Below are positions 1-64,000 of a DNA stretch of 64,000 nt, piece after piece (within the stretch, counting starts at the first letter, position 1; the number at the start of each line of letters is the position of its first letter). The notes beneath the pieces are model-generated. The model searched no databases. It was not told where the DNA came from and was given only the letters and a program-made list of their open reading frames with translations. A program made the position numbers and the translations under genes. Location of the stretch: the NCBI GenBank assembly GCA_002269645.1, contig NIVC01003065.1, positions 1 through 64,000 of the forward strand. Reading direction: 5' to 3'. Source of the DNA: Macrostomum lignano. Taxonomy: Eukaryota.

Positions 1-52
1 TTGCAAATCACGCTATGCCGGTTTTTCATCTAAATAACTATATTTACCTACA

Positions 53-85
53 GATAGATGAATCGATAGGTGAATAGATAGATTT

Positions 86-178
<93 letters not shown>

Positions 179-216
179 CAGGCAGGCAGACAGACAGACA
201 GATAGATCAATAGATA
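53..216. repeat. (GATA)n microsatellite with a GACA-type end
   Basis: Near-perfect GATA tetramer run. It explains the LSIY-repeat ORFs 13..231 and 44..241. Confidence 0.97.
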
Positions 217-2146
217 CAAAATGCTCTTCAATCAGCTGCAAATAAATTCAATACACCGTTAATTATAACGAAGCTCAGCAGACTCAAAATTTGAATAGAA
301 AATTTAATGAGCGAGGTTAAAAGTACGCTGGGAGAATACGTTGGGCATTTCGTAGAAAAATTCGATCGGTTTCTAAGAAAACCAACTCAGAGAAGCTTAA
401 ATTCTCTCCCTCACGTCTTACACGGACAAATGGCCTCATTAAGGAGGTACTCATATCTGCTCAGCTATACATAAGCTGTCTGTAATAAATAACTTAAACC
501 GTGCATAATGCCGTTAAAGAAGCACTTCAATCCAAATCCCCCGGTTCCCGGAGGCCACTTTGCTGCTGAGAAAGATAAACTTGCACACTCTACTACGATG
601 ATTGGTAAAAAAATCGAGGACTTAGGCGAAGTGCTCATAGCCTACTCAAGCTCTTAAATATACATATATATTTCAGAGAATCGCGACTAGAGACTTCCTT
701 TGGTGTATTTCTTTCACTCTCTCTTTGAGGCATCTAGCAGCATCAGCCTCAGTAGCTTTTTTGGAATCTCCTTTCAAATTGTGACAAACGGAAAGAAGAA
801 AGTTTTGGTTCTTTTTTCCTCTCTATCTCACTTTGTACTTTTAATATATACTTACTTGCATTATAAGACTAGATGTATATACATTATATACACACAGAGG
901 CATTCGGTCTTCCAGCTCTTGATTGGGACTAGCAGATGGGGGGGGGCAGGGGGAGGCAGCAAGGGAGGCGGTACTCGCGAGCACCCAGTCGGCGAGAGAA
1001 AGTTCGAATTCCGACAGGCCAAAAAGGAGGTAGGGTAGAAATAGGAGATGAAGCAGCAGGAGCAGGGGGAGGGGAGGCGGGAGGACATTGAACAGACTTT
1101 CGCTTTAATTCTCACTCCCTCTAGCTCTTCTAGACTAGATTTCCAGGGGATTCTGTTTCATGAGCTGTTCTTATGTATACGATTGACAACTCTGGTTTAA
1201 TAGTGACTTCTCGGATATTGGATTACTGCATGGTGTATTATAAGGAAACTAATACGTCTCAAATTTCTGAGCAAATTTATCAATATATTTTAGTATCGAT
1301 TTGTTTATTAGTTTAAACTTCTCAATACGCGTACGCAAAGTCTTCGCTGCCAAACATCTGTTTCCGAATCTCAAAGCTTAATGAAAATTTCCGGAATTAT
1401 TTACAATTTTGTTTTAATCTGTTTGATAAGGAATGAAGAATTTATATGGATACGAATGTGAATCACCGACAACAAAGCAACGCTCATTATCTCAGTTACT
1501 GAGCTGTGACAAGCGGTTAACTACTTGTTTAACTATTTGTTAAGTAGTTGTGACCAATGACAACTTGTTAAGTAGTCACTGACTGTGACTAGGAGTGTTC
1601 GGGATTCGGGGTCGGGTTTTGCTACCAGGTTCTGGGTTAAACCCAAATGGTTGACGCGATGGTTGCGGATTTCCTTCATTAATTTCCATTAAAAATTAAA
1701 AATTAAAATTAAAAATGTATGATCTTTATTTGTAGATGTTTTAAATTCTCAGTTAGGATTTCAGCTGCTAAAAGAGTCACATTTATTCACGAGTTAAACG
1801 GAAGCAACAAGATGGTGCTCTTCATCAAGAGAGAGTCGTAACGGCTGTACCGTCGGCTGTAGCTACAGCATCAACTAACGCGGAGAGCTCAATCGCAGTG
1901 CTTAAAAAAGAGACGGTGAACGATTCAGCTACCATCTTTAACGCAGCATGGCTTTCGATAAAGCAAAGACGAACTATTCTGCTATTGACGTATTGTTTAT
2001 AGATGTACTTTTGTTATGCATGCTGGCTAGTTTACTGTTAATTTGTTGTTTTTCTACGCTTAATAAAAATGCAACAGACTAAAACCGAGGGAACACATGA
2101 AGATTCCGGCCGCAAAATTGTGAGACAACTGTCTGAGGCACGGCAG

Positions 2147-2215
2147 GGGCCCGTAGCTTAGTGGTCCGGCGCGGCGCTCTGGTGCGCCAGCGGCCAAGTG
2201 CAATCACGGTAATTT
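2147..2215 (+). pseudogene. Degenerate tRNA-derived SINE head or tRNA pseudogene
   Basis: GGGCCCG-TAGCTTAGTGG is a canonical acceptor start plus Pol III A-box. The B-box is degenerate (AAGTGCAATC) and no full cloverleaf forms. Confidence 0.35.
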
Positions 2216-3395
2216 TGGGCTAAATTAGAATCCGGGTTTGGGCGATCTGCTCGTGCAATTAACGACTTTTAAAGCCAATCCCCAAGGCACAGTGAAGTGT
2301 ACATGCCTAACGACAAATAAAGTTAGGGCCGCTGTACACTCCTGTGTGTGTGTGCCTGTGCGTATGACTGCGTACGTATCCTTGCGCTTTTTGGCCTGCT
2401 CAGGGGAGTCGGCGGAATGGGCAGTAATGCCTCTCGCCGGTTGTGTGACAATGTCGCTTAAAGTGCGCCAGGAAGGGTGCACACAGCCCCCTGGACTCCA
2501 ATAAATGTGTCATGACACACACGTGTTTCGTCTGTGTTACGATTTTGGCCATAGACAAAACAGAACAATATGTATATATATATACGTCTATTGTTCTGGC
2601 GGCAAAAACTGCATAAGCTGAAGCCAGGTAAAAGGACAAATTTTAGCGAGAGCTTACCAAATCGTATTCTACGACCGGAATTTCTAGGCAAGTCGTCGTT
2701 TTGTTTGTCAATTGACGATCGTTTCATTCTATATTAATTTGATTTTAACTTCAAGTCCTTCAATATTAATTTCCAAAAGTAAGTGTATCAGGCAGGATAG
2801 CAAAGTGATTGCAAATGCTGATGTTTTTATGATTATTATTATTACATCCTTGCGAAGCCTTCACCTATCCTTACAGCTAGATCGTAAGAGCAAAACTGAA
2901 CATAGATGACCAGCTGTACTAAGGGTGGAGGGAGATTCCTGTATTTTTTTTACATACGCGCCACAGCAACTTAGTAAAATCCAAGCAGATCTAACGGAGA
3001 TGATAAAGAAAGAGGTCTTGTTAAAGAATGTTTGCATTACAGGATCCCAGCATGCTATTGGTTGGGAAACATCGGAGCAGAGTGGGGGAGAAGGAGAGAT
3101 CTGGCTGATTGGATGGATGTCAGCAGAGTGGAACACGGTTAGCATGTTGCCAGCAAGGGGGTATCCATCCTAGTTGGGTCCCTACAAAGCCCACTTATAG
3201 TGCAATTTCGGGAATATTTTTTCTGCGTTGGGGGGGGGGGGGCGGGCGAGGTAAAGACTAAAGATTCATAGCATAAAAGAAGATAGTTATTGGATAAAAA
3301 TATGATTATTGATTTCAAAACAGTTTTGCTAATGGAATAAACAGAAATGCTCAAGATTAATACTGAGATTATAGACATAAACGCTGGCAGTATGG

Positions 3396-3662
3396 GATAA
3401 ACTGTGATAATACTTTGGGATAAAATGTGCTGATACTTTGAGATAAACTCTGGTGATACTTTGGGATAAACTCTGGTGATACTTTGGGATAAACTCTGGT
3501 GATACTTTGAGATAAACTGTGATGATACTTTGTGATAAACTCTGGTGATACTTTGGGATAAACTCTGGTGATACTTTGGGATAAACTCTGGTGATACTTT
3601 GAGATAAACTGTGATGATACTTTGTGATAAACTCTGGTGATACTTTGGGATAAACTCTGGTG
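3396..3662. repeat. 23-bp minisatellite (GATACTTTGGGATAAACTCTGGT), about 11 copies
   Basis: Unit spacing of 23 bp read directly (3455, 3478); ORF 3369..3692 has a 23-aa period. Confidence 0.93.
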
Positions 3663-4558
3663 TATTATAAACACTTCAATGGAAATCAACACTAAGATGT
3701 TTATGACAATACCTAAATATTGAGATAACTGATATACAGGAGTGCACTCAATAGCACCTAAAAGATCTTTATTCCTTATTCAAACAACTTAAAAGGTTAA
3801 AAGATAAGAATAAGATTAAATGGTTTACTAACAATCACCCAGACTTTGAAGTCACGTTTAACAAACGCATAAATAACTGCACAGACAGATGCAAATGCAC
3901 TAATGAATTAACTTTAAATTTTTTATGTAGAAGCGCGGAGAGAGATAAGAAAAAATACGTGATTTTCAAGCCACAGTTTTATCGTCAATAATGGATAAAA
4001 AAATATACAAAGTGATGATGCTACCAAATCCCAACTAATCTATTATAGATATAATTTATAAAGAAACATCGCGTGAGACATGATTGGCGGTTTTTACATG
4101 AATTAGAAAAAAGACTGCAGACTGGCTGAGATTATTTTTCTTTCAGCGTTATATTTCTTAGAATCAAATAGCGTGCTAAGCTGAGTGCCTGACAACAACA
4201 TGGGAGCTCAGAGACTTCCCAGCGCCCCCCCCCCCTAGGCCACACAATAACGCTCTTTCAAGATTGCTATGCATATTAGGCGAATAATTATGTTATGTAA
4301 CCGACAAGCCTCGGGCACTGAAAATATTATTCTTTAAAATAAAAATACTCATTGCCTTGAATTGCATGATTGATTTTTGTAAACTCACCATATCGTTGTA
4401 CACGAAATCAACGCGTAGCTGTTTAAGGTGGACATTTTCGTAGTAATTAAGATGACCAGACAATTAGAGGCTGCAAAAGTGTTCAATTTGGTCTGATAAA
4501 CAAACATCTACACTTTTCATCACTATCTGAATATATTGCCTAAGACTAGCGACAATTC

Positions 4559-4604
4559 ACAGACAGACAGATAGAAACTAGGACAGACAGACAGGCAGGC
4601 ACTA

Positions 4605-4681
<77 letters not shown>

Positions 4682-4682
4682 C

Positions 4683-4725
<43 letters not shown>

Positions 4726-4766
4726 CACAGACAGACAGACAGGCTGACAGACAGACAGACAGACAG

Positions 4767-4809
<43 letters not shown>

Positions 4810-4840
4810 CACAGACAGACAGACAGACAGACAGACAGGC

Positions 4841-4889
<49 letters not shown>

Positions 4890-5050
4890 GGCAGACAGAC
4901 AGACAGACAGACAGGCACTAAGACAGACAGACAGGCACTAAGACAGACAGACAGACAGGCAGACAGACATAGACACAGACATATAGACGGACTAAGACGG
5001 TCAAACACACAGACAGATACTTAGACAGACACTATGCAGACAGAAAGACA
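4559..5050. repeat. (CAGA)n microsatellite
   Basis: Long CAGA run with CACA and GGCA interruptions. It explains the LSVC ORFs. Confidence 0.97.
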
Positions 5051-6180
5051 GAAACATGCTATATCTTAAATCAGCTTAATCAAAGACGACACTAAGCACT
5101 ATAGTGTAGACTAAAAGTAGAATGATATTAGTAATAACTCAGAAAAAAATGAATAACAGAATCACCGCAAATCTGCGAGTAGAGTCAAAGACATGAAACA
5201 AACAAATATTAAGGAAACATGTTCGTTTCCGAATAATTTGTACCAGTTTTATTAATAATCAGACCCATGTCAAATAGACAAACAAATAAGAATGATCAAG
5301 ATTCTCAAACAGATTTTTATTCACGCAAATTCGGGTTTTTTATTCTAAATAAATATTATTCGCGATGTTAGAACGGAGGAGTTGGCAGGGTGATAACAGT
5401 TCCTACACAATAAATCATATTAAATTATTAAATATTTCAGAATAGCAATTTTGGTAGCAAAGAAAGAATTTCAACAAATAGATAATATTTCAACTCACTT
5501 TGCTGGCATAGACAGCGATGACTATGACATCCATAGTTCAATCAATTATTATATATGAGCTAATAAATAAGTATACAGAATTAAAAATACAAGACACCAT
5601 AAAACACTGAAGCTTAGTTAAAACAAAAAAAACTTCAAATGATTGATAGAATCAAGAATAAGGGAAACAAGCACACACACCAGAGGCCAATTACATAAAG
5701 CGTCGAGTAGTAATATTTATTAAACGCAAACTAATGCGCTTTAGTGTCTACTCGATTAGCAATATAAGTAGTGCAACAAAGAAATGTGATTTAAGTAAAA
5801 TTTTCAAATTATTAAAGCACAGAACAGACATGCCAATAACGAAGTCTATGTGATTTTGTTGAGAGAAAAAACTATTTGTAAAACTCTGCAAATTCTTTAG
5901 CTAGATTCTTCAGACGACTTTCTTAAATCAAACCCGATGAAAACGGTACCCAGGCCAAGAAGCGTCCCAGAGTGACTTGCTATCGGAAATAATCAATATA
6001 GTCTACAGATTACCGCTATAATAATCAAATTAATGAATGTCGAGTCGCTGAAACACGAAGAAACGGAGGGACATCAACAAACAAGCAAAAGTAACAATAA
6101 CCAATCCGTATTCTTACTATAACTAAAGTCCTACACAGGGGTTCAAGTTACTGGTTATTTTTTAGTCATTCAGTCACAAT

Positions 6181-9100
6181 TCAAGAGGCAGGCGCTCGCA
6201 GAGTCTGCTTCTGGCTCATGTTGATCTTGTCGCCAAGGGTGACAGCCATGCCCTGGCTCTTGGCTCGGATCCGGATGTGCCCAGTCACTGGGGCATTTGG
6301 CTGGTTCGGTGGCTTCTCGATAGACAAATTGGCCAGCGCGTCCTCGCCGAAGATGCTCCTGGCGTAGAGATTGGCAGCGAGGAAGCCGCACTCGCCTGTC
6401 AGCGCTTTCTCCGGCGTTAAACAGCGCATATTGGTGGCTTTGATCAGGTGGGCTAAAAAGTCGCGCAAATCCGATATGCCCGTAGCAACGGCCACTTTAT
6501 TCTCCCATTCGAATTCTACCCACATCCGGCGGAAGTCAACATCCGAGCAATGGCTAGGCACTATGTAATCCATTATGTCGATGTGAATGTCGTTTAATAC
6601 GACGCAGTTCCGATCGCCGGCGGCGCCGCGAACGTCGTAAACAATATTGCCGAATATGATGCCATTCTCAGTGCTTGTAACCTTGATATTAGCCTTGATG
6701 TTGGCGAAATCTTTCGAGGCCAAGGTAAGCGGTGCCGGCTTCTCAACCAATTTTAGATCGCCCAGAGTGGCCAATTCGAGGCTGAGGCTCTGCAGAGTGT
6801 CGGCTGTCTGGTTAACCAGAAGTACATCGAGTACTATGTCGTACTGGTTAACGTGCACGTAGGCTTCGGCATAGACAGGATCAGAGAAGCCGGTGAGTTG
6901 AGTAACTTTATTCAGCTTGCTGCTGAGCAGGATGTCCGACTCCGGCTTGGCGGCTGTGCCCAAGGCTTGCGACAATGTGAGGTCGAAGCGATCTTCGAGA
7001 TCGCCGAACTCGTTGGCCGGCGCCAGCTGGATGAAGCGGACGGGATCGTCTGGTTGAACGGCGCGCTTTGTTCGAACAGTTTCGCAGCTTTTCTCTTCGG
7101 CTAGCTGCGAGCTGAGCAGCTGGTCGAGGGCCTCGCGGCAGTACAAATCGAACACCTCCATCATGGGCTGAGAGCGCTCGGCCAGGACCTGGGGAGGTCG
7201 ATTATTAAGAGTAGAATAATTAAAAATAGAATTGGAAGTGGTTTAAAAAACAGAATTTAGATGTCTCCTAATGTGCATTTTGGAACGACATATTATATGG
7301 ATTTTCCTAAGGTTAAAAATAGAACGGGGATTTCCCTTATAGTGGAATTAGGTGGGGTGAATTATTTGGGGTGAAAATAAAAAGGGGATTTCCCTTATTG
7401 TGGAATTATGTTGAGTGAAAATAGAACGGGGATTTCTCTTATTGTGGAATTATGTTGAGTGAAAATAGAACGGGGATCTCCCTTATTGTGGATTTACGTT
7501 GCGTAAAAATAGAACAGGGATCTCTCTACGTGTGAATTTATGTTGTCTAAAAATAGAACGGGGATTTCCCTAAGTGTACATATACATGTACGTAGCGTAG
7601 AAAAAAGAACAGAAATTCCCCTTGGCAAGCACTTGACATGGTGAGTTATTTTGTGTCTAAATCGCCATTATTCTAAAAATGTTTTTGCTATTATGCAGAA
7701 AAGAAATCTATATTCCATCAAATTATTTAATCCTATATTTACCTTCATACACAGCCACAGGTGTTCGAAATCATCAGGGGACACTGGTCGCTCAGGCATA
7801 CCGCTGCGGCCTAGATGCAGAATACACGACAATACCAGCATGCACTCGGCAACGAACCGGTTCTGACGGGTCGGGTCCGGCACTCTGAAGTGGGAGTCAA
7901 CAGAATGGCTTGAATGCTTGTAGAATAGACTTTAATCATGTATTATGGCCTTAAATTTTTGTAGATTGAAGCAGCACTAGAAAATTTATGCTTTGATTTA
8001 TGTAGAATGGCCTTAGGATTATGTAGAATGGCCTAAGTTTTATGTAGAATGACCTCATTTTTATGTAGAATGGCCTAATGTTTATGTAGAATGGCCTAAG
8101 GTTTATGTAGAATGGCCTCAGATTTATGTAGAATGGCCTCGGATTTGTGTAGAATGGCCTCGGATTTGTGTAAAATGGCCTCAGATTTGTGTAGAATGGC
8201 CTCGGATTTGTGTAGAATGGCCTCAGATTTATGTAGAATGGCCTCAGATTTGTGTAGAATAGCCTCAGATTTGTGTAGAATGGCCTCAGATTTGTGTAGA
8301 ATGGTCTTAGATTTGTGTAGAATGACCTCAGATTTTTGTTCCTTGACATCAGATTAATGTAGAATGGCCTCAGATTAATGTAGAATGGCCTCAGATTCAT
8401 GTAGAATGGCCTCAGATTTATACAGAAGGCCAATTCAATGAAAAACCAGGGACTATCAATCATTCATACCTAGCCAAGTATCGCACAGCCAGTTTAGTCA
8501 GCGCGGTGCCCAGAGCGGCGCCAATAAAGAAGTCGCCCTTCAACAGGTGCCGACGCAACACAGGCCTGTCGTCTTTGTCGGTACCTAAGGAGGCGCCGAC
8601 GCCGCCCGACTTGCCGCCGGAACTGCCAGACTAAAAAAGCGACCAAAGTTATAATCTATAATTATAAGTTAGTGGCGCCAAAGGTAGGCTAGGCTTAAAG
8701 GTTAAAATATTCACCTTTCCGCCGGTCACAGAGAAGGCAGTCTGCGAAGCGTAGGTACCATCGGCCGTTACCCGCTTCTGTGCAAGGCCGGAGGCTTGAG
8801 AAGACAAGGCGGACTCCTGCTGCTGGTCCTGATCCTCTCCTGTACTGGCGGCTCGTTTCAATTCGTCCTCAACTAGAGGCAGATCGCCAAGTGCCTGGCG
8901 AACAAGCGTCATGACGCTCTGGATGTCTTCGACCTCGGTGCAATGCTCGCCAAGGATCCACAGAGCGCTGCGATAAATCTTTGCATTCTTAACCGTAGCC
9001 AGCGATTCCATCAGCTTCTGCAGGATCAACGATTTCAAATGATCGAACTTTTGAATGGCCTCGCGAACAAACACTAGCACGTCTTCGGCCGCCCCTGTAG

Positions 9101-9347
9101 GCGCCTTCTCGTTGTAGTTGTCGCCGTCGGCTAGGAACTCGATGAGGGTCGGGACGATCTGCGGCGCTACGTCCGGGAATCGGATGCAGGCGTTGTGCAG
9201 GGTTCGAACCAGCAGCTGACGGTAGCGGCCGGTCTCCTCCTGAGCCATGGGGATTCGGTTGGGGCGGTAGACTTAGCCCGTCAGGGATCGGAGAGACAGA
9301 CAGACAGACAGATAGACAGACAGACAGACACAGACAGACAGACAGAC

Positions 9348-9408
<61 letters not shown>

Positions 9409-9409
9409 C

Positions 9410-9444
<35 letters not shown>

Positions 9445-9481
9445 CACACACACACACACACAGACAGACAGACAGACAGAC

Positions 9482-9520
<39 letters not shown>

Positions 9521-9533
9521 CACACACACACAC

Positions 9534-9600
<67 letters not shown>

Positions 9601-9603
9601 CAC

Positions 9604-9654
<51 letters not shown>

Positions 9655-9665
9655 CACACACACAC

Positions 9666-9727
<62 letters not shown>

Positions 9728-11747
9728 CGACAGAAAGAGACTAAAACTAAGGACACGCTCAAACAACTCCAGCTTTGTTAAACTAACCTGTTCAATAGCT
9801 GCGGAAGTTTTGAGCACCTCTTTCTTAAGCACGCCAACTACCTCCTCGATAGTGCGGCCAGTGACCAGCTCCAGGGCCAAATCCATGGCCTTCTTACGCA
9901 CTTCCAAATCCGTAGCTGACAGGATACGCAGCACGTCCATAACAAGATCCTGCAGAATACGTTCATGAGTCTCTCTCAGACCCACCAGCCTATCCAGTAC
10001 AATCAGTTTCACATTGTTGTCGCTCTCCTTCAATATGAGATCGATATAGGCGGAGGCGGCCGAGCGAACGGCGGTCGGAGCCGAGCTGAGACAGATCAGG
10101 GTGCCAGCGGCTTCGTAGCGAACAGCAGCCGAACTGCTCTGCAGCAGGTTGTACACGCAGCGGATAAATCGGGACCGCTCGGTGGGATTGGCGTGGCACA
10201 CTTTGTAGATTAACTCCACAATTACTAGCTGGAGAATGTCGCCGAAAGTGTGCACCTGGTCTAGGCAGGTGCTTAGATAATTGAGAGCTCGCTCTTGATC
10301 GACGTGCAGCAGCATCATGAAAGCGTTGCGCTTGCACGAGGCGTCTTGCTCCTGGGATTGTAGATGGTGGATTGACTTTTGTCTTCTGTGTTTTATATTT
10401 ATATATGTACACTGGACAAACATAAAACGGAATTTCGTCAACATTGAAGTATGCCGCAAATTTCTTAGTCAATTCTTCAGTTTATTTGACCTTGTTTCTG
10501 TGTTTACTCTGTTTAGTCTCTCTCTCTGTTTAGTTCAGTCTTGTTATTCTTATCTCTCCCTCCCTCGCTGCCTTCTGATTGGCTCTTTAATCTCGCCTCT
10601 TTCCTCACCCGTGCACTCCACCCCTCATTTTCTTATCTGCACTCAACCCCCGCCTAATTGAATGTCTTATAAATTGTTTAGGACCTGCGCCCTACTTTAC
10701 TGTTTTTAATAAATAAACTAATATATCTGTACTAACTAGACTGTTATTTAATAGTCTTATCTTATTTTGCTTAACATATAGTACGCTAGATATAAATAGA
10801 AAGGGAATTCCCATTTTAACGGTGTACGCTGGACAAAAATAGAAGGGCTAAAAGGATTTCCGTATAAAATGATGTATGACAAATCTAAACAGAACGGAAT
10901 TTCTCCAACAGTAAAGTACGCGTAATATTCAATATAAATAAACTGGTATTTGCCTTTGAATTGTGAAGGCTAAATAGATACAAGTATAAATAAAACGGTA
11001 TTTCCCTACAGTGGCAATTCGCTGGATATAAATAGAGCGGGAATTCCCCTCTGCTAGACACGCTAAAAGGGGGATTCCCTTTATCAGTGGTCACCATGCT
11101 TGATATATGTACATACAGACCAGAATTCTTCGACATTAGAGTAGAATGGATAAAAATGACTGGAAAATCTCATATCACCGTCCTGAATCGCTCACCTGGT
11201 CCAGCAGAGAAGCAATCAACTCCGGAGCATCGGGTATCAACGAATCGAAGTTCTTGTAGATGGTGAAGATAGCCAGTATGGCATTTCGCCTAACATAGGT
11301 GTGCCGATACTCCAAGCACTGCCGAATTGACGGCATCAGCGGCTCCAGCAGTTCGGGCTCTTTCAGTTTGCACAAAAATCGAAGAGTTGAGCCGCGAATA
11401 AACTCGTTGGGATGCTGCAGATCTTTGCGATAAGCGTCGCAAACCAGGATCATCTCGTGAAGCAGCTTGCCGTCTGGCGAGTATTTGGGCACAACCTCCC
11501 AGAACACTAGCAGCAGCTTCTTGATCATGTGGTCCTGGCTGGGCATCACGTACTTCACCACAGTCATTAGCAGGGAGCTATTAAACTTCTCTCCATTAAT
11601 AATCATGGCTATGACCTTTTTTAAGGCTTCAATTTTGCCATTTACGTCGGGCTTTTCAAGATCTTCGCGAAGCTTCTGCTCGGATGGCGGCTCCGAGTCA
11701 GTCGGCATGTTGATCAGAGTGTAGCATGGCTGCTCCGCTTGGCTCAT
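6181..11747 (-). CDS. COPB1: Coatomer subunit beta (beta-COP), about 983 aa, 6 exons: 11747-11196, 10351-9788, 9239-8715, 8630-8470, 7884-7743, 7188-6181
   Basis: Recognisable beta-COP motifs: [120 protein letters not shown]. All five introns are GT-AG and the exon phases join in frame (0,0,0,2,0). Confidence 0.96.
7315..7622. repeat. Degenerate ~44-bp tandem repeat (core AAATAGAACGGGGATTTCCCTT) in COPB1 intron 5
   Basis: About 7 copies of the core, most spaced ~44 bp apart. Confidence 0.85.
7985..8428. repeat. 21-bp minisatellite (TGTAGAATGGCCTCAGATTTR) in COPB1 intron 4
   Basis: About 20 copies; the ORFs over it have a 7-aa period (MASDLCR / NLRPFYT). Confidence 0.95.
9292..9738. repeat. 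(CAGA)n/(CA)n microsatellite in COPB1 intron 2
   Basis: Read directly; it lies between donor 9787 and acceptor 9240. Confidence 0.97.
10790..11082. repeat. Highly degenerate copies of the AAATAGAAxGGGAATTCCC repeat in COPB1 intron 1
   Basis: About 5 copies resembling the intron 5 repeat (10794, 10838, 10886, 10988, 11030). Confidence 0.6.
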
Positions 11748-13995
11748 GTTTATATTTTAAAGCTTTGCTGAAAGCATGCAGAAATTTTCTTTTGGATTGT
11801 TGTATTTAACTACTTATGCATTAGATGGCAGTAAATGACAGTAAATAGTCAGTTAATTAAAGGTAATTCAAAAATATGCTACTCTAAAAAATATTGTCAA
11901 AACACTTGGTCACATTTTCAAAGCTAATTTAAAAAAAGGGAGCACAACTGGGTATACTTATTTTTAAAACAAAATTTAATTTGACAGCAAATCCAAGTAC
12001 ACTCAGCCTAATGAGAATTTAAGACAGAGGGAAAGGAAAAACATTCTAAGAGCTACTCACTTTGTAGGCTCTTTAAAGGAAGCACCTAAATAAAGAAGCT
12101 TTCAAATGAGTTATTAGACAAAATGAGTGTATGCAAAAAATACAAAGTTCAGAGGGACACTACTCACATTGTAACATATACATTTTTTGTTTCTTTAACT
12201 AATTAAAACAAGTATAAACTCTTCTTTAACATGTATATTTTGTTTTTTCTATGCCTAGCAATTTCATTTTAAAAACACTATTTTACAATTTTTCGTGCAA
12301 TTATCAGCTTATGGTAATCTCACTGGAGTCCCTACTTTGATGTGTGGTTATATTTTTATTTTGCTTTATAGATTGCATTTGGTCTACCTTCAGCTGCTTT
12401 TAGTATTACTAATACAAGCTACAAGTGCAAAATAATATATAGTTTTATAAACCTAATATATTGCTTATAAATATGCTCTACAACCCAAATTTCTAAGTAG
12501 AAAGTGTCAAGTGAATAATACTAGTCTTGTCAGTCACAAATATCTTCATTTCCCTGCCAGATGCCCTGCATTGCCAATATAGTAAATTGATACTCAGGCA
12601 CCTTTGGTGCTTGGCCACCTTTAGACTAGTGTCTAGCTGCCTTTGCTTTAGTACCTACTACCAGCTGTCTAGCTGCAATGTTAGGCACCTTTAATGAAAA
12701 TCTTATTTTCTGTTAATGGCAAAAGCGTTAGCATTAAAATGAGAAAAAATTTACTTTGTAACACTTAATTTTGTTAAATTAACTGAAAATTAACTGATAA
12801 TTGTTAATAAATGTTAATCTGTTAAAGTTAACATAGAAAATACCAAAATCTTGCACTTTTTTTTCCAAAACAGACTTTATAATGCATTGCTCTTGCTTTT
12901 CCATCTTTTTAGCAAAGCATAGAGGTTACCCAAGTGATTTAAAAGCTAAAAATAACAAATAATAATAATAATAACCTTTATAGATATAATACTACTAAAA
13001 GTAAGCATACGGTAAACAAAATAACTTATTTATTTGGAAATTGAAAGCTAATTAGTTAATAATAAAAATACAAATAGGAAGGTTGTTTCAGTAGCATTAG
13101 CAGGTGCAGCAGAAAGTTACGAAACATTGGCAAAGAATTGGCAAAGAAGTAAATCAAAGCCATTGATGTGTGCAAGCAATAAAGTTCACAATTTTAATAT
13201 TAAAGTTTATTAGTTAGAAGTTGTTATATCTGCATGATCATTGTTATAAACAAAGAGATTAATTAGGCATTTAGGTATATTTGAATGTATTCATAATGTT
13301 GTAACTTCTTGTCAGACTTGTATTTTTGTTCTTTCTTTGCATCATTGTTCTTGACACTGTCATTAATGTTAACAATTAATTTGTTGTTAACTGACAAAAT
13401 TATTTATGCAAATTTGTTAATCTGCTAGTTCAAAAAAATCTTAACGGCAGTCCATTAACATTAATGAAAAATCTTAACACTTATTAATGCTTATTAATGG
13501 ACTAGTGCCCAACACTATTGAGCTGCCAGCAGTGCAATAAATGCTATGATGCCAAGCTGCCTTTGGTAACAGATTTGTATACCATGCCCTGACTGCCCTT
13601 TGTTTACCTGATTATCCACTCTTATTGTGGAATTTCTTATGTTAAGCAAGTTACTTTTTAAAGTTATCAAACTTTTCTAATTACTTTTCTAAATACAAGT
13701 TTTATAAACACTTTTAATAGCCATAATAGCCTTATTAGAGTCAGGGATTCTTTTAACTAAATGGTATCAAATTAACAAAAAGAAATAGTTGGTAAAGCAA
13801 TATAGCAAAATAGAAAGTTTGATAAGCAAAAGTTACTCTAGTTACTTTGATTTTTGAGCAATTTGACCAATACTGTTTTTTGCAGAAGCTATTTGCTTTT
13901 AAGATATGCCATTCCTACTCCCACTTTTCAAATTGAGAATATAGGCCATAATATATTTATTTTATTGAATTTTTTTTAATTTGTTAATTATGTAG

Positions 13996-15505
13996 TATTA
14001 ATATTGGCAGTGCTTATTTGCTACTATTTAGCCGGCACCAGTCAAATAAGCATGTCACTATTTCGCTAGTAGCCCTGCCCCTCTGCTAGTCAAATAAGCG
14101 TGTCACTATTTAGCCGGCAGTCCTGCACTACTGCCAGTCATATAAGCTTGTCACCATTTAGCCGGCAGTCCTGTCTCACTATTAGTCAAATAAGCCTATC
14201 ATTATTTAGCTGGTAGTCCTACCTTACTGCTAGTCAAATAACCTCATCACTATTTAGCTAGCAATCCTAACCCCCAATAACCACACTGGTCAAAATACAT
14301 TTATACATTTTATAGCTGCACTGCTTGTTATGAGCTTAAATTATATTAATTTAATGTACTATAAGCTAGCTACATTATACATAGTATAAATTTGAAGTTT
14401 TTCAATAAAGGTGTTTGCAGTGGTTTTTTGGCTTTAATGAGTGGTTTTAATTCAGAGACTGAGGTGAAAGTAAAAAAACATGCATAATTAATTTTTCATT
14501 TGTTTATATGTCATGTCTTCTGCTACTATAAATAATTTCTGGAATATGCAAGACTTCTAGAAATAATTAAACAAACTTGAAGGCAAGTAATAAAATTATA
14601 TAGAATCTGCATGAAATAGCATTTGATTTTTATTTGCTATAACTTTCTAGTAATCCTTGACATACACATATAGCTACTAGCCTTTAGTCATGTAGCCTAG
14701 CCTAGGCAAGCAGAGCAAACTATAGCGCATAAACTCATTAAAGGCCTAGGCCTATGACTTTTATATGTATCATATATAATACATAGGCCTAGTGCAATGG
14801 ATAGATGTGGGAAGGCACAGAATTGGATACATGTAGATGTAGGAGGCGGAACTATAAATGTGAAGATCAGAGATGGACACCCACCTAGTTGTAGGCCCAG
14901 GCCATACTATACATGTATCTATGACTCTGTCTATAGCATACAAGAAAGCAAGCCGGCAAGGGTCACTTGGATGTATATATATGGGATATAACTTTATAAT
15001 TTGACCAGCAAGGGGAGGACTGCCAGCTAAATAGTGACAGGTTTATTTGACTGGCATGGCTGTGACCATTGGGGGCCAGGATTGCTAGCTAAATAGTGAT
15101 AAGGTTATTTGACCAGCAGTGGGGCAGGATAGGACAGCTAAACATACATGCGCAACCTCCAAATTTTGGTCGGCCATGCGACTTAGTTTTAACAAAAATG
15201 CGACGTAGTTTTTGGCCAAAAATGCGACTTACATGTAAAAAACCCGAAAGAAAAATTAACGCAACTTTGGGTAAACGGCAGGAGTAACTATGACTGTCTT
15301 ATAAAGCCAAAATGCCTCGTCAGCTACTTAGTACTACTACTCCGTGTTTTTTCGGGTTGGCATTTTTGCGACTTCCTTGGTTGGCCGCCAAATCGGTCGG
15401 CCGGATCGGCCGACTCGGCCGACTGTTGCGCATGTATGCAGCTAAATAGTGATGCGCTTATTTGACTGGTACCGGCTAAATAAGCACTGCCATTAATATT
15501 ATATA
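13996..15505. mobile_element. Foldback-like non-autonomous DNA element with ~40-bp subterminal repeats in inverted orientation at the two ends
   Basis: The left end TATTAATATTGGCAGTGCTTATTT..AGCCGGCACCAGTCAAATAAGC mirrors the right end GCTTATTTGACTGGTACCGGCTAAATAAGCACTGCCATTAATA. AGTCAAATAAGC..CACTATTTAGC units occur at 14030-14270 and inverted at 15000-15140 and 15440-15490. No TSD resolved. Confidence 0.7.
15143..15438. mobile_element. 296-bp MITE with 14-bp perfect TIR (CATACATGCGCAAC) and 8-bp TSD (CAGCTAAA); hAT- or P-like
   Basis: TIRs at 15143-15156 and 15425-15438; CAGCTAAA at 15135-15142 and 15439-15446. Confidence 0.9.
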
Positions 15506-15936
15506 ATAAAGATATCTAGACAAAAATCAACCAAGAAATCTAAAAAAAGCATTTTAATGAGAAGGCTTAGATAGATATGTTTGTTTATCTTATGACTTAT
15601 GGGTAGCAGTGTAGGCCTAGTCCTAGGCTCTCTACATATGGAGTCTTATGGCATTATGGCAATGACTAGGCCTAATTATTTATGAATTATATGAACAATT
15701 ATAAAACAAGCATTAAAGTAAACTTAAACTCAAAAAAACTTAAAAGTAATAAAGTCAAGACTAGACTAGATTCCTGACACGTTTCTTAAAAAAGTAAAAT
15801 TATAAAAAATCTTTTTCTCTGAGGTAATAGTGATAGTAGATAGAGTTGTATGCCTGGGTTACATTAACAATAACAACCTTGACTTCCATATACTAAAAAT
15901 GAAATTGTATACACACTAAATTGATACGATACGTTA

Positions 15937-16634
15937 CAAGGACGACTTAAGTAGAAGGACGGGAAACCTCGTTTCTTAGAAATTTTTTGAAGGCACTTTT
16001 TCCCGAAAAAATACACTGCGGAGATAGGAAATTTTCATTTTTTCAGCACAAAAATTGCTATAACTTTTGATAGGAGGCAGATCCAGTGTTGATCTTTTGA
16101 TATGTTGTGCCTTTTTTATTGCTCTATCGATATTTATAAAGCTTTCCGTTCAGAAAATTAGGATTCTATGTTAATTTTTTATTCTACGTATATTTCCTGT
16201 ATCTAAAAATCACAAAAATGCATGACACAGCTCTAATATTTGGTTTTATGAATCTATTTTATCATCTATGTTACGACTATTTGCTATACAGTCAGGTAAG
16301 AAGGATAAAATAGACTCATAAAATCAAAGAGCCAAGCCGTGGCATTCTAATGTATTTCAAGCACAAGACACATGAAAATATACGTAGAATAAAAAATTAA
16401 CATAGAATCCTAATTTTCTGAACGGAAAGCTTTATAAATATCGATAGAGCAATAAAAAAGGCACAACATATCAAAAGATCAACACTGGATCTGCCTCCTA
16501 TCAAAAGTTATAGCAATTTTTGTGCTGAAAAAATGAAAATTTCCTATCTCCGCAGTGTATTTTTTCGAAAAAAAGTGCCTTCAAAAACTTTCTAAGAAAC
16601 GAGGTTTCCCGTCCTTCTACTTAAGTCGTCCTTG
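15937..16634. mobile_element. 698-bp MITE with ~260-bp near-perfect TIRs, flanked by TA (Tc1/mariner-type TSD)
   Basis: TA|CAAGGACGACTTAAGTAG ... CTACTTAAGTCGTCCTTG|TA. Arms at ~15937-16195 and ~16376-16634 with a ~180-bp spacer. Confidence 0.9.
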
Positions 16635-17116
16635 TACGTTATATGCAAAAATATTCAACGTGTTGTAATTTTGTATAAAAGTTTTAAAACTCATTGATTT
16701 GTTTTCTTGACTATTTATTTGCAAAATAAAAAACAAGTTTAAATTAAAAATAGAACTTCCTACATAGGAATCGCAATCTAACGTATACTTTGTTAAAACT
16801 GTAAGACGTAAAAACTCCGCAGCATAGGTTGTTGAAAACAATTCAATTCAATTCAATTCAATATAACTGCTCAATACTGACCCTTTCAGAAAGATTGCCT
16901 TTTCACGGCATTTTAGATTTTCGAGAATATGATATCTAGGGTTTTTGATATTTAGGGTTTATGATGATGAAGCCTGCATATGTTCAAGGTGGGATTAGTC
17001 CAAGGACCTTGGGTTGGGATACAAGGATTTTTTGATGGGGCGAATTGCTAAGCTCTAATTCTACATTACTACTAAAATTCCAACATTATTCTAGGAATCA
17101 GTGATTTTCCTTGTAG

Positions 17117-17165
17117 CACTCATTTTGGCACCGCATTCAGGCACTCATTTTTGGCACCTAATTAG
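17117..17165. repeat. Two copies of a 25-bp dispersed/tandem repeat (GCACTCATTTTGGCACCGCATTCAG)
   Basis: The same unit occurs in reverse orientation as about 4 copies at 35266-35375. Confidence 0.7.
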
Positions 17166-18115
17166 GCGTTAATTGGCGCCCTGAAAAAATGCATTATTTC
17201 CATAAAGGGTTGATCACAATTGGGGGCAGAGCATTTGGCTTGTCGGACCCGGTCATAGCTTTTACTGGGGGCCGATACATGGATATCCTCTGTCCCCTCG
17301 ATGGCGCGCACATGAATATGGTATATAATTTCCATATAGCCTCGCGGCTGTCGAATTGAAATGTACTTTGATATTAATATCGAAATTGATATGCTATGCA
17401 ATCGACATCGCTGACAATATGTACATGTATAATTTTACATTACAGCGATGGATAACGACGTCATACATGTACGTGTATACGTCGTCTGAACGTCTGTGCA
17501 ATAGAAAAGTAAGTACATATTTCTCAGCGACGTCGTTAGATGTCGGAAACACGTCGGTTGCCATTGAATGGATGGACGGGTAACTGAAAAAAATCACCTA
17601 TAGCTATGCACGTGTACATGTACGACTCATTTTCCCTATAAAGCATACATGTAACTATTAATATTAAATATTGTAGCAGATGAACCTAATTCGAACAAAA
17701 CAAACAGAATTTTATTTTCTGCCAAGAATTTAATAAAATTTGCGACAACGGTAGACATCAAAATTTGAAGGATCTTATATATGTACTTCGAAAAATCAGA
17801 AGTACTTATACAATGCTTATCTAAAAGTTACAATATCTAGAGTTTAGAATTTACGAAGATTAACATTGTAAACAAATAAATGGCTGATAACGGTTTTAAT
17901 TGCAGCAATTATAGACAAACAACAGAAATTTTAACAGCAACGGGATTGTAAATTTTAATAAAATAGCAGTGTGCATTTACAATACATATTTTTGCCTCAT
18001 TAAATATATAAGCAACTAACAATAGATTTAAAAAAAACCAAAACAAAACGAAGTCAAGAAGAAATGTGTTCATAAAAAAGATGCTAGCTATCTAGCAAGC
18101 AAACGCCATCGGATG

Positions 18116-21100
18116 TCAATCCTCACGCTCAGCAATATCCTGCAGGAACAGCGCCAGAGGTTGCACGGTGGTATCAAAGAAGAACTTGTGCTTCAAAGCT
18201 GCCGAAGCTGTGGAGCGTTTTGTCGGATCCAAGCGCAGCATGGCCTAAAAATTTCAATCAAATTCCACAAAATGATTTTGCATGCATATACACTGTAAAT
18301 CTATTGTAGACTATAATACATATATAGGGTGGCCAAAAATGCTCACCCAATACGTATAATTAGGCAATTGAGTGCACTGGAAGATTTGGATCTGCGGCAA
18401 TCGGACTGCTGACTCTAACTTTAGTGGCGCACGAAGGAGGCCAGGGGGGGCGTGAGGCACTGTGAGATAGGGCCCAGGAGCGCTCACCAAGAGACAGGGG
18501 CGCCCACTTAGGAGACAGGGGCGCTCACCAAGAGACAGGGGCGCCCACTTAGGAGACAGGGGCGCTCACCAAGAGACAGGGGCGCCCACTTAGGAGACAG
18601 GGGCCCCAACCAAGAGACAGGGGGGCCCACTTAGGAGACAGGGGCCCCAACCAAGAGACAGAGGGGCCCACTTAGGAGACAGGGGCCCCAACCAAGAGAC
18701 AGGGGGGGCCCACTTGGGAGACAGGGGCCCCAACCAAGAGACAGGGGCGCCCACTTAGGAGACAGGGGCGCCCACTCAGGAGACAGGGGCGCCAACCAAG
18801 AGACAGGGGCGCCCACCAAGAGACAGGGGCGCCCACCAAGAGACAGGGGCGCCCACCAAGAGACAGGGGCGCCCACCAAGAGACAGGGGCACCCACCAAG
18901 AGACAGGGGCGCCCACCAAGAGACAGGGGCACCCACCAAGAGACAGGGGCGCCCACCAAGAGACAGGGGCACCCACCAAGAGACAGGGGCGCCCACTCAG
19001 GAGACAGGGGCACCCACTAAGAGACAGGGGCGCCCACCAAGAGACAGGGGCGCCCACTCAGGAGACAGGGGCGCCCACCAAGAGACAGGGGCACTCACCA
19101 AGAGACAGGGGCGCCCACCAAGAGACAGGGGCACCCACCAAGAGACAGGGGCGCCCACTCAGGAGACAGGGGCACCCACCAAGAGACAGGGGCGCCCACC
19201 AAGAGACAGGGGCGCCCACCAAGAGACAGGGGCACCCACCAAGAGACAGGGGCGCCCACCAAGAGACAGGGGCGCCCACCAAGAGACAGGAGCGCCCACC
19301 AAGAGACAGGGGCACCCACCAAGAGACAGGGGCGCCCACCAAGAGACAGGGGCGCCCATCAAGAGACAGGGGCGCCCACTTAGGAGACAGGGGCGCCCAT
19401 CAAGAGACAGGGCGCCCACTTAGGAGACAGGGGCGCCCACCAAGAGACAGGAGCGCCCACCAAGAGACAGGGGCACCCACCAAGAGACAGGGGCGCCCAC
19501 TCAGGAGACAGGGACGCCCATCAAGCAGCCATATATTGGCGCCCTTTAGGGTTGTGGCCCCTCAAATTAAAAATCCTCCCTACGCCACTGCCTATCATTT
19601 AACCTGATGCTATACTTAGCTCGTTCCTTGACAAAGCACCATACTAAATTTAAAAAATCTATATCAGCTCACCCTAATAAGCTTCTCAGCGCAGATTGGC
19701 AAATTAAAATCGTGGAAACCGTGCGGATAAAAACGCGGAAATTCCCGATTGTAGTCAGGTAGCTGCTCCACCCCTAGCCAGTTAGAGTTGTCAGGTGTGC
19801 CTTAAAATAGAAACAAATATTCAGGCGATTCAGAATACTGTAGTTAATTCTCCTATATATAATTTGAATACTGGTTGAATCATAACCTTTTTCAAATTTT
19901 AATAAGAATAATAACTTACCCATACGCTCAAAGATAAGGAATAGTTGATGAATTTCGCTGTCACCATAAAATAGATGATAGCCAGTGATCTGTTTATTGA
20001 AGGCGAAATTAATTAATTAATCAAATATTGACTCCGTAAAATAAAATAAAAACTACATAAAAGCATCCATTGACAAATTATTTACAATACAGTTAAGAAA
20101 ATGCACAGCCAAAATCTGACAAATCCGAACCAGACCAGACCAGACCAGACCAAACCAGAACAGAAAAGACCAGACCAAACCAGACCAGAACAGACCAGAC
20201 CAGACCAGACCAGACCAGACCAGACCAGAACAGACCAGACCAGAACAGACCAGACCAGAACAGACCAGACCAGACCAGACCAGAACAGAACAGACCAGAC
20301 CAGACCAGAACAGACCAGACCAGACCAGAACAGACCAGACCAGACCAGACCAGAACAGAACAGACCAGAACAGACCAGACCAGAACAGACCAGACCAGAC
20401 CAGACCAGACCAGACCAGACCAGACCAGACCAGACCAGACCAGAACAGACCAGACCAGAACAGACCAGACCAGACCAGACCAGACCAGACCAGGCCAGAC
20501 CAGACCAGACCAGACCAGACCAGGCCAGACCAGACCAGACTAGACCACACCAGAGCAGACCAGCTTAAAAACCACAGTTAATGTCAATACCAAGCAGCCA
20601 ACAACCATGCTCACCATCTCAGCAATAACGCAGCCAACAGACCAGACGTCCACAGCTTCCGTATAATCTGGCGTCCCCAGCAACAACTCCGGCGCTCGAT
20701 AAGGCAGAGTCACAACCGACAAATTCAAAGTTCGACGCCTGTGCGACAGACTTCGGGCCATGCCGAAATCCGCCAGTTTAACAACGCCGCGATTCGATAA
20801 TAGAATATTGGCTGGCTTAATGTCCCTGTGTACGATGCTCATGCTGTGACAATGCCTCACGGCCTCGAGTAGTTGCATTGCGATACTCTGCAAATTACAG
20901 TATAGTGAATGCTTAAATAGATGCATTAGACCAGTGGGCTGCTGGTTCTAACGCTAGTTAGAAACCTGAAAGTTAAGCACACTTGGCTGCGGTTAGTACA
21001 CAGCTGAATCACTCTGCGTCACCGACCTCTGAGGCTCTGAATCTGAGTGGATGTCATTTATTTGACTGGGTGCCATTTCATCTGACTAGGGTGCCATTTC

Positions 21101-23416
21101 ATCTGAGTGGATGCCATTTCATCTGAGTGAATGCCATTTCATCTGAGTGGGTGCCATTTCATCTGAGTGGGTGCCATTTCATCTGAGTGGGTGCCATTTC
21201 ATCTGAGTGGGTGCCATTTCATCTGAGTGGGTGCCATTTCATCTGAGTGAATGCCTTTTCATCTGAGTGGGTGCCATTTCATCTGAGTGAATGCCATTTC
21301 ATCTGAGTGGGTGCCATTTCATCTAAGTGAATGCCATTTCATCTGAGTGAATGCCATTTCATTTGATCTGAGTGGATGCCATTTCATCTGAGTGAGTGCC
21401 ATTTAATCTGAGTGAATGCCATTTCATCTGAGTGGGTGCCATTTCATCTGAGTGGGTGCCATTTCATCTGAGTGGGTGCCATTTCATCTGAGTGAATGCC
21501 ATTTCATCTGAGTGGGTGCCATTTCATCTGAGTGAATGCCATTTCATCTGAGTGAATGCCATTTCATCTGATCTGAGTGGATGCCATTTCATCTGAGTGA
21601 ATGCCATTTCATCTGAGTAAATGCCATTTCATCTGAGTGAATGCCATTTCATCTGAGTGGGTGCCATTTCATCTAAGTGGGTGCCATTTCATCTAAGTGA
21701 ATGCCATTTCATCTGAGTGAATGCCATTTCATCTGACTAGGATGCCATTTCATCTGACTAGGGTGCCATTTCATCTGAGTGGGTGCCATTTCATCTGAGT
21801 GGGTACCATTTCATCTGAGTGAATGCCATTTCATCTGAGTGGGTACCATTTCATCTGGGTGGGTGCCATTTCATCTAAGTGGGTGCCATTTCATCTGAGT
21901 GGGTGCCATTTCATCTGAGTGGGTGCCATTTCATCTAAGTGGGTGCCATTTCATCTGAGTGGGTGCCATTTCATCTAAGTGGGTGCCATTTCATCTGAGT
22001 GGGTGCCATTTCATCTGAGTGGGTGCCATTTCATCTGAGTGGGTGCCATTTCATCTAAGTGGGTGCCATTTCATCTAAGTGGGTGCCATTTCATCTGAGT
22101 GGGTGCCATTTCATCTGAGTGGGTACCATTTCATCTGAGTGAATGCCATTTCATCTGAGTGGGTACCATTTCATCTGAGTGGGTGCCATTTCATCTAAGT
22201 GGGTGCCATTTCATCTAAGTGGGTGCCATTTCATCTGAGTGGGTGCCATTTCATCTGAGTGGGTGCCATTTCATCTAAGTGGGTGCCATTTCATCTGAGT
22301 GGGTGCCATTTCATCTAAGTGGGTGCCATTTTATCTGAGTGGGTGCCATTTCATCTGAGTGGGTGCCATTTCATCTGAGTGGGTGCCATTTCATCTGAGT
22401 GGGTGCCATTTCATCTAAGTGGGTGCCATTTCATCTGAGTGGGTGCCATTTCATCTGAGTGGGTGCCATTTCATCTGAGTGGGTGCCATTTCATCTGACT
22501 GGGGTGCCATTTCATCTGACCGGGGTGCCATTTCATCTGACTGGGGTGCCATTTACTCTAAGTGGGTGCCATTTATCCCTGGCTACTGATCTTGCCCATG
22601 CCATGCTTTGCCCCTAATTTCACACACCTGGTAAAGCTCGGGCGGCAATCCATAACCGTCAGGGATAGCTTCAAATTTAGGTGGCAACTCGCCAGTTGGC
22701 ATCCGGGCAGCGTGTTGAAATTGCCTCTGGTGTCCCTGCTTCTTTTCAAAGTGTTTCCTTCGCTCCGAGAAGTGATAAATTAGGCGGAACAGGTCCCAGT
22801 CCATGTAGTCCAGCACCATGTAGCAATCGGGTCCAATTTCCAGCACGTCGCGAAGACTGTTAAAATATTTCAATAGCCATTACAATCTCCTTTTAACAAA
22901 ATCATGGAACTGTTGCATCAAGCTACTCATGAGAGTAGCCTGTTGTGCGTGCCTTCATTATTTCTCCACAGATAAGAATTTTAATCCATCAAGGTAATGC
23001 CTCTGGTCCAGTCTAGAAACAGAACAAGAAAGTCGTTACTTACTTAACAATGTTGCTATGGTTGGTTCGTTTCAACTCGATCAGGATGCTAATCTCCTTT
23101 AGTGCTGGCAGAGGCGCGCCATTGAAATCGTTGTCGAACCTGATTGGGATTGGAGAAGAATATTGAAATTTTTACATGTACATATTTTTTATTCAATAGG
23201 AAAATTTATGAATTTTTTGTAAATTTAGGTTGTAGCTAAAATAATTGAAATCAAAACTATGCTGACTTACCTCTCAGCTTTAAATTTCTTCAAAGCAACA
23301 GGCCGATTGTGGAGATTGTCCCAAGTCTTGTAGACTACACCATATGTGCCTGAGCCAATAATTTCCATGATAGAGTATTGGCCACAACTGGCCGCCAGGA
23401 TTGGTATTAAGTCTTC
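18116..23416 (-). CDS. Divergent cyclin-dependent kinase, about 356 aa, 7 exons: 23416-23271, 23139-23044, 22856-22628, 20887-20615, 19989-19920, 19800-19673, 18244-18116; start codon not found
   Basis: Motifs: GSGTYGVVY, VALKK, PSTAIRE-equivalent GAPLPALKEISIL, HSNIVNLRDV, HRDIKPANIL, DFG, VVTLPYRAPELLLG, DVWSVGC, GDSEIHQL, GTPD..W.GVEQLPDY, LDPTKRSTASAALKHKFF. All introns are GT-AG and the phases join in frame. Confidence 0.92.
18422..19590. mobile_element. Possible hAT-type non-autonomous element enclosing the 20-bp minisatellite
   Basis: Imperfect TIR TAGTGGCGCACGAAGGAGG / CCTCCCTACGCCACTG. The 8-bp flanks match at only 5 of 8 positions (TCTAACTT vs CCTATCAT). Confidence 0.45.
18481..19525. 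repeat. 20/21-bp GC-rich minisatellite (CCACCAAGAGACAGGGGCGC), about 50 copies, in the last CDK intron
   Basis: Read directly; the ORFs over it have a 20-aa period (WWAPLSLGGRPCLLVGAPVS). Confidence 0.96.
20129..20563. repeat. (ACCAG)n / (AACAG)n pentanucleotide microsatellite
   Basis: Read directly; gives the QTRPD and WSGLV repeat ORFs. Confidence 0.97.
20955..21000 (+). pseudogene. 5S rRNA-like fragment (internal control region), possibly a SINE3-type remnant
   Basis: GAAAGTTAAGCACACTTGGCTGCGGTTAGTAC resembles the 5S segment GAAGTTAAGCA...GGC..CGGTTAGTAC. Box C is absent. Confidence 0.35.
21040..22575. repeat. 20-bp minisatellite (GTGGGTGCCATTTCATCTGA), about 75 copies, in a CDK intron
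   Basis: Read directly, with GTGAAT, CTAA and GGTACC variants. Confidence 0.97.
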
Positions 23417-24364
23417 CTGCAAACGAATTTAAAACACAAATGAAGTTTGTTGATATTGGCAACTTATTGAGTCAATTATTATTTTGTACTAAAGCATATA
23501 AAAGTTAGCTTCAAGCTTAGATTTTATAAAAATAAAGGCGATTTTAGCCATATTGATAGTGGTATAAGAAATTAAGAATTAGTTCAACTTATAAAAGATA
23601 TATGTATACATATAGTTTGAGATAGATAGGAAAGACCTTAATTAAGCTAAAGAAAATCATTTTTAAATTTTTTTATATAGTTACCCCATTATAACTTTAT
23701 ATCTTTAAAAAGCTATCAAAATCTTTAGAAAAATGTTAGAAATACTTTCTTGAGAGCAAATACTACATGCATAATGAATTTTGATCTAATACTATAGTAA
23801 AGTACTTTATGGGTTTTACGGAATTGCTATAATCAATAACAATAAAATACATAATAAAATGTAAAATTTATACTGATTTTCGACAGCCTATAATATTATT
23901 TGTTATTAATTTTCATATCTAAATCAAGCTGCAAGCAAATAGAACTTTAACGTTAGGACCTGAACATTATCTTAAATCTTACAAATAATATTTTAATTAT
24001 TAATTAATATTACATTGCCCACCAATAATACTTTAATATTTTTTCCCTAATTAATTAATTGCACTTATTTTATCAATATTATGCCTATGCATATTTGGCT
24101 ATTTGTGGCCACTGGCCATAATAATACAATAAATAGAGTTGCAGTTGCAGATAAGATACTTTTTTATCTATCAAAATTTTCCTAACAAATTACAATGCCT
24201 GGCTAGCTACCTGGCCATTGTATATTTCTCTAAATTACTGAGTACTTGACTTTAAATAAAGACTTAAGTATAGACACGGGCATAGTGGACCAATACAAAC
24301 AAAAAGGCAGAATTAAAACTTTTGGAAAACGTCAAATTCAGTAAGCAACTGCGGTCAAGTGCAA

Positions 24365-24388
24365 GCGCGGAAAATTTGAAATCGCGCC
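24365..24388. promoter_or_regulatory. Candidate E2F/CDE-CHR cell-cycle element upstream of the CDK gene
   Basis: GCGCGG-AAAA-TTTGAA is a CDE, a 4-nt spacer and a CHR. The minus strand reads TTTTCCGCGC (E2F consensus TTTSSCGC). It lies about 950 bp 5' of the first identified exon. Confidence 0.55.
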
Positions 24389-26159
24389 ACAGTGACTAGC
24401 AAGTAAAAGTTTTAAACAAATTTATGTGCTTCGAACAAGTTTTTTCGCATCGATGAAAGCTTTTTTTATAATTTATCAACATTAAACTATTTGTAAAGGA
24501 TTAGGATGAAAAGACAAAAAAAGTTTCGTGATACAAAGTACCGATACATGTACATTAAAGCTGCGTTAGAACTCTGCTCTCTTTATATCAGTTCTAAGTC
24601 TTTGTCTATGTGCTCTGAGAATAAAAATTAATTCTTAGAGCTGGAGCTGAAATACTGTGTCCTTGAACAACGTAACAACTTTGAATTAAAAAAAATCCAC
24701 TAATCCCTTTGTTTTATAATTTTAACTTTGAATAAAATTTACCGTTAATGGCAAATGTTCACCAAAGTTTTTTCTGCCAAGATTAGTGGATACGTACATT
24801 TTTACAAGTTATAAACTCTGTATACATTACCCATGCTAAAACTCTAGCAGCGGATTGCTGGCGGATTTATTTATTACATGTACATGTACTGTACATGTAC
24901 TGTACATGTATTTTCCCAGCACTAGCGGTGGTACGTCTGACGCCAGCAACTGCTGCTGGTGGATAGCAAGCGAATAGGGAAAACATTCCCTTCCTGCCTT
25001 TCGCTAGCACGTCAACGCCCATATAGCTTTTTGGGTATAAAATTGTCTAATCGATATAGAGTAGTATATGTATGTCGACTGTGTGCAAATTGTACATGTG
25101 CATGTACACACTGTAGATGTACGGGTAACTACATCATGTAGCTGTAAATATACTGCATATGTATAACAAGCTGGACTATTATACTTAACAAGGTGACTTC
25201 ATGCAGTGGTCCTTGATTTATAGTTTATACATATGTATTTTGCTCTCTGTAACATGTACATGTGCAAAAGCAATGGTGTGCTGCATGGGTTAAAATTCAA
25301 TTTCGTACGTAATTGGTGAGGCCATTATGCAATTGCAGATTCTGTGAATTTTTCCCGTAACATATGTTTGGTAAATCCAGGTAAAATGCATATATAGTAC
25401 GAATTTTGACGTATGCATGTGGGTACATACTAAAAAACAACTTGACATACATCATGTACATACATGTAGGCGGAAGGGCTAGTGGAATGGCGCTGCTCCC
25501 GATCACATTCAGCAGTTTATAAATTTAAATGCACAATACATGTAAACTCTGTTACCTCGATGTTAAAATTACGTATACATGTGGTAGATTCTTCATCGCG
25601 TATATTGCGAATTACTTGCGAAACAAAGATCCCGATCTAAAAGCTTTATAAAATCTAACCCGAGCCATTCTGCAGCGTTAAGAGAAACCATAATGCATCG
25701 CGGTTACCATAAAGTGGCACATATAATACTATGATAAAGCGACTTATGAGGGGTATCTACCAAAATCAAAAAAGCAATAAAGATAGGCGCCAATTTCAGG
25801 CATAATAAAATTATTGCTGCACAAATATCAATTCACATTTCGTGAGTTACTGTGCAACACAGCATATAGTATGTCATGATGATACTGAAGTCCGTCTGAC
25901 CGCTATAGCTTTTGAAGTTTTATTCTAGATCTTGATAAAAAGAATTGTTGCCCCGAATCGGCCAAATTAATAAAAATATGCAGATTACGATTAGTAATTA
26001 AGGCCACATACAGAAAAATATATAATAAAAACTGCATCTGTTCAATCGCCATGTCCATTACATATTATGCATACATGTACATCGTGTATGACTTCATTTT
26101 CCAGTACTACAAGTGTACTATACAGGGGCGGATTTAGGGGGGGGGGGGGGCGGCCCGCC

Positions 26160-26250
26160 CCGTACCCAGCCACACGTATCCACACGTATACCCAGCCACA
26201 CGTATCCACACGTACCCAGCCACACGTAAACACGTATTCCACACGTACCC
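26160..26250. repeat. Short degenerate CACGTA-rich tandem repeat following a CAGGGGCGGATTTAG/G-run MITE-like end
   Basis: Repeated CACACGTATCCA / CACGTACCCAGC units. Confidence 0.6.
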
Positions 26251-27627
26251 AGCTGTGTCCGTGTCACGTTCTCCTTACCGATAATCTCGATCTGTTTTTG
26301 TCTTCATGTTTCCGATAACAATTTTTACACCGATTTCCTGGATGTTTATTACGCATTTTTGTGACATTTAAACTAATAATCGAGTACATTAATTGTCCTA
26401 GATTTTTTTGTTTTATTTTATTGCTGAAGAAATCTAGCTGTTCAAACTTCACAGCCTAAAATTAATCTGTGTAGCTCCATTTTGAACTTTCAAAACTCGT
26501 TTTCTAGATCAGAATTCAGACAGATTTATCACCTGAAGTCCTTCAGGCATCACGGAACGATGAGGGACAGATTGTAGAATGAAGAAGGTATGCGCTACAC
26601 TTTTAAGTCGTGCGCGATTTTTCTCTGCAAAAAGCATATATATTTACGAACGAGATAGGAAGTTTTCCATTGATAGTTTTTAGCCCTAATTACATAGTCT
26701 AAAAGCCTTGCAAGTCACTCCCGCTGACTCACGTACGAGTTAAACCGTTTCCAATATTTGCGTCAAAAAAAGAAGTCCTGTAGGCCCATTTTAAGCCTGT
26801 TTAATTTTAACTATCTATCATAATAGTAGCTGGGTTATTCGACTCATGATCGATGTCTGGGAATTCCAAAAAACACCGGCCAAAGTATCTTCGCGGTAAA
26901 ACGCGTCCATGATCAATGCTATTTAGACTGATGAGAGCCCACATCTAAGGCACAGAGAGTGTGTATCTCGTTGTTACTCGTATATAGCGTCGTACCTACA
27001 ATCTACTAAATAGTCTAAGGCGACGACTATTGACTATATGGGCTAAAAAGGTAAGCAGCCATGGAAATGTAGCTAGGTGGCATTTTGATGAAATAATGTT
27101 TTATTATTAGTCAACGCGGAGGACAGCCCCGTCCCTACTGCAGTGTTTATGCACTGTGTTTATGTTCGCGCGGAGAGAATAGATTAGTTTAGTCTGGCTT
27201 GTATAGTCTCTGGCTGCATAATTCCGAACTGCAGCTTATGGAACCATGGGATAGCGATTTAGAATTAGGGACGTTTCCAACCGCGGCACTGCACGGATAA
27301 GAGAGAGATAAAAACAAACTTTTCGGACAAAGAAGATTTTCCCCGACTAGAGCGCCGTGCCCTATCTCTATCCCGGTTGTTCATCAATTCCTTTTTTCCC
27401 AGTAGCTTAAAATTGTTTAAACTTTGCGCAATGAGTCACTCTGAAGCTGTCAAGGTGAGAGTTGCCAGAAAAAAAACAGATTTTATGAACTTTTCTCCGT
27501 CTAGTTCATAAAAGTATGGTTCAAGCTGATTGTAGCTACGATCTCTGATGAAAATTTAAGCAATAAATTAAAAGGCCGAGTCTGCCGCTCAACCTCAACC
27601 TCTCTCATCCTCCGTCCGTTCACTTGA

Positions 27628-28993
27628 CGCATCTCAGGACACTAATTTGGCGCCTCTCAGGACACTAATTTGGCGCATCTCAGGACACTAATTTGGCGCA
27701 TCTCAGCACACTAATTTGGCGCATCTCAGGACACTAATTTGGCGCATCTCAGGACACTAATTTGGCGCATCTCAGGACACTAATTTGGCGCATCTCAGGA
27801 CACTAATTTGACGCATCTCAGGACACTAATTTGGTGCATCTCAGCACACTAATTTGGCGCATCTCAGGACACTAATTTGGCGCATCTCAGGACACTAACT
27901 TGGCGCATCTCAGGACACTAATTTGGTGCATCTCAGCACACTAATTTGGCGCATCTCAGGACACTAATTTGGCGCATCTCAGGACACTAATTTGGCGCAT
28001 CTCAGCACACTAATTTGGTGCATCTCAGCACACTAATTTGGCGCATCTCAGGACACTAACTTAGCGCATCTCAGCACACTAACTTGGTGCATCTCAAGAC
28101 ACTAATTTGGCGCATCTCAGCACACTGACTCAGCGCAACTCAGCACACTGGCTCAGCGCATCTCAGGACACTGACTCAGCGCATCTCAGGACACTAACTT
28201 AGCGCATCTCAGGACACTAATTTGGTGCATCTCAGCACACTAACTTGGTGCATCTCAAGACACTAATTTGGCGCATTTCAGGACACTAATTTGGCGCATC
28301 TCAGGACACTAACTCGGCGCATCTCAGGACACTAACTCGGCGCATCTCAGGACACTAATTTGGCGCATCTCAGGACACTAATTTGGCGCATCTCAGGACA
28401 CTAATTTGGCGCATCTCAGGACACTAATTTGGTGCATCTCAGCACACTAATTTGGCGCATCTCAAGGACACTAATTTGGCGCATCTCAGCACACTAATTT
28501 GGCGCATCTCAGGACACTAATTTGGCGCATCTCAGCACACTAATTTGGCGCATCTCAGCACACTGACTCAGCGCATCTCAGGACACTAATTTGGTGCATC
28601 TCAGGACACTAACTTGGTGCATCTCAGGACACTAACTTGGTGCATCTCAGGACACTAACTTAGCGCATCTCAGCACACTGACTCAGCGCATCTCAGCACA
28701 CTGACTCAGCGCATCTCAGGACACTAATTTGGTGCATCTCAGGACACTAACTTGGTGCATCTCAGGACACTAACTTGGTGCATCTCAGGACACTAACTTG
28801 GCGCATCTCAGCACACTGACTCAGCGCATCTCAGCACACTGACTCAGCGCATCTCAGGACACTAATTTGGTGCATCTCAAGGACACTAACTTAGTGCATC
28901 TCAAGGACACTAACTTAGTGCATCTCAGGACACTAACTTAGCGCATCTCAGGACACTAATTTGGCGCATCTCAAGGACACTAACTTAGCGCAT
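27628..28993. repeat. 23-bp minisatellite (GCATCTCAGGACACTAATTTGGC), about 59 copies
   Basis: Unit spacing of 23 bp (27638, 27661), with clustered CACTGACTCAGC variants. Confidence 0.97.
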
Positions 28994-29469
28994 TGGACCC
29001 TTGCCAATATCCGCCGCTTTCCCCTTCTCTAGCCCTCATCTGCTTGGATCCCTTCCAGTCTCCGATTACCACAGAAGGCGCTATATATGCATATAGCAGT
29101 GTTAGTCTAGTCATTTGCATAGGGACTTTTATTCTTACGAGCGTATTCTAAAAAAATATCCACACCACTCTAATATAAATCGCCCTCCCCCCAATTTGTT
29201 ATACTGAATAATTTGCGGTCGTCCCCAATCCTGATTGAACTGCAGTTGGCATCCTAATCCATCTTCACCAACGGCAACGGTTGAGGAATTCAGAAAAGAT
29301 TTCCTTAAAACCAGCGTAATCCGCGGCGCTTTGGGAGCCAAAAAGATGCATGGCTTTTGGATGCAAACCGGTTTTATGCTACTTAATTACTGCTAAATCC
29401 AGTATAAATTATGCACTCAGGCGTCTGCGAAGTTTGGAATTAATCCCGAAGGGCACAGTGTCGATTAGG

Positions 29470-30585
29470 GTGTTAGTATAGCTTCAATCTGGGTGTCAGG
29501 AGCTTCAATCTGGGTGTCAGGAGCTTCAATCTGAGTGTCAGAAGCTTCAATCTGGGTGTCAGGAGCTTCAATCTGAGTGTCAGGAGCTTCAGTTTGGGTG
29601 TCAGTATAGCTTCAATCTGGGTGTCAGTATAGCTTCAATCTGGGTGTCAGGAGCTTCAATCTGGGTGTCAGGAGCTTCAATCTGGGTGTCAGGAGCTTCA
29701 ATCTGGGTGTCTGTATAGCTTCGATTAGGGTGTCAGTATAGCTTCAATCTGGGTGTCAGTATAGCTTCAATCTGGGTGTCAGGAGCTTCAATCTGGGTGT
29801 CAGGAGCTTCAATCTGGGTGTCTGTATAGCTTCGATTAGGGTGTCAGTATAGCTTCAATCTGGGTGTCAGTATAGCTTCAATCTGGGTGTCAGGAGCTTC
29901 AATCTGGGTGTCAGGAGCTTCAATCTGGGTGTCTGTATAGCTTCGATTAGGGTGTCAGTATAGCTTCAATCTGGGTGTCAGGAGCTTCAATCTGGGTGTC
30001 AGTATAGCTTCAATCTGGATGTCAGTATAGCTTCAATATGGGTGTCAGTATAGCTTCAATCTGGGTGTCAGTATAGCTTCGATTAGGGTGTCAGAAGCTT
30101 CAATATGGGTGTCAGGAGCTTCAATCTGGGTGTCAGGAGCTTCAATCTGGGTGTCAGGAGCTTCAATCTGGGTGTCAGGAGCTTCAATCTGGGTGTCTGT
30201 ATAGCTTCGATTAGGGTGTCAGTATAGCTTCAATCTGGGTGTCAGGAGCTTCAATCTGGGTGTCAGTATAGCTTCAATCTGGGTGTCAGTATAGCTTCAA
30301 TTTGGGTGTCAGTATAGCTTCAATCTGGGTGTCACTATAGCTTCAATCTGGGTGTCAGTATAGCTTCAATCTGGGTGTCAGTATAGCTTCAATCTGGGTG
30401 TCACTATAGCTTCAATCTGGGTGTCACTATAGCTTCAATTTGGGTGTCAGTATAGCTTTAATCTGGGTGTCAGTATAGCTTCAATCTGGGTGTCACTATA
30501 GCTTCAATCTGGGTGTCACTATAGCTTCAATCTGGGTGTCACTATAGCTTCGATTTGGGTGTCAGTATAGCTTCGATTTTGGTTA
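29470..30585. repeat. 21/23-bp minisatellite (GGAGCTTCAATCTGGGTGTCA / GTATAGCTTCAATCTGGGTGTCA) with a 111-bp higher-order unit
   Basis: The marker variant CTGTATAGCTTCGATTAGG recurs at 29711, 29822 and 29933. Confidence 0.96.
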
Positions 30586-31207
30586 TTAAGCTATATTAAG
30601 CTGGTTATTAAGTGTATCTCGCAAAAACGTCGACTAAAATAATATGTATCTGCTTATAACGGGTTTAAAAAACCATGATACGCCCTCATTTACTGGCTAC
30701 ATGTAGAAAAAGTTTATTTTTTAGTTTCTCTGTCGTTTCCTCGAATTGCCAGCTCTTGTTTCAGCTCTCTGTACCCAACCGCCCACCCCCCAATAATTTA
30801 GTTGTTTGCTGTTTCAAGCTAATACTAATGGCAATATATAGCTAGAAGACCCAAATTCAGCCCTCTTCAGCCCAAACTATAAGCATTCGAAGCATTAGTC
30901 ATGCTGCATAAGTAAGTTGGCCTTATTGGCTGCAGGCATCAGGGCTGTCAGGGCTCAGCACTGAGAGTTGGCTGTGCCGCAAATGCAGCCCCCCCCCCGT
31001 CTGCCGAACAACCCTCCACGCTCAGTGATGAAAAACAGCCAGCTTAGCGCACATTTATTGTTTATCAATTTGCAATTCCTTAGATGGCGGATTGCTAAGG
31101 AGAAAGCGTCAGTTGGATCAGGCAGTCGCCAAGTCAGCAACCGCAGCACGCTTAGGCCTGAAACCTTCTTCACTTCCTGCCGCTTACTTAAATGGGCACT
31201 GCAGCAA

Positions 31208-31215
31208 TATAAAAG
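31208..31215 (+). promoter_or_regulatory. Candidate TATA box for the integrin alpha gene
   Basis: TATAAAAG, 103 bp upstream of the ATG at 31311. Confidence 0.45.
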
Positions 31216-31310
31216 GAAAGAAACAAAGCAAGGCAGCAAGCGAAGGCCACACGAAGCTGACTTGCTTATTTGACTTTCTTCAACTAAAGTGAGACACCAG
31301 TCTCCTCGGA

Positions 31311-34300
31311 ATGAAGTCGCAGTTGTTATTGCTATTAGCCTTACTACTAGTGACTCGAACTCATTGTCGCAACGGAGACTCTACAATTCGATTTCTAGTA
31401 GCAGATTCTGCTTTTGTGCTTCGCGGAGACAACAGCAGCGCTGGTGGAAGGTCTCTGCTAGGCTATCGAGTTGCAGTACTCAAGCAATCAAACGATCACT
31501 ACCTGCTGGTCTCCGATCCCAGAGCTGCAGCCGCAGGTACATCTGTCACTAGCGGAGTTGTCTACAGAGTGAAACTAACGGGCGACGAGTTCAACACGAC
31601 TAAAGAGCTGCGCAGCGTTAGCGCAGAGATTTTGTTTGACTTCGCTAGCCAAGACCGAGACCTGCACGCGAACAGAAGCGTAGTTCAATTCGGAGCGAGC
31701 ATTTCTACTCTACGAAATGGTCAGTTCGCGGTGTGCGCTCCTGGCTACAACTTTGCTAATAGTTTCAATCACTCGGTCACGCCGGGTCTCTGCGCCTATT
31801 GGCGATCGGTGAACTCTCGGCCGCGTTGGATACAGAAGGTATTCAAATACGAGCCCAATCACGTGCATGACAAGATGTTTGGCAACTGCATGGGCGGCTT
31901 TGACGCGATGCTATACGATCCCGTGGCGCCGAAACTGGCCATCTCTGGCCCGTTCTGCATGAAGGGCGGGCTAGCCTCAGTGTCCTTGACAACTAACGAG
32001 ACGACTTACGAAGAGTTTAAGATGGGAGACGAAAATGACTACTCAGGTTTTTCGTTGACTTGTGAGCCAGAAAAGCAGAACCCAGATCTGTACGCAACGG
32101 TGCCGCACTCCGCCAGCATAACCTTCACTTTGATGTGGCGAACACGACCGTCAAAAGTAGATCTTCAAAGAATCGTTATGAGAAGTGAAAACCCATACTA
32201 TAGTCACCTTAGAAAAGCATTTAACTACATGGGCTATTCGAGCGCTACAATAAAGTCAGTGAATCCGGTAACTAGAATAAACACTACCGCCATAATACTG
32301 GGCGCACCGTTTGAATCGAACAATTTGACCGTGAATTTCGGCTGCGTCTACATTGTGCCCGTTGAAGCCGACTGGACCGACAGTCAAAGAGATTCACTGG
32401 CTTTAAAGTCCGCTCCGGTTCGGTACTGCGGCAGCGACCCCGGTGGTCGACTCGGCATATCCGTGGTTAACATCGGCGACATCAACCACGACGGCAGTGA
32501 GGACTTTGCGGTTGGTTGTCCGGGCTGCGGCCCTAACGCCACGGGAGCTGTATACCTGTTTCTGGGACAGGGAAGCTATCGAGCTGAGCAAACACTTGAG
32601 CCGTTTGAGATTTTAGAAGCCACAACCGACTTATTCCCAGGCGTGTCTGGCCTGGGCTGGAGTCTGGCCGTAGCCGATGATCTTGATAAAAACGGAGAAA
32701 ATGAAATTGTAGCCACTGCCATCAACAGCGGTCACGTACTTCTCCTGCCAGCAAGGATTCTCATGAAAATGTCCATCGAGATTAAATCCCACGGAACTTT
32801 TATTAAAGATGTGAAATTTAGTGATCTTGAAAATCGAGAATCTATGGAAGTTGATATGGTCATTTCCTTCCGCACCGGCCCAGGTGGCGATGCCAGAAAG
32901 TACAAATTTGATTTCGAGGTGAAGCTTCAGGAATTCGTCGAAGCGCAGAGTCTTAAACGTTTTGACATCGAACCTGTTAGTCCCTCAACATCCAGACTTG
33001 ATTACTGGCAGCAAGTGGCTCGCAACGTCGACCCAAAGCAGATTAATTTGTTAGAATTTCCACTTAAATTTCGCATTAGTTTTCGATCGAATTCGACGCG
33101 ACATTTGCCAGCAAATATTCTGATGCGAGATCTTGCAGTTCTAGTTCGGTGGCGCATGAATAACCGCAAAGTCCAAGGCGGTCCTAATCATTTTTTCCCG
33201 GCTATTCTGTATGAAAATAAAGTGTTTCCAAATTATGACAACCAATTGACAGCTCGGATTTTTGGATTTCTGCCCGGTGTCTGTGAAGGTTCTTTTTGCG
33301 AATCGAAAGGCAACCTGAAACTGGAGCTACTGAATTCATCTCAGCTCACATTGAGCTCCTTCCAACCGATTACTGTGGCACTATTAGTTCGCAAGACAAC
33401 GCCAAGCATTTACTATGGCGGCTCGGCGATTCAGTTCGTCTTGTCCGACGGAATAAGTGTGATTGGTAACGCTGAAATTCACCAGAGAGGAGTCAGAAGC
33501 AAAGTTGCCTACTGGAGTGAGCACAATGAGTTGCTCATTACTGAACCGTACCCATTTCAGAACGATCTCTTAACTGAGAGCAATGAAGGCTACCTGAATG
33601 TCTACCTGCAGCTTCGTTTCGATGGAATGCGTTCAAACTATCGAGCTAGGTTCAATCTGATCAATATATTAGCCAATGAGGGATACGAATCCTACGTTAC
33701 GGAAGAAATAGACGAAACTGATAACGTACAATCGATTGATATTACGTTCAACACTTCACTGCTGTTGAAACTGCTGCCTCAGAATGAAGACACCACCGTG
33801 GTTGATCAGCGGAAAAGTACGGACGAGGCCTACTTAAAATCGCTGAGACAACGCGTGTCAGGAAGCGTCATTGGGCCGCCGTTGCAGCACACCTACGAGT
33901 TGTTCGCCGCCTCCAAGCCGATGCTGCCAGTCCGCGATCTGTCACTAACCGTGCGAGTGCCGTTCGCGACCGCGGACAACAAACTGCTGCTGTACTTTCC
34001 CAGGAAGAGCATCGGCTCATCGGTTCATACGGCGACGAGTCAAATACAGCCTGGCTTGCCGTTCCTTAGCAACGATATGGAAGGCTTTGCTGATAACAGC
34101 GACTACGAATGCCAACCGGTGGAGCGGGATTTAAGCGAACTTCTTTTCAAGCCGGACCTGGTGCTGCTGGAGATGAAGCACCGGACTAATGCATCAGCAA
34201 CGATGGCGCGACGGAGACGCGAGGCTCAGCAAACCAGCGCTGGAGCGGAAACCTCTCTGGCTGCTTTCAATTCTAGTTCCTTCGCAACTAGTGATTCCAA

Positions 34301-34841
34301 GGTGCTGCCTAAAAACAAAGAAGTAGAAACTATTCCATTGTTTGACTGTGAGAAGCCGCAGCAGGCCCCGTTCGCGTTCAAGTGCATCACCTTCAACTGT
34401 CGGGTGCGCACTATGATTAGTCGAAACGGTTCAGCGGACATCACGGCCGACAAAGTCTATCTGCACGTGCACGCAAAGATTTGGTCGCCAACGTTTTTCG
34501 ATGCCCGATTGAAAACGTTCAGCATTAGAAGCCACGTTGCTCTTCACTGGACGCGCTCCTTGGCCTTTCTGTCTGTGGACAAGACGGACAATTCCAGCAT
34601 CATGGAGACATTCCACTTTATCAACGCCGAATTCCCAATTGATGAGGAGATTCCTTGGGGCTACATTGTGCTAGCGATATTCCTTGGCATCTGGCTTCTG
34701 CTGCTGTGCATTATGCTTCTGTGGTACTGCAACTTCTTTAAACGCAACAGGCTCGACTATAACTCCTTGCCGCAAAAGGAGCCCGAAAGTCAAGCTGATC
34801 AAGATCCATTCTATTACATTGAGAACACGGATGCCACGTAA
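31311..34841 (+). CDS. Integrin alpha chain (no I-domain), 1176 aa, intronless
   Basis: Signal peptide MKSQLLLLLALLLV; FG-GAP repeats (FGASIS..VCAPG, MGYSS..LGAP, LGISV, LGWSLA); Ca-binding loops DINHDGSEDF and DLDKNGENEI; RRRR furin site at 34209-34220; TM GYIVLAIFLGIWLLLLCIMLLW followed by NFFKR. Confidence 0.95.
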   Translation: MKSQLLLLLALLLVTRTHCRNGDSTIRFLVADSAFVLRGDNSSAGGRSLLGYRVAVLKQSNDHYLLVSDPRAAAAGTSVTSGVVYRVKLTGDEFNTTKELRSVSAEILFDFASQDRDLHANRSVVQFGASISTLRNGQFAVCAPGYNFANSFNHSVTPGLCAYWRSVNSRPRWIQKVFKYEPNHVHDKMFGNCMGGFDAMLYDPVAPKLAISGPFCMKGGLASVSLTTNETTYEEFKMGDENDYSGFSLTCEPEKQNPDLYATVPHSASITFTLMWRTRPSKVDLQRIVMRSENPYYSHLRKAFNYMGYSSATIKSVNPVTRINTTAIILGAPFESNNLTVNFGCVYIVPVEADWTDSQRDSLALKSAPVRYCGSDPGGRLGISVVNIGDINHDGSEDFAVGCPGCGPNATGAVYLFLGQGSYRAEQTLEPFEILEATTDLFPGVSGLGWSLAVADDLDKNGENEIVATAINSGHVLLLPARILMKMSIEIKSHGTFIKDVKFSDLENRESMEVDMVISFRTGPGGDARKYKFDFEVKLQEFVEAQSLKRFDIEPVSPSTSRLDYWQQVARNVDPKQINLLEFPLKFRISFRSNSTRHLPANILMRDLAVLVRWRMNNRKVQGGPNHFFPAILYENKVFPNYDNQLTARIFGFLPGVCEGSFCESKGNLKLELLNSSQLTLSSFQPITVALLVRKTTPSIYYGGSAIQFVLSDGISVIGNAEIHQRGVRSKVAYWSEHNELLITEPYPFQNDLLTESNEGYLNVYLQLRFDGMRSNYRARFNLINILANEGYESYVTEEIDETDNVQSIDITFNTSLLLKLLPQNEDTTVVDQRKSTDEAYLKSLRQRVSGSVIGPPLQHTYELFAASKPMLPVRDLSLTVRVPFATADNKLLLYFPRKSIGSSVHTATSQIQPGLPFLSNDMEGFADNSDYECQPVERDLSELLFKPDLVLLEMKHRTNASATMARRRREAQQTSAGAETSLAAFNSSSFATSDSKVLPKNKEVETIPLFDCEKPQQAPFAFKCITFNCRVRTMISRNGSADITADKVYLHVHAKIWSPTFFDARLKTFSIRSHVALHWTRSLAFLSVDKTDNSSIMETFHFINAEFPIDEEIPWGYIVLAIFLGIWLLLLCIMLLWYCNFFKRNRLDYNSLPQKEPESQADQDPFYYIENTDAT

Positions 34842-35265
34842 AAACACATTGAATGCGAATACAAAAAGGTCTATATTGGTACACTATTGGGGTCTATTAG
34901 CCAAGCTGATGTCAAGCTTTTTCTCGGTATCTCATTGGACTTGTAAAGCTAATAGTTAATACGAATTTTTTTCTATTTTTGTGCAACGAAATTCTAAATT
35001 TCTTACCGCGACTACGTGTACACTGTATATGAATTTGTTACTAAGTCAGTAGTCCTGCTTGGGAAAATATCTTTCAATCTAAATATAATACTGTCAAGCT
35101 TTCTGTCCTGCGAAATTAATCTATTTATGAGCCAATGAACGTGGTCAAGTCATTTAAGTCGTGCAATTAGCCTGTGTTTTTGCTTTGTACGGGTATTGCA
35201 AAGTCATGCAGACTCTAAGCTATCTAGCTTATTTAACTGTAAACAGTTAAATTCAGCCTGCGGGG

Positions 35266-35375
35266 CAATGAGTGCCTGAATGCGGCACCAAAATGACTGT
35301 CTGAATGCGGCGCCAAAATGAGTGCCTGTGGCGCCAAAAATGAGTGTCTGAACGCGGCGCCAAAATGAGTGCTTG
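35266..35375. repeat. About 4 copies of the 25-bp unit (TGCGGCGCCAAAATGAGTGCCTGAA)
   Basis: Read directly; it is the reverse complement of the unit at 17117-17165. Confidence 0.8.
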
Positions 35376-35977
35376 CAACACCGATAATTTAGAAATTTAG
35401 TAATGTAGAATTCTTGGCTCTTGTCCTCCTCCACGATAAAATCGATGGCGGCGCCCCTGAGGAGTCGCATAAACTTCTGAAGCACTCTACAATATAGTAT
35501 AATTCTTTTATACTCCATTCTGATACTGTCAGGACTGGTTTCTGCCCCAATAGCCTCCCTAGACTTCTGCACCTATTTAGCTAAGGCTGAACGGAACTTC
35601 TACTTGTACTCTGCGCTCTCGCTTAGCGACATTTTCTTGCCCACCATGCAAGCTTTTCGAGTCGCACTCTAAACTTTCTACTTATCAGTAGACGAACTCG
35701 GACAAATGTCATGTCCAGGACAATATCGCTCATGGATTTCTCCGTTCTCCGGATTTTCTTCAAGTTCCAACGATCCGCATTTTACCATATGTTACATATT
35801 AATCAAAAAGCATAGTTGCTTGCAGAAGAGTGACAGGAAGGTTTCTTTAAACAATAAAAGTTGAACGTGCACTTGTCGAATGACAGTTTTTTGAAGACGG
35901 GAGAAAGTTTCGCCGGCTTTACATGTAGATGGGGCTGAATTGAGACGTTGCCCGCAATGCTTTTTCCTGCAGCGCAT

Positions 35978-36142
35978 TTAGCCCCTTTTGAGTAAGTTAG
36001 CAACACACTGCCGGCCAGCCTCGAACTGTTCGATCCACCTGTAAACCAGGTTTTCGTGAATTTCAGAGCATTTTTGACCAAGACTCCAAAGTGTAAAAAT
36101 TGCGTGTCTCTGCCCTTCTGTAGAGTGAATGTTAGGGTCCAT
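35978..36142 (-). pseudogene. Mariner transposase N-terminal HTH remnant (54 aa)
   Basis: MDPNIHSTEGQRHAIFTLWSLGQKCSEIHENL-VYRWIEQFEAGRQCV matches the mariner pattern QR..I.F....G....EIH..L...VYRW...F..GR..V, with an internal deletion. Confidence 0.65.
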
Positions 36143-36607
36143 GACTGGAACAAATATTGCAAGCTGCTGTCTTGCACCTCTGTGCTTGATCAGCTCTACT
36201 TGTGGCTTTCTTCTGAGTGAGCATGAAGCACTATGCAGTGTGTATTATACCAATATTGATGGGCTGCAGAGGGCAGAAATGAGCTATAACGCCGAGGAGT
36301 GTTAGCTCGTTTCTGCCCGATGCGGCCCATCTATATTAGTGGTATAGTTAGCGGGCGTGAAACCGCGTTTCACGGGCCGCTGAGACTGTCTATGGTAAAA
36401 TCCCATTTACTTCAATGCATTCAGTCGGTTTTATCTATGGCAAAGTCAGAAGAAAGCGGGGTCAAGGGGGCGCTGAGCCCCCTTGCGGGGGGTGTTGGGG
36501 CGGAGCACCCACATTAGCACATCAGCACACAAGACAAAGAAAGAAATAATGAAATCCAAAAATTGTCTATGGCCAAAACTCCTTATTTTGCGAATTGAAA
36601 AAATATA

Positions 36608-37350
36608 GCTTTTTGCAGCCCATTTGGGCTTACGCGCATTGAATTTAATCCAAGATATGTTTGCCAATGTAACAGAGCTTTTGTCTATGGTAGCAAGGCT
36701 GGCACAGCGGCATTTATTTTAGTCCAACAAGCATCAATTTGGTCCATTTAGTTCATTTGCAGCTCAGTCCCAGAATTGTGGACCATATGCTAGGCTATTG
36801 AATGAATTTCATTGGCTTGTGATCGAAGCACTCGACGGAGGTGAACACCCAAAGGACATTGCAAGGTTGCTGAATGTAAAAGAAAAGGTGGTTTACAGCA
36901 TCCAGCAGCGCGTTGAAACTCTGCCGGCAGAGATTGCCTGCGAAAGGGTGGCAATCGCCAAGGAAAGTTGCTCGAGAGCCTCAGGTCCAACTGCTACTCG
37001 ATGCAGTGGAGACGAACCCTTTGTTGACGTTGCAGAAAATGCAGCAGAAGTTGAGGGAACAGCTCCAGTTGGTTATCAGATTTCTACTATCAGCAGAGCT
37101 CTGGAAAAGCAACTGAAAATTTTTGGTAGAGACGCTGACATTCCAGCGGTGCGCAACAACCTGCAGACGGTTGAGATAAGGCAGGAGTTTGTACAATGGC
37201 TCACGAGTGTTTGGACCAAATTGATGCTTGTTGGACCAAATTAAATGCCGCTGCGCCAGCCTTGCTACCATAGACAAAAGCTCTGTTACATTGGCAAACG
37301 TATCTTGGATTAAATTAAATGCGCGTAAGCCCAAATGGGCTGCAAAATGC
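36608..37350 (+). mobile_element. Internally deleted Tc1/IS630-like element, ~140-bp TIRs, TA flanks, frameshifted N-terminal transposase half
   Basis: TA|GCTTTTTGCAGCCC ... GGGCTGCAAAATGC|TA. HTH1 LVIEALDGGEHPKDIARLLNVKEKVVYSIQQR; the second HTH is split across frames (ETNPLLTLQKMQQKL / ISTISRAL..RNNLQTVEIRQEFVQWL). No DDE domain and no in-frame ATG. Confidence 0.8.
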
Positions 37351-37375
37351 TAGCTGATAACTGATGTAACTGATA

Positions 37376-38223
37376 TTGGTTTTGACAATCAATATGAGAA
37401 AATGGACAATCAAAATGAAAACAGCCGTAGATCTGCATGCAGCAGCTCAGCTCAGCTTCGCAGCAGCTGCGGCTTAGGCCATAGACTTTTGACGATCGAA
37501 ATGAGAATTGGACAATCAAAATGGCAACGCGCGGTTAGTTTAGCGAGGCAGCATATTTAAGCATTAGCCAGCCATCTTTCTCAGCCATCTCTCCAGTTTG
37601 CTGGTGATGGCATCACCTGTGAGCCCAGATGACAGACGTCGGCTCATCGAGGCAATAGATCGAGGCACACCGGTCACGGACGCAGCAATAATCCTTCAGC
37701 TGTCAAGTTCAACTGCTCATCGCATCGTGAGGCTGTACAGGAATGAGGGAAGGATGAACGGTATGCCTGACATCGTTGAGGAAGAGGCAGTTGCCCCAGA
37801 AGGCGTGAACCAGGAAGAGTGGCGTTACATGCTGCTGGAGAGAGTGGCGCGTGAGTCATTGCCTGAAGCCGTGACTCCAGACAAGGCAGCTGCGTGGGAA
37901 TTGCGCTGCTTCCGTCAGCTTGGACGCTGCCTTGCTGGGCAGGAGTTCTGAACCTATGCTGCTGGACTGCTGTGTTTCCATCATTTTTCTGACTGTGTTG
38001 CCATTTCTGTTTGTCAATTTCTCGTTTCTATTGTTAAAATTTCATTCAAATAAACGCGCACACTGCTCCCGTTGCCATTTTGATTGTCCAATTCTCATTT
38101 CGATCGTCAAAAGTCTATGGCCTAAGCCGCAGCTGCTGCGAAGCTGAGCTGAGCTGCTGCATGCAGATCTACGGCTGTTTTCATTTTGATTGTCCATTTT
38201 CTCATATTGATTGTCAAAACCAA
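37376..38223 (+). mobile_element. 848-bp Tc1-like mini-element with perfect 154-bp IR/DR-type TIRs, TA TSD and an intact 114-aa ORF (37607-37951)
   Basis: Arms 37376-37529 and 38070-38223 are exact reverse complements, each with three GACAATCAA(A/T)ATG repeats. The ORF is an N-terminal HTH (VSPDDRRRLIEAIDRG..VTDAAIILQLSSSTAHRIVRLYRNEGR) plus a transposase-like C-terminal helix (VTPDKAAAW..RC..QLGRCL). Confidence 0.88.
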
Positions 38224-38697
38224 TACTAAGAATTATTAAGCAGCACTAAGCTTTACTTTTAACGACTACGAGGCTGACATTAACTAGATACTTATATGCA
38301 TACGAGTTTTTTTTTACTTACTGAAGTTGGCCATAGATTATTGCAGCGGGCGGGATGCTGTGCGTTTCTCCCCGTTTCAACACGCCTAGGCTGACTATAA
38401 TTCTATGGCCAAGGGTATGTGAACAAATGCATGCTGCTTACAGCAGGAAGCAATTAAAAAATCGGAATTTCGTGGCATGAAAGCTAAAATAAGCCACTAA
38501 CTTTTAAGGCATATCATTTTTAACACACACTAATACTTGTGGAAGCAAGCAAAAGTGACACAACTTCTGGGACACCCCTCGTACATAAATATTAGTGCGT
38601 CACTGTCTAGAAGAGTACTGTATTTTTTCTGCAGTAGCAAATACTTCCACGCGCAAAGAATTTTGAGCCTATGTCTCTATGCATTATTTGGCGCGTT

Positions 38698-39233
38698 TGA
38701 GTAGTTAAGAGGATTAGTGAAGATGATTGAGTAGTCAAGAGGATTTTTTAAGATGTTTGAGTAGACAAGAGGATTAGTGAAGATGTTTGAGTAGCCATAA
38801 AGATTAGTGAAGATGATTGAGTAGCCATGAAGATTAGTGAAGATGTTTGAGTAGCCATAAAGATTAGTGAAGATGTTTGAGTAGCCATGAAGATTAGTGA
38901 AGATGTTTGAGTAGCCATAAAGATTAGTGAAGATGTTTGAGTAGCCATGAGGATTAGTGAAGATGTTTGAGTAGCCATAAAGATTAGTGAAGATGATTGA
39001 GTAGCCATGAAGATTAGTGAAGATGTTTGAGTAGCCATAAAGATTAGTGAAGATGATTGAGTAGCCATGAGGATTAGTGAAGATGTTTGAGTAGCCATAA
39101 AGATTAGTGAAGATGATTGAGTAGCCATGAGGATTAGTGAAGATTATTGAGTAGCCATGAGGATTAGTGAAGATGTTTAAGTAGACAAGAGGATTAGTGA
39201 AGATGATTGAGTAGCCAAGAGGATTAGTGAAGA
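38698..39233. repeat. 30-bp minisatellite (GAGTAGCCATGAAGATTAGTGAAGATGTTT), about 18 copies, with alternating ATAA/ATGA variants
   Basis: Read directly; the ORFs over it have a 10-aa period. Confidence 0.96.
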
Positions 39234-39444
39234 GGGGGTTGCAACACAGCAACACAAACCCTGGCCCTCCCAAACGCACCCCGACACAACATCGAAGTGA
39301 TCTCACCTCAACTACAAGGCAAATTATAAACTTTACCGTCGATATTTAAACATTAAGTTTTGCCGATAAGTCACCGATAAAAAACCGAGAATCAAATGTG
39401 CGTACTCTTCTTTGATGTGTAATTCACTTAATGTAATTTCACTA

Positions 39445-39518
39445 GGGGGTTGCAGCCTAGTGGTTAAGATCGCGTCAGACTCATAACTGAAAGCTCGGGG
39501 TTCGATTCTCGACCCCCT
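39445..39518 (+). pseudogene. tRNA-Met(CAT)-like sequence, probably a pseudogene or SINE head (possible body to an A-rich end near 39650)
   Basis: Acceptor stem GGGGGTT/GACCCCC, A-box GCAGCCTAGTGG, anticodon arm TCAGA-CTCATAA-CTGA (1-nt deletion), B-box GGTTCGATTC. The T-stem is imperfect. Confidence 0.7.
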
Positions 39519-40029
39519 CGATAAACTTACTTGATTAAACTTAATTGCAAGTGTGCATCTCAAAGGAAGAACCAATGCTTACTTCGTTTGAGATTCTGAC
39601 GTTCAGAAGGTGAGGCATTAGGAATTTAGGTAAAAAAACGAAAAAAACATGCATATCTACCTTGCTAGCGAAAAACGAATTTTGATGATAATATTTTAGT
39701 GTACTTTTACTTGTGCTTCGTTGTCTGTAATTGGTCTTGCATCGATTTGTTTATTAGCGTGACTCAGAATTGGCCAAAACAAGATTTCATCTGTCAGAGT
39801 TTCATGAACTTCACGTTTATCACAATTTCAATGTTCAATGCAGACAGTTGGTTTGTAAACTGGAAACTTGAAATGCTGACCAGAGAGAATCTCTAACCGA
39901 ACTTCCTGCACTCTCTGCTGTGCAAAGCACCGTGCTGGACTTTATTTATTGGCATTTTCCGTCAAGCATTAGACAAGCGTGCAACTGCAGACTTCAGAAA
40001 ATGAAATTTTCAAATACCATTAGAGCGAT

Positions 40030-42163
40030 ATGAAGTTTCTGGCTTACATTCTGCTTACTGTATCTGCCATTGAAGGTTTCACAGCCGCGCCTTCGGGACT
40101 GTGTAAGATGGCGGCAGTGTGGTGATTGTCCATATTCTTTTGAATAATTAGAATTTGAAGGAAAATTTTTTATATAAATTTAAATGCTTCAGGTCGACTA
40201 AAAATCGCTCGCAACAGGATCGCCAGCACATGGCAGTCATCTTACTATACAACAGCCAATAATGAATCAACGTGCTTTAACTCTCAATCAGAAAGCAAGT
40301 CGGGACAATGGGACTTCATTCATTCCGGTGAATACAGCTCGTCGGCAGTTGACGGATTTCATTGGTTTGTCATTTTGCTAAATCAGAGTGAAAAAATTTG
40401 GTCGGTCTCTGTTGAAAGTAGAGGTAAGGACTTCAGAAGCTTACTGAACATCGGTGGCTTGCTGTGCATGTGATGGCTTAATGAAACTTTTCAATAAAAC
40501 ATTTCAGCTGATTCCATAGTAAAAGGCCGCGCAGTAGACGTTGAGCTTTACGCCTCACAGTTGGATTTGAGCAGCCAGCTCGGCCCCGAGCACTGCAGCT
40601 CTGAGCAAATCCGTTCGGTTTTCATTTTGAACCCGTCAGCTTGGAACTACTGCGGCAAAACAAAACCACATGCACATGTGAATGACAACTACCTGACTGT
40701 AAGATGCGACCAAACGGTGCGTATAAGTCGCAGTAATCTGTTTAGTTTGCCATTCTCTTTTTATAAAACTATTTCTATTTTAAACCTATTCAGGTTCGTA
40801 TGTTGTTGCTTAGAAAGTTCGTTAGGAACTTGTCGAATAGGGATCATCAGTGCATGAACATTGTGAACATGTGGTTGAATCACGTTTATATAAACTGTAA
40901 GTTTTTTTCAGTATAATTTTATTGCTTGCAAAAAACATATTTGATTCTTTTGTCTTAGGACTCTTGTTTGAATTCTTATTTCTAGTATATAGGACTAGTA
41001 ATCTATTGCCCCCTTTCGGGGGGCTAATAAGCAAGGGACGGATATTATTTATGTGAATTCTGTTTTCCTGCAATTCTGGGGGATCTTAGTGTTAGTATAT
41101 AAGATAGGTTATTTCGCTTTTGTTATTATTTTGGAATAGATCAGTCACTAGCATTTCAAACTATCAATAATTTTTTGTTTAGCTTCGTACAAAAACAGCT
41201 TCAAAATAATGCAACCTACATACGTCAGATCTGCCAGGCCGATACAAAATCACCACAGAATTCGGCAACTGCAATGCAGCATCAGCTCCAAGCGCTGATA
41301 TCAAATTCACCTTTGAGTCTCCAGATGCATCCACGCACCTGTGCAGAGCATCAGACTCTAACGGCAAGCAGTTGAAAATTACGGCCGTGAAAAATCCAAC
41401 CTGCGATGTGGCTGACAATGTCCTGAGGTCCCAGTGGCTGTGCTCGAATTGTAGCAGCTCAGCCAATGTGTCAGTAATCTGCCAAGCAGATAGTCAGCAT
41501 CAAGTTAAACAGTTCATTACTACGGATTGCGCGAAGAGTAGTAAGTTATTTTTTAAAATTACATGGCAGAAGGGAAACATTTTTGCAGAAAATATTTATC
41601 ATATTTGTCGTCAAAATTTTAGATATTTTGTTTGTGGTCAAGGTGCTGACAGTTATTTTCACTTCGTTAGTATTGGCGTGCGTTTTAATCATCTTTGCTC
41701 TCAAGAAGGTAAGAATTGTGCAATGCAGAACTTCAGTCTGCTAAACAGAGTGCTACCAGTAAACTAACTTGAGCTCCATTTATACTTGTACAAACCATCA
41801 GTTCTGCAGTCAGCCTCGGAGCAGCAAAAAAGAACTCCCAGATGAACCTCCAGCAGCGGTCCCTTCTCAGCCAATGACCGACTTGAACCTCGATGCCGAG
41901 CAAGCCGGGGCAGCAACAACCACAGCCAATGTCGCCCAGCCCAGCATATCAATGCAAGCAGCAGCTGCCGATGAGTTTTACATTAACTCTAAACTCTTTC
42001 GGGTGAGTCTGGAGATTATCAAAACAAGATTGGTCCCTTTATTTTCAAGTTTACATTGTCCATTCCCATCAATACTTGCGTGTCGCAGAGCAGAAGGCTT
42101 AACGGAGACGTCACCGAATATTTGGACATCGTCTCAATTGGCGTTGTGCGGCAACCAAAATGA
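40030..42163 (+). CDS. Uncharacterised type I transmembrane receptor-like protein, about 429 aa, 8 exons: 40030-40102, 40193-40423, 40508-40716, 40794-40896, 41229(?)-41540, 41623-41708, 41802-42002, 42089-42163
   Basis: Signal peptide MKFLAYILLTVSAIEG; consecutive GT-AG exons join in phase (1,1,0,1,1,0,0); TM exon NILFVVKVLTVIFTSLVLACVLIIFALKK; cytoplasmic tail ends ...VTEYLDIVSIGVVRQPK*. The exon 5 acceptor is uncertain because the stronger AG at 41182 leads out of frame. Confidence 0.8.
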
Positions 42164-43076
42164 TTTTTGGCATGTTCAATGAACGAAAAAAATGTTTCGT
42201 TCAGAACTACTAATTGGATCGTGGGTTCTGACAGTCTATTGGCGAGTGATGTTTGTAATTATTAAATGAAAGGTTTAATTCGATAACTCGCTGCCACCTC
42301 TAGAATTTGTGGCTTTTTAATCCTAGTACTTAAGGTAAAAAACACACTAAGCAATAAGCAATGTTATCCTTCTTATTTATTGTTTTCCAATACCGTCTGC
42401 TTTGTCAGAGCAAAGTCCAACTGCTTTCTATTTTTTGCTATCTCAGCAGCCCACCATTTAATCTAACTGCTAACATTTCCCCTGAAAAAAGCTACTTACA
42501 GTAGCGTAAAAGCAAATCTGCTTATTACGTAATTATATTAACCACTACACTTACTCAATCGCTGGCTTCTGACTAAGCAATCGAGAAAGTAAATGCATAT
42601 GCATAATTACGCTGTTTTGTGTAGGTACTCGTAATGATAAAATGGCGGTATTTTAGTTTTTTAAATGTATTTTTGCTTAAATTTTGTTAACACACCCATT
42701 ATCCATATATACTTTCACTAACCAAGCATACATTTAATGAAAACGCCTATTAATTCGTCATTGCACTAGTAATAACTATATCCAAGAGCTTTCAATTTTG
42801 ATTCAAAGGAAAAACCTTGTAGTGTTCATCAACGCAAAGGCTGTGCGTGTAATGTAATTTCAGTCACGTTAATCTCATTAACAGTGAGCTTTTTTCAAAA
42901 ATCAAATCAAAAAAACAATCTACAACAAAAAAAGAAAATTCAAGTAGCGGATGAGAATTCTAATTTTGCAATACAGTTTTTCTCATATATTACCAAATGG
43001 AGTAGGGTCTTGCATCGATTACATTTTCTTACAAGGAATATAAGGAAAATATAGTGTGATAGGAATAGGGACATAA

Positions 43077-43515
<439 letters not shown>

Positions 43516-44477
43516 GAGTCAAGTACAAGCAAAAGTTTGGCTGTAAAATCCCAATGTGAGGCAGATAAGCCCCGTAATGCTGTCAAGTAGATTGAATAGC
43601 TATAGCCGGGCAGTCGAGTCCGTCGACTCCTCCATCAGCCAAGCCAGCGATGTGCTGCAGTGCGCTGCACAGGCTGCCAAGGACCTGCTCGCTCACCAGC
43701 TGCTAGTTTTCATCCCTCGAGACGGTGCTCAGCAGCTCCAGTGCATCGTGGTTGAGTGAGTCCTGGCTGCATTGGTGTTGCTGGGAAGTGTTGTGTTTGA
43801 ACTGTCGGTCTCACATTGTCTGTTGTGTGTGAGCAGTCACTCTTACTGCACTGTTGTCTTCTTTATTCTTTATTTTATCCTCCTTTCATGAAGTTTTGAG
43901 CTTAGTAAGTTATAGTCTCTTTGACAATATGAAACTTTGAGCTTGTTAAAGCAATTAACCAATTCTCGTCCATGAAGGCCAACACAGAGTTCCACAAAAT
44001 GAGACACCGTCAAGCGGTAGACAGAGTAAAAAGTCTACTATAAGGAGAATTCACATCTCCGGCCAGCTGTCGACTTGCTCGGGACTGTATAAACTTGCTT
44101 CTCACGGAATTCCAAGTCAGTGCAGGGGAGACGTTTTCGTTGTCATGACAACTAGCTAAGTCTTTGACAAGCCCGTTAGCAGGGACAGAAAGGCAATTAA
44201 ACTGCCAGTTTGAATGAAAGCCTTAGAGTCTCAGCAAACGCCTGGGTGTAGGTTTGATGCTAAAAAGGGAAACTCTTCACATTCAACGTTTTCAATGCTA
44301 GTCGTGGATGCAAAAATCTTGCATGGCTCCGCTTTGAGAGCGTCAATCCCAAAACGTAAGCCAACTAAGAGAATGACAATTTGAAATAAAAAATCCCCTT
44401 CTCAAAGCAGCCGTCCTAGGATTACCTAGACCGCAGCTGAGACACTAACCGGCAGTCGCGGCAGTGCAGTTCAGGAC

Positions 44478-45008
44478 GGTGAATCATGGATGAATCAGGA
44501 GGTGAATAGTGGGTGAATCATGGATGAATCAGGAGGTGAATAGTGGGTGAATCATGGATGAACCAATGGGTGAATCGGTGGGTGAATCATATGGATGAAC
44601 CAATGGGTGAATCGGTGGGTGAATCATGAATGAATCAGGAGGTGAATAGTGGGTGAATCATGGATGAATCAGGAGGTGAATAGTGGGTGAATCATGGATG
44701 AATCAGGAGGTGAATAGTGGGTGAATCATGAATGAATCAGGAGGTGAATAGTGGGTGAATCATGGATGAACCAATGGGTGAATCGGTGGGTGAATCATAT
44801 GGATGAACCAATGGGTGAATCGGTGGGTGAATCATGGATGAACCAATGGGTGAATCGGTGGGTGAATCATGGATGAACCAATGGGTGAATCGGTGGGTGA
44901 ATCATGGATGAACCAATGGGTGAATCGGTGGGTGAATCATGGATGAACCAATGGGTGAATCGGTGGGTGAATCATATGGATGAACCAATGGGTGAATCGG
45001 TGGGTGAG
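44478..45008. repeat. 34/35-bp minisatellite built from GGTGAATC sub-units, in two interleaved variants
   Basis: Unit spacings of 34 (44481, 44515) and 35 (44821, 44856). Confidence 0.94.
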
Positions 45009-45756
45009 TGATTTGCAGTAAACATTGCGAAAGCGACAGGATAAATATTTTCTTACTTGCATGCCACTATCGAGAAATGACCAATGGAAGCCGTTAACCA
45101 AGCGAATTCAAGGAACCTTTAAAGTAAAAGTGAAACCCTTTGTCAACAAAGTGTGGCGACAGAGCAGTTGGACATCTTTTCTTGGGCTTGAGGATAAGAA
45201 TAACTGTTACTGCATTCACTGTGTCACGATAGCTAGCCACAGGCAGCCTTCGTGTCGTAACTATAAATAGTAACTATGTAAAGTCACCTGGCTTGTTTCT
45301 GCCACGCGGCATCTGTTGACTGCAGTGGCTAATAAGAGCTTTGCGCTGCCATTCATTGGAGAATGCAGCTGACTAAAAAAGCTGCAACGGAGGGGAAGGC
45401 GGTAAAAAACAAATTCTGAATAAGTTTTAAAGAGCCCAGCTAGAAAACATTCAGCAAAGCTTGCATATGAAGCTGAAATAATACGTCTATAGGAAACTTT
45501 GTCCTTTGCTGTCATTGCCTTCAGCTCACCAAACAACTCAATTGGGAGAGACTGTACTGCGAACAATAGACCTTTGAGACTCCTCATTTTTCTCCCAGGG
45601 GAGATTTATACTTAAGGAGACATTACATCCGAGAGCCGAGGGAAAAGCATTAAAGTAAATAAGCTGCTGAGAAGCCCCAGTCTGCAGCTGCATTGCAATT
45701 GTCAAAATCCAATTAAAAAGCAAGAACGAGTTCGCTATCTACAGCGTCACCAAGGC

Positions 45757-46671
45757 ATGAGTTGCAGCATCCTAACTGGACTGATTTCGGTGATGCTGCT
45801 GCCACTCCTGGTGCACTGCGGCAATGGAACCCTGCACAGCAGCATCTCGCTCGGCGGCTGCGTGGTGCCGCAGACTCCGCAGCACTCGCTGGCGGCCTCG
45901 AGTGCCCGCATGTGCGCCTTCCTGTGCTCTCAGCTCCGTCGTCCCTGCATCGCCTGGAGCCACCGCGCAGGCGTCTGCAACATGTCGGACAGCCTCCAGA
46001 CCGCCAGTCTGACGAACGACACCGACTGCCTCGTCGCCTTCTGGCCCATGAGCAACGCCACTCGGACTCGCAATGTGGTCTCGAACAGCGGCCATCTCGA
46101 CCTGCAGGAGAACATCCCGATGCAGTACACGGACAGCGCCGTCAACTTCACTGGTCAGTCGGGTGTGTCAGAGCGGTTCAACATTGACCAGCTGACTTCG
46201 GTGTGTCTCACCAGCCTCACCATGTCAGTGTGGGTCAAGGTCACCAATGCCTCGAGAACCATGCTGCCACTTCTTGAGGGCATAACCATGCCTAATACAT
46301 TTCACACTCGACTGGGGCTTGAGCTGTCATTGTCTCGAATTCAGTTCATCGTTTTATCCCCACAGTCTAGCACCTTTATTCCTTTTTCAATGAACGATGG
46401 CACCGGCTGGACTCACATCGCGGCCGTTTACGACAGGGCGACACCGGGACTGATGATGAACATGTACATCAACGGAACTAAAGTCAACCAGGCAAGCGGC
46501 TCGGCGGCCACCCTGACATCTTGCGCGGACTTCGGCACCAGCGTGCAGATTGGAGCCACCAGCCGCTATGCCGAACATAACCGAGTGTTTCAGGGTTACA
46601 TGCGCTGCTTCGGAGTGTCGGAGAGAGCTCTGGGCCACAGTGAAGTTGCATCGTTGATGCAGCTGTGCTGA
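45757..46671 (+). CDS. Secreted protein, 304 aa: PAN/apple-like domain plus concanavalin A/LamG (pentraxin-like) domain; intronless
   Basis: Hydrophobic N-terminus ending ..LLVHC; SARMCAFLCSQLRRPCIAWSHRAGVCNM has PAN Cys spacing; SLTMSVWVK, WTHIAAVYD, MYINGT, VQIG and FQGYM are LamG-3 motifs. Confidence 0.88.
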   Translation: MSCSILTGLISVMLLPLLVHCGNGTLHSSISLGGCVVPQTPQHSLAASSARMCAFLCSQLRRPCIAWSHRAGVCNMSDSLQTASLTNDTDCLVAFWPMSNATRTRNVVSNSGHLDLQENIPMQYTDSAVNFTGQSGVSERFNIDQLTSVCLTSLTMSVWVKVTNASRTMLPLLEGITMPNTFHTRLGLELSLSRIQFIVLSPQSSTFIPFSMNDGTGWTHIAAVYDRATPGLMMNMYINGTKVNQASGSAATLTSCADFGTSVQIGATSRYAEHNRVFQGYMRCFGVSERALGHSEVASLMQLC

Positions 46672-47249
46672 GCAAAATTCTACTGGATAGCTGTTAATTG
46701 CTGGCAGTTGAGGAGAATACAGCTAGCTATTTAGAGTTTCCAACTCCGTCAACACTTCAGATCTTCTTGCAATCCTTTAACGAACGAACGAACACTTGAT
46801 TAACATTTTTTTAACTCGACCAGGCATATCATGTCAATTAGTTAATAGAGCAGGGAAGCTCAACCATTAATTCGACCCTCTTACCGTCCATAACTGGACA
46901 TGTGTCAAGCAAAGTTAAAAAATTGAAAAAATTCTACGAGGCAAACTTGAATAAGTATGAACGTATGTTATTTCTCTGCTAGATGTATCTTTTTACTGAA
47001 TTGGTTATATCAAGAGAAGCAAATTATTTTCAGACTTTTGTTTCTATCGCATGTACGAAGTAGATCTCGCATATTTTCTTAAATATTTTATTACCTACTA
47101 TAACGTCCACTATTATAACTTTCAGATTTTGTTGTCACAGATTCAATAAATTCAAACCAAAAACCCCTGTCATATAAACAGCTACCAAATAGCAAAACTT
47201 CAATTACAAGAATTGGCCTAATTGACTTACCTGGGCTACCTCACTTATA

Positions 47250-47378
47250 GAAATATAGCTGTTCTACATGTTAACAAAAAATACAAATACCTCGCCCACT
47301 CTTGTCAGAGTTAATTCCTACAGTCTGGATGCAAGAATCGGTCGAATCTTGGAAATTGTCATGGAGTTATCCATTAAC
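47250..47378 (-). pseudogene. Truncated paralogue remnant of the glycosyltransferase 3' end plus 3' UTR
   Basis: Encodes LMDNSMTISKIRPILASRL*, versus LMDNSMTISRILPTLTCRL* at 54004-54065. The downstream UTR also aligns (GTTCTACA..AACAAAAAA). Confidence 0.85.
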
Positions 47379-47910
<532 letters not shown>

Positions 47911-47914
47911 GCTA

Positions 47915-50900
47915 CCCGATCAAAAAAAGTTGGCTTAATTATGTCTTAAAGATGTCTTGCATAAGACAGAAAGATGTCTTCAAGACATCTTACAATTGAC
48001 TTAATTCAGTCTAAAAATTGGCTCCTTGCAACACTTGTAGACAACTTAGAGATAACTTAAAGACGTCTTCAGACATCTTCAAGACATCTTAAAATCTACT
48101 TAAAGACATCTTCCAGATGACTTGCCGAAGACGTCTTGCCCAAGATCATTTAAGAAATGCTGTTGCCATTGCAATCACAGTTGTTTAAAAGAAAAATGAC
48201 TAAAAATATTACAGCACTCTTTTGTTTCGTTTCAGGCAATATTGATATGAAAGAGAAGCTATTTAGTAGGCTTCTAAACATGGTTCAATGTAATTTATGA
48301 TTTATGATTTATATTTTCATTTTATAAAAGGCACAGTTTAAAAGTCACAGAAGCAATAAAATGGTGAATCAAAAACAAGTTAAAATACACTAAATAAAAA
48401 TGCAAAAATACTCAAGTGCAAGTGTATAATTTTATAATGCATCATACCCTGTCATTGCATGGAAATACTTGGTTAATGCAATAAAAGTTGCTCATTGCTT
48501 GGTGGAAAACTTGCTGTAAATTGATCCTTTGCTAGCCAGAATTGTTTAGTAGTTTAGAATTGGCTCAATCCAGGAAGATTCAAGATCCAGGTTAGCTTCC
48601 ACTATGATGGATAGCATGTGTTGATAAGGCTGAAAAGGATAAGTTTAATAAAAGTTATAGTTTATAGGTTGTTAGGCTGAAATAATTTGAAATTCATAAG
48701 TAAAAAAACAATAAATAATAAATAATAGATTATTATACTAATATACTTTAAAAATCTAATAAATAAATTGCCTAGGCCCCTACTATATATTCACACAAGT
48801 GTATTATACAATAACTTTGCCTTAGGCTTAAATACATAGGCTAAAGCTTAGGGCCTAGGGGGCGACCGGGACGGCCAAAGTCGGGCCCGGGTCGGGCCCG
48901 GGAATGAGGACTCGGGCCCGGGTCGGGCCTCGGGAATTCGGGACAAGATCTTTAGGACAGCTCAATAATTGGAAAAAAATCATAATAAATCTTAATACTT
49001 TTAGCATATGCGGATTACTATTAAATATATAATAAATATATCAATATATTAAATTTAATATAATATATTAAATGTATAATAAATATATGATAAACATTAA
49101 ATATATTATAATAGGCCTATATAAATATATTAAATATATAATAATATATAAATATAATAAATATAATATATTATATTAAATATAATAAATATTTAAATTT
49201 AAATATAATAAATATACAATAAATATTATTATTATTTAATACATTAGTTAAGACTTCAGAATAAGATAAGAGTTACATTAAAAGACTTAATACTCAAATA
49301 TCAATATACTCAATAGTTCAAATTCAATGTCACTGTGTGAGTGTGTGGCACAAGTACTGTGTGTGTGCCAGTGACAGTGATACTAACAAGCAGTGAGGTA
49401 GGCAAGCAGTCACTGCGGCAGTGCGGCTGGCACTGGCAGTGGCAGTAAGCAAAAGAAGAAAAGCTGAAGCATTAAGTATAAGGCACTTGGCATAGGAAGC
49501 AGTAAGGAAGTAAGAACCAAATCAATTGATTGATTCTTTTATTTGAATTTTTAGATCCTTTACATAGCTTCAATGTAAAGAGCCATGTACACAGTCAGTA
49601 TTCAGTAAGACAACAAGACAAGATAACAGAACAGAACACAAGTGAAGTGACAACACAACACAACACTCAACTGTCTCAACAGAACAGGCAAACAGACAAT
49701 GGAAATACAAGTAATTAGCTGATACCTGCCTACCTGCTCACCTACCTACTTAAACGAATATGATTACGAATACGATACTACAAGTCTACGACTACGACTA
49801 CCTACGATACAAATATGAACACGATTACAAACTCTAATAGATAGCAAACTTCTTGGAAAAATGGTAGCCTTCTTGGAATGTAAATAGGAAATGTTATTTA
49901 CAAAAGCTTAAAAATGACAAATAAACTTTTTAAAGAATCATATTTTTGCTTTTAGGCTGCAGCCTGCAGCGTGTAAAGTGGAATCAATATTGCAAAAAAG
50001 TATTGCAAAACTATGTTTTAATTTTATCTTCCTGGAAAAAAATCCGATCTTCCTGGAAAGTGGAAACTGGCTGTGGCTGACGCTCACGGTCACAGACGCT
50101 CACGCTAAGAGCCTACTACGAATCAATGATATTGCTACTTCACATCATATCATCTAAATATACTAAATCTATTACTATTACTGATGCGATGCTTAACTGA
50201 GTGTTGTGCTGTCCTGATCCTGAGTCCTGAGTCCTGACCACTGACCTGACATGACGGATGACGATGAAATGATTATTGATTAGAGTACACTACACTACAC
50301 TGTATAATTCTAACGAAAGTGACAGTAATAATTACTCGATACTTATAGCACTAGCCTAGCAGTGATTTTTAGCACTCCGTCTGTAGTCCGTCACTTACGG
50401 AGTCACGATCACGACTCACGAGTCACTACACAATCACGAGTCACCGTCACGGTCAAAACAAAACTCGCGAATCACGAATCAGTCACAAGTCACGACTCAC
50501 GCCTCAGACACGACACGACTCCACTCCACGAGCCCAGAAAGTTCAAAGTCCAGTCCAGTCCACCCTCGGGCCTCGGCCTCCACTCAACTTCTCTTCTCCA
50601 CTCCAGGAGTCCAGACGAAACGAAAGTGATAAAAAAGGAAAAAGTCAAAACTCAGAAGTCAGTAATCTTTTACGATGTCAATTTCAATAAATCGGTATCA
50701 GATATGATATCACTATCAGTCTATCAGTATTACATATATATATATATACATATATCTATATTGTATGTATATTGTATGATATGTATCATCAATTTTGAAC
50801 AGTATGTAATTTTATTGTCGTACATGTATACTCGAAAATTCGAATCTGACTGTTTAGTTAAGTGAGTGGGTTACTTGACTCAAGCTCGAGTGGGAGTCAG

Positions 50901-53289
50901 GACTCAGGACAGGAGTCCAGCTGTCCAAGACTCAGGACGGTGACGGAACGGGAACGGGAGTCGGCATCGGCACTCGGACTTGGCAGCCTGGACCTGGACT
51001 GGACATCGGGAATCGGGATGGGAGCAGCACCAGACATCACCGAACTTCACGGACAGCCGGGGCAGGGCAGACAGGCTTGAGCTTGACTGACACCAGTCAC
51101 CAGTGACAGTGAGTGACCGACAGCTTCATAGAATCACAGACCGCTCACAGTCAGGTCAGGTGAGGTCGAGGTGAGGTCAGTGACCGACCAGAGACAGAGA
51201 TGCCTCATGCAGTCATGCCTTGCAGTTGCAGTTGCATTTTCCTGGGGCTGGAATTAAGGGTAAATTAGTGTGAATGTGTTGAAAAATATTTTTTTCTTAT
51301 TCGCACGCGGTTAGTGCCTTTAGGGAAAAAAGACTTGTCCCGATTTCCCGACTTTTTTAGGTTCGGGCCCGGGCCCGGGTCGGGCCACGATTTTGGTCGG
51401 GATTCCCGACTTTTCGGGCCCGGGCCCGGGACTGGGTCGCCCCCTATTAGGGCCTAATCTCAAAGCAAAATAAAAAGATTAGAATATCAATTTTATATAA
51501 AACTTCTAGGCATACCAACTCTATTTATTCTCTATTAGGCCTAATCCAATTTTTGAATGTGATATAGGCCTAATAATAAATTATAAGGCTATATCTATTT
51601 CTTATTTAAATTTTCATTGGCCTAGCCAAGAAAAAAGCACGAATGACTAGGCCTAATATTCAAAATATTGATATATTGAAAACATCATATATATGCCATT
51701 AGCCAATAATAAAGGCAAAGAGGAAGCAACATATAAAGGCCTATAGGCCAAGGTTTTCTTTTTTGCCAAAGACAAGGTGCAAAAGTGCACTCTATACTCA
51801 TTTTTATAGTGCAATTTTAAGGCTCAAAGTGCAATTTCTTATTTTTCTTATTTTAGGGCAATGCAAATGAGGCTTCAAGTTTAACATAAAAACAGGTTAT
51901 AAGACTGTCCCTAAATTGCAATTTTCAATTTCTGGGTGCAATTTTAAATTAAAAGTAACTCTGCATATAAAAAATAAACCTAGCTATAGGCTCATGGAAA
52001 TTATTTATTACTTTTGACATAAAAATCAAAGCAAAAACTATTTAGGCCTAAGGAAGAAGCTAGGGCCTATCTACAGCTAAGAGGCCTACAATAGAACAAA
52101 ATAGCCTAATAAGCCAATTCAACAACTATAAAACTTTGACTTTAAAAAGCCAGAAGTAAATAAAACATATATTTTTAGTTTTAGGCCTAGTACATGGGCC
52201 TCTAGTTAATGCCTGAATCTTTTAAGGCCTAACTTAAAATGTAAACATGACTATGCATTAGTTAACTAGTGCTTACTAGTGCTAGGCATAGCAATATATA
52301 TGCAGTAGGCCTAACTAAAAAAACATTGCATCCAAGGTCCAATTTAAAATTGTAATTTTTAGGTCAGGATGTTACATAGCATTCCTATTGCCTATTGCAT
52401 AAAAACATTTCTGGCCAATCTGGTTTTTTTGCTGGCACCTGGCACTAGAATATGAAATACAATCCTAGAAGCTATCCAAGGAAGAATTAGTAAAAAATAC
52501 TACTAGGAATTGGTCTAATTTGAGGATAGTAGATGTATCATCACGAATAGTAATACACTATCGCATTAAGTAAAGATAAATCTAGGGTAGGGCTTACACC
52601 AGAAATCTATATAGGCTATAGCAGCCAATGAAAAATTGAAACTTATCACAAAAGATAGAAGCAAGTGTTCGACAATTAGGCGGCCTTCACGGTCACAAGG
52701 TTGTCTTTTAGTCCTTTTTAAAAATGTCGTTCCGCCATATTGATTTTAGCTGTTTTTAACAAAAGCATAACCGATATATATTGCAACTTTGTCTTTTTTA
52801 ATGCTTAGCTGTTTAGAATTTTGTAAATATATTTGTTCCAATCAAAACTGTTGTAGTTAAACTTTGTCTCAAAGTTTGTAACGACTCGATACAAAAATTG
52901 CACATAATTGCACTTCAAAAGCGTAAACGATTTTTAATAAAAGGCACACCTTCCACAGACTACAATACAACAAAATTTTTAGATAAATGTCACAATAGTT
53001 GCTTGTTTTATTTTTTATTGATTTTAACGATCTGGATAAATTTGTATCTGAAACTTCCTACTTACAGTAGAAACAGTTGTTTATGTAAATTTTTAGTCTT
53101 TAAGGTGATGTCTTAAAGATGTCTTCAACAAGACATCTCATAAAAGTCAATTTCAAGTCATCTTCAAGACAACTTTATCAGGATAGCTTGTGGAAGCAAA
53201 GTTGAAGATATCTTGAAATTGTCTTGAGGTGTCTTTAGCCATCTTAAGACAATTCTAAGACGTCTTAAGACAACTTCTTTTTGATCGGG
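47915..53289. mobile_element. Non-autonomous CMC/EnSpm-like DNA element (5.4 kb including a nested hAT), CCC..GGG ends, TA flanks
   Basis: TA|CCCGATCAAAAA ... TTTTTGATCGGG|TA, with dense AAGACATCTT/AAGATGTCTT/AAGACGTCTT subterminal repeats at 47940-48140 and 53108-53275. The superfamily assignment is an inference. Confidence 0.75.
48856..51445. mobile_element. 2.6-kb non-autonomous hAT element with an 8-bp TSD (TTAGGGCC)
   Basis: TIR TAGGGGGCGACC / GGTCGCCCCTA; TTAGGGCC at 48848-48855 and 51446-51453; TCGGGCCCGGG subterminal repeats at both ends; no transposase ORF. Confidence 0.9.
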
Positions 53290-53499
53290 TACAAATTGAA
53301 TGTTCAAATACTAGTAGGATTTTTCGGAAACAGAATCGAATTAAGCAAACTAAACGTTTCACCTTTCACGTTTTCACCTGCGCACAAAAAATTGCAATTA
53401 AAACTTGACTTCACTTTCTTACCTTCAATTTTAATCAAAGTTAGGTTCCAATAAACTAACTATAGCCGAAATTCAATTCAGACTATACAGTCTGGGCCA

Positions 53500-53725
53500 A
53501 CGCTTGCGGAAAGTCATTAAAAACAAACGCCAATTCAAAACAGAAGAAGCCTTTTGTCTATGGCCCTTTACAACCCTTTACAACTTTGTACTCTGCCCTT
53601 ATCTTTCTTTGATGTACTTCGTGCTGGCACCGAAGCCAGGTTCAGCCATAGACAAGAAGCCATATTTAAATTGAAAAGGCTCGGCTTTAAATTAGCATCT
53701 GTTGTTATTGATTTTCCGCAAGCGT
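53500..53725. mobile_element. Degenerate ~225-bp MITE
   Basis: CGCTTGCGGAAAGTCATTAAAAAC mirrors GTTGTTATTGATTTTCCGCAAGCG; inner pair TTTTGTCTATGGC / GCCATAGACAAGA. Confidence 0.55.
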
Positions 53726-54003
53726 CGCCCCAACGGAGCGGCCTTTTGAATTCTTCAGTTTCATGATTTTGGAAATACAGTTGGCGAGCTACTAAAAATA
53801 GAATGGCAAATAAGCTTTTGTTCGATCTTTTCATGCATGCTAAAAGAAATATAACGTGTAACGAATTGGGCGATTTATTTAATCCTTGCAACTGCAATTA
53901 GGCATATTACTTCACAACCAAAACTGTGCTAACTGAATATAAACTGTTCTACAGGTGAACAAAAAAGCACAAACTGCCTTGCCCTTTCATGTCGATGGTA
54001 ATC

Positions 54004-55125
54004 CTACAGTCTGCATGTAAGAGTCGGTAAAATCCTGGAAATTGTCATGGAGTTATCCATTAACATCTTGTGAGTGTAGCTCAGGTGCATGAACTTGTGA
54101 ACTGTGAAAGAACTGTTCGGTATTTTCTTTGTCTCAAAGTTGGTAGCATTGAGCCGTTTGCAGTGCTGCTGCTTCATCTTGGGAAGACTCCCCAGATTCT
54201 TTGCCCGGCAAAGTTTCTTCAGCCTTTTTGGAATCCATGCCACATCCCAGAGGGGCTGGAAGGCGTCTGCCTCGGCCAGCATGTTGCCGCACCAGTCCAC
54301 AGGTCGGTCGCTCTGCTCCAGTGCCGTGTAATTCTTGTAGAATGTGTGCAGCATTCTGGGTCCCGTGACGTACACCGCATCGCGATGACCTCTCTTGGTC
54401 TTGTTGGCCCAATTCTGCTCAAACCATGTCGGCCAGGTCTTCAGCACGAAGCTCAGGAAGCTGTGATTCGCTCGGCTCATCATCACCGCATTCGAAATCA
54501 GTGCCGGAAGATTGAACGTGAAGACTGCGTGCTCAGTAGGCTCCTGACTCCACACTGCTGACTCACAGTCGAAATTCGAAGTCAGCCCCGCTCCCTGAAG
54601 CTGCGACGGTCTCAGCAGCGGTGTCGGATCTTGAAGCAGCTCCACATCCGTGTCGACGTACAGACCGCCGACGTGGTGCAGCACGACCAGACGGCCGATG
54701 TCCGATCGCTCCAGCCCGTTGACCAGCTTGCGGTAGCTTTGAACAAGGTACGGATAGTGCTTCGATATGAGCTCGGAGATCTGCTTGTCGTCCCAGTGCA
54801 TGAAGTGCCAGGCCTGGATTCGGCTACCGTTACTCAGCCGTGCCCAGGAGCGCACAATGGGAACCAGCTTGGCTGGCACTCGGCCGTCTTTGCTGGTCCA
54901 GTGCACCAGCGCCGGGATGGAGTCCGGGAACTGGGAGGGCAGCTCGCCGCAAGGCAGCCCGTCGTGCAACGGTAGAGACGTCGGCGTACGTGCAGCAACC
55001 TCCTGTGCTTTACGTTTATAGGTACGAGTCGTTTGCGCAATGAAATACGCTGTTCTAACTGACACGAATGTCAGGACAATTAAAATTAGCAGACGCTTTT
55101 GCTTCCATGTTATAATGTCGAGCAT
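54004..55125 (-). CDS. Glycosyltransferase family 32 (DXD, OCH1/SUR1-like), type II membrane protein, 373 aa, intronless
   Basis: N-terminal TM LLILIVLTFVSVRTAYFIA; IPALVHWT, SW...W..MHWDD, ERSDIGRLVVLHHVGGLYVDTDV, ISNAVMMS..NHSF, TGPRML. Confidence 0.92.
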   Translation of the reverse strand: MLDIITWKQKRLLILIVLTFVSVRTAYFIAQTTRTYKRKAQEVAARTPTSLPLHDGLPCGELPSQFPDSIPALVHWTSKDGRVPAKLVPIVRSWARLSNGSRIQAWHFMHWDDKQISELISKHYPYLVQSYRKLVNGLERSDIGRLVVLHHVGGLYVDTDVELLQDPTPLLRPSQLQGAGLTSNFDCESAVWSQEPTEHAVFTFNLPALISNAVMMSRANHSFLSFVLKTWPTWFEQNWANKTKRGHRDAVYVTGPRMLHTFYKNYTALEQSDRPVDWCGNMLAEADAFQPLWDVAWIPKRLKKLCRAKNLGSLPKMKQQHCKRLNATNFETKKIPNSSFTVHKFMHLSYTHKMLMDNSMTISRILPTLTCRL

Positions 55126-55957
55126 GACGCATGTGACAAATTCTGCATTTGTGCTCAGTGAGGGAACCTAATTAATCTTTTCTACATCAGACGCAGAAGA
55201 CGCCTGAGACAAATCATTCACGGGCCTTACGTAGTACACGCGGTCATGCCTGTTAAGCATAATGGACCAATTGTACAGGTTTGTGCCGCCAGTGCAAACA
55301 GGCTTTAGTCAGCCAGCCCAGCTTGTGTTTGGGGGTGGTCGCTCTGGGTTCTGCTTACAATCCCACGGAGTATCAGTTGGGGTGGCTTTTCGTCCGCGCT
55401 CACGCTCGCCCGGACTAATATGCTCGTAGCATAAAGCCACTCTGTCAGTGCTGTAATCTGCAGATTGACAGTCAATACACCCATAACAAACATATACGAG
55501 CTAGTTTATAACGCACAGAAAATAAATTCATAACTTCATTTCTTAATATTGTATTTTCATTCCATTCGCAAATATGATAAGAGTATGAAAGATATTGTAG
55601 CAAACAGCTAGACATAAAGATGACAGCTCACAAGGAAAAACTGCACAAGATTTACCAGTAATTTTCTACGCGATTCGAGCAAAAATGAAACGCAATTTAA
55701 TCTTTTCGAAAATTGAATTGAATCAAAAATTACAATATTTTAAACGGTTCCCATACGGACAGAGGGGCAACAGGCACACAAAACATAAGTAGTATAGAGC
55801 GAGTATCTATTTGAAAAAAAATAAATCAGAGAAAATTATTGTTACAGTTGAACATTATTACAAAAATAACTGTTTTCACAGATCTGATACAAACAAAAAA
55901 TATTTCAATTTATACAAGTAAATTGGTAGGAGAAAACAAGTGGAGACTTTGAAAAGG

Positions 55958-58900
55958 TTAATCAAACGGATAGGCTGTCGACGATACAGTCCATGTAACG
56001 CTAGAACTACCGATTGCGCTACTTGTAGTACTATCAGTAGTAGTAGAAGCAGTAGTTGTCGGCTGTATAGTTGTAGCCGGTACAAGGGTTGTGGGCACCA
56101 CTGTGTTGGAACAGTTCACAATCTGTACAGCCGAGATTGTGGCCTCCTCCTTGTGGTCCAGCATGTAGCTGGAGGTTACGGCGAAGTTGAATCGCAGGTA
56201 GACCAAATTCTCGTCCGTGGGTAGGGAGCAGAACCGGCTGGGTGAATGGGGAAGCATGGGATTGGGACTTCTGCTCAATTGGTGCTCTTCATCATAAGTC
56301 AAAAATAGTCTTAAGGGTGAGATTCTCAATAAAGATAAATATCGTATCAAGGTGAGATTTTTTAATCTGAGTAAGTCTCAAGGGTGAGATTCGCAATGAA
56401 GATAAACACAATCTCAAGGGTGAGATTCTCAATGAAGATAAACATAATCTCAAGGGTGAGATTCTCAATGTAGATGAACAATCTCAAGGATGAGATTCTC
56501 AATGAAAATTAACATAATCTCAAAGATGAGATTCTCAGTGAAGATAAGCACAATCTTAAAGGTAAGATTCTCAATGAAGATAAACACAATCTCAGGGGTG
56601 AGCTTCTCAATGATGATTAACATAATCTTAAAAGATTCTCAATGAAGATAATCACAATCTCAAGAATGAGATTCTGAATGAAAATTAACATAATCTCAAA
56701 GGTGAGATTCTCAGTGAAGATAAACACAATGTCAGGGGTGAGATTCTCAATAAAGATAATCATAATCTTAAGGGTGAGATTCTCAATGAAGATAAACGTA
56801 ATTTCAAGGGTGAGATTCGCAATGAAGATAAACATAATCTCAAGGGTGAGATTCTCAATAAAGATAAACATAATCTCAAAGGTGAGATTCTCAATGAAGA
56901 TAAACATAATCCCAAGGGTGAGATTCTCAATGTAGATGAACAATCTCAAGGGTGAGATTCTCAATGAAGATAAACACAATCTCAAGGGTGAGATTCTCAG
57001 TGAAGATAAGCACAATCTCAAGGTGAGATTCTCCCTACACACAAGACTCACACAAGAGACTCGGTGCTGTCAGTGGCAACCCTACAGACCAGCCGAGACG
57101 AAAGCAGGTGCAACGATCTCGGCCCAACGCTGGTTGTCAGAGTGTCATTGGCGGTCTCGCACAGGCTGGTGTCTCCGTAGGCAATGGACATTTCAATTTT
57201 GGTAACCGTGATAGAAAAATAATTATCGTTAGTTAAATTAACATGATTTTGTATGTCCATTGTCATTACTCGCTCTCTGTGGCTAAAGTACACAGCATAC
57301 GGTTGTAACAGAGGCTTAGTGGAAGTTAGAACAATTGATCTCGGCAATAGAAAGAACAATGAGCAGAAGGTGCCAATGAGCAGCAGCAGGCAGATGCTCA
57401 CAGTGACACCAATCCATAGTACAGTGCGTCTAGGTTTCAGCCGCTTGTCAGACAGTGGGATCAGGGCGACGTACTCGCGTTCTGAGTCTGGGTTGAATGT
57501 AGTACAAGTAAACAAACTTTTACAGTAAATGAACATATCAAGTATGTAAAATGCAAAATATTGAAAAAGGAAAACATGCAAATAAAGATTAATATTATTC
57601 TTTAAAATTAACTTAGTGTTTATAATTTCTGATCAGGTTTCTTTTATCTAGACTACTTATAGTAAGTAGTTTTGCGGATTATATGAGTATTTTAAAGTTA
57701 TAAAATAAGAATATAGGTGAATAATAATATTAGTATTAAAAATTCAAACATTAATTCTTACCTGTTAGTGATGTGAAATTCATTGAATATGCCTTCTAAT
57801 ATTGATTGACTCTTAACATTTTTTAAATTACTGGATGGGAAATCCTTGTTTTTTCTTCCCATTATACTTAGCTTGTACGAGTATATAAAACAGATATAAA
57901 TAAAGCTAAATAAAAATTATCACTTTTTTTAGCATATAAATTTCTTTATTTCTCCTTCATCTTTATTTATTGGAAATAGGATTAGCATAAAGGTTAAATA
58001 ATGCTAGACAGTTCCTTAAAGAAAAATGGGATTCAACAAGTTATCTAAATATACTATACTTATCTAATAATTAATATAGATATATTTATTAACTATCTAA
58101 AGCAACCACAATAAAAAGAGCACTGTGAACTTAAGAGACTAAATGGAGCCCAAAATATTTGGTCCCAATTTCTCCATGCCAATCCCTACATTTGGAGCCA
58201 AATAGCTCCTGTTATGCCTAAAACTGACCACTTTAGAATTCGGGGATCTCTGTGGGGAGAAATGGGGATTTCATGTGAACTTAAGACTTTAGAATGGAGT
58301 CTGAAGCATTGGGTCCCAGTTTCTCTATGCCAATCCTTTCATTTGGAGCTTCAAATGCTTAAATAACGAAATGACCATGATAAATGCTCTTTTTATATGT
58401 TTGTATGAAGGAATGAATTGCGCGACTTCGTGAACGCACCCGCGTCACCGCTGCCTGCTAGTTTTGCGCTCCCACTGGACACGCCGCTCCCAGATGAGGA
58501 GGACTTCTGCACCAGACCAGTCACCACGGAGGACGTTGTGCTTTTCGCTCGGAAAGCATCAGGCGGCAAGGCGCTCGGCCCCGACGAAGTTCCGGTCGAA
58601 GTGCTGCGGCTCCCCTGTGTGGCCTCCCAGGTCACAGGCGTCATGAACCGCGTGCTCGCCGGCGCTCCTGCGCGGCCTGCGCCCACCGAGTGGACCGTCG
58701 CACACATCGTGCTGATCCCGAAGAAGGCAGGGACAACGCGGAAAGAAGACCACCGCGGGATCTCGCTGATGTCCTGTACGGCAAAGCTCTTCAACCGGCT
58801 GCTGCTCGATCGCCTGCAGTCGGTGCTGGACCCATACCTGCGGTACGAGCAGAACGGATTCCGGCCGCAACGCGGTACAGTGACACAGATCCTCGCACTC

Positions 58901-61900
58901 CGCCGTGTCATCGAGGAGGCGCACATCCGCCCAGTCTACGCTGATCATTGTCTTCGTTGACTTTCGAAAGACGTTTGACTCGGTGTCGTCGCTTCCCTTC
59001 GACCTTCGATCCTACCGGGTCCCGCATCAGCTAATCGACCCTGTATTGCGATACTCGAGCTGCTGTGGTGACGGCGGATGGCCTGTCTGACCTGTTCGAT
59101 ACTTCATTGGGAGTTCTGCAAGGCGACACGCTAGCACCGTTTCTCTTTGTGCTGCTGCTGGACTGGGTGCTTCGGACTGCACTCCCCTCGGCTGACGACG
59201 GCTTCCTATTGCGCAGACGCATCGGTCGACGCTACGGCGAAAAGCGCCTGAGCGTGCTTGGCTACGCCGACGACCTCGCCCTTCTGTCCTCGTCCGTTGA
59301 AGGTGCCCAGCGCCAGATCGACAGGCTGGTCGAGGTGGCATCGAGAGTCGGTCTGGTTGTCAACACGCTGAAGACCGAGGTGCTGACTGTGCCGGCCGAC
59401 ATCCCAGCGGACCTGACCTGCCGCAGCGCAGACAGGCAGACGACCAGGCTCGCACGCTGTCAGCGGTTCACCTACCTCAGCGGTCTGGTGCCTCACGTGG
59501 AGGAAGACCTCCGGCGGCGCAGAGGACTAGCCTGGGCGGCCTTCCGTTCGATCCGGGCCGTCGTCCAGTCCGAGACGTGGACGCTGACGGCTACGCTGGA
59601 GCGACAGCTGGACTCAACGCACTCATGGCTGCTCCGTGCGGCCTTTCGAGCTGACCAGAGCGTCGGGACCGAGGCCCTGTACGATCGGGCCAAGCTGCAG
59701 CGCCCGTCCACCATCCTGCGCCGGCGGCCACTTCAACTGGCGGGCCACGTGATCCGGGCCGAGGGCTACTGCCCCCAACCTGTTCAGGACGTTCTGCTGT
59801 TCACCTTGCAGGGCCCGTTCAGGCGGGGTCAGGCCTGAACCCGTCGATACATGGACTGCCTCCTACGCGACGCCGGGGCGCCAGACACTGCCAACGGGGC
59901 AAGCTTTGTGAATTTGCTTGTGGGGCTGCGTAATTTGTTGTTGTTGTTGTAATGATAGTTCCGTGAGTAGTAAATGTGGTTCTTTAAATCAAGAGACAAT
60001 GTTAGAGCTGACATAGTGCAAAATGCAAGATATGTGTGTGCTTTTTTCGACTCAGCTGGAGATGTACTGCTTTTTGTATCTAAAACCCTAACCTGTTTCC
60101 GGACATTTCCAAAGGAAATATAATTGAATGAATTCACTCTTGGTGACTTTGGTGTTTTTGATCCACTGTTGCAAGGAAAGAAGCTAATGCTGCTTGTTGG
60201 TGACCATACATATTCTATTGGCCCAAAAGGGACTGTCACCATGCACAGACTTGCGCCTACTCTTCTACGCTTCTCACAAGAATGCCAATGTTATCAAGAA
60301 AATGGCTTTGGTTAATAGTCACAGTCATATTAACTACTAATACCTGATGACTGGTTCAATCTCACTAGCGCTTGGAGATTGGAATCTAGTTGTACTGCAA
60401 GTGAAGATGGAATCAGATAAGGTAATTGAGCCCAATCTCCTGCACCTTCTTTGCTGTGCCTCAAGGGACTATCACATTGTTGCCATGTTTGACAAAGGCT
60501 ATTATTGCCAACCCTGCTCTCCTACCAATATCAATTTTGTTGACTTTGTACATTAGGCAAGTGAAGGAATAATGCTTTTAATGTTTTCTCACTGGCTCAG
60601 GGCCTATGAAATGTAGATAACCACTGCACCTATAATTATTTGTGGATTATGGAAAGAAGTCCTCTTGCCCCAACTCTGGCCAATCTGTGTTTAGCCCACT
60701 GGGAGAAAGAATGGATGGCTCTTGACTGTGCTCCTACTTTTTACAAGGGCTATGTTGATAATACTTTTGCTGTTTTTGATAACCATGCTAAGCATGTTGA
60801 GTTTTTAAATGCATTAAATTCTACTCATGAAAATATTAAGTTTACTATTGAGATAGGAAAGAATAAGAAGCTTCCTTTTTGGATGTTAAAGTTGATCTTA
60901 GTAGTGACTTGATTTCTACTAAAGTGTATTGCAAACCACCTTTTACTGGCCTTTTGCTGAACTACAATGCTCTTTGTCCAAGGCAGTGGAAACTTGGTCT
61001 GATCAAGTGCATGCTTCATCAGGCTTTCTCTATCTGCAGCTGCTGGCTGAGCTTTTATCGTGAGGTTGAAACTCTGTCAATTTTTTCTTTCCAACAGTTA
61101 TCCCAAAAATTGCTGGACTATATGATCAATAGTTTTGTCAGTGAGAAAGTTACTGGAAAGAGCAAGTCTAAGCGCAATGAAGATGCAAACACAAATTATC
61201 CTTTGATTGTTCTTCCTTTTCTTGGCCTTCCATCGATGCAGTTCAAGAAGAGACCAGAAAAACTGTTTTGGAAAGGGTTTGAATGTTGCATGAGAATTGT
61301 CTTTCATACTAACAAGATTAGCCAATACGTGACCAAGCTGAAGTCCTCTGTTCCTTAGGCTCTATGTGCTGGTGTTGTCTATAAATTTAACTGCTCCAGT
61401 GATTAGAGCATTTCTTACATTGGAAAAACTAAAAATTTGGAAAAACTAAGACACTTGCACACCAGGGCCAGAGAACATTGGCTAAAAACTCAGCCATATA
61501 TGAACACCTTCTTGGCTGTGATTAGTGCTGTAGGAGTGAGCCTATTGATTTATTTAACATTATTGATTGCAGCAACTCTGATTTTAAAATAACTATTCTT
61601 GAAGCTTTGCAAATTAAGAAACAGAATCCTAGTTTGAACATGCAACTTACATACAGTGGTGCAGGCCACCTTCTGAGGGTGTTCTAGACTGCACTCTTTA
61701 CTTGGACTCTGACTGGCCCTGATTTGCTCACTAGCCCTAGCCCATTTTGATATGAACTTGTACAGTGAAATTTAATCCCCTATTGGTATTTTGTACACTT
61801 TGCAATAATTACCTATTTAATTTTGTGAAATTTCACTTGCAATAAAATAAAATAAAATTGTTGCTTGAAAATGGTCCATGTTAACCAAAACACATTGCAA

Positions 61901-63562
61901 ATTTAGGAAAAACTACATTTAATTTTGATTTTAAGCTTTCTATCTTCTAATCATCTAAAATTTTCATTTATAGCCACAATTTATTGTGTATTCTTTTTCT
62001 GGCCTACCACCTCAGCCTAGTCTTCCAATCTTGCCTACACTAAAAAAGTTTGCCAACCCCTGATCTAAAGCATATATTGGTAAACTTTGGCTTCTATCTC
62101 TCTTTATTTCCCTTGGGTTTTTTAAAAACCATTCTTCTCTTTTTTCTTTTCTTGTTTCATCTTTTCTCTCCTTTCTCGTCTTCTCTTTTATCTTTCCTCT
62201 TTTTCATCTCATCTCTGCTTTCTCCTCTCTACTTTTCTCTCTTGTTTCTGTTTTCTTCTTTTTATACTATTTTTTTTTCATCTTTGCTTTTGCATCTCCT
62301 TTTTCTCCATTGCTCTTTTATCTTTCTTCTTTTTTTTCGTCTCTTTTTTCTACCTTTTGCTTTTACAACTCTCCTCTTTCCTCTATTCTGACTTCTCTTA
62401 TCTTCAATAAAATTGATTAAATAATTAAAAAATGAAAAAAGCAAAGAAAATAACATTCTATTGGCTAGGCTAAGTTGTAGGATAAGGCTAATAGGGATAT
62501 TTTTATATTTTATTTTATTGAATTTTAAGTTATTGATAAATTTAAACTTTATCATATAATTATAGTTTAGGACTAACATAGAACTAACAAATATAAAAAA
62601 CTAAAAAATTCTATACCAAATAGCCCATACTCAGGAAGGTATACATTATGGTGGAAAATTCTGGTGCAGATCAACCAAAAGGTGCCCGAATTGGCGCACA
62701 CAGCACACAAGAAAGGCTTAATAGAAATTTTATGCACACAGTGGCACATAGCAAAAGCTGATCAGAAAAATGTAGCTTACAATGGGTCACCTAAATGTAT
62801 TATCTGCATATGCAGTGCATAAAATAAGCTTTTAGATTATGTTTTTTCAAATCATATCAATTAAAAAATAGTTTCTTGGTAAGTAAAACAAATAATAAAA
62901 CTCAAAATAGGATTTTACCATAAAGTTTAAGCTAATTCTTTTAATCCAATTAAAAAAGCCTACAAAAGGTATAAAAAATTATCTGTTTTTTACTCTTATT
63001 TTAATTGGACTTTTACCAAGTTTTTATTGCTACAGCACATTAAGTACTCTAGCTATGAATTTGTCAATAAACAAATGTAGGCCTTGGTGCACAAATTCAT
63101 ATTTAGCTTTGCACACAGTGCATACTCCAAAAAATGCTAAAATATATTCTCGGGCACATGTGACACTTTCTTGAGTGTGGCAAATAGTTAAGTATATTTG
63201 TTATTCAACAAAAAGGTAAGCCATGTCAAGTACTGCCATGTCATATTATACAAGCCCTAGGCTAACCTTGCTTAGTCTAGGACTAAGATTAAGATCAAAA
63301 GAAGAATATCTAGCTAGGCCTAGATAAAACTTTTATACATTTTTTTAAATCATTGAATCTAACATAGAAAATCAATAAATTCAATAACTTAAATTCAGGT
63401 TACACAGCAATAAGTTTCTTACAACCAGAGAATTGTATAAAATTTACCTCGAGGTACTTTTCCAGTTCCATTGCATGTTGGACAGTTCACTCCAGTAACT
63501 AGCTCTTCATATTGGGGCATACTATGATTGACAGAATCATTCTCTAAGCTGGAAGATTGCAT
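55958..63562 (-). CDS. TMEM106B: TMEM106 family protein, about 276 aa, 3 exons: 63562-63448, 57487-57052, 56237-55958
   Basis: Exon 1 carries CPTCNGTGKVPR (the family CxxCxGxG motif) and splices in phase 1 to DSEREYVALIPLSDKRLKPRRT, a TM and FFLLPRSI. Exon 3 has RFCSL..VTSSYMLDHKEE..VNC. All junctions are GT-AG and in frame. The paralogue letter is not resolvable. Confidence 0.9.
56312..57032. repeat. 36-bp minisatellite (CAATCTCAAGGGTGAGATTCTCAATGAAGATAAACA), about 20 copies, in TMEM106 intron 2
   Basis: The ORFs over it have a 12-aa period; internal palindrome AATCTCA-AGGG-TGAGATT. Confidence 0.95.
58408..59950 (+). mobile_element. 5'-truncated, frameshifted RTE-clade retrotransposon (RT domain), GC-rich, with a (TTG)n tail
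   Basis: GPDEVP, IVLIPKK, HRGISLMSCTAKLFNRLL, EQNGFRPQR, VFVDFRKTFDSV, GVLQGDTLAPFLF and GYADDLALL across three frames; TTGTTGTTG tail near 59936-59950. Confidence 0.93.
60600..61700 (+). mobile_element. Decayed Penelope-like element (RT thumb plus GIY-YIG endonuclease)
   Basis: SPLAPTLANL, YVDN (for YVDD), NIKFTIE, LPF/LDV, VYCKP.FTG.LLNY, then GVVYKFNC....SYIGKT...REH; several stops and frameshifts. Confidence 0.88.
62095..62405. repeat. CT-rich low-complexity tract
   Basis: Almost entirely C/T on the + strand; gives the F/L/S and K/R/E ORFs. Confidence 0.85.
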
Positions 63563-64000
63563 TTTCAAAATTTTATTTATATTAAGTATATTTACTAAGA
63601 AATAATCCTTTATACTACTGATTACGTAGCGTTTTCTACTTTTCTATATAAAAGTTTATAGAAGTAGCTCTGAGCCTTTATTGCTTTAACGACAAAATAC
63701 AAACAATAAGTGAATAACTGCCTACGACTATCCACTAGAAACTGTTAACCGGTGAGTTTATTGCTTCAAGTTTATTTTAAATAGGCTTCTCAAAATTTTT
63801 TTTCGCTCAGTCCTCAGTTACTTTAACATCGTCTTAAATTGTTATTCTATAAAACACCATCGTGATCGTGGTTACCAACTAAACTTAAAAATTTATGTCT
63901 GCTTTCGAAGAAAAACTATACTTTTGAATTTTAAAGTTATAAAGTTTAACAAATATGAACTATGAATTTTCGTTAATAACTTACTCTAAATATAAAATTT

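Follow-up and report, generated by a model that had tools for sequence, protein, structure and literature searches.

An eight-exon gene of Macrostomum lignano probably encoding a type I membrane glycoprotein with a divergent F-type-lectin-like domain and a tyrosine-motif tail

A series of short open segments on the + strand at 40030-42163 of a Macrostomum lignano contig raises two questions: whether these segments are the exons of a real gene, and what a protein spliced from them could do at the cell surface. Little is known of the receptors that serve innate immunity and cell recognition in flatworms, and M. lignano is a model in which transgenesis is possible. The window, i.e., the whole stretch of DNA analysed, comprises 64,000 nucleotides (positions 1 to 64,000 of contig NIVC01003065.1, assembly GCA_002269645.1) and is eukaryotic in character, with short introns and GT..AG boundaries. 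The favoured reading, given a probability of roughly 0.55, is that an intact eight-exon gene encodes a type I glycoprotein with a lectin-like domain, which would bind a ligand, and a tail that would signal through its tyrosines.

The model rebuilt from the sequence joins eight exons in frame into a CDS of 1290 nt (429 aa) with no internal stop, and GT..AG is found at every intron of the gene. The exons are as follows.

Exon 1, 40030-40102, + strand: contains the start codon and encodes a predicted signal peptide, MKFLAYILLTVSAIEGFTAA/PSGL; its end is in phase 1.
Exon 2, 40193-40423, + strand: first part of the F-type-lectin-like domain, with WQSS, CF, FIHSG (H68), GFHWF (W82) and SVSVESR (R101).
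Exon 3, 40508-40716, + strand: middle of the lectin-like domain, with R109, VDVELY, C131, C150 and LTVRC (C168).
Exon 4, 40794-40896, + strand: final strands of the lectin-like domain, VRMLLLRK ... MNIVNMWLN.
Exon 5, 41229-41540, + strand: Cys-rich second extracellular module, residues ~206-310, with 7 Cys and 2 N-glycosylation sequons.
Exon 6, 41623-41708, + strand: transmembrane helix ILFVVKVLTVIFTSLVLACVLIIFAL, then KK stop-transfer residues.
Exon 7, 41802-42002, + strand: low-complexity cytoplasmic tail with DEFYINS (Y398, YxN).
Exon 8, 42089-42163, + strand: SRRLNGDVTEYLDIVSIGVVRQPK and the stop codon; bears the conserved T.Y.[DE]I[IV] motif.

The original prediction had proposed eight small exons spliced in frame, and the rebuilt model bears this out; the peptides that it quoted (SAVDGFHWFVILLNQSEKIWSVSVESR, YLTVRCDQT/VRMLLL, DEFYINS and TEYLDI) are each found in the spliced product. 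Its description of the gene as hidden does not hold, since the gene is already present in GenBank as a hypothetical protein, PAA53557.1 (P0001, BOX15_Mlig021334g1, 407 aa). It was hidden solely to a prokaryote-style ORF track. PAA53557.1 is encoded at the same locus as the eight-exon model: its coordinates on NIVC01003065.1 equal those of the window, the deposited locus is identical to window 30030-52102, and identity with the eight-exon product is 100% through exon 7, the deposited C-terminus being ...KLFRKA. The deposited annotation is based on RNA-seq and was built by StringTie/TACO and TransDecoder (PMC5730564), and the junctions therefore have indirect transcript support. The locus at 40030-42163 is thus confirmed as a real, intact and transcribed gene of M. 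lignano. Searches of the literature and its supplements returned no record of Mlig021334, Mlig026357, Mlig012130 or Mlig034318 and no expression, localisation, binding, phosphoproteomic or interaction data for them.

A sister copy of the gene lies on a different contig and is represented by PAA92527.1 (P0005, BOX15_Mlig026357g1, 429 aa), which is annotated with exactly the eight exons listed above, including the full last exon. Both GenBank models use the same start codon in exon 1. The two copies are both intact and 98% identical; their proteins share a 90% cluster, and PAA92527.1 has 14 amino-acid differences from the eight-exon product, five of which are packed into residues 253-261 (41369-41395, exon 5). 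The sister locus is collinear with the window over ~29.9-43.3 kb in long blocks of 97-99.6% identity, with two shorter end pieces ~92% identical to the window, and the block common to both loci includes an integrin-alpha-like gene upstream. Exons and introns are about equally similar between the copies (22 differences in 1290 exonic bases, 18 intron mismatches), and the Nei-Gojobori method gives dS 0.027, dN 0.015 and dN/dS ~0.55 on these 22 differences only. The two-copy state agrees with the redundancy already described for the DV1 assembly (PMC5730564). Intron 4 is 332 nt long and has a GC hairpin near 41009-41022. Apart from that of the sister locus, no further copy of intron 4 was found in the window or the compared loci, and Rfam gave no match within 39000-43000.

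The original prediction also placed an ambiguity at exon 5, where an acceptor at 41183 could yield a truncated soluble form. Use of 41183 does shift the frame, with a stop ~38 codons on as read from the sequence, but no deposited model takes it, and exon 5 begins at 41229 in PAA53557.1 and PAA92527.1 alike. The true splice ambiguity is at exon 8, not exon 5: the last exon has tandem acceptors 5 nt apart, 42089 and 42094 (cgcag/agcag/AAGGCTTAA). Acceptor 42094 reproduces PAA53557.1 exactly, with the ending ...FRKA, a stop at 42100-42102 and the CDS end at 42102, and the resulting 407-aa protein is without the TEYLDI frame. The immediate TAA belongs to the window copy alone, because base 42099 is T here and C in the sister copy (CTT and CTC, respectively). 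The sequence of the 42089 acceptor is the same in both copies. Owing to the conservation of the tail motif described below, the 42089 frame is argued to be the functional one, although the deposited model takes 42094.

Other splice forms are indicated by two older models of the ML2 assembly (P0006 and P0008), in which exon 5 is joined to an internal exon 7 acceptor at 41854, and the TM exon is skipped in frame. Together with the tandem-acceptor models, they suggest that isoforms lacking the TM helix and isoforms lacking the tail motif may be produced.

The gene would produce a 429-aa type I membrane glycoprotein, shortened to 407 aa if the 42094 acceptor is taken. From the N- to the C-terminus its predicted layout would comprise a signal peptide, a lectin-like domain of ~180 aa, a Cys-rich stalk and a TM helix, followed by 94 aa of disordered tail. 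The original prediction had a signal peptide; a hydrophobic leader is seen at the N-terminus in the hydrophobicity profile and is predicted to be this peptide. The expected single TM helix with a tail of ~90 aa was likewise recovered: one helix spans approximately residues 312-336 (Kyte-Doolittle 2.89 over residues 317-335), and the computed tail has 94 aa. All five N-x-S/T sequons are N-terminal to the helix. The tail contains no Pfam domain and no catalytic domain. This architecture is well supported, alongside the gene model, fold assignment, family membership and motif conservation established in the analysis.

The second module (residues ~206-312, 7 Cys) is conserved in the closest paralogues alone, a local HMM having recovered it only within the immediate subfamily. 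Its profile gave only chance matches to the PDB (E>3) and no Pfam relative. A Sushi identity, taken from the UniRef name of the paralogue P0002, was rejected, since there is no Sushi match at E<=10.

Identification of the N-terminal domain required a family profile. The single protein gave no Pfam match at E<=10, and phmmer against PDB sequences returned only a chance match to the TM/tail region. The whole-protein AlphaFold2 model, computed with a 3-sequence alignment, reached a pLDDT of 35.6, and hence no fold search was made from it. A profile of the N-terminal domains of 16 family members (A2), searched against PDB sequences, returned five matches, all of which are F-type lectin domains: FBP32 3cqo (1.9e-6), eel agglutinin 1k12 (1.6e-3), lectinolysin 3le0 (0.021) and 4gwi (0.031), and 2j22 (0.9). 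When the 16 members were compared with Pfam singly, the best matches, F5_F8_type_C (E 3.6e-3) and F5_F8_type_C_2 (2.6e-3), were both under the gathering score.

AlphaFold2 modelling of residues 20-215 with the 16-member alignment gave a pLDDT of 83 and a pTM of 0.81. In Foldseek searches of the PDB, the ectodomain model matched CBM32 modules, eel agglutinin 1k12 (E 7.3e-5, TM 0.60 on target) and the lectin domain of lectinolysin, and domains of SUN2, APC10, BIRC6 and UBR4 appeared at comparable scores; in a library of viral structures, F5/8C domains were matched. The jelly-roll is common to CBM32 and FA58C, and therefore the fold alone does not discriminate F-type lectins. The family profile, AlphaFold and Foldseek jointly support the fold of the F5/8C-discoidin/F-type lectin kind to which the original prediction had likened the domain. 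On our reading of profile and model, the ~180-aa N-terminal domain is probably a genuine but divergent F-type lectin relative with a galactose-binding-domain-like jelly roll.

Among known F-type lectins, eel agglutinin (AAA, 1k12), FBP32 of striped bass (3cqo) and Streptococcus mitis lectinolysin (3le0) have the same jelly-roll fold, the core W.V.L....I.SVT[IV]..R......R..G.EI is aligned, both motif Arg positions match, and a conserved His lies upstream. Identity in the structural alignments is ~10-16%, however, the His-Trp loop is longer in the worm protein, RxD-x5-R replaces RxD-x4-R/K, and both the h2DGx motif and the vicinal disulphide are missing. AAA and FBP32 are soluble, whereas the worm protein is membrane-anchored with a cytoplasmic tail. 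The top Foldseek matches, 7jnf, 2j7m and 2j1e (TM up to 0.67 on target), belong to CBM32 / F5/8 type C (discoidin), a group that is absent from the profile search of PDB sequences. CBM32 modules are appendages of bacterial enzymes.

The fucose motif of F-type lectins is HX24RXDX4(R/K), and their calcium motif is h2DGx (PMC5712786). In eel agglutinin, the sugar is contacted by His52, Arg79 and Arg86 and also by the Cys82-Cys83 bridge, and some members of the fold have lost sugar binding (PMC5712786). The worm protein does not match the fucose motif literally; in the 429-aa protein it reads H68-x32-R101-A-D103-x5-R109. R101 and R109 align to both motif Arg positions in both FBP32 domains and in eel agglutinin (where these are R79 and R86 in the numbering of the review). 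The alignments that cover H68 are three: one of them places it on the canonical 'HT' His of FBP32 domain 2, and the other two place it 5 residues upstream of the canonical His. The loop bearing H68 is predicted in the AlphaFold model with moderate confidence only.

Within the family, H68 (12/13), W82 (13/13), R101 (11/13) and R109 (11/13) are among the most conserved columns; D103 is not conserved across the family. The h2DGx calcium motif is absent at the homologous place (RAVDGN in lectinolysin, CF.xR... in the family), and a vicinal Cys-Cys pair is absent from RADSIVKGR. The SAVDG string, quoted in the original prediction as a mark of the fold, proved to be misplaced: AVDG lies at residues 76-79, off the position of the calcium motif, and the family does not conserve it; on both grounds it was rejected as an F-type calcium motif. 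H68, R101 and R109 are candidate equivalents of the His/Arg/Arg sugar-binding triad, and sugar binding is plausible.

When 1.84 billion cluster representatives were searched exhaustively by HMM, 20 relatives were recovered, and those looked up all come from M. lignano, where the family comprises at least 20 clusters at 50% identity. The spliced product, used as a protein query, matched M. lignano proteins alone, and the family alignment gave four proteins in a word-indexed search, none of them new. The gene was originally called an orphan, which is valid outside M. lignano but not inside this genome. The pattern of the N-terminal domain begins with WQSS..CF..[FY][FI]H[ST]..G[FY][HQ]W[FL].[VI].L....[IV].SVTV..R and continues with ......R...[IV]E[IV]...C....W..CG.T...TV.C...R.LLLR. 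The domain introns of P0016 match in position: one follows the leader, one falls directly behind the first conserved Arg, one precedes the R.LLLR strand by 1-2 codons and one is at the end of the domain. UniRef names of the family are mutually inconsistent (Sushi, Ig-like, fibrinogen C, LamG, ricin B, MATH, SET, coatomer zeta) and were discarded as evidence, since near-identical proteins bear unrelated names. So far the family, which would consist of F-type-lectin-like type I receptors judging by sequence, has been seen solely in M. lignano.

The cytoplasmic tails of the family are unalignable except for one recurring feature across seven subfamilies, a tyrosine motif near the C-terminus. In the window copy, this is TEYLDI (Y416), present in the 42089 isoform; as originally predicted, it fits the ITSM consensus T-x-Y-x-x-(I/V), and it is conserved in distant paralogues (TEYLDIV in the window copy, TEYLEII in P0002, TVYLEIV in P0010, TEYTEIV in P0016). 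T.Y..[IV] is located 11-16 residues before the C-terminus in four of the seven divergent subfamilies with complete tails. None of 20,000 composition-preserving shuffles gave it in four tails, while TEYLDI by itself is expected in ~1.3% of shuffles of the tail of the 429-aa protein. A conserved island in otherwise unalignable tails argues for a function of the tail.

The other motif highlighted in the original prediction, DEFYINS (YxN, Y398), is indeed present, but it is specific to the two copies; the closest paralogue, P0002, does not conserve it. P0009 and P0020 have YxN pairs instead of T.Y.[DE]I[IV], and the tails of some other subfamilies end in YENSEYKLEN...YI. The ITIM consensus (I/V/L/S)-x-Y-x-x-(I/V/L) has no match in the 429-aa protein and, among the relatives, is found in P0016 alone (VVYAQV). 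YxN is a typical Grb2-type SH2 ligand. The presence of a tandem-SH2 phosphatase and Grb2 in M. lignano is assumed from bilaterians generally.

The most likely function of the protein would be that of a glycan-sensing type I receptor which signals or is sorted via its tail tyrosines. In the favoured mechanism, a glycan or some other surface ligand would be bound by the outer domain, phosphorylation of the tail tyrosines would follow, and the phosphorylated tail could recruit SH2-domain proteins in ITSM/ITIM-like signalling. An immune or adhesion receptor signalling via phosphotyrosine can reasonably be inferred from the layout.

The same tyrosines could serve another purpose, since the tail motif also fits the YxxPhi sorting signal. 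In an endocytic or scavenger lectin receptor, YLDI/YLEI/YTEI would be recognised by AP-2 for internalisation or sorting and would not dock SH2 domains through phosphotyrosine. The four conserved motifs all agree with Y-x-x-[I], and type I lectin receptors often carry YxxPhi signals; nevertheless, the conservation extends to Thr at -2 and I/V at +4, beyond the needs of YxxPhi, and the YxN pairs of P0009 and P0020 are of the SH2-ligand type, so that this role is possible yet clearly the less probable of the two. Somewhat more doubtful is a role in adhesion or in gamete or self-recognition, performed by a fast-evolving lineage-specific family whose tail has no dedicated signalling role. The restriction of the much diversified family to M. 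lignano, the relaxed constraint between the copies and the clustered replacements at residues 253-261 agree with such a role, and F-type lectins elsewhere act in fertilisation and adhesion (PMC5712786), as exemplified by oyster bindins and Drosophila Furrowed. It is opposed by the conserved tail motif, which argues for tail function, and the literature gave no expression data placing the gene in gonads or sperm.

An equally doubtful alternative concerns the ectodomain, which could be a jelly-roll binding protein or lipid, as in factor V/VIII C, SUN and APC10, the similarity to F-type lectins being a signal of the ancestral fold. The comparable Foldseek scores of SUN2, APC10, BIRC6 and UBR4, the missing calcium motif, Cys-Cys pair and exact motif spacing, and the existence of F-type fold members with lost sugar binding (PMC5712786) are consistent with this; the sequence profile, on the other hand, matches F-type lectins alone, and the family conserves exactly the positions aligned to the sugar-binding His/Arg/Arg. 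Finally, the gene could be a redundant duplicate becoming a pseudogene, its protein no longer under useful selection. This is very improbable, as the eight exons, their splice sites and the 429-codon frame are all intact and the 42089 acceptor is the same in both copies, even though the deposited model of the window copy takes 42094 and ends early at a stop found in this copy alone, the introns are as similar as the exons, and the dN/dS estimate depends on few differences. The copies (dS ~0.027) are too young for decay to be judged.

The signalling receptor with a lectin-like ectodomain remains the preferred reading, and it has partial counterparts among known proteins. Planarians are known to have F-type lectin domains, as do membrane proteins such as Drosophila Furrowed / CG9095, in which the domain is accompanied by a predicted TM segment and for which a role in adhesion was proposed (PMC5712786). 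Furrowed also has numerous CCP repeats together with a C-type lectin domain, neither of which Pfam finds in the worm protein. By analogy, Siglecs, PECAM-1 and PD-1 are type I proteins in which an outermost ligand-binding domain is followed by a stalk, a TM segment and a tail with a membrane-distal TxYxx[I/V]; they differ in that the worm ectodomain is not an Ig V-set and there is no membrane-proximal ITIM in the worm protein, and no homology is implied. A combination of an F-type lectin domain with an ITIM/ITSM-type tail was not found in the literature at the level of titles and abstracts, where papers with both terms list them separately; F-type lectins and Platyhelminthes, searched by those terms together, returned nothing.

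The order of lectin domain, stalk, TM helix and tyrosine-motif tail is an architecture new to the F-type lectin family. The F-type lectin fold and the tail tyrosine motif give ~20 sequence clusters, which had no prior domain annotation, a testable function. The tandem acceptors located 5 nt apart would turn the conserved tail motif on or off, which offers a simple regulatory hypothesis. If the signalling reading fails, the protein would be an ordinary lineage-specific surface glycoprotein. A wider and quite speculative view is that Macrostomum could have evolved an expanded receptor family that links a divergent F-type lectin domain to a conserved ITSM-like motif, as an analogue of Siglecs and paired receptors; some members would carry an ITIM or YxN pairs, and splice forms may lose the motif or the TM helix. 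If true, such a family would serve glycan sensing in immunity, self/non-self discrimination or mating.

The receptor gene stands in a window rich in tandem repeats, and the coding segments and other features of this window are the following:

Features of the window (position, strand, description)
6181-10459, minus strand: ORFs with coatomer beta C-terminal/appendage and Adaptin_N domain matches
31311-34841, plus strand: integrin alpha-like ORF matching integrin-alpha Ig-like domain 3 and FG-GAP
40001-40033, plus strand: upstream ORF of 10 codons (ATGAAATTTTCAAATACCATTAGAGCGATATGA)
40897-41228, plus strand: intron 4 of the receptor gene, with a short hairpin at about 41009-41022
45757-46671, plus strand: ORF matching a Laminin_G_3 (concanavalin-like) domain
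54004-55125, minus strand: ORF matching a DXD glycosyltransferase sugar-binding region
59065-59838, plus strand: fragment of a reverse transcriptase (RVT_1), probably a retroelement remnant
18475-19525, 21041-22574, 27624-28993, 29468-30574, 38695-39233, 56376-57033 and others: long minisatellite arrays

The minisatellite arrays, many and dispersed, have periods of 20-36 nt and 18-76 copies and occupy 0.5-1.5 kb each; long ACAG/AGAC/AGAT microsatellites are also present. Several long ORFs of the six-frame list are spurious because of these repeats. Arrays of both kinds break up the coatomer-type ORFs, which look like exons of one COPB1-like gene. The glycosyltransferase ORF has a second copy, in inverted orientation, in the sister locus on another contig (L002, 19654-20942).

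Immediately 5' of the receptor gene lies an integrin alpha-like gene, apparently intronless, since its ORF encodes 1176 aa with no interruption; for the sister-locus copy, the annotation gives just 645 aa. Closer to the receptor, the upstream ORF, which may be part of the mature mRNA, shares 4 nt with the main start codon and is directly preceded by a possible acceptor (acttcag) that may serve in trans-splicing.

At 332 nt, intron 4 has about four times the length of the gene's other introns, and its hairpin is a short GC stem closed by a TTTC loop. The Rfam search of positions 39000-43000, this intron included, gave no match, and no repeat copies of it were found in the window and the fetched loci beyond the sister locus.

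P0004 (UniRef A0A1I8G181), an older gene model of a receptor paralogue, is a chimera and therefore an annotation artefact: the part from residue 251 to 414 corresponds to this gene's exons translated in antisense (40527-42011, minus strand).

The two gene copies, 98% identical, differ at 14 amino acids, five of which (Q253L, K255T, I256T, V259E and N261S) are clustered in a nine-codon stretch in the Cys-rich module (residues 253-261, positions 41369-41395). This local hot spot could be a variable contact surface.
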